Part shown: piece by piece, positions 1 to 30,914 of the stretch
Position numbering within the stretch: the stretch's first letter is position 1
Layout: the number at the start of each line of letters is the position of its first letter
Assembly (NCBI GenBank): GCA_963715195.1
Contig: CAVQRT010000034.1
Coordinates: 1 to 30,914 of the forward strand
Reading direction: 5' to 3'
Origin: Thermodesulfovibrionales bacterium
GTDB taxonomy: Bacteria > Nitrospirota > Thermodesulfovibrionia > Thermodesulfovibrionales > SM23-35
DNA: 30,914 nucleotides
Made by a program: the position numbers and the translations under genes
The notes under the pieces: model-generated
Seen by the model: only the letters and a program-made list of their open reading frames with translations
What the model was told of the DNA's origin: nothing
The model's database searches: none

Positions 1-41
1 TTTTTCGTCTCAAAGCCGCACCCAACCCAATATGTAATAAA

Positions 42-176
42 TGCGTGTTTAGATGAAGAAATTGAGCGTCAAGGGGATTTCGAGTCCCGAAAATTACCAA
101 AAGTGTGATGTCCATATAGAAATGTTTAGCTTTAATCGTCTTTGATATTTAAAGAATTCCAAATCAACTTTGCACG
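42..176. repeat. Non-coding direct repeat, copy 1 (copy 2 at 13193-13326); putative shared regulatory element
   Basis: 52-176 aligns without gaps to 13202-13326 (my count 109/125 identical; 61/63 over 52-114). Both copies lie ~95-120 bp upstream of the first gene of an operon. Confidence 0.9.
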
Positions 177-297
177 TCAATAAAGGGCCCCTTGGCAGTA
201 AAGAATGAATAAAAATGAATGCCGGATCACAAGACATTGCATGCGATATAAAAAAAGGATAATATACGTGTTAAAAAAGGAGGAAAGAAGAATACCA

Positions 298-1092
298 ATG
301 ATGAAAACTTCAAAGATGTTACTAATAACTCTCATGGCCCTGGCTATGATGGCTGCCCCCCTTTGGGCACAGGATGAGGCAGAACTTGCAAAGAAACTCC
401 AAAACCCGATAGCCTCACTTATCAGTGTGCCATTGCAGTCCAACTGGGACTTTGGTCGCGGCCCGGAGAATGCAATGCGCTATACGTTGAATATTCAGCC
501 TGTTATTCCAATATCGATCAGTAAGGACTGGAATGTCATCATTCGGCAGATCGTGCCGGTCATTTATGCGGAAGCGCCGGTAAAAGGGCTGGATGACAGA
601 ACCGGTCTTGGAGATATCGTGCAGAGTTTCTTCTTCTCGCCGAAGGCCCCGACCAGTGGTGGCTGGATCTGGGGTGCAGGCCCGGTGTTCCTCTATCCCA
701 GCGGTACTGACGGACTCAGCACCCGGAAGTGGGGTGCAGGGCCCACCGCAGTTATGCTGAAGCAGGAGAGCGGCTGGACTTATGGCCTTCTGGCAAACCA
801 TATCTGGTCCTTTTCAGGCCCCGGCCAGCAAGATATCAATGCTACGTTTCTTCAGCCCTTTGTCGGCTTTACCACAAAGACATACACAACTTTCACGTTG
901 AACACGGAATCTACGTATGATTGGGAAGGCAACGAATGGAGGGTGCCTGTAAATCTCATGGCTGCACAACTTTTGAAGATTGGAGGAATGCCAATACAGT
1001 TTCAGGTGGGAGGACGCTGGTTCGCGGAAAAGCCTGAGGGCGAAGCAGATTGGGGTTTGCGCTTTGCCGTGACATTCCTGTTCCCGAAGTAA
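298..1092 (+). CDS. Exported outer-membrane beta-barrel-like protein (MetA-pathway/'neuromedin U'-annotated transporter-like family), typical sulfatase neighbour
   Basis: AGGAGG upstream of ATG 298; signal peptide ending ..PLWA/Q; ELAKKLQNPIASLISVP N-terminal motif, GLGDI motif, amphipathic strands, C-terminal VTFLFPK. Confidence 0.7.
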   Translation: MMKTSKMLLITLMALAMMAAPLWAQDEAELAKKLQNPIASLISVPLQSNWDFGRGPENAMRYTLNIQPVIPISISKDWNVIIRQIVPVIYAEAPVKGLDDRTGLGDIVQSFFFSPKAPTSGGWIWGAGPVFLYPSGTDGLSTRKWGAGPTAVMLKQESGWTYGLLANHIWSFSGPGQQDINATFLQPFVGFTTKTYTTFTLNTESTYDWEGNEWRVPVNLMAAQLLKIGGMPIQFQVGGRWFAEKPEGEADWGLRFAVTFLFPK

Positions 1093-1166
1093 GATAAAGA
1101 AAAAATTATGAAAACTTAAGGGCGCAAGAACGATGAAAATAACTCTGAAAGGAATGGAGGTAAAAC

Positions 1167-3588
1167 ATGAAGAGTAAAACTATGTATAGCGTATTCAGCC
1201 TTGCGCTGGGTACGGCATGTGCTGCAACGGCTACAGCGCAAATGGTTCCGGACCGCACCGTGCTGCCCATCCCCGAACCGGACTACCCGCACAGCACAGT
1301 GCTCGACGCCCGCGATGCCACACCGCCGCAACGTTTTGAGGTCAAGGCGCCCGCAGGGGCGCCGAATGTACTCATCGTCCTCGTGGACGACATGGGCTTC
1401 GGCATGCCCAGTGCTTTCGGGGGGCCGGTGCGCATGACGGCAGCCGAAGATCTTGCCGCAAACGGGCTGCGCTACAATCAGTTCCACACCACCGCGGTCA
1501 GTTCGCCAACGCGGACTGCGTTGCTCTCCGGTCGCAACCACCACATGAACAACATGGGCGGCATCACCGAAACGGCCACTGCCTTCCCGGGCAACACGGG
1601 ACAGCGACCGAACAACGTCGCACCGCTGGCGGAGATGCTGCGCCTGAACGGTTACAGCACCGGCTTCTTCGGCAAGAACCATGAAACGGCGCCGTGGGAG
1701 GTCAGCGTCTCCGGGCCGACCGATCGCTGGCCGACCCGTTCGGGATTCGACAAGTTCTACGGTTTCTTCGGCGGCGAGACCGACCAGTGGAATCCCACGA
1801 TCTATGACGGGATGGCTCGAGTCCCCACACCGCACTACGAAGGCTACAATTTCATGACGGACATGACTGACCAGGCCATTTCTTGGATGAAGTTCCAGAA
1901 AGCGCTCACGCCGGACAAGCCGTTCTTCATCTATTTCGCCCCGGGTGCCACCCACGCTCCGCACCACGTGCCCAAGGAATGGATTGCCAAAGTACAAGGG
2001 CAAGTTCGACGAAGGTTGGGACAAGCTGCGCGAACAGACGCTGGCGCGCCAGATCAAGCTGGGCGTGGTGCCGCCGGGCACCAAACTGGCCAACAAGCCC
2101 GAGGCCATCAAGGATTGGGACAAGTTGACCCCCGACGAGAAGAAGCTCTTTGCCCGCCAGATGGAAGTGTATGCCGGCTTTGGCGAATACTGCGATCACG
2201 AGATCGGCCGGTTGTTCGAAGCTATCGGCGAGACCGGTCAGCTCGACAACACGCTGATCTTCTATATCCTCGGCGACAACGGGACAAGCGCCGAGGGCGG
2301 CATGAGCGGCATGTTCAGCGAGATGACGTATTTCAACGGCGTTCAGGAGACGGTTCAGGACATGCTCAAGCATTACGACGACTGGGGCGGGCCTACAACC
2401 TATCCGCACATGGCCGCGGGCTGGGCCGTCGCGGGCGACACGCCCTTTATGTGGACCAAGCAGGTTGCCTCCAACTACGGCGGCACCCGCAATGGGATGA
2501 TCGTCTCGTGGCCCAAGCACATCAAAGCGACGAACCAGATCCGTTCGCAGTGGCACCACGTCATCGACGTTGCTCCCACCGTGCTCGAAGCCGCGCACCT
2601 GCCCGAGCCCAAGAGCGTCAACGGCACGGTCCAGGAACCGATCGAGGGCGTGAGCATGCTCTACACCTTTGACAATGCTCAAGCCAAGAGCACGCACAAG
2701 ACCCAGTATTTCGAGATGTTCGGCAATCGTGCCATCTATCAGGACGGCTGGCTTGCCGGCACCCTTCACCGGGCACCCTGGGAAATGAAGCCGCGGAGGA
2801 AACTGCAGGAGGATATCTGGGAACTCTATGACACACGCAACGACTTCAGCCTGGTCAACGATCTGGCTGCGACCAATCCGAAGAAGCTCAAGGAACTGCA
2901 GGACGTCTTCATGAAGGAGGCGATCAAGAACCGTGCACTGCCCATCGATGACCGCGTCGTTGAACGCGTCAATGCGAAGCTTGCGGGCCGGCCGGACCTC
3001 ATGGGCGATCGCACGTCGCTTACGCTCTCGGAGGGTATGGACTCGATGAGCGAAAACGTGTTCATCAACATCAAGAACCGGTCGCTCTCGATCACGGCGG
3101 ACGTGGAGATCCCGAAAGGGGGCGCGAATGGCGTGATTCTGGCCCAGGGCGGACGGTTCGGCGGCTGGAGCCTGTATCTCAAGGACGGAAAGCCGACATA
3201 CTGCTACAACTTCATCGGGCTGCAGGAATTCAAGGTCGCCGCCACGAAGGCGGTGGCACCGGGCAAGGCCACCATCCGCATGAACTTCGACTATGACGGC
3301 GGCGGTGTCGGCAAGGGCGGTACGGCCACCATTCTGGTCAACGGAGAGAAGGTCGCCAGCGGCCGGATCGAACGCACGCAGGCGATGATCTTCTCGGCCG
3401 ACGAGACGGCGGCGGTTGGCAAGGATGACGCCACGCCGGTCACGGCCGACTACAAGGAACGCGACAATGCCTTCACGGGCAAGATCTTCAAGGTTATCGT
3501 CGATGTGAAGCCCATGGGAGAAGCGATCAAGGCGGAAGCCGCTGCGCCGGCTAAGGAAGCTGCCTATAAGAAAGCGATGTCTGACTGA
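1167..3588 (+). CDS. Arylsulfatase (Ser-type, exported), split by one +1 frameshift near 1988-1991
   Basis: GGAGG RBS; signal peptide; PNVLIVLVDDMG, TTAVSSPTRTALLSGR (SxPxR), GKNH, APGATHAPHH in frame 1. Frame 2 continues with KYKGKFDEGWD, ILGDNG, HHVIDVAPT, WELYD and a C-terminal LamG-like extension. Confidence 0.92.
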
Positions 3589-3604
3589 GCGGAAAGCGTT
3601 GATT

Positions 3605-3637
3605 AGGAAGGAAAGGAAGACATTCCCTTTCCTTCCT
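3605..3637 (+). terminator. 12-bp stem hairpin after the sulfatase (terminator or mRNA stabiliser)
   Basis: AGGAAGGAAAGG (3605-3616) pairs with CCTTTCCTTCCT (3626-3637); no clear U-tract. Confidence 0.5.
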
Positions 3638-3767
3638 GAAAAGGGCAGAAACAGTTTTTACTTTAAGATTCAAAAACTCCTATAATCAAACGGAAGGATA
3701 GTGCGTTATTTATTCTTTTCTTCATAATGTAAAAGGAATTATTTCAACATTCACCCTGCTGTTACTA

Positions 3768-4148
3768 TTGAATGCTTCTATGTGCCTCTCCACTCAGACA
3801 GTGGTTGTTGCTGGCGATACGAAACAATCTACAAAGAAAATCAATGGACAACGTTTCATCGGCCGTTGGGTAAGACCCGACGGAGGGTATATCCTTGAAC
3901 TCAGGGATATAAAGAAAAACGGCAATCTGAAAGCGTTTTACTTTAATCCCCGGCCGATCAAGGTCTTTAAGGCGGAATGGAAGCGCAAGCAAGGGATAAT
4001 TACGGTATTCGTTGAACTGCGTGATGTCAACTACCCTGGCTCAAAATACAATTTGCAGTACGACTCAAAGACAGATAGATTGAAAGGCACATATTTTCAG
4101 GCATTCTATGGCGAAACTTTTGATGTCGAGTTTGTAAGGGAGCAATGA
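3768..4148 (+). CDS. Small exported hypothetical protein; true start uncertain (may begin near GTG 3701)
   Basis: Open frame from ~3702 includes hydrophobic IISTFTLLLLL; GRWVRPDGGY..L, YFNPRPI and LRDVNYPGSKY..Y motifs; lies between the sulfatase and the maturase. Confidence 0.7.
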   Translation: MNASMCLSTQTVVVAGDTKQSTKKINGQRFIGRWVRPDGGYILELRDIKKNGNLKAFYFNPRPIKVFKAEWKRKQGIITVFVELRDVNYPGSKYNLQYDSKTDRLKGTYFQAFYGETFDVEFVREQ

Positions 4149-4163
4149 TAGATTCTCAGAGAA

Positions 4164-5468
4164 ATGACCGTTAATAAGATGACTACTAAAAAGGATAATT
4201 CAATAGCACTCCATGAATGCGCTGGACAAGGCATTCATGTCGTGGCAAAACCCACTGGTCCTCTTTGCAATCTCAATTGCGAGTATTGCTTTTATCTTGA
4301 AAAGCAGGCACTCTTCGGGCCTGACGAAAATTACAGGATGTCCGATGACGTCCTCTCCGCATTTATAACAAACTACATCACCTCGCAATCCACCCCTATC
4401 GTAGAATTCGTCTGGCAGGGCGGGGAACCGACTCTTGTGGGGATAGATTTCTTTAAGAGGGTGATCGAACTTCAGAAGCAGTTTGCCGGGACTAAGACCA
4501 TAACCAATTCACTCCAGACAAATGGGACACTGCTTACCGATGAGTGGTGTACCTTCCTGAAGAAGCACAATTTCATGGTAGGCATAAGCCTTGATGGTCC
4601 GCAAAAAATTCATGACCGTTACCGACATGACCGCAAAGGCAACGGTACCTTCGAAAGGGTTATGCGGGGACTAAGAATCCTGCAAAAACACAAAGTTGAA
4701 TACAATGTGCTGGCCTGCATTGCCCGAGAAACAGCAAAACATCCGCTTGAGGTTTACCGGTTTTTGAAAGATGAAGGAGTAGAATTCATCCAGTTCTCGC
4801 CGATAGTAGAGCGTATGCCCGATTCATCAAGCAGACAGTTAGGTCTGCGTCTTGCCGGTCCGGTTTCTTTAAACAAAGAGAAAGAGCAGACTCAAATCAC
4901 TCCATGGACTGTTGTCCCCGAAGAATACGGCGACTTTCTCATCGCCATATATGAAGATTGGGTGCACCACGATGTAGGTAAAGTCTTTGTAATGAACTTC
5001 GAGTGGGCGCTTAATGCCTGGATAGGTAATCCATCACCGGTCTGCATTCATGCAAAGACGTGCGGCCGTTCGGTCGTAATTGAACATAACGGTATCGTCT
5101 ATGCCTGTGATCACTGCGTGTACCCAGATTACAGGCTTGGGAATATCAAAACTGAAAAGCTATCAGACATGGTAGAACGATCTCTGCAATCGGGGTTCGG
5201 CTTTACCAAGGAAACTGAACTGCCACGATGGTGCAGGGAGTGCGGAGTGCTGGCTGCCTGCCAGGGCGGATGTCCGAAGCATCGTTTTAAAATGACTCAC
5301 TACAACGAACCGGGGCTTCATTATCTATGTGAAGGATATAAGAAGTTCTTTCTCCATATTCGGAAATATCTGCGTGCTATGGCCCAATTACTTGAAAATG
5401 GTCTTCCCGCATCATATATCATGGATGCTGTCAAGGGCCCACTGGTAATAAAGCTTGACGAGCAGTAA
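4164..5468 (+). CDS. Anaerobic sulfatase-maturating enzyme (radical SAM/SPASM, anSME/AtsB family)
   Basis: AKPTGPLCNLNCEYCFY (CxxxCxxC), WQGGEPTL, LQTNG, ISLDGP; SPASM Cys cluster (YACDH, CRECGVLAACQGGCPKHR, YLCEGY). Confidence 0.95.
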   Translation: MTVNKMTTKKDNSIALHECAGQGIHVVAKPTGPLCNLNCEYCFYLEKQALFGPDENYRMSDDVLSAFITNYITSQSTPIVEFVWQGGEPTLVGIDFFKRVIELQKQFAGTKTITNSLQTNGTLLTDEWCTFLKKHNFMVGISLDGPQKIHDRYRHDRKGNGTFERVMRGLRILQKHKVEYNVLACIARETAKHPLEVYRFLKDEGVEFIQFSPIVERMPDSSSRQLGLRLAGPVSLNKEKEQTQITPWTVVPEEYGDFLIAIYEDWVHHDVGKVFVMNFEWALNAWIGNPSPVCIHAKTCGRSVVIEHNGIVYACDHCVYPDYRLGNIKTEKLSDMVERSLQSGFGFTKETELPRWCRECGVLAACQGGCPKHRFKMTHYNEPGLHYLCEGYKKFFLHIRKYLRAMAQLLENGLPASYIMDAVKGPLVIKLDEQ

Positions 5469-5903
5469 AAGGGACAAGAGGCCAAAACCCCGGACTTAAC
5501 AATAACGGTTGCTCCGATTTTATTTAAGAAAACATTTTTATCGGGTTGAAATACGCACTGAATAAAGAATTGCTAAAGCGCATGTTTGATTAAGGATTGA
5601 ATATCATTTCAGGCTTCTTGTAATTCTCTCTTTGTGGCTGACATCCGCACTAAACACTCAGTTTGAAGGACGTTTAGTTGATGAAGTTAGCTGAGAAGAA
5701 TTTTGTATTATTAAAAAAATTGATTTGCAAATGACAGTGAGAAAAATTCTATGCGTCTTTCGGGACGAAAGAAACACGGTATTCCAGGGAGGTCAGATAA
5801 GCAACATTCCTTTCTGAACTCAACGCCTCTCTGGAGCATAAGAGATAGCAAAAGTCCACATAGACAAAGTGCTTTAAGAAATTATTCTACTAATTGATTA
5901 CGA

Positions 5904-5932
5904 TTGCAACGAAACATATATTTTGGTATAAA
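5904..5932 (+). promoter_or_regulatory. Putative sigma70 promoter for the MscS gene
   Basis: TTGCAA-17 bp-TATAAA with TG extended -10. Confidence 0.5.
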
Positions 5933-6074
5933 TTGGAAGAGGTTTGAATCAGTGATAAAGAATCATGGCAGAACCGAGAGTTTTTTTGGTGCAATTTTTT
6001 AAGGTAAACTCTTCTTTAGAGAAGGGGAATAAGAATATCTTGTTAAGAAATATATTTCTTTCTCGAGGTTGCTC

Positions 6075-8510
6075 ATGAGACTTTTTGCAGAGAAAATCTT
6101 TTTGGTTGTACTGCTAATGGCTGTACTTCTGATGTCAAGCTACGCACTGGCACATGAGCAAGTCCGGAGTGATCAGATCTCCAGTGAAAAACAAGAATTG
6201 GCCGATGCTCTGCCGGGGTTGGCCGATATTATCCCTTTGTCGACGAAATTGTACGGACGTTTGGCGGTCCTTGAAAATACCATTACGGGTGTACTGAATG
6301 TCCCGGAAGTTCAGAAGAAGTATGACGAGATCGAGGCGAATTTAAAGGTTCCTATCGATCAATTGCAGCAACTCAAGGATTCGAAGGTTTTCAGATACAG
6401 AAAACTAGTTGAACTCAAGGAGGAAATCGAGCAAGAGAATGAAGTGCTCGAAAAACTCAGCGCACCCCTGAACGAATCAATCAGTCAGCTTGGAATGTGG
6501 AGAAAGGAATGGCTGGCGGAGAAAAAACTCTGGGGTGAATGGCAGTCTGCACTGCTCAAAGAGCGAGATCTCGGTTATCTCAAACCGATCTTCGCAAAGA
6601 CGCATGAGAATATCGACACGGCACTGGATCTTATCCTCCCGAAGCTGCAGGAGATGCTGACGGTCCAGGAGAAGGCCGGCACTATCCAGAAAAAGATAAA
6701 ATCTCTAACCGCCGAATTGGACGGTATGATATTAAGCAGGAAGCGTAGCTTCCTGCTTAACGTGTCACCCCCGATGTTCTCCCCCCAATATTTTTCTCAA
6801 TTCGGAAGCACCTTGTGGTACGAAGCACAAAGAGGCATCGAGGAAATCCAATGGCCGGGCAAGCGGTTCCTTGATCGGCATGGATGGATCAGTTTCTTTC
6901 AGGTGTTTCTCTCTCTCGTGGTGATCATCGCCCTTTACCGCAACAGGCAGGTGTTACACGAATCGGATCGCTGGCGTTTTCTTGCAGCACGGCCTATTGC
7001 TGCTGGGTTCTTTATAGCAATTATGACGACGCTCTTGTTTTACAGAGATGAGAGGATGCCAGCTACATGGGAATTTGCAACTGTTCTTGTTGGTGGTGTC
7101 TCCTTTGTCCTCCTTTTCGGATGCCTTATTGCAGCGTCATGGAAACGGCATTTTGTGTATGGATTAATAACTATTTTTATCGTCAACAAACTCATATATG
7201 TAATCAACCTGCCATTTCCACTTATTCGCCTCTATCTCGTTTTCGCATCGCTTGCCAGCCTTTTCTTCTGTTGGCGATGGGCTCGGGAAAGCGGCCGTCA
7301 TGAGAAATCGGGCTTTTATGCGGTATGGCTTCGTCTGGGTTCGCTCTTGTTTGCTTCCATCTTGATTACAGAGATATGGGGGAAAACTAACCTACCCACG
7401 TATCTGTTTGTGTCTCTGATCCAATCGGCGACAATGGTGTTTGTCTTCGTGTTTTTCATGCACATGATTCACGGGGGCGTGGAATGGATCTTCCGCATCT
7501 CTCCTCTCCGTCGAGCCGCAGTTTTGAATGCAGACGATACCGATGCCATAATCCGAGCAGTGGTTCGATTCATATATTTCGTCATCTTAATGATGATCTT
7601 AATTCCCGGGGTTCTTATGATCTGGGGAGCTTACGGGAATCTCGACATGGCGGTGAAAGGTGTGCTGGCACGTGGGTTCACTATTGGTTCACTACGGATT
7701 AGTATAGGCGTGCTTATTACTTCAGCGGGCATCCTGTACGGCTCATTTCTCATATCATGGATTTTCCAAAAGGTGATCGTGGATAAAGTACTTGTGAGAC
7801 GTCAGATACAAAAGGGGGCAAGGTTAGCCATAGGACGATTGATGCACTATGGATTCATATTAGCAGGCTTCTTGCTGGCACTCTCGACACTCGGGATCGA
7901 GATCACAAAACTCACCATCATGCTGAGTGCCCTCGGCGTTGGAATCGGTTTTGGCCTGCAGGGGGTAGTGAACAATTTTGTAAGCGGGCTCATCCTGCTC
8001 TTTGAAAGACCGGTCAGGGTGGGTGACTCTATCGAATTAAGCGGAAAATGGTCCGAGATCAAAAAGATCGGCCTTCGATCCACAATAGTCAGGACTGTAG
8101 ATGATGCAGATGTCATCATCCCCAACGCGGATCTGATCAGCAACCAAGTCACCAACTGGACACTCAGTAGCCGCCGGGTGCGGCTTATTATCCCGGTGGG
8201 AGTAGCCTATGGCTCCGACGTGTCCCTGGTAGTAGAAACACTGACGGCGTGTGCCAAGGCAAACCCAATGACTGCTGAAAAGCCTGAACCTCAGGTGCTA
8301 TTTCTGAGTTTCGGAGAAAGTTCGCTCGACTTTGAGCTTCGTGTTTGGGTAATGGATGTTGATAACCGGCTACACGTAATAAGTGATCTTCACCAGGAGA
8401 TTGACCGGCGTTTCCGGGAAGCAAATATCGAGATTGCTTTTCCCCAGCGTGATCTGCACCTGCGCAGTGTGGATGAATCTATCGTGTTTCGGCCTCCTGA
8501 GACTACCTGA
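6075..8510 (+). CDS. Large MscS-family (MscK-like) mechanosensitive channel
   Basis: Signal peptide, coiled-coil periplasmic region, multiple TM helices, then ALGVGIGFGLQGVVNNFVSGLILLFERPVRVGD, IGLRST, IIPNADLI, IEIAFPQRDLHLRS. Confidence 0.93.
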   Translation: MRLFAEKIFLVVLLMAVLLMSSYALAHEQVRSDQISSEKQELADALPGLADIIPLSTKLYGRLAVLENTITGVLNVPEVQKKYDEIEANLKVPIDQLQQLKDSKVFRYRKLVELKEEIEQENEVLEKLSAPLNESISQLGMWRKEWLAEKKLWGEWQSALLKERDLGYLKPIFAKTHENIDTALDLILPKLQEMLTVQEKAGTIQKKIKSLTAELDGMILSRKRSFLLNVSPPMFSPQYFSQFGSTLWYEAQRGIEEIQWPGKRFLDRHGWISFFQVFLSLVVIIALYRNRQVLHESDRWRFLAARPIAAGFFIAIMTTLLFYRDERMPATWEFATVLVGGVSFVLLFGCLIAASWKRHFVYGLITIFIVNKLIYVINLPFPLIRLYLVFASLASLFFCWRWARESGRHEKSGFYAVWLRLGSLLFASILITEIWGKTNLPTYLFVSLIQSATMVFVFVFFMHMIHGGVEWIFRISPLRRAAVLNADDTDAIIRAVVRFIYFVILMMILIPGVLMIWGAYGNLDMAVKGVLARGFTIGSLRISIGVLITSAGILYGSFLISWIFQKVIVDKVLVRRQIQKGARLAIGRLMHYGFILAGFLLALSTLGIEITKLTIMLSALGVGIGFGLQGVVNNFVSGLILLFERPVRVGDSIELSGKWSEIKKIGLRSTIVRTVDDADVIIPNADLISNQVTNWTLSSRRVRLIIPVGVAYGSDVSLVVETLTACAKANPMTAEKPEPQVLFLSFGESSLDFELRVWVMDVDNRLHVISDLHQEIDRRFREANIEIAFPQRDLHLRSVDESIVFRPPETT

Positions 8511-8851
8511 TACCGGTTCTGTTACTAATAGAGACTGAGAAATGGAAAGATGAAGGTTCGTATTTACTGATCACATTAATACTACGTCATAATCTTTACT
8601 GTGTAGATTAGGATATAGGATCAGGAGATCTCCATTTCGAATAGAAAGGTGTACCTCAGAAATAGTTGAACGATGCGTATCTCCTGTTCAAACAATCAGG
8701 TCTGATTGCTTATTAAGGTAGTCAAGACTACCTTTGGAAACACTCAAGCAAACCTCCTTCCTCTTCAATACCTATGAAATCTGCTAAAATGATGTGGCAT
8801 ACAATTGAGAATAAAGGGTTGAGACATCTTGACGACTAAACATCTAATAGG

Positions 8852-9049
8852 ATGAAAATCAAACTGTTCAAGTCAAAAGTATGGTCTCCTATTGATGTTG
8901 CGTGTCTCAAGTGGTGTTGTATTCTCGTAGGTATGATCGCAGGGGCATATTTTTCAGATTTCACAAAGCGCTATGTCTGGATATTTATCATCATAGCTGT
9001 CCTTTTGGCGATCAAACCAATGATATCATACTTTCGGGATAGCGAATAA
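8852..9049 (+). CDS. Small two-TM membrane protein
   Basis: 65 aa with two hydrophobic segments; stop overlaps the next ATG (TAATG). Confidence 0.65.
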   Translation: MKIKLFKSKVWSPIDVACLKWCCILVGMIAGAYFSDFTKRYVWIFIIIAVLLAIKPMISYFRDSE

Positions 9050-9432
9050 TGAACAAGTACCTCTTTGGAAGATACCTTTTAGAAAAAGGTATCATAACCA
9101 TGACAGATGTGATTGATGCAAGATTACTTCAAAGAAAAAATAATCGAATGATTGGAGAACTTGCACTGACAAAAGGCTTGCTCTCGCATGAAGACATTTT
9201 AAGGATATTAGTAATACAGGAAGAGACCAAGGAAAAGTTTGGTGAGATTGCAATTAAGGAGAAATACTTATCAAAAGAACAAGTAGATGATCTTCTGAAA
9301 GAACAAAATGATTCCTATATTTTCTTTGGTGAGGCATTGGTTCAAATAGAAGCCATCTCACGGGAAGAATTAGCTAAACAGCTCAAAGAATTTGATCTGA
9401 TAAAAGAGCAACAAAGCACAAACTCAAGATGA
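9049..9432 (+). CDS. Stand-alone protein of four MshEN-like repeats (possible c-di-GMP binder)
   Basis: Four 24-aa units with 5-aa linkers: LFGRYLLEKGIIT..Q, MIGELALTKGLLS..Q, KFGEIAIKEKYLS..Q, FFGEALVQIEAIS... Confidence 0.7.
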   Translation: MNKYLFGRYLLEKGIITMTDVIDARLLQRKNNRMIGELALTKGLLSHEDILRILVIQEETKEKFGEIAIKEKYLSKEQVDDLLKEQNDSYIFFGEALVQIEAISREELAKQLKEFDLIKEQQSTNSR

Positions 9433-9459
9433 GACATTTTTTCGTGTAAACCAAAGCTA

Positions 9460-9782
9460 CAGTCCTCCCTCCCGCAACACAATAGTCATCCATGCCTTCT
9501 TTTAGATGTATACCTTCCTGATGTCGATGGCCTTCGCCTTCAACAGAAACTCATCAAAAAAGGATATAACGTTCCTGAATTAATACGTTGACTCCCCGGG
9601 AAAAGGAAGTCTTACGTTGGGTCATTACCGGCAAGCTCAATAAACAGATTGCATATACATTGGGAACAACCGAGAAAACCATTAGGGTCCACCGCGGTTG
9701 CGTCATGGAAAAGACCAAGTGTTCATCCGTAGCAGAGCTTGTCCGTTTGGCTGAGAAAGTCAATATCCCCCCGGCAGATTGA
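9460..9782 (+). pseudogene. Remnant of a FixJ/NodW-type response regulator
   Basis: Receiver fragment PCLLLDVYLPDVDGLRLQQKL.. (from ~9490) is joined out of frame to a LuxR HTH LTPREKEVLRWVITGKLNKQIAYTLGTTEKTIRVHRGCVMEK..AELVRLAEK. N-terminus and middle are missing. Confidence 0.85.
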
Positions 9783-9849
9783 TCATCACCTTCCCGCATT
9801 TTGTACAAACATGTTGAATGCATAAATTGCGCAGCTTAGGTTGACGGCG

Positions 9850-10983
9850 CTATTTCAGCCCGTAAAGAAAATCAGAGCAGGGTTCAATCAGGATATTGTC
9901 CCTTTTCAGCCGCTCCGTACCAAGATAAATCAGGTATCTTTTCGCCTCAGGATAATCCTGTCCGAACGATTTCAGAGACCGCAGGTCCGATGGATGAATC
10001 GCAGACGAGTTCTTCACCTCTATCGCCCAGAAGACATTTTTTCCATAGACAATGAAGTCTACTTCTGAACCGGCACTTGTCCTCCAATAGTGAAGGCCGC
10101 AACCCGGCATGCGATAATTGATCCAGGCCTTGAGATGCTGCGCGACGAGACCTTCAAGCGCAGCTCCCTGCGATTCCTCAGGACGATCAAGTGGTCCGGC
10201 CGGCCGCAGTGCGGAAAAAAGTCCTGCATCAAACAGGTAAAACTTGGGATGGGAAGCGGTTGACCGCTTCGCCCTTTTCGTGAAAACCGGAATCCTGTAA
10301 GAAAGAAGAAGGTCTTCGAGTATCCCGATATACCCTTCCACGACTTTTCTCTCCACTTCGCATTCGCGGGATACATTGCTCATATTGAGCGTTGTGGCAT
10401 GCGAAAAGCTGGTGGCTTCGAGAAAGCGCGAAAAGTTGCCGATATTTCTCGTCAACCCCTCCATCTGGACCTCTTCTCTCAGATACAGGTCGACATACGC
10501 ATGAAGGGCTGCATGGGGATCTTCACTGTTCATAATAAGAGGTATCAGCCCGATCTTCAATGCTCGTGCAAGCTCGAAATTGCTTCCGAGTTCTGATGCA
10601 ATGAAAGGGTGCATATGTTTCATGAGAGCCCGGCCGGCAAGGAGATTCACCCCTGCTCTCCGGAGTTTTCTGGCGCTCGAACCTGTCATTACGAACTGGA
10701 ACCCTTTTTTTTCCTCGATGAGGCTGTGCACAACCTCGAGGAGTTGAGGTGCTTTCTGTATCTCGTCGATAATGATGGTCTTTTCCCCCTTCTGCGCATG
10801 CACAACCTCCTTCAATCTTTCAGGACGCGCGTTGTAGCTCCTGAAGATATCGGGGAGAAGCATATCCAGATAGAATGCATCCGGGAATGCCTTCCTGACA
10901 TAGGTGGACTTGCCTGTTCCTCTCGGGCCGAAGAGAAAAAAGCTCTGTTTTTCTGATGTGAGGAATCTGTCTATTGTTTCCAT
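9850..10983 (-). CDS. AAA+ ATPase (AAA_14) with DUF4143 and C-terminal PD-(D/E)xK-like motif
   Basis: GPRGTGKST Walker A, IIIDEIQK Walker B, TGSSARKL, KFYLFDAGL, YWRT..GSEVDFI..AIEVK. Confidence 0.9.
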   Translation of the reverse strand: METIDRFLTSEKQSFFLFGPRGTGKSTYVRKAFPDAFYLDMLLPDIFRSYNARPERLKEVVHAQKGEKTIIIDEIQKAPQLLEVVHSLIEEKKGFQFVMTGSSARKLRRAGVNLLAGRALMKHMHPFIASELGSNFELARALKIGLIPLIMNSEDPHAALHAYVDLYLREEVQMEGLTRNIGNFSRFLEATSFSHATTLNMSNVSRECEVERKVVEGYIGILEDLLLSYRIPVFTKRAKRSTASHPKFYLFDAGLFSALRPAGPLDRPEESQGAALEGLVAQHLKAWINYRMPGCGLHYWRTSAGSEVDFIVYGKNVFWAIEVKNSSAIHPSDLRSLKSFGQDYPEAKRYLIYLGTERLKRDNILIEPCSDFLYGLK

Positions 10984-11061
10984 ATATAGTCTAAAAATGG
11001 AATCAGTTATTCCAAATATAAAGACAAAGAAGAGAAAAGTCAAGTTTCTATGAGGTTAGGG

Positions 11062-11081
11062 TATTGGACAAATGTCCAATA
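11062..11081. promoter_or_regulatory. Perfect palindrome, candidate transcription-factor site
   Basis: TATTGGACA-AA-TGTCCAATA between divergent genes. Confidence 0.55.
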
Positions 11082-11128
11082 GACAGCTTCCATTTTTCTT
11101 GAGAAAATGATTGTGATAAAAAACCACT

Positions 11129-11332
11129 ATGAATATCCAGCAGGCAAACTTATTTATTGTCGATGATGACCGGTCTTTCGGCAGGTCACTCAAGCGGTTA
11201 TTGAACGCCAGAGGGATTGCGGCAGACTATTTTGAGTCAGCCCAATCTTTCCTCGATTCCGTTCCTTCCGGAAGGTTTATTAATACAATATGTCACTTGG
11301 AAATCAACAAGGGTTACCGCAACCTAAATTGA
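11129..11332 (+). pseudogene. Truncated response-regulator receiver domain
   Basis: LFIVDDDRSFGRSLKRLL..FESAQSFLDS then diverges before the phospho-acceptor Asp. Confidence 0.75.
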
Positions 11333-11357
11333 CGATTTTCCTAAATTCAACGAACGA

Positions 11358-11386
11358 TTGACAATACCTGATGGAACTGTTATGCT
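11358..11386 (+). promoter_or_regulatory. Sigma70 promoter of the cold-shock gene (long 5' UTR)
   Basis: TTGACA-17 bp-TATGCT with TGn extension, ~120 bp before the csp ATG. Confidence 0.7.
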
Positions 11387-11505
11387 TTAGCAGAAGCTTA
11401 ATGGAGCACTTGTTGTACTTATAACCTCAATATTTCCCGCTTTGCGGTTTTCTTATGACATTACTTCCTTAACACTTCAAATATTTAAAAAGGAGGTATG
11501 TCACT

Positions 11506-11709
11506 ATGGCACAAGGAACAGTAAAGTGGTTCAATGAGTCCAAGGGTTACGGCTTCATCACCCCGGAAGACGGTCCAGATGTTTTTGCTCACTACTCAGC
11601 GATTGAGTCCCAACAAGGATTTAAGACCTTAGCAGAAGGCAATTCGGTAAGCTTTGACATCGTCGAAGGCGACAAAGGTCCAAAGGCATCAAACATCGTA
11701 AGGCTATAA
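11506..11709 (+). CDS. cspA: Cold-shock protein (CspA family)
   Basis: [15 protein letters not shown] (RNP1), DVFAHYSAI (RNP2), [22 protein letters not shown]. Confidence 0.96.
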
Positions 11710-11714
11710 AGCCT

Positions 11715-11748
11715 AAAACCAGGCCCTGGGAAATCAGGGCCTGGTTTT
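11715..11748 (+). terminator. Rho-independent terminator after csp
   Basis: AAAACCAGGCCCTG-GGAAAT-CAGGGCCTGGTTTT. Confidence 0.85.
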
Positions 11749-11873
11749 CTAATATCCCACCACACGAAGAACGCAAAGAACAAAAGGCCGAAGTACGGTA
11801 TGACTCATACGCACGGGTTTACTCAAAATAATATTTGACAAGCATTGCACGAGACATGTGAGGATATAAGGGT

Positions 11874-12338
11874 ATGATAAGGTTTAGGGAATTTTCAGAC
11901 ATTTTCACAGGTACTGATTTCACTGGAAGAGATCTCAAAAAGTTCTACTACTCTGTAAGAAAATCGATCATCCTGCGACTCTCGGGCAGACGGTCATGGC
12001 CGGAGCTTCTAAGACTTGAGGAGAGCTGCCAATGGCCTGTACTCCAGAGGATCAGCGACCCTCAACTCCTTATCTATCAGAGAGCAGACAGGGTGTTGCT
12101 GGACAGGTTCATAAGAACGATTTCGCAAGAAAGAATCATAAGGGGGCAAAGGTCTTCAATCAACGCGGTTTCTTGTTGGTACCGGCTCAAATTCATAATA
12201 GAAGAAAGAACAGATCTTTTCATACAGATTTTCGATTTCTGCAGGAAGGATATCACGCACTGCAAAAGAGTTGCAGAGAGGCATATGAGTATCAAGAAAA
12301 GAAGAATAAAAAATAGAGGAAAACTCTCCAAAACTTAA
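11874..12338 (+). CDS. Hypothetical basic protein
   Basis: 154-codon ORF followed by a hairpin; no recognisable motif. Confidence 0.4.
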   Translation: MIRFREFSDIFTGTDFTGRDLKKFYYSVRKSIILRLSGRRSWPELLRLEESCQWPVLQRISDPQLLIYQRADRVLLDRFIRTISQERIIRGQRSSINAVSCWYRLKFIIEERTDLFIQIFDFCRKDITHCKRVAERHMSIKKRRIKNRGKLSKT

Positions 12339-12782
12339 TATCGTTGCCGGGGAGTGACACTTGGACGGACTACTCCCGGTCGGCATCTCCAGAAAAGGCA
12401 GAGCACCACAATCTAATCGGCCTCAGGAAACATGTAATCATCTTTGCAGCGAAGGTTCCGAGGTTCTGAGCTAAGAAATCTCTCAAAGAAGCAGTTAAAT
12501 AAGTTAGATTTCCTTGTATTTTACTGATATACTGCATCGTGAATTACACCCTTTATTACAAAGACGGAAGGTTCACGATGCGGATATCATCCTGTAAGAG
12601 AGATTTTTCAATTTCTTCCTCAGAGTCAATAGTTCTGCGGAAAATAAACAGAAGAAAAGTTGCTTCTCCTACTCATGTAGGATTGATTTCTTGATCTAAA
12701 CGCCTAATATTAAAATCACGAATGAAACATGTATGAAAGATTCTTCTGAGAGATTCAGCAATAAAAGAAAGGTGGTAATGAC

Positions 12783-13049
12783 ATGAAAGTTCGCGTTTAT
12801 TTGTCGAACAATCGGAGAGGTAAATATTGGGCTACTACAAGGCACCCACAATCCTATCAAAATCTGCCGGTCATTATTGACAATGGGAAAAATGTTATCG
12901 GGCCAAGGGATTCTATTGAGACTGAGGAGGGAAATATTCCAATAGGGAAAGTGACCGTCGGCAATCATGACGGAATGGGAAATCCTCTTGAACCCGAGAA
13001 CCAAGCGTCTTGGAAAGTAAGACTCAAATGGGCTGGGTATGAAGTTTGA
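12783..13049 (+). CDS. Hypothetical protein
   Basis: 88-codon ORF with AAGGTGG RBS-like sequence upstream. Confidence 0.55.
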   Translation: MKVRVYLSNNRRGKYWATTRHPQSYQNLPVIIDNGKNVIGPRDSIETEEGNIPIGKVTVGNHDGMGNPLEPENQASWKVRLKWAGYEV

Positions 13050-13192
13050 TATCTGATTTTGTCAGAAATGCATACAACATGTAGAGACCGCTGCCAAACT
13101 CGAAAAAGAACTCTGTGATCTTCAGGCTAATATTTACTCAAAAGCTCCTCAAGGCTGCTGGGCACAATAATTACTTGCTAAGGTATCAGAAT

Positions 13193-13326
13193 TGCGTGTT
13201 TGATGAAGAAATTGAGCGTCAAGGGGATTTCGAGCCCCGAAAATCACCAAAAGTGTGATGTCCACATGGTAATGTTGATCTTTGGTCTTCTTTGATATTT
13301 AAAGATTTCCGAAGCTACTCTGTACG
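13193..13326. repeat. Non-coding direct repeat, copy 2
   Basis: Aligns to 42-176. Confidence 0.9.
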
Positions 13327-13419
13327 CCGACCACTCTTTATAGTGTAAGCAATTAATCGCTCCTCGAGGTATAATTTTATGTTCTCACGATTGAGAGAGA
13401 CGAAAAAAGAAAGGAGATC

Positions 13420-14266
13420 ATGATGGATAGCAAGAAGGAGAAATCATCGTTATTTTCCCGCCGTAATTTCATAACAAAAGTGGGCATCTTTCTGGCAGGA
13501 GGAATAGCAGGGCATGGTACCAGCTTCGCATCGACGCCGGCCCCAACCGTGGCTGCAGCACCGCCCCTTCCATGGAAATGGGTCAAGCTCGATCCGCTGG
13601 AAGCCGGCAGGCGTGCCTTTCGCGCCTACCTTGAGCACAAAGGGTGAGGGAATGGTACATGGCTGGGGGTCTCCAGCCTTTTAAAAGAGAAAGTTGGTTA
13701 TCCATGGACAACGCTGCCGGACTATATGTTCGAACATGCAGGAGCCGGTTACGCCGGACATGGCACACTCTGCGGTACTCTTGGTGTCAGTTCTTACCTT
13801 ATCAACATGGTCGCCTACGATGACAAAGGAGGCTATGCACCACTCATAGATCGACTGATGTACGGGTACGCTGAGACTGAATTTCCTACTGAATCGTTTT
13901 GATGACATATCTCATTTTCCCAAGCAGGTTAAGGCCAAGGCAATGACACCCCTTTGCCATACGTCTGTATCCAAATGGGTTAACGTCGCAGGAGTCAAAG
14001 TGGATTCTAAAAGCAAAAAGGATCGCTGTGCCAAGGTGGCGGGTGAGGTCGTCTATCAGGTAGTGTCCCATCTCAATGATTACTTTGACGGCAAATGGAC
14101 CCCTCCCAAATGGGAGCCAAAGCCAGAAATCGCACACTGCTGGAAATGCCATGGATCGGACGATATGTTTTATGAAAAGGTAAGTCTTAACAGTCAGCAG
14201 GGGCATATGGACTGCCTGATGTGCCACACGGATCACACGAAGAAAAAGAAACAGACAAAGAAATAG
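13420..14266 (+). CDS. Tat-exported split-Soret-type diheme cytochrome c (C-GCAxxG-C-C family), probable selenoprotein; TGA at 13645-13647 read as Sec; +1 frameshift near 13890-13895
   Basis: Tat motif SRRNFI, then PLPWKWVKLDP. Read through the TGA: HKG-U-GNGTWLGVSSLLKEKVGYPWTTLPDYMFEHAGAGYAGHGTLCGTLG...YAETEFP. After the frameshift: RFDDISHFPKQV..TPLCHTSVSKW..KKDRCAKVAGEV..CWKCH..CLMCH (two CxxCH). Confidence 0.88.
13645..13678 (+). promoter_or_regulatory. Putative bacterial SECIS element
   Basis: 13 nt after the TGA: GGCTGGG-GGTC-TCCAGCC, a 7-bp stem with a G-starting 4-nt loop about 20 nt downstream of the UGA. Confidence 0.7.
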
Positions 14267-14289
14267 ACATTATCCGGGAGGAGCTAAAC

Positions 14290-15562
14290 ATGAGAAGAAG
14301 AGTCATCGCAGGTATTCCTTGCGGTGGCAGTAATGACATTTGCTGCCGGATTCAGCGCATTTGCTGCTCAAGAGGAGGCGGCGCCGATCATCAATACAGG
14401 ATTTTTCGAGCGCGATACACTTACCGGCGACTGGGGCGGCGCCCGACCCTGGTTGAAAGAACGTGGAATCACGCTCAAGCCCCGGCTTACCCAGTTCTAT
14501 CAGGGGATGACTTCCGGTGATGATGATCACGACTTTGAATACGGCGGCAAGGCTGACCTCCTGCTTAATGCCGACCTCAGCAAGCTCGGTTTTTGGAAGG
14601 GGTTATCCTTGACCGTCCATGCTGAATACAATTTTGGCGAGAGCGTCAATGGACGTGGTGGCACGATAGCGCTGGCCAATACCGCGCTGTACTTTCCGGG
14701 AATCGAAGGCTGGGATCGCTCTGACCTTTCGAGCGTCTATCTGGGGCAGAGGTTTGGCGACTCCGTTTCCCTGGTGTTCGGCAAGATGAACATGATCGAT
14801 CTCTCGGGTGCCAGACCATTCGCGGGCGGCGCCGGCATTGACTCATTCTGGAATGTCGTCTTCGTTGCCCCGCCCAGCGGCACTGTACCGCCTTACCTTT
14901 TTGGTGCCCTACTAAGCGTGCGGACCGAGACCGCCACTTTCGGCTTGTGGATCTATGACCCGGTTGATGCTACGAACAAGACAGGCTTCGAAGATCCCTT
15001 TAACGATGTCACGTTCCGCGGGAGCGTTGAATTCCCCGTCACCATTGGTGGCCTCAGCGGCCATCAGGGATTTGTCGCTTTATACAGTACCGAAAAAGGC
15101 AATGCTCCGGACACTTCTGACGGCATTCTTCTTCCCCGTTCCCTCTCCGTTGGCATCAAGAACGATCGTTACTACTTCGCGTATACGTTCGACCAGTATC
15201 TCTATCAGTCGAAAGAGAATCCCAGGGAAGGCGTTGGGCTGTTTGGACAGTTCGGCATCTCGGACGGCAATCCCAACAGGCTCTACTGGTCGGCCCATGT
15301 GGGCTTGGGCGGTACCGGCTTGATTCCGGGCAGAAGCCGGGACAATTGGGGCGTCGGCTACTATTACGCTGCCCCGAGCACCGATCTGAAGGATTCGCTT
15401 GCACGCATCCTGAAAATCAGGGACGAACAAGGCGGGGAGATTTTTTACAACTTCACTGTGACACCATGGCTCACCGTAGGCGCAGACCTGCAGGTAATCA
15501 AACCCAGTCTGGCAGATGACACGGCCGTCTTTTCCGGTCTCCGCACAGTGATCAAGTTTTGA
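14290..15562 (+). CDS. OprB-family (carbohydrate-selective-type) porin; +1 frameshift in the signal region near 14312
   Basis: GGAGGAG RBS before ATG 14290; TLTGDWGGARPWLKERGI, DLSKLG, GLIPGRSRDNWGVG, EIFYN..VTPWL..DLQVI, terminal F. Confidence 0.88.
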
Positions 15563-15671
15563 GGGTTAACGGTCAAACAGTTATATCAAGGCGGCCGGGC
15601 TTAGTTAATAAATAAAGCGCTATATAACCTATGGTTCTTTTATAGAACCCAAAAAAAGAAAGGAGATCATC

Positions 15672-16951
15672 ATGGATAGCAAGAAAGAGAAATCATCATT
15701 AGTTACCCGTCGCGATTTCTAAAAACAGGCAGCATTGTAATGGCAGCGGCAGCAGCAGGGATTGGTACTGGCATCGCTGAGGCAGCTGAGACTAAAAAGA
15801 AACTCAGCACGGTGCCGTTGAATTGGAAAGAGGTGTACTACACCAATTGTCCCCTCGTGTCCGCCAGCAATGTCGACCAGGAACTGGGTTGGACCAGAGA
15901 GGAGTACAAGAAGATCGGCGTCAAGTACGCTTTTCTCCGCTCCCGTCGCGAGAACGACTGGTATCCGCACTACATCCACAACCTCGACAACCTCATCCGC
16001 TTCGGCGGTTTGTTCCCCCCCATCCACGTTCAGGCGGACATCCGCAGGACCAGGCTCCTGGGGTTGACGCACGCACCACACGAAGGCGGCTGCATGATGG
16101 TGCGCTCCAGGGACGACATCTACCGGATGACCGAACTGAAAGGCAAGAAGATCGGCCTCTCGAAGAGCCTGAACACCATCAAGAACGACTGGTGGCGCAT
16201 CCAGGAGGAACAGGGCATCGAGCTGATGCTCAGGATGAACGGCATGACCCGCAAGGACGTGGAGATTGTGGAGTTCCCCTACCCGGATGACTGGTACAAC
16301 AATCCCGAAGATGCTGGATCCCATGGATAACCCGTCTGAATTGTGGCTCAAGCGTGACCACAAGCACGACCTGGCCTTCCGTCCGCTGGAGACCGCACTG
16401 GAAAAGGGCATCGATCGATGCGATCTATACTCAAAGCAAGCCTTTGCAGCAGCTCTCAGGAGGCGACGGGCAAGTTCAAGGCGATCGAGGACCTGTCCCG
16501 GTATCCGGACTGGACCCTGCAGGTGGCCAATATCCCCGCCGCCATCACCTGCACCGATGTGATGGCCGAGAAGCACCCCGAGCTCGCCGTCACGTTCATG
16601 AAAGGCATGATCAAGGTGGGACGCTGGGCCAACGAGCACAAGCACGCCGCGGCGGCGATCCTCGACAAGCAGACGTTCTACCTGGACGTCGAGCATACCT
16701 ACAGAGGCATCAAGGACATCGACATGGTGCCCAACCTGTCGCCCCAGAACCTGGCCTCTGTCGAGATCGGGAAGGACTTCATGCTGAGCCACGGCTACAT
16801 CAAGAACGACTTCGATGTGCAGAAGTGGGCCGCGCCGGAATTCCTTGAACAGGCGTCAAGGGAACTGTTGGAAGAAGAATGGAAGAAAAGGACCACTTCA
16901 AAACTTCCTGAGGCAGCTGCACCGCTGGGATCCGGGGAAAGGCTCGGGTAG
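15672..16951 (+). CDS. Tat-exported DszB-like / SsuA-type periplasmic binding-fold protein (possible desulfinase); four apparent frameshifts (~15720, ~16307, ~16412, ~16456)
   Basis: MDSKKEKSSLVTRRDF Tat leader; YYTNCPLVSA, HYIHNLDNLIRFGGLFPP, RTRLLGLT, ELKGKKIG, IDAIYTQ, HPELAVTFMKGMIKVGRWA, DFMLSHGYIKNDFDVQKWAAPEFL stitched over five frame segments. Confidence 0.82.
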
Positions 16952-17038
16952 TCAGGAGAAAGCTTAGAGGGGGGGTGCCCCCTCCCCTAACCACCGGCTA
17001 TAGTGCAGTGGGACACACAATAGAAGGAGAAGCTGGAT

Positions 17039-17704
17039 ATGAATGAACTCAATGCAGAAATGTTAAGGAACTGTTTCGCGGGCAAACGGGCTTTGGTGTC
17101 CCTGCTCCTGGTTGCCGTCATCGGCTTCGCGGCCACTGCAAGCCTTGTTGGAGCGGAGACCGGGAAGCCCGCTTCCGTGGCCGTGAACCGCCAGCTTCCC
17201 AAGGGGAAACAAACCACCCTTGGCCTCTACGTGACGGCCAAAGAAGCTTATGAAATGTGGAAAGCCGCGCCGGATAAGGTGAAGGTGATCGACGTGCGGA
17301 CCCCCGAGGAGTTTGCCTTTATCGGCCACCCGGAGATGGCAAGGAACATTCCCTTTGCCTTTGTGACCTATCAGAGAAAAGACGGCACGATTGAATACAG
17401 CGTGAAACTCAATTCGGATTTTGTCACCGAGGTAAAAACAATAGCCGGGCCGACCGATACCCTGCTGCTCATGTGCCGGTCAGGTGACCGCTCTGCCATG
17501 GCAGTCAACCAACTCGCGGCAGCCGGCTTCAAAAACGTTTACACCATCACTGACGGGATGGAAGGGGACAAGGTGGACGATCCCGGAAGCGTCTTTTTTG
17601 GGAAGCGGATGCGAAACGGTTGGAAAAACTCGGCACCTTGGACCTATAGCCTCGATCCCGAGAAATTCATCCTTAAAAAAGGCGCATCTAAGCAAACACA
17701 ATAA
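17039..17704 (+). CDS. Exported rhodanese-domain sulfurtransferase
   Basis: Hydrophobic N-terminal segment; VIDVRTPEEF, active-site loop MCRSGDRS, ITDGMEGD, NGWK. Confidence 0.92.
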   Translation: MNELNAEMLRNCFAGKRALVSLLLVAVIGFAATASLVGAETGKPASVAVNRQLPKGKQTTLGLYVTAKEAYEMWKAAPDKVKVIDVRTPEEFAFIGHPEMARNIPFAFVTYQRKDGTIEYSVKLNSDFVTEVKTIAGPTDTLLLMCRSGDRSAMAVNQLAAAGFKNVYTITDGMEGDKVDDPGSVFFGKRMRNGWKNSAPWTYSLDPEKFILKKGASKQTQ

Positions 17705-17799
17705 TCGAAATAATACAGCAAGGACTAAAAGGAGGAAGAGAATGAAATTAATGAGTTATACCAGAAACGAAAGCGATCGAAGTATCTGCAGGCACGAGG

Positions 17800-18576
17800 A
17801 TGTTGAGCAGGTTGGCTCTTTTTGTTTTCCTGTTCCTCATGCTTGTCACAGTGATGCCTGCCAGTGCGACAGCGGAAGAGACAGCACAGAAGGATGGCTG
17901 GCAATTCGGTGCAAATATTTATATGTGGATGCCAACTATCGGCGGGAAAACTGCCAGCGGGGATACCATCGAAATAAACTTTGATGACATCCTCAAAGAC
18001 CTTGAATTTACCTACATGGGTGGTATTGAGGCACGCAACGGTAGATGGCATCTCACAACGGATATCATTTATATGAATCTTGAGCAAGATAACAATCGCA
18101 AAGTGACCGTGCTTGACGGGAGCGGTCTCAAGGTTGATGCCACGGTGAAGCTCCAGTCCTGGGTCGTAACACCTGCTGTCGGCTACAGCTTCATCGAGAC
18201 TGAAAAGGTCAGGATGGAAGTTCTCGCCGGTGCGCGCTATCTCTGGCTGAAGCCGGAACTGGACCTCGATGTTACCGGTCCACTGAAGTCAAGAGATAGG
18301 CATATCTCTGATTCGGGAGATGTGTGGGATGGCATTGTTGGTATCAGGGGCAATCTGAACCTGGACAAGAATTGGTATGTTCCGTACTACATTGACATTG
18401 GTACCGGTGAGAGCAACTTAACCTGGCAGTGGATGGCGGGTTTCGGCTGCAAGGTCAGCAGGGTGGTGGATGTGGTAGCAGCATGGCGTTATCTGTATTG
18501 GAAGTTTGATGATAATAAAGTGCTCGACAATCTTTACATCAACGGTCCAATGGTCGGGGTAAAGTTCCGGTTCTAA
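17800..18576 (+). CDS. Outer-membrane beta-barrel hypothetical protein
   Basis: Signal peptide; W.F....Y.W, GARYL, DGIVG, YIDIGTG.S.LTWQ, terminal GVKFRF. Confidence 0.8.
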   Translation: MLSRLALFVFLFLMLVTVMPASATAEETAQKDGWQFGANIYMWMPTIGGKTASGDTIEINFDDILKDLEFTYMGGIEARNGRWHLTTDIIYMNLEQDNNRKVTVLDGSGLKVDATVKLQSWVVTPAVGYSFIETEKVRMEVLAGARYLWLKPELDLDVTGPLKSRDRHISDSGDVWDGIVGIRGNLNLDKNWYVPYYIDIGTGESNLTWQWMAGFGCKVSRVVDVVAAWRYLYWKFDDNKVLDNLYINGPMVGVKFRF

Positions 18577-18630
18577 AGAAACATGGGTGGAAATATCTAT
18601 AACCAAATTATTGAGATAGAAAGGGATAAA

Positions 18631-19086
18631 ATGAACAAAAACAAAGCGGTATGGAATTCTATTCGTGTATGCGTTGTTGTTTTCTTGATAACGTCGTTCC
18701 TGGGCTGTATTGCCGCTATTCCGGTGGCAATCAAGTATGCGAAAAGCAAGGAAGGGTATGTCGCAGAGGCAGAAATACCGGCACCGGCAGAGAAAGTCTA
18801 TGCTGCAGCCATCACTCTGGCCGAAGAACGAGCTCCCGTTGTGAAAATACTGAATCGGGATGATGCAAAACTCCTGCTTGAAGTGACGGATGACATACAG
18901 AAAGCCTCTTTCAAAGCTGAGTCAATCAGCCAGGATAAAACAGCAGTTATCGTGAAAGCAGATGTTCCGAAGGTTGAGGGCAAGGAAAAGGAGTATGAAA
19001 AGGAACAGGAAAAGGAGCTGGCGCTGCGTATCATTCATAACGTGTGCGACAGGCTTGGTGTAAAATATACGATAATTAACCAATAA
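18631..19086 (+). CDS. Putative lipoprotein (DUF3568-like)
   Basis: Lipobox-like FLG-C after a hydrophobic stretch; AGGGA upstream of ATG 18631. Confidence 0.65.
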   Translation: MNKNKAVWNSIRVCVVVFLITSFLGCIAAIPVAIKYAKSKEGYVAEAEIPAPAEKVYAAAITLAEERAPVVKILNRDDAKLLLEVTDDIQKASFKAESISQDKTAVIVKADVPKVEGKEKEYEKEQEKELALRIIHNVCDRLGVKYTIINQ

Positions 19087-19111
19087 GAACGAGCAAGGTG
19101 TGGGCGGATCA

Positions 19112-19284
19112 TTAGTTCCTGTGTATTAACTAGGGTTTTCACAGAGTGTCGTCATTCGCACCCCCGTGTTCACGAGGGTAAACTCCGGCGGGAATCCAAT
19201 TTATTCAATCCCGAAGGTTTTCGGGAATGGATCCCCCGGTCAAGCCGGAGGATGACGAAATATAAGTTTATACACAGAATCTAA
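19112..19284. mobile_element. MITE-like element with ~20-bp terminal inverted repeats and an internal GTCATT...GGGAATCC...GATGAC palindromic unit
   Basis: TTAGTTCCTGTGTATTAACT (19112-19131) versus AGTTTATACACAGAATCTAA (19265-19284); the core resembles ~29249-29372. Confidence 0.65.
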
Positions 19285-19297
19285 CGCCATATCAGAG

Positions 19298-19318
19298 TTC
19301 CACGAGCTTGCCCGTGGG
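19298..19318. repeat. REP/IS200-605-end-like hairpin
   Basis: CCACGAGC-TT-GCCCGTGG imperfect palindrome. Confidence 0.45.
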
Positions 19319-19351
19319 TATCTTAATAATCATTCAAGGGAGGAAAGAAAG

Positions 19352-19765
19352 ATGAAAAAGATGTTGGTTGTGATTTTGAGTTTATGTGTAGTGGTGCTTA
19401 TTGCGGGTTCTGCTTTTGCCGGAGAAAAGGGGCTGGTCCAAATTGTTGCTGACGGATGCAAGAAGGATATTGAAACCTACTGTAAAAATGTGACGCCCGG
19501 AGAGGGGCGCATCCTCGCATGTCTCTACGCATATCAGGACAAGCTTTCGAACCGTTGTGAGTATGCACTGTATGATGCTGCTGCCCAGCTTGAGCGGGCT
19601 ATTGCCGCGCTCACCTTTCTCGTTAATGAATGCAGGGACGATCTGAAGGCATATTGTTCGGATGTCAAGCCCGGTGAAGGACGGCTCATCAATTGTATTG
19701 ACAAGAATATGAAAAAGGTCAGCAACCGTTGCAAACAGGCGATAAAGGATGTTGCTCAGAAATAG
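19352..19765 (+). CDS. Exported cysteine-rich repeat protein (Cys_rich_FGFR-like, two repeats)
   Basis: C..D...C..V.PGEGR...C.......S.RC occurs twice; signal peptide AFA. Confidence 0.85.
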   Translation: MKKMLVVILSLCVVVLIAGSAFAGEKGLVQIVADGCKKDIETYCKNVTPGEGRILACLYAYQDKLSNRCEYALYDAAAQLERAIAALTFLVNECRDDLKAYCSDVKPGEGRLINCIDKNMKKVSNRCKQAIKDVAQK

Positions 19766-19801
19766 AACACAGAAAGTTTAAGTTAGGAGAAAGGGGAAAA
19801 T

Positions 19802-20308
19802 ATGAAGAAAAGAGCAGTTATCAGCATAATGTTTAGTTTGGTGATCGTTCTGTTCGCGGTCATCACAGTGATGGGAAATGCTTCAGCACAGTCGATTTCA
19901 TCTTCCCTCGGGCTTGCACCGTATCCCTCGAAGGGACAGTCTGCTCAGCAACAGAACAAAGATGAAGGTGAATGCTATGCATGGGCGAAGCAGCAGACCG
20001 GGATCGACCCGGTTGCAGTGGCAAGTACTCCTACTCAGCAGCCTGGTCCGGCAGCGGGTGGTGGTGAGAGGGTACGTGGCGCTGCGCGCGGCGCACTTGG
20101 AGGAGCAGCGATCGGTGCCATCGCAGGTGATACCGGAAAGGGCGCAGGCATCGGCGCAGTTGCTGGTACCATGGCCGGCGGCAGGCAGGCGAGGCAGAAC
20201 AAGGCAGCTCAGCAGCAGCAGGCTGAGCAGGCAAAAGCCGGGACACTTCAGCAATTCAACAATGCGTTCAGTGCATGTATGGACGGCCGGGGCTATGCGG
20301 TTAAATAA
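19802..20308 (+). CDS. Glycine-zipper (YMGG-like) exported protein
   Basis: YPSKGQS..QQ.KD..ECY.WA, GAARGALGGAAIGAIAG..GKGAGIGA, ACMDGRGYAVK. Confidence 0.85.
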   Translation: MKKRAVISIMFSLVIVLFAVITVMGNASAQSISSSLGLAPYPSKGQSAQQQNKDEGECYAWAKQQTGIDPVAVASTPTQQPGPAAGGGERVRGAARGALGGAAIGAIAGDTGKGAGIGAVAGTMAGGRQARQNKAAQQQQAEQAKAGTLQQFNNAFSACMDGRGYAVK

Positions 20309-20321
20309 GGAGAAAATACAA

Positions 20322-20717
20322 ATGAGAATAATTGTAAGTTTAATATTATTCGGTTTATTCGTGACTGTTTCTCCGGCATTTGCTGGAGATGTCTTTGACG
20401 GCACAAAGCCCCTCCTTTGTTCAAGCATAGAGGCCCTTGATTGTGATCCGGGGGTGACATGTGAAAGAGGTATCCCTGAGATTATGGGTGCCCCGCAATT
20501 CTTGCGGATCGATTTTACAAAAAATGAAATTGCAGGACCTTTGAGGACAACGAAGATTCGTTCGATGGAGAAGGATGACGACCAGATCGTTCTTCAGGGA
20601 TACGAGATAGGGCTGGGCTGGACTCTCGCCGTTAATCGTGTTACTGGCAATATGAGAATAACCTTCGCTGGATCGGATGCATCTTTCATTATCTTCGGTG
20701 CCTGCACACCGCTTTAA
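20322..20717 (+). CDS. Small exported hypothetical protein (four Cys)
   Basis: AAGGAG RBS before ATG 20322; signal peptide ..PAFA; FDGTKPLLC..C....C, terminal FGACTPL. Confidence 0.75.
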   Translation: MRIIVSLILFGLFVTVSPAFAGDVFDGTKPLLCSSIEALDCDPGVTCERGIPEIMGAPQFLRIDFTKNEIAGPLRTTKIRSMEKDDDQIVLQGYEIGLGWTLAVNRVTGNMRITFAGSDASFIIFGACTPL

Positions 20718-20849
20718 GGAGAAATCGGTGATAGCATGCGCGAGGGGGAGAATCTATTCCCGGAGTTGATATTCTGCATAATCGCTCCTACGCTTGCGTG
20801 TTACCTTCCTCTTGTCCGGGGAGAGGAAGAAAGAAAAGTGAAGTGAGTA

Positions 20850-21983
20850 ATGCCAGAATTGCCACAGATAACCTTTGAACAAATCTCCGGTGATACAATT
20901 GCCGTCCGGCTATCCGGCGACTGGAACATTCAGGAAAAGCTTCCTTCCTCAGATGAGTTGCAGAAGCATATCGAAAGCCGCACAGGTATTCAGCGCCTTG
21001 TTTTTGATGCAGGAAACCTTAAGGGCTGGGACAGCGGACTCCTCGTATTCCTGACAAAGGTTATTGATATCTGCGAAAAGAAGAACATCCCTGTCGAGCG
21101 GGATGGCCTGCCGGAGGGGGTGAAACGGCTCTTGCATCTTGCCTCTGCAGTTCCAGAAAGAAAAGGGGCCAAAAGAGGCGTGTCAAAAACTCCTTTTTTA
21201 GAACGGGTTGCAGATATATCAATCGGCGGATGGCGTTCATTGCTCGAAATGCTAACCTTTATCGGTGAAGCATCTATCGCCTTTTCAAATCTATTCAGAG
21301 GCAAAGCCCGTTTCCGGCGTTCAGATCTGTTCCTGATTATACAGGAAACCGGGGCACAGGCTTTGCCCATTGTATCATTGATCAGTCTCCTTGTGGGTCT
21401 TATCCTTGCCTTTATCGGGGCAATACAGCTCAAAATTTTCGGTGCGCAAATCTATGTCGCCAGCCTTGTCGGTATCGGAATGGTCCGGGCGCTTGCAGCA
21501 GTGATGACCGGCATTATCATGGCCGGCCGCACCGGGGCGTCTTTCGCCGCCCAACTCGGAACTATGCAGGTAAACGAAGAGATAGATGCGCTGAAAACGC
21601 TTGGTATCTCACCCATGGAATTTCTGGTATTGCCGAGAATGCTCGCCCTTTTTCTTATGATGCCCTTATTGAGTCTTTATGCCGACCTGATGGGAATTCT
21701 AGGAGGGTTATTCATCGGTGTGTCGATGCTTGATCTGGGGTTCATAGAATACTTCAATAAGACACGTGAGTCGGTATCTCTGAATGACTTCTGGGTCGGA
21801 CTTTTCAGTGCCGCGGTCTTTGGGGTCCTCGTGGCGCTTGCCGGGTGTCTCCGGGGAATGCAGTGTGGCAGAAGCGCCTCAGCAGTCGGTGAAGCGACAA
21901 CCTCTGCAGTGGTTACCGGCATTGTGAGTATCGTTGTGGCTACAGCAATTATAACCATCATTACTAATGTATTGGGAATCTGA
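20850..21983 (+). CDS. mlaE: MlaE-family ABC permease with N-terminal STAS domain
   Basis: LSGDW, WDSGL, AGRTGASFAAQLGTMQVNEEIDALKTLGISPMEFLVLPR, VGEATTSAVV. Confidence 0.92.
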   Translation: MPELPQITFEQISGDTIAVRLSGDWNIQEKLPSSDELQKHIESRTGIQRLVFDAGNLKGWDSGLLVFLTKVIDICEKKNIPVERDGLPEGVKRLLHLASAVPERKGAKRGVSKTPFLERVADISIGGWRSLLEMLTFIGEASIAFSNLFRGKARFRRSDLFLIIQETGAQALPIVSLISLLVGLILAFIGAIQLKIFGAQIYVASLVGIGMVRALAAVMTGIIMAGRTGASFAAQLGTMQVNEEIDALKTLGISPMEFLVLPRMLALFLMMPLLSLYADLMGILGGLFIGVSMLDLGFIEYFNKTRESVSLNDFWVGLFSAAVFGVLVALAGCLRGMQCGRSASAVGEATTSAVVTGIVSIVVATAIITIITNVLGI

Positions 21984-21992
21984 ATGAAAAGA

Positions 21993-22224
21993 AGGGTTCG
22001 AGGATTCAAGGGGTCAAGTGCAAGCTCTTATTATGAACAAGGTCATAAGTGAGACCAAATAAGTTGTCATTCCCGCAAGCGAAGCGCGTCGGGAATCCTT
22101 CTGCAAACAAAGAAAGATTCCGGACAAGCCGGAATGACATGGATGCTGAACGGTGCTTTGCTAATGACCGCATTATTACGTCTTTTGAGAATAGACGCTC
22201 GAATCCTCGAAACTTTGAACCCTT
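21993..22224. repeat. Nested palindromic intergenic element
   Basis: 8-bp-periodic arms (GGGTTCGA GGATTCAA GGGGTCAA ... CTCGAATC CTCGAAAC TTTGAACC) enclose TGTCATTCCCGC..GGGAATCC..GATTCCGGACAAGCCGGAATGACA (~22065-22139). Confidence 0.65.
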
Positions 22225-22237
22225 TTAAATAGATACC

Positions 22238-23014
22238 ATGAATCAACAATCAGAACCTCATATAATCGTAAAGGACCTTACCATGGCCTATGGTGATTTC
22301 CTCATCCAGCGCGACCTGACTTTCACGGTCAACAGGGGGGATATCTTCATTGTCATGGGAGGAAGCGGTTGCGGCAAGAGCACGCTGCTGCGTCACCTTG
22401 TCGGCCTCCAGCAGCCTGCAAAAGGACAGGTACTTTACGATGGAGTGAGTTTTTGGGACACGGAACCGGAGGATCGCAAGCGAATCATGAAGCGCTTCGG
22501 AATCCTCTATCAGAGCGGCGCGCTCTGGAGCTCCCTGACTCTTGCAGAGAATGTGGCTCTTCCGCTGCAGGAATATACTGACCTGAGGTCTGAACAGATT
22601 AGCGAACTTATTTCTCTGAAACTCTCACTTGTCGGGCTTGCAGGTTTTGAGGAATACTATCCATCGGAGATCAGCGGAGGCATGAAGAAACGTGCAGGTC
22701 TGGCGAGGGCTATGGCTCTTGACCCCGAAATACTTTTTTTCGATGAGCCTTCTGCGGGACTTGATCCGATCAGTGCTCACCTGCTTGATGACCTGATCCT
22801 TGAACTGAGGGACAGTCTCGGTGCAACCGTGGTAGTCGTCACCCATGAACTTGCGAGCATCTTTGCCATAGGAAACAACTCGGTTTTTCTCGATCCGGAG
22901 ACAAAGACGATGATCGCCGGCGGAGATCCCAAAAAACTCCTTGCGGAGTCGAAGGATCCGAAAGTCCACAGTTTCTTAACAAGGGGGAAAGAAGATACGG
23001 TAATAACGCGTTGA
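22238..23014 (+). CDS. mlaF: MlaF-family ABC ATP-binding protein
   Basis: GGSGCGKST, LYQSGAL, ISGGMKKRAGLARA, FFDEPSAGLDP, VTHEL. Confidence 0.93.
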   Translation: MNQQSEPHIIVKDLTMAYGDFLIQRDLTFTVNRGDIFIVMGGSGCGKSTLLRHLVGLQQPAKGQVLYDGVSFWDTEPEDRKRIMKRFGILYQSGALWSSLTLAENVALPLQEYTDLRSEQISELISLKLSLVGLAGFEEYYPSEISGGMKKRAGLARAMALDPEILFFDEPSAGLDPISAHLLDDLILELRDSLGATVVVVTHELASIFAIGNNSVFLDPETKTMIAGGDPKKLLAESKDPKVHSFLTRGKEDTVITR

Positions 23015-23078
23015 TGAATTTAAAACGAAAAAACAAGGCAGTAATGCTTTTTGAGAGAGTAACAGAAGGAGGGAAAAC

Positions 23079-24077
23079 GTGAGCAAACCGGCGAACAAAA
23101 CACTGATCGGTGCCTTTGTCCTGGGTGCCGTGGCTCTTGTTGTAGCGGCGGTGATGGTCTTCGGCTCGGGAAAGTTCTTTTCGAAAAAGAACACCTATGT
23201 GATGTTTTTTGATGGATCGCTGAAGGGACTTAATGTAGGTTCCCCTGTTATGTTCAAGGGTGTGAAAATTGGTGAAGTTACGAGTATCAAATTGCTTTAC
23301 GATCCCAATGAGCTATCTGCCGTTATCCCGGTTTATGTTGAAATCGATCCAGAGAAATTTACAATCCCTGGTGAGATGCAACAATCGATACTTGAAAAGA
23401 TGAGACGATATGTATATCTGAAGCCGCTCATAGAAAAGGGTCTTAAAGCTCAGCTTCAGACACAGAGCTTTGTGACAGGACAATTAATGATCGGTGTTGA
23501 TTTCTATCCCGAGAAACCGGTCAGAATGGTCGGCCTTGACAAGAAGTATCCGGAAGTTCCTACTATCCCTACCAGCCTTCAAGAAGTGGCCAAAACGCTC
23601 GAACAACTTCCCCTGAAGGACATCGTAACGAAGCTGGACCTTACAATCGACGGTATTCAGAAGCTTGTTAATTCTCCCGAAACAAAGGAGAGCATAGAGT
23701 CGCTCAATCAAACATTAAAAGATACCCGGAAACTTGTGCAGCATGTTGACGAAAAGATTACCCCGCTGATGGAGAGTCTTACAGAGACTTCTGACGCTGC
23801 CAATGCTGCGCTCGTTCAGGCAAAAAACACGATGACTGGAATAGAAGGTGATGCAAAAGAACTCATGCAGTCAACGAAGGAAACCATCGAGACTGCTGAG
23901 GCGACGCTGAAGCAGGCTGAGAAGACTCTGTCTACCTTCTCCGGTGACTCGCGTCTCGTATATGAACTAAATACTACTCTCAGCGAGCTGTCGGGGGCCG
24001 CGCGCTCTATGCGGTTTCTGTCAGAATATCTTGAACAGCATCCTGAAGCCCTGCTGACGGGCAAGAAACAAAAGTAG
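23079..24077 (+). CDS. mlaD: MlaD/PqiB-type MCE protein
   Basis: IGAFV TM anchor, GLNVGSPVMFKGVKIGEV, LQTQSFVTGQ, helical tail ending YLEQHPEALLTGK. Confidence 0.9.
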   Translation: MSKPANKTLIGAFVLGAVALVVAAVMVFGSGKFFSKKNTYVMFFDGSLKGLNVGSPVMFKGVKIGEVTSIKLLYDPNELSAVIPVYVEIDPEKFTIPGEMQQSILEKMRRYVYLKPLIEKGLKAQLQTQSFVTGQLMIGVDFYPEKPVRMVGLDKKYPEVPTIPTSLQEVAKTLEQLPLKDIVTKLDLTIDGIQKLVNSPETKESIESLNQTLKDTRKLVQHVDEKITPLMESLTETSDAANAALVQAKNTMTGIEGDAKELMQSTKETIETAEATLKQAEKTLSTFSGDSRLVYELNTTLSELSGAARSMRFLSEYLEQHPEALLTGKKQK

Positions 24078-24088
24078 AGGAGACCGAC

Positions 24089-24709
24089 ATGAAGAACTCT
24101 TATGGTTATCGTTTTCTAATTTCAGGCATATTTTTTCTTCTGGTACTGGGCGGATGCGGCAGCACCCAGCCGTCACGGTTTTATACACTCGACTCGGTTG
24201 GAAATCATGAGGTAGGAAACCAATCGGTTCCAGCCGATTACAACATTTCCGTTTCTATCGGGCCGGTAGATATCCCCGACTATCTTGACCGCCCCCAGAT
24301 TGTCAGTCGCACCAGCCAAAATGAACTCTCTCTATCAGAATTCGACAGGTGGGCAGGTTCACTGAAGGATGATATCGTGCGCGTCCTCTCTGAAAATCTC
24401 ACGAATCTCCTATCACAAAACTCTGTATTTGTCTCACCGTGGGGAAGGGGTATTGTGAGCGACTACCAGGTAACCATCAACATAAGGCGCTTCGATGCCA
24501 TGCCGGAAGGGAATATTCTGCTGAACGCACAATGGACTATTATCGGGAAGGAGGGAACGCAGATAGTCCGTATGAGGGAATCATTTATTACTGAATCAAT
24601 GAGCGCACAAACGTATTCTGCAAAGGTTTCCGCAATGAGTGGAGCACTCGAGAAGCTCAGCCGGGATATTGCGGAGGAAATTAAGGCTGTCTCTAAAAAA
24701 AATAAATAG
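24089..24709 (+). CDS. pqiC: PqiC-family ABC auxiliary lipoprotein
   Basis: Lipobox LGG-C, RFYTL, IGPVDIPDYLDRPQIV, DRWAGSL, RFD. Confidence 0.88.
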   Translation: MKNSYGYRFLISGIFFLLVLGGCGSTQPSRFYTLDSVGNHEVGNQSVPADYNISVSIGPVDIPDYLDRPQIVSRTSQNELSLSEFDRWAGSLKDDIVRVLSENLTNLLSQNSVFVSPWGRGIVSDYQVTINIRRFDAMPEGNILLNAQWTIIGKEGTQIVRMRESFITESMSAQTYSAKVSAMSGALEKLSRDIAEEIKAVSKKNK

Positions 24710-24846
24710 CATGAGGAGGAAGAGATGCAAAATGTGATATCCATGCTTTCTTCTTCGCCTCTTCCTCTTCACGTTAGCGAATTAGTCTGGGTGGTGAAAA
24801 GAGGGGGATCCCTCTCCTTTGTTGCACAAAATTTAAGGAACAAGCA

Positions 24847-24879
24847 AGAACTCCCTGCGCTCTTGGCGCAGGGTTCTTA
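24847..24879. repeat. GC-rich hairpin (REP/IS605-end-like or terminator)
   Basis: CCCTGCGC-TCTTG-GCGCAGGG flanked by AGAAC/GTTCT. Confidence 0.45.
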
Positions 24880-24881
24880 AG

Positions 24882-24910
24882 TAGACAAAAGTACATAATA
24901 TTGGTATGTT
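24882..24910 (+). promoter_or_regulatory. Putative sigma70 promoter for the patatin gene
   Basis: TAGACA-17 bp-TATGTT with TG extension. Confidence 0.4.
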
Positions 24911-25009
24911 TATTAACAATAATTCAATGGCATATATTAACCATATAAAGTCTATGTCATATGGAGGGATATTTATTATTGTTTCTTCTCATTACAAAGG
25001 GGTGAAATT

Positions 25010-27238
25010 ATGGCCAGTTTGAAAAAGATAACAAAAACAGTAACGGTCGTTTTTGCCATACTTTTTTTATTATGCATTCTTTCCCCCGGTTCGTCTTTTG
25101 CCGAAGAAACAACGAGACCGAAGATTGGCCTTGTGCTGGGCGGCGGCGGAGCAAAGGGGGCAGCGCATATCGGGGTGCTGAAGGTATTGGAAGAGCAGAA
25201 GATACCGGTCGATTATATCGCGGGGACGAGTATGGGAGCGATTGTTGGCGGCTCTCTATGCATCAGGACTTACTGCCGGCGAACTCGAGAAGGTGATCAC
25301 CGCAATCGACTGGAAAGATGTGTTTTCGGGTGATCCGGACCGTCGGGACATCGACTACCGGCGGAAACGAGGAAGACTACGATAATCTTACCAGGCTATC
25401 GGTGGGCATTAAGGACGGCAAGGTAGTCACGCCCAAGGGCCTCATCAAGGACCAGAAGGTGAATGTGCTGTTCGAGACGCTCATGCTCCACACTTCGGGT
25501 ATCGATGATTTCGACAAACTGCCGATCCCCTACCGGGCTGTTGCTGCAGACCTCGAGACCGGCGAGATGGTCGTGCTCAAGGGAGGGCGGCTTGCAGATG
25601 CTGCACGGGCCAGCATGTCTGTGCCGGGCGCATTCCCCCCTATCGAGCTGAACGGCAGGCTTCTGATTGACGGCGGCATTGTCCGGAATGTCCCGGTCGA
25701 CATCGTGCGGGAAATGGGTGCAGATATTATCATCTGCGTCGATGTCGACAAGCCCATGGCGACGAGAAAAGACCTCGGTGGAAGCCTTTCAATCCTGAAC
25801 CAGATGATCGACATCATGATGAAAAAGAACGTCAAGGAGCAGGTCAAAACCCTTGGCCCGCAGGATGTCTACATCAATCCGGAGCTTGGCGAACTCGGCT
25901 CAGGAGACTTTGACAAGGCTGCAGAGATTGCCCGTCTCGGGGAAAAGGCCGCCCGGGAAAAGATCGACAGCCTGAAGAGATATTCAGTTTCAGACAGCGA
26001 GTATGCGGCTTTTGCTGCCCGACATCACCGCGAGCAGGTGAAAGAGGTGAAGGTCGCTGCCGTGAAGATCGAGATGGAGGGTGAGAGCAAGATATCGCCG
26101 GATTACGTTGCCAGCAGGCTGACGGTCAAGCCCGGTGACACTGTTGACGTCGAGCAAATGAAAGAGCAGGCCGGCAGAGTATACGGCACAGGCGATTTCG
26201 AGCGTGTGGACCTGCATATGAAGAGGCAGCAGGACGGCTATGACCTTATCGTGAAGGCGAAGGAAAAGTCCTGGGGGCCGAATTACCTCCGTGTCGGCAT
26301 AGCCCTCGAAAGCGACTTCAAGGGATCGAGCAGCTACAACATCCTTGTTGATTACACCCGGCGATGGATGAACAGCCTGGGCGCTGAATGGAAGACACAG
26401 GTCAATTTGGGTTCTCCGAGCGGTATCTACTCGGAATTCTACCAGCCCCTTTCCGTGAATCGACTTTTTTTCATATCCCCGCATGCTGAATGGAAGCAGG
26501 ATCCGGTGGATGTCTATGACGGGCACGAACGGGTCGCCGAGTACCGCATAACGAGCTATGAGGGCGGAATCGACTTTGGCATCCAGCCATGGATGTATGG
26601 CGAGGCAAGAGTCGGCCTTCAATTCGGAAATTTCAGGGCAGAGCTCGATAAGCGGTGACATTGATCTCCCGACGGACGATGTTACACGCGGGGCCATCGT
26701 TGTTCAGGCACGGCTTGATCAACTTGATAATGTGAATTTCCCCAATAACGGGTACCGGGCACAATTCAGATCCATCTCATCACTGAAAGCCCTGGGTTCG
26801 GATGACGAATACAACAAGCTTCAGGGAAGCATCCTGGGCGCCTTCACCTTCAGGAAGCAGACGATCCTTGCATCCCTCACAGCAGGCACTTACATAGGCA
26901 ATGATCTCCCATTCTATGATACGTTTACCCTTGGCGGGATATTTAACCTTTCAGGGCTATCTACCGGGCAGCTCCGTGGTCAGACTATGGCGATTGGAAA
27001 GCTGATTACCTATCATAGAGTGGGTTCTTCGTTCATCGGCGACCTCTATTTTGGCGGATCACTCGAAAGCGGAAATGTATGGATGGAGGACGAGAAGAAC
27101 TTTGATCTCACTAACCTTCGCCTGGCCGGAAGCGTGTTCGTCGGTTACGATACGATCTTCGGCCCTCTGTACTTAGCCTTTGGGCATGCTGACGGAGGTT
27201 ATAATGCCGGTTACTTTTATCTCGGCAGGCCGTTCTGA
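25010..27238 (+). CDS. Patatin-like phospholipase with POTRA and Omp85-type barrel (PlpD/type Vd-like); three +1 frameshifts (~25252, ~25368, ~26640)
   Basis: Signal peptide; [21 protein letters not shown], then (second frame) [68 protein letters not shown]. Confidence 0.9.
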
Positions 27239-27370
27239 CAGATGGATATGCTATTATATTGTGATTCGAAAAGGGGGTGAGATAAGTAACTGTCAATGAA
27301 GTCTGTTCTGTGATGTAAAAAGTTATAAGATTGATGCACAAAAATATCGTGTAAAAGGAGGAAAGGACAC

Positions 27371-28195
27371 ATGAGTAACACAAAAAAGATTTTTGTTGTA
27401 TTCCTTGCATTTGCATGTGCATTCCTGGTCGCACATTCCGCACAGGCGCAGGACATGCCTTTCGGAATCGACAACGTACCCAACATCGTAGGCATAGGTG
27501 GCGGTATGCTGCCGGACTATTTAGGTTCGGATGATTACATGGGTGGGGCAGCACCGTTTTTCAAATATACCCCCGAAAATACTGAATACTATGTGATGCT
27601 TATCGCAACACAAATGTATGTAAATCTGGCAAATCATCCAACAATCCGTTTTGGACCTACAATCAACTACAGATTTGGGCGTAATGATGATGTAGACGAT
27701 AAGGCTGTAAAGAAGATGGAAGAGATAGAGGGGACCGTTGAGGCCGGTGCATTTGTTGGGTATGAGTGGAAGGATAGCCAGAATCCCCTCCACCGGTGGG
27801 GCATTACCCTGGATATCCTCGGTGACGTAGGCAACGAATATAAGGGATACCTGATATCTGCCTCTGCCCGCTACTGGTATCCGGTGCACAAGATGGTCGA
27901 TCTCGGCCTTAACGTCGGTACAACCTTTGCCGATAACAATTATATGGAAACCTACTTCGGAGTGAGCGAGAAAGATTCGGATAGGTCAGGGCTTTCGATG
28001 TTCAACGCAAGGGAAGGCTTCAGAGAAGTGCGCGTTATTCCCGCGGTTGTTGTGCACTTCAGCCCCCAGTGGCATACCGGTATTGGTGTGCGTTACGCTC
28101 GTTTGCTTGGCGATGCTAAAGACAGCCCTGTTGTCGATGATCGTGGCGATGCCAATCAGTGGATATACGGACTTGCTGTTGCCTACGCGTGGTAG
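27371..28195 (+). CDS. MipA/OmpV-family outer-membrane protein
   Basis: PDYLGSDDY, EAGAF, YMETYFGV, YARLLGDAKDSPVV, terminal YAW. Confidence 0.9.
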   Translation: MSNTKKIFVVFLAFACAFLVAHSAQAQDMPFGIDNVPNIVGIGGGMLPDYLGSDDYMGGAAPFFKYTPENTEYYVMLIATQMYVNLANHPTIRFGPTINYRFGRNDDVDDKAVKKMEEIEGTVEAGAFVGYEWKDSQNPLHRWGITLDILGDVGNEYKGYLISASARYWYPVHKMVDLGLNVGTTFADNNYMETYFGVSEKDSDRSGLSMFNAREGFREVRVIPAVVVHFSPQWHTGIGVRYARLLGDAKDSPVVDDRGDANQWIYGLAVAYAW

Positions 28196-28377
28196 TTTAG
28201 TGAATTAAAATATCCCCTCTCTTGGCGGATGACCATAATTCACGTGTTGACCTTCTTTCGACACGATGAGGGGATAATATATGATGAGTGAAATTCATTG
28301 AGAGGAGGTGAGATCAACTTATAGGGGGATAAAGAAGATCTCTATAGTCTAATACGTTATAAAAAGGAGGATACATT

Positions 28378-29001
28378 ATGAAGAAGATAGTTTTACTGGT
28401 ACTTGTGTTTGCGTTGGTTTTCGCATCGACATCGCTTTACGCTGCTGAGAAATATGCACTGGGTATGAGCAACTTCGCACTTAAGGTTGACTACATCGAC
28501 TTTACCGAAGATGTATTTGACGAGATTGATCTCGAAGGCGGTGTCTATGTAGGGATTGAAGGATATTACGCAATCTATCCCAATCTCTATCTCGGGATGG
28601 AGGTAGGTTGGGCAGGGTCAGAGAATGATGATGACATCGATGTCGACGGTCTCGGGAAAGTTAAAGTTGATATTGATATGCAATACATCCCAATTGAATT
28701 GAACCTCAAGTATGCATTTGAACTGTCTCCGACCTGGGTTATGGATCTCGGAGCCGGTATGTGCTACAGTTATTTTGATATCGAGGCAAACCGTATAGAT
28801 GCGGATGCAAACGATTGGGTATTTGGAGGTCAGGTGTTCGCGGATATCAATTATAAGATGAGCGACCAGTGGTTCATCGGTATCAACGGGAAATACCAGT
28901 TCACCGAAGATCTTTCGTTTGAAGCACGGGGAAATGACATCGATACAAGCACCAGTGCAGACAACTGGAGACTCGGTGCACAAGTTGGCATGATGTTCTA
29001 A
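28378..29001 (+). CDS. Small outer-membrane beta-barrel (OMP_b-brl/OmpW-like)
   Basis: AGGAGG RBS; signal peptide; YIPIELNLKY, LGAG, FGGQV..D, terminal F. Confidence 0.82.
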   Translation: MKKIVLLVLVFALVFASTSLYAAEKYALGMSNFALKVDYIDFTEDVFDEIDLEGGVYVGIEGYYAIYPNLYLGMEVGWAGSENDDDIDVDGLGKVKVDIDMQYIPIELNLKYAFELSPTWVMDLGAGMCYSYFDIEANRIDADANDWVFGGQVFADINYKMSDQWFIGINGKYQFTEDLSFEARGNDIDTSTSADNWRLGAQVGMMF

Positions 29002-29016
29002 ATTGGCGGTTTTGTG

Positions 29017-29045
29017 GGCCGGAGTCAAAGACTCCGGCCTATTCT
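29017..29045 (+). terminator. Rho-independent terminator
   Basis: GGCCGGAGTC-AAA-GACTCCGGCC then TATTCT. Confidence 0.7.
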
Positions 29046-29204
29046 ATTGAGAATTCCGGTTCGTAGTGCCAGTTCCTGAAAGACTTGAGATAATAAAAAT
29101 ATTTCTTTACAGTGTTCTATCTATCGTCATCTTAAGATATATATAATTTTTATTCAATAAAAGAAGAAATTCCTAGTCCCAGAACATCATTGGTAGATTC
29201 TCAT

Positions 29205-29408
29205 TAAAACCTATATCAAAATTATTTCTCAACATAGATTCTCAACCAGTCGTCATTCCCGCCCCCGTCTTCACGAGGGTAGACTCCGGTGGGAATCCAC
29301 GTTTTTGAAGGCTTTAAATGGACCTCCGCTCCCCGATTGAGAACTTCGAGGACAGGCTTCTCGGGGGTGACGGATTCTTCGGAAAGTTACTATTTTGAGA
29401 TAAGTTCT
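29205..29408. mobile_element. MITE-like element with imperfect TIRs and an internal GTCATTCCCGC..GGGAATCC..TGAC unit
   Basis: AAAACCTATATCAAAAT versus ATTTTGAGATAAGTTCT; core GTCGTCATTCCCGCCCCCGTCTTCACGAGGGTAGACTCCGGTGGGAATCCA is near-identical to ~19148-19198. Confidence 0.6.
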
Positions 29409-29534
29409 GAAAAAATAGCTTTATGGAGCTGCGACAGGAGATTGTTTTGATTACATATTAAAGTAAATGTATCAGGTGTTCATAAAATCACATACATAGT
29501 TTCTATCACACGCATGTAACACGAAGGAGGCGTT

Positions 29535-30710
29535 ATGAAAGTGAGAAAAAAGTTTAGAAGTACCATCTTCTGGCTGATGGTCATATTACTCCTCATCCCT
29601 GTTGCAGGCCTTGCCCAGGAATCAGGGAAAAAAGTCTTTTCGAATGAGGAACTCGACCAGATGCTTGCGCCTGTAGCGCTCTATCCCGATTCACTCATGG
29701 CCCAGGTACTCATGGCATCGACATATCCCCTCGAAATCGTTCAGGCAGACAGATTCGCAAAGAAGAACAAGGATCTCAAAGGGGATAAGCTTTTAGAGGC
29801 AGCAAAGAATGAGGACTGGGATCCGACCGTAAAATCCTTGCTTCAGTTTCCCGAAGTTATTGCCATGATGAGCGAAAAACTCGACTGGACAACAAAGCTT
29901 GGAGATGCCTTCCTTGCGCAGCAGAAGGACGTTATGGATTCTGTGCAACGACTTCGGAATAAGGCAAATGAGGCAGGCAATTTGAAAACCACGAAAGAGC
30001 AGACTGTGGTAGTCGAAAAGGAGACGATTATTATTCAATCTGCAAGCCCGGAGGTAATATATGTTCCGGCGTATAACCCCACGGTTGTATACGGGACATG
30101 GGCATATCCGGCGTATCCGCCTTATCCCTACTATCCACCGGGGTACGGTATGGCAGCAGCGACATTCGGGTTCATGGCCGGAGTTGCGGTAGGCTCATCA
30201 GGATGCTGTTGGGGAAGCTGCAACTGGGGCCATGGCGATGTAGATATCGATATCAACCGCAACAATAATTTCACAAAAAACAATTACAGCAAAGACCGGG
30301 TTAGCCATTATCAGAAGCAGGGAGGTCAGGGTGGCAGGCAGCAATGGCAGCACAACCCCGAAAACAGAAAGGGAGCTGCCTACAGAGATAATGCCACTGC
30401 CCAGAAATTTAACAGAGGAGCTTCAGCAGAATCCGTTAAGTCACGCGAGGCATTCCGCGGACGTGCCGAACAGGGAAGGCAGGATATTGCCCGGGGCGGA
30501 GCTGACCAGTTCAAAGGACGCCAGGCTGCAGGGGGGCGTGATGTTTCGGGCCAGAAAGGCAGTGCCTTCTCAGGTATGGACCGCGGAGGCAGCGCGACGC
30601 GTGACTTCAGCAGCCGTGGAAGTTCCAGCCGCCAAAGCATGTCCCGCGGTGGCGGCGGCTTCGGTGGCGGCAGTCGCGGCGGCGGCGGTCGCGGCGGTGG
30701 AAGGAGGTAG
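29535..30710 (+). CDS. DUF3300-domain exported protein with Gly/Arg-rich tail
   Basis: ELDQMLAPVALYPDSLMAQVLMASTYP, WDPTVKSL, LGDAFLAQ..DVMDSVQRLR, YVPAYNP.VVYG.W, WQHNPENR. Confidence 0.92.
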   Translation: MKVRKKFRSTIFWLMVILLLIPVAGLAQESGKKVFSNEELDQMLAPVALYPDSLMAQVLMASTYPLEIVQADRFAKKNKDLKGDKLLEAAKNEDWDPTVKSLLQFPEVIAMMSEKLDWTTKLGDAFLAQQKDVMDSVQRLRNKANEAGNLKTTKEQTVVVEKETIIIQSASPEVIYVPAYNPTVVYGTWAYPAYPPYPYYPPGYGMAAATFGFMAGVAVGSSGCCWGSCNWGHGDVDIDINRNNNFTKNNYSKDRVSHYQKQGGQGGRQQWQHNPENRKGAAYRDNATAQKFNRGASAESVKSREAFRGRAEQGRQDIARGGADQFKGRQAAGGRDVSGQKGSAFSGMDRGGSATRDFSSRGSSSRQSMSRGGGGFGGGSRGGGGRGGGRR

Positions 30711-30760
30711 ACATGCCAAAATTGGATTTAACAACAAATAACTTCTTCAGGGAGGAAGGA

Positions 30761-30914
30761 ATGATACTTCCGGGAATGCATTATAGAAAGACCTTATCGA
30801 TAGGCATCTTTGTGATTGCCGTTGCCGTAGTGATCATCTTGACCCATGCTGGTGCTTCATTCGCGGCAGAAAAGCAGAAGACATTCGCTTCTGCCGAGGA
30901 AGCGGTGAAAGCAC
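30761..30914 (+). CDS. DUF2950-family protein, 5' part only (runs off the window)
   Basis: GGAGG RBS; MILPG..signal..SFAAEKQKTFASAEEAVKA; DUF2950 normally follows DUF3300. Confidence 0.7.
   Translation, partial: MILPGMHYRKTLSIGIFVIAVAVVIILTHAGASFAAEKQKTFASAEEAVKA

Follow-up and report, generated by a model that had tools for sequence, protein, structure and literature searches.

A split-Soret-like diheme cytochrome c gene with an in-frame UGA codon predicted to encode selenocysteine in a Thermodesulfovibrionales bacterium

We analyzed a window of 30,914 nucleotides on contig CAVQRT010000034.1 of a Thermodesulfovibrionales bacterium (assembly GCA_963715195.1), in which one gene carries an in-frame TGA (Table 1). 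The predicted protein begins with an S/T-R-R-x-F type motif followed by a hydrophobic stretch, as found in substrates of the Tat pathway, and tatC occurs twice in the genome; matches to Tat signal profiles were weak only (TIGR02811, E 0.05). With a full-length homologue as query, tblastn covered the gene in two frames. The frame of the UGA codon stays open beyond it for 84 further codons, to 13899, just as an earlier note on this DNA had stated, and ends at two consecutive TGA codons (13900-13905). The TLCG, PLCH, DRCA, and two CxxCH motifs that the note described as intact are all present, but PLCH, DRCA, and both CxxCH motifs lie in another frame. The frame is split by a single additional base at ~13890-13893, absent from the relatives, an insertion that was overlooked when the locus was presented as a single read-through gene without a frameshift. 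An Rfam scan of the window returned no match, and a promoter and terminator scan of 13050-14500 found nothing on the + strand.

Table 1. Features of the cytochrome gene in the window and homologous loci adjoining fdhA
Feature	Position	Strand	Size, basis, or remark
Whole gene, Sec-containing split-Soret-like diheme cytochrome c (predicted)	13420..14266	+	~281 aa allowing for the frame break
Shine-Dalgarno-like AGGAG upstream of start	13412..13416	+	sequence
Start ATG	13420	+	sequence
Tat motif SRRNFI in signal peptide	13456..13473	+	sequence; RR invariant in homologue alignment
In-frame UGA, codon 76, read as selenocysteine (predicted)	13645..13647	+	Cys column in homologues; TGA in other loci
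SECIS-like hairpin (stem of 7 bp; GGUC loop, first base G)	13661..13678	+	folding and comparison; geometry like selD hairpin
Second conserved Cys (TLCG), residue 118	13771..13773	+	homologue alignments, sequence
Extra base relative to homologues (frame break)	13890..13893	+	DNA alignment; contigs of related strains
Third conserved Cys and following His (PLCH), residues 179-180	13955..13960	+	homologue alignments, sequence
Fourth conserved Cys (DRCA), residue 203	14027..14029	+	homologue alignments, sequence
Heme c motif 1, CWKCH	14138..14152	+	aligns with first CxxCH of 1H21 through P0001
Heme c motif 2, CLMCH	14213..14227	+	aligns with second CxxCH of 1H21 through P0001
fdhA-adjoining UGA loci	L013:3762, L019:3770, L028:3738, L072:3607		extended: L096-L098

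The earlier assignment to the split-Soret/C-GCAxxG-C-C family held up by both sequence and model. A Cys-containing homologue, P0001, aligned with the split-Soret cytochrome c of PDB 1H21 at an E value of 6e-30, with the four Cys and both CxxCH motifs in register. An AlphaFold2 model of the unbroken protein of locus L006, the closest relative (pLDDT 75, with a weak heme domain), matched only 1H21 in Foldseek (E 4e-10), and its comparison with that structure gave a Z score of 23.1 and an rmsd of 3.6 over 204 aligned residues, against Z 4.5 for the next structure. Profile scores were as follows: on NF047622, the Desulfovibrio-type Ssc equivalog with a cut-off of 400 bits, the L006 read-through product scored 118 and P0001 148.9; on PF09719 (cut-off 27 bits), L006 scored 23.3 (E 7e-5) and P0001 passed with 45.9; and on TIGR01909, P0001 scored 19.6 against a cut-off of 47.4 bits. 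Pfam on the two halves of the window's gene and PF09719 on the genome gave no match because the gene is broken and divergent. Two C-terminal CxxCH motifs and four conserved non-heme Cys positions were found in the window protein, the first Cys position being the predicted Sec and the C-terminal half lying in the other frame. With the Ssc of Desulfovibrio desulfuricans ATCC 27774 (1H21; NF047622), it shares the fold and, through P0001, the positions of the four Cys and two CxxCH motifs, and the profile is covered end to end. It differs from that Ssc in being only ~26% identical, in having Sec in place of the first Cys, and in the extra conserved His of its subfamily (H105, H113, H238, H261, and H271 in L006 numbering). 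Judged by sequence and model, the window protein is of split-Soret cytochrome c build and belongs to a separate subfamily.

In the column of UGA76, Cys stood in 92 of 92 full-length homologues and in 98 of 99 full-length distant representatives, so the UGA falls at the first of four conserved Cys, as had been proposed from the letters of the window. The remaining three Cys were kept in 99, 98, and 97 of the 99 distant representatives. A search of a genome collection gave 73 loci, of which L077 and L078 were left out because their match ends before the codon. At the 71 alignable loci from other genomes, the codon was TGA in 26, TGC in 41, and TGT in 4, although the UGA share of 26/71 is biased upward by search patterns that were derived from the window protein. 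Titles of the UGA carriers named Nitrospirota, Syntrophobacteraceae, Syntrophorhabdaceae, Desulfobacteraceae, other deltaproteobacteria, one betaproteobacterium, and one Bacteroidales bin. We built a quick maximum-likelihood tree of 77 rows, leaving out short or split matches, in which a single branch (SH-aLRT 100) set the 24 UGA rows apart from the 53 Cys rows. A single Cys-to-Sec change would fit the UGA forms being one clade, and since they are one clade, they count as one origin and not as 26 independent tests. With the same TGA present in other genomes, neither a sequencing error nor a private nonsense mutation can account for this codon. At least among the rows listed from contigs of related strains, no other letter was found at 13645-13647.

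Several copies of the family were found close together or in the same genome. Genome G010 holds two UGA paralogues (L079 and L091), locus L058 has two Cys copies 2.7 kb apart, and joints consistent with tandem copies occurred in two sequencing runs of relatives. Contigs over the gene were also present in one RNA-library run of a relative, which is not evidence of transcription.

The hairpin described in the earlier note, with G in a small apical loop, lies 13 nt after the UGA (GGCUGGG-GGUC-UCCAGCC, stem +14 to +31) and has a folding energy of -11.8 kcal/mol. This energy was not unusual when pieces of 43-101 nt were shuffled (z -0.75 to +1.61), and only a 31-nt piece stood out (z -2.15; 6 of 200 shuffles). 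The significance of the hairpin comes from comparison across TGA sites and between UGA and Cys copies, not from energy alone. Among randomly drawn TGA sites of the genome, 23 of 6000 folded as well at the same offset. For the comparison between copies, L076 was dropped because of a frameshift right after the codon and L018 was re-read one codon on. We counted the hairpin as present when 5 or 6 of its 6 outer pairs formed; this was so in 27 of 27 UGA copies versus 1 of 44 Cys copies, and energies averaged -11.6 and -3.7 kcal/mol, respectively.

Degenerate conserved codons inside the hairpin (CTG, GGG, and AGC; n = 3) were invariant and the 23 outside it were 46-83% uniform, while the first loop base, at +21, was G in 24 of 24 distinct sequences. 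Residue 81 was Tyr in 92 of 92 Cys proteins and Trp in all 27 UGA copies, in which TGG forms the foot of the stem; the protein sequence at this residue thus appears to have given way to the RNA element. Across the stem, 97.6% of cells pair, two pairs vary on one side, four never vary, and compensatory (two-sided) changes numbered 0 among the 24 distinct sequences; part of the hairpin's conservation is shared ancestry. In the same genome, a 7-bp stem capped by a GAUC loop lies downstream of the selD UGA at +15, a nearly identical geometry, and the UGA of fdhA also has a G-loop hairpin.

All four genes on which the earlier note had made its reading depend (selA, selB, selC, and selD) are present in the source genome. 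Both selA and selB lie on contig C2 and selD, with an in-frame TGA, on C7, all above their cut-offs; tRNA-Sec (selC) with anticodon UCA lies on C15 and scored 73.4 bits with RF01852, also above cut-off. Among genomes carrying the UGA form, 22 of 26 had selA, versus 20 of 44 carrying the Cys form (Fisher p 0.002, which is overstated as kin are not independent). Of the four UGA-form genomes without a selA match, selD with a TGA was found in three and selB in two. One UGA carrier, G059, which is titled Bacteroidales and holds locus L024, had no selA, selD, selB, or tRNA-Sec above cut-off. Its copy was nearest to a deltaproteobacterial copy in the quick tree, and either mis-binning or a non-functional transfer is possible. 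Judging from codon column, hairpin, and gene content, UGA76 is almost certainly decoded as Sec in the UGA clade.

The extra base at ~13890-13893 was seen in a DNA alignment with five relatives, all of which lack it. In each of the 4 public runs compared, all of them from relatives, contigs of related strains lacked one base at 13890-13892; the best run shared 0.21 of words with the window. Most of the homologous loci that we fetched read in a single frame, and L006 (89.7% identical) has one frame and one TGA. Other genes are broken as well, including a sulfatase, a binding protein (15669-16951, several shifts), and a patatin/Omp85 gene in the window, and the genome's fdhA and one tuf copy outside it. 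In a small survey of the genome for frameshifts, 4 of 17 places were in two frames, one of them doubtful. As neighboring genes, fdhA, and tuf are also frameshifted, indel errors in the assembly are favored, and the frame break is probably one of them.

A less likely alternative is decay of an accessory region, in which the Sec codon would be genuine in the lineage, the extra base real, and the window copy a recent pseudogene. The break does stand in the assembly, several genes of the contig are broken, and the gene is patchy in kin. Specifically, a search of 40 relatives recovered the close form only in G010, which is of the same family, and otherwise distant Cys homologues; among 24 same-family genomes it occurs in G010 alone, and none of 3 same-genus genomes has it. 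However, apart from the break the gene is intact and close to L006, the inserted base creates a short run of A, and breaks in fdhA on another contig and in a tuf copy are what would be expected from an indel-prone assembly. We consider a recent pseudogene unlikely, albeit not negligibly so, and retain an assembly error as the preferred reading of the frame break.

Some observations concern the contigs more generally. The sulfatase (1167-3588, + strand) and the patatin/POTRA/Omp85 gene (25010-27238, + strand) are split across frames, and a radical SAM sulfatase maturase (4164-5468) is intact. The two tuf copies, C36:20472-21657 and C31:125561-126800, share only 85% identity, and the G+C of C36 is higher (0.51). 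Some contigs may be foreign, given an estimated contamination of 6.6%, the two tatC copies, and the divergence between tuf copies.

Our reading of the locus is that one gene would encode a periplasmic, Tat-exported split-Soret-type diheme cytochrome c with selenocysteine at UGA76. In this mechanism, the hairpin at +14 to +31 would recruit SelB with Sec-tRNA and so allow Sec to be inserted, a step that is strongly supported. We take the iron center of 1H21 to be an iron-sulfur site bound by the four conserved Cys. By homology, Sec76, Cys118, Cys179, and Cys203 would form a non-heme iron (iron-sulfur) site in the N-terminal domain, which would explain the use of the Tat pathway, and two c-type hemes would be attached at the C-terminal CxxCH motifs. 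The genome contains tatC, cytochrome c assembly genes, and dsrA. The protein may act as a low-potential periplasmic electron carrier in the anaerobic respiration of this dsrA-bearing bacterium, with a periplasmic formate dehydrogenase as the most plausible electron source, and selenium may tune the iron site in its potential, lability, or tolerance of oxygen. Taken jointly, Sec decoding, an iron site, a diheme carrier, and an assembly indel make up an explanation that we hold to be likely. For the role of Sec76 as a ligand of the iron site, homology gives us moderate confidence. The title of PDB 1H21 refers to a novel iron center, and split-Soret cytochrome c is described as a dimeric diheme protein with stacked hemes in the title of a reference of PMC8840924 and as low-potential and exported in a passage of PMC8359318. 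Mutants of ssc in Desulfovibrio alaskensis had little phenotype according to a passage of 10.1101/005694.

Sec76 could instead be a catalytic redox residue wired to the hemes, acting as a selenol or selenenylsulfide with a neighboring Cys or in the handling of sulfane sulfur, in which case the protein would be an enzyme rather than a carrier and Sec76 would not be a metal ligand. There is precedent in MccSep, an ExtKL-type multiheme cytochrome c of Geobacter sulfurreducens in which Sec is essential for polysulfide reduction (PMC13510729). Pfam names the family 'putative redox-active protein', the window holds a rhodanese gene further downstream, and heme-less relatives retain the same four positions. 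However, the solved homologue 1H21 has an iron center per its title, four invariant Cys and Tat export fit a cofactor loaded before export, and no CxxC or UxxC motif is present. MccSep resembles the window protein in having Sec inside a c-type cytochrome of anaerobic respiration, but it is a tetramer with five hemes and a catalytic Sec beside a Cys-ligated heme, its paper never mentions split-Soret, and it shows no sign of homology here. A catalytic Sec seems to us improbable relative to an iron-site ligand, though it deserves consideration.

Far weaker is the notion that the TGA is a plain stop, whether through a nonsense mutation, a sequencing error, or a 75-aa leader followed by a separate downstream protein. 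Databases do hold fragments of such genes, namely one of 75 aa that stops short of the UGA and others that start with MFEH or MFAH. Indel errors in the assembly and the lack of Sec machinery in G059 are likewise compatible with a stop. Nevertheless, the same TGA recurs in 26 other genomes of several phyla with frames otherwise open, the signal peptide upstream is conserved, the hairpin is confined to UGA copies, and selA is enriched, and we regard a plain stop as highly improbable. It is equally hard to credit that UGA is read as Cys or Trp through a changed code or a suppressor tRNA, for which we found no support: the UCA-anticodon tRNA is tRNA-Sec by its RF01852 match, ordinary TGA stops end genes in the window, and selD and fdhA too carry UGA where Sec is known to occur, each with a similar hairpin.

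The neighborhood of homologous loci offered a candidate partner for the predicted Sec-containing carrier. At 4 of 27 UGA loci, the cytochrome gene was found 50-80 nt before a Tat-exported, UGA-bearing fdhA; none of 45 Cys loci had this arrangement within 3 kb. In the extended fdh loci, fdhB came next in 3 of 3 and fdhE was present in 2 of 3; no cytochrome subunit was seen in these loci (n = 3). Three of the four fdh-linked loci grouped at a support of 80 in the quick tree, and the fdh-linked loci probably represent one event. The link is absent from the window, where an OprB porin and a sulfonate-type binding protein follow the cytochrome gene. The genome's own Sec fdhA-fdhB-fdhE cluster lies at C3:44729-49421, with an fdhA that has a UGA, a hairpin, and two frameshifts, and no obvious cytochrome gene was found there among ORFs of ≥ 110 aa. 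Neighbors vary across the family, and no conserved operon was found. Formate dehydrogenase is a possible partner, but a somewhat doubtful one. A Sec formate dehydrogenase linked in one subclade provides a testable partner for a family without an established role.

In a bolder and rather unlikely proposal, the soluble periplasmic cytochrome, with its natural Sec ligand at an iron-sulfur site, would supply the cytochrome subunit that a Sec formate dehydrogenase lacks. The order ssc-fdhA-fdhB-fdhE would then describe a formate-oxidizing module of two selenoproteins. The site may even be catalytic, with sulfur compounds as possible substrates, and would thereby give the split-Soret family its first defined function.

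Published lists agree with the earlier note that Sec forms had been predicted in the family. Table 1 of PMC9312934 includes the C-GCAxxG-C-C family protein WP_012158890.1 among predicted selenoproteins, C-GCAxxG-C-C selenoprotein forms 1 and 2 appear in Table 1 of PMC13188914, and NCBIfam names TIGR01909 a '(seleno)protein' family. The sequence of WP_012158890.1 (PF09719, form 2) is given in the supplement of PMC12013277. Compared by eye, it shares with the window protein a Tat-like leader, K-G-G-U-G, YPF, TLCG, the third Cys, and an RC motif. It has one Sec, which is predicted only, and differs from the window protein in lacking any CxxCH and hence the diheme domain. Form 1 is the 'putative redox protein' of Olavius symbionts with a SECIS downstream of the UGA, as described in a passage of PMC1976440. 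Its Sec likewise replaces the first conserved Cys of the C-GCAxxG-C-C family, but it is ~140 aa in length and has neither a signal peptide nor heme.

What may be new here is the known Sec position on a diheme architecture; Sec forms of the family were already on published lists. An earlier selenoproteome paper may have used the name split-Soret for such a protein. The combination of Sec with a diheme domain was not found in print in a search largely limited to papers outside subscription. There was no mention of a split-Soret selenoprotein in the main text or supplement of PMC13326102, the main text of PMC12013277, or the main text and four supplements of PMC2398784.

These results do not establish a new kind of system, given the Sec forms already listed for the family. 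Rather, they correct the annotation of one gene clade, found in genomes of Nitrospirota and deltaproteobacteria, whose members gene callers have cut up. They also bring to light natural Cys/Sec pairs at what would be one ligand position of the split-Soret iron site. Such pairs are a ready comparison for the effect of selenium on an iron-sulfur center near hemes.

Further genes of the window merit description. An SsuA-like ABC substrate-binding protein gene (15669-16951, + strand) encodes a leader, MDSKKEKSSLV-T-RR, that is nearly the same as the leader of the cytochrome. This likeness suggests that the Tat leader was duplicated between the binding protein and cytochrome genes. A homologue of the binding protein lies within 3 kb of the cytochrome gene in 9 of the 73 loci compared. 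From 14324 to 30710, the window holds a run of envelope genes, including those for the OprB porin, outer-membrane barrels, an Mla-type ABC transporter, MipA, and DUF3300. OprB, DUF3300, and similar genes recur near homologues of the cytochrome in several loci.
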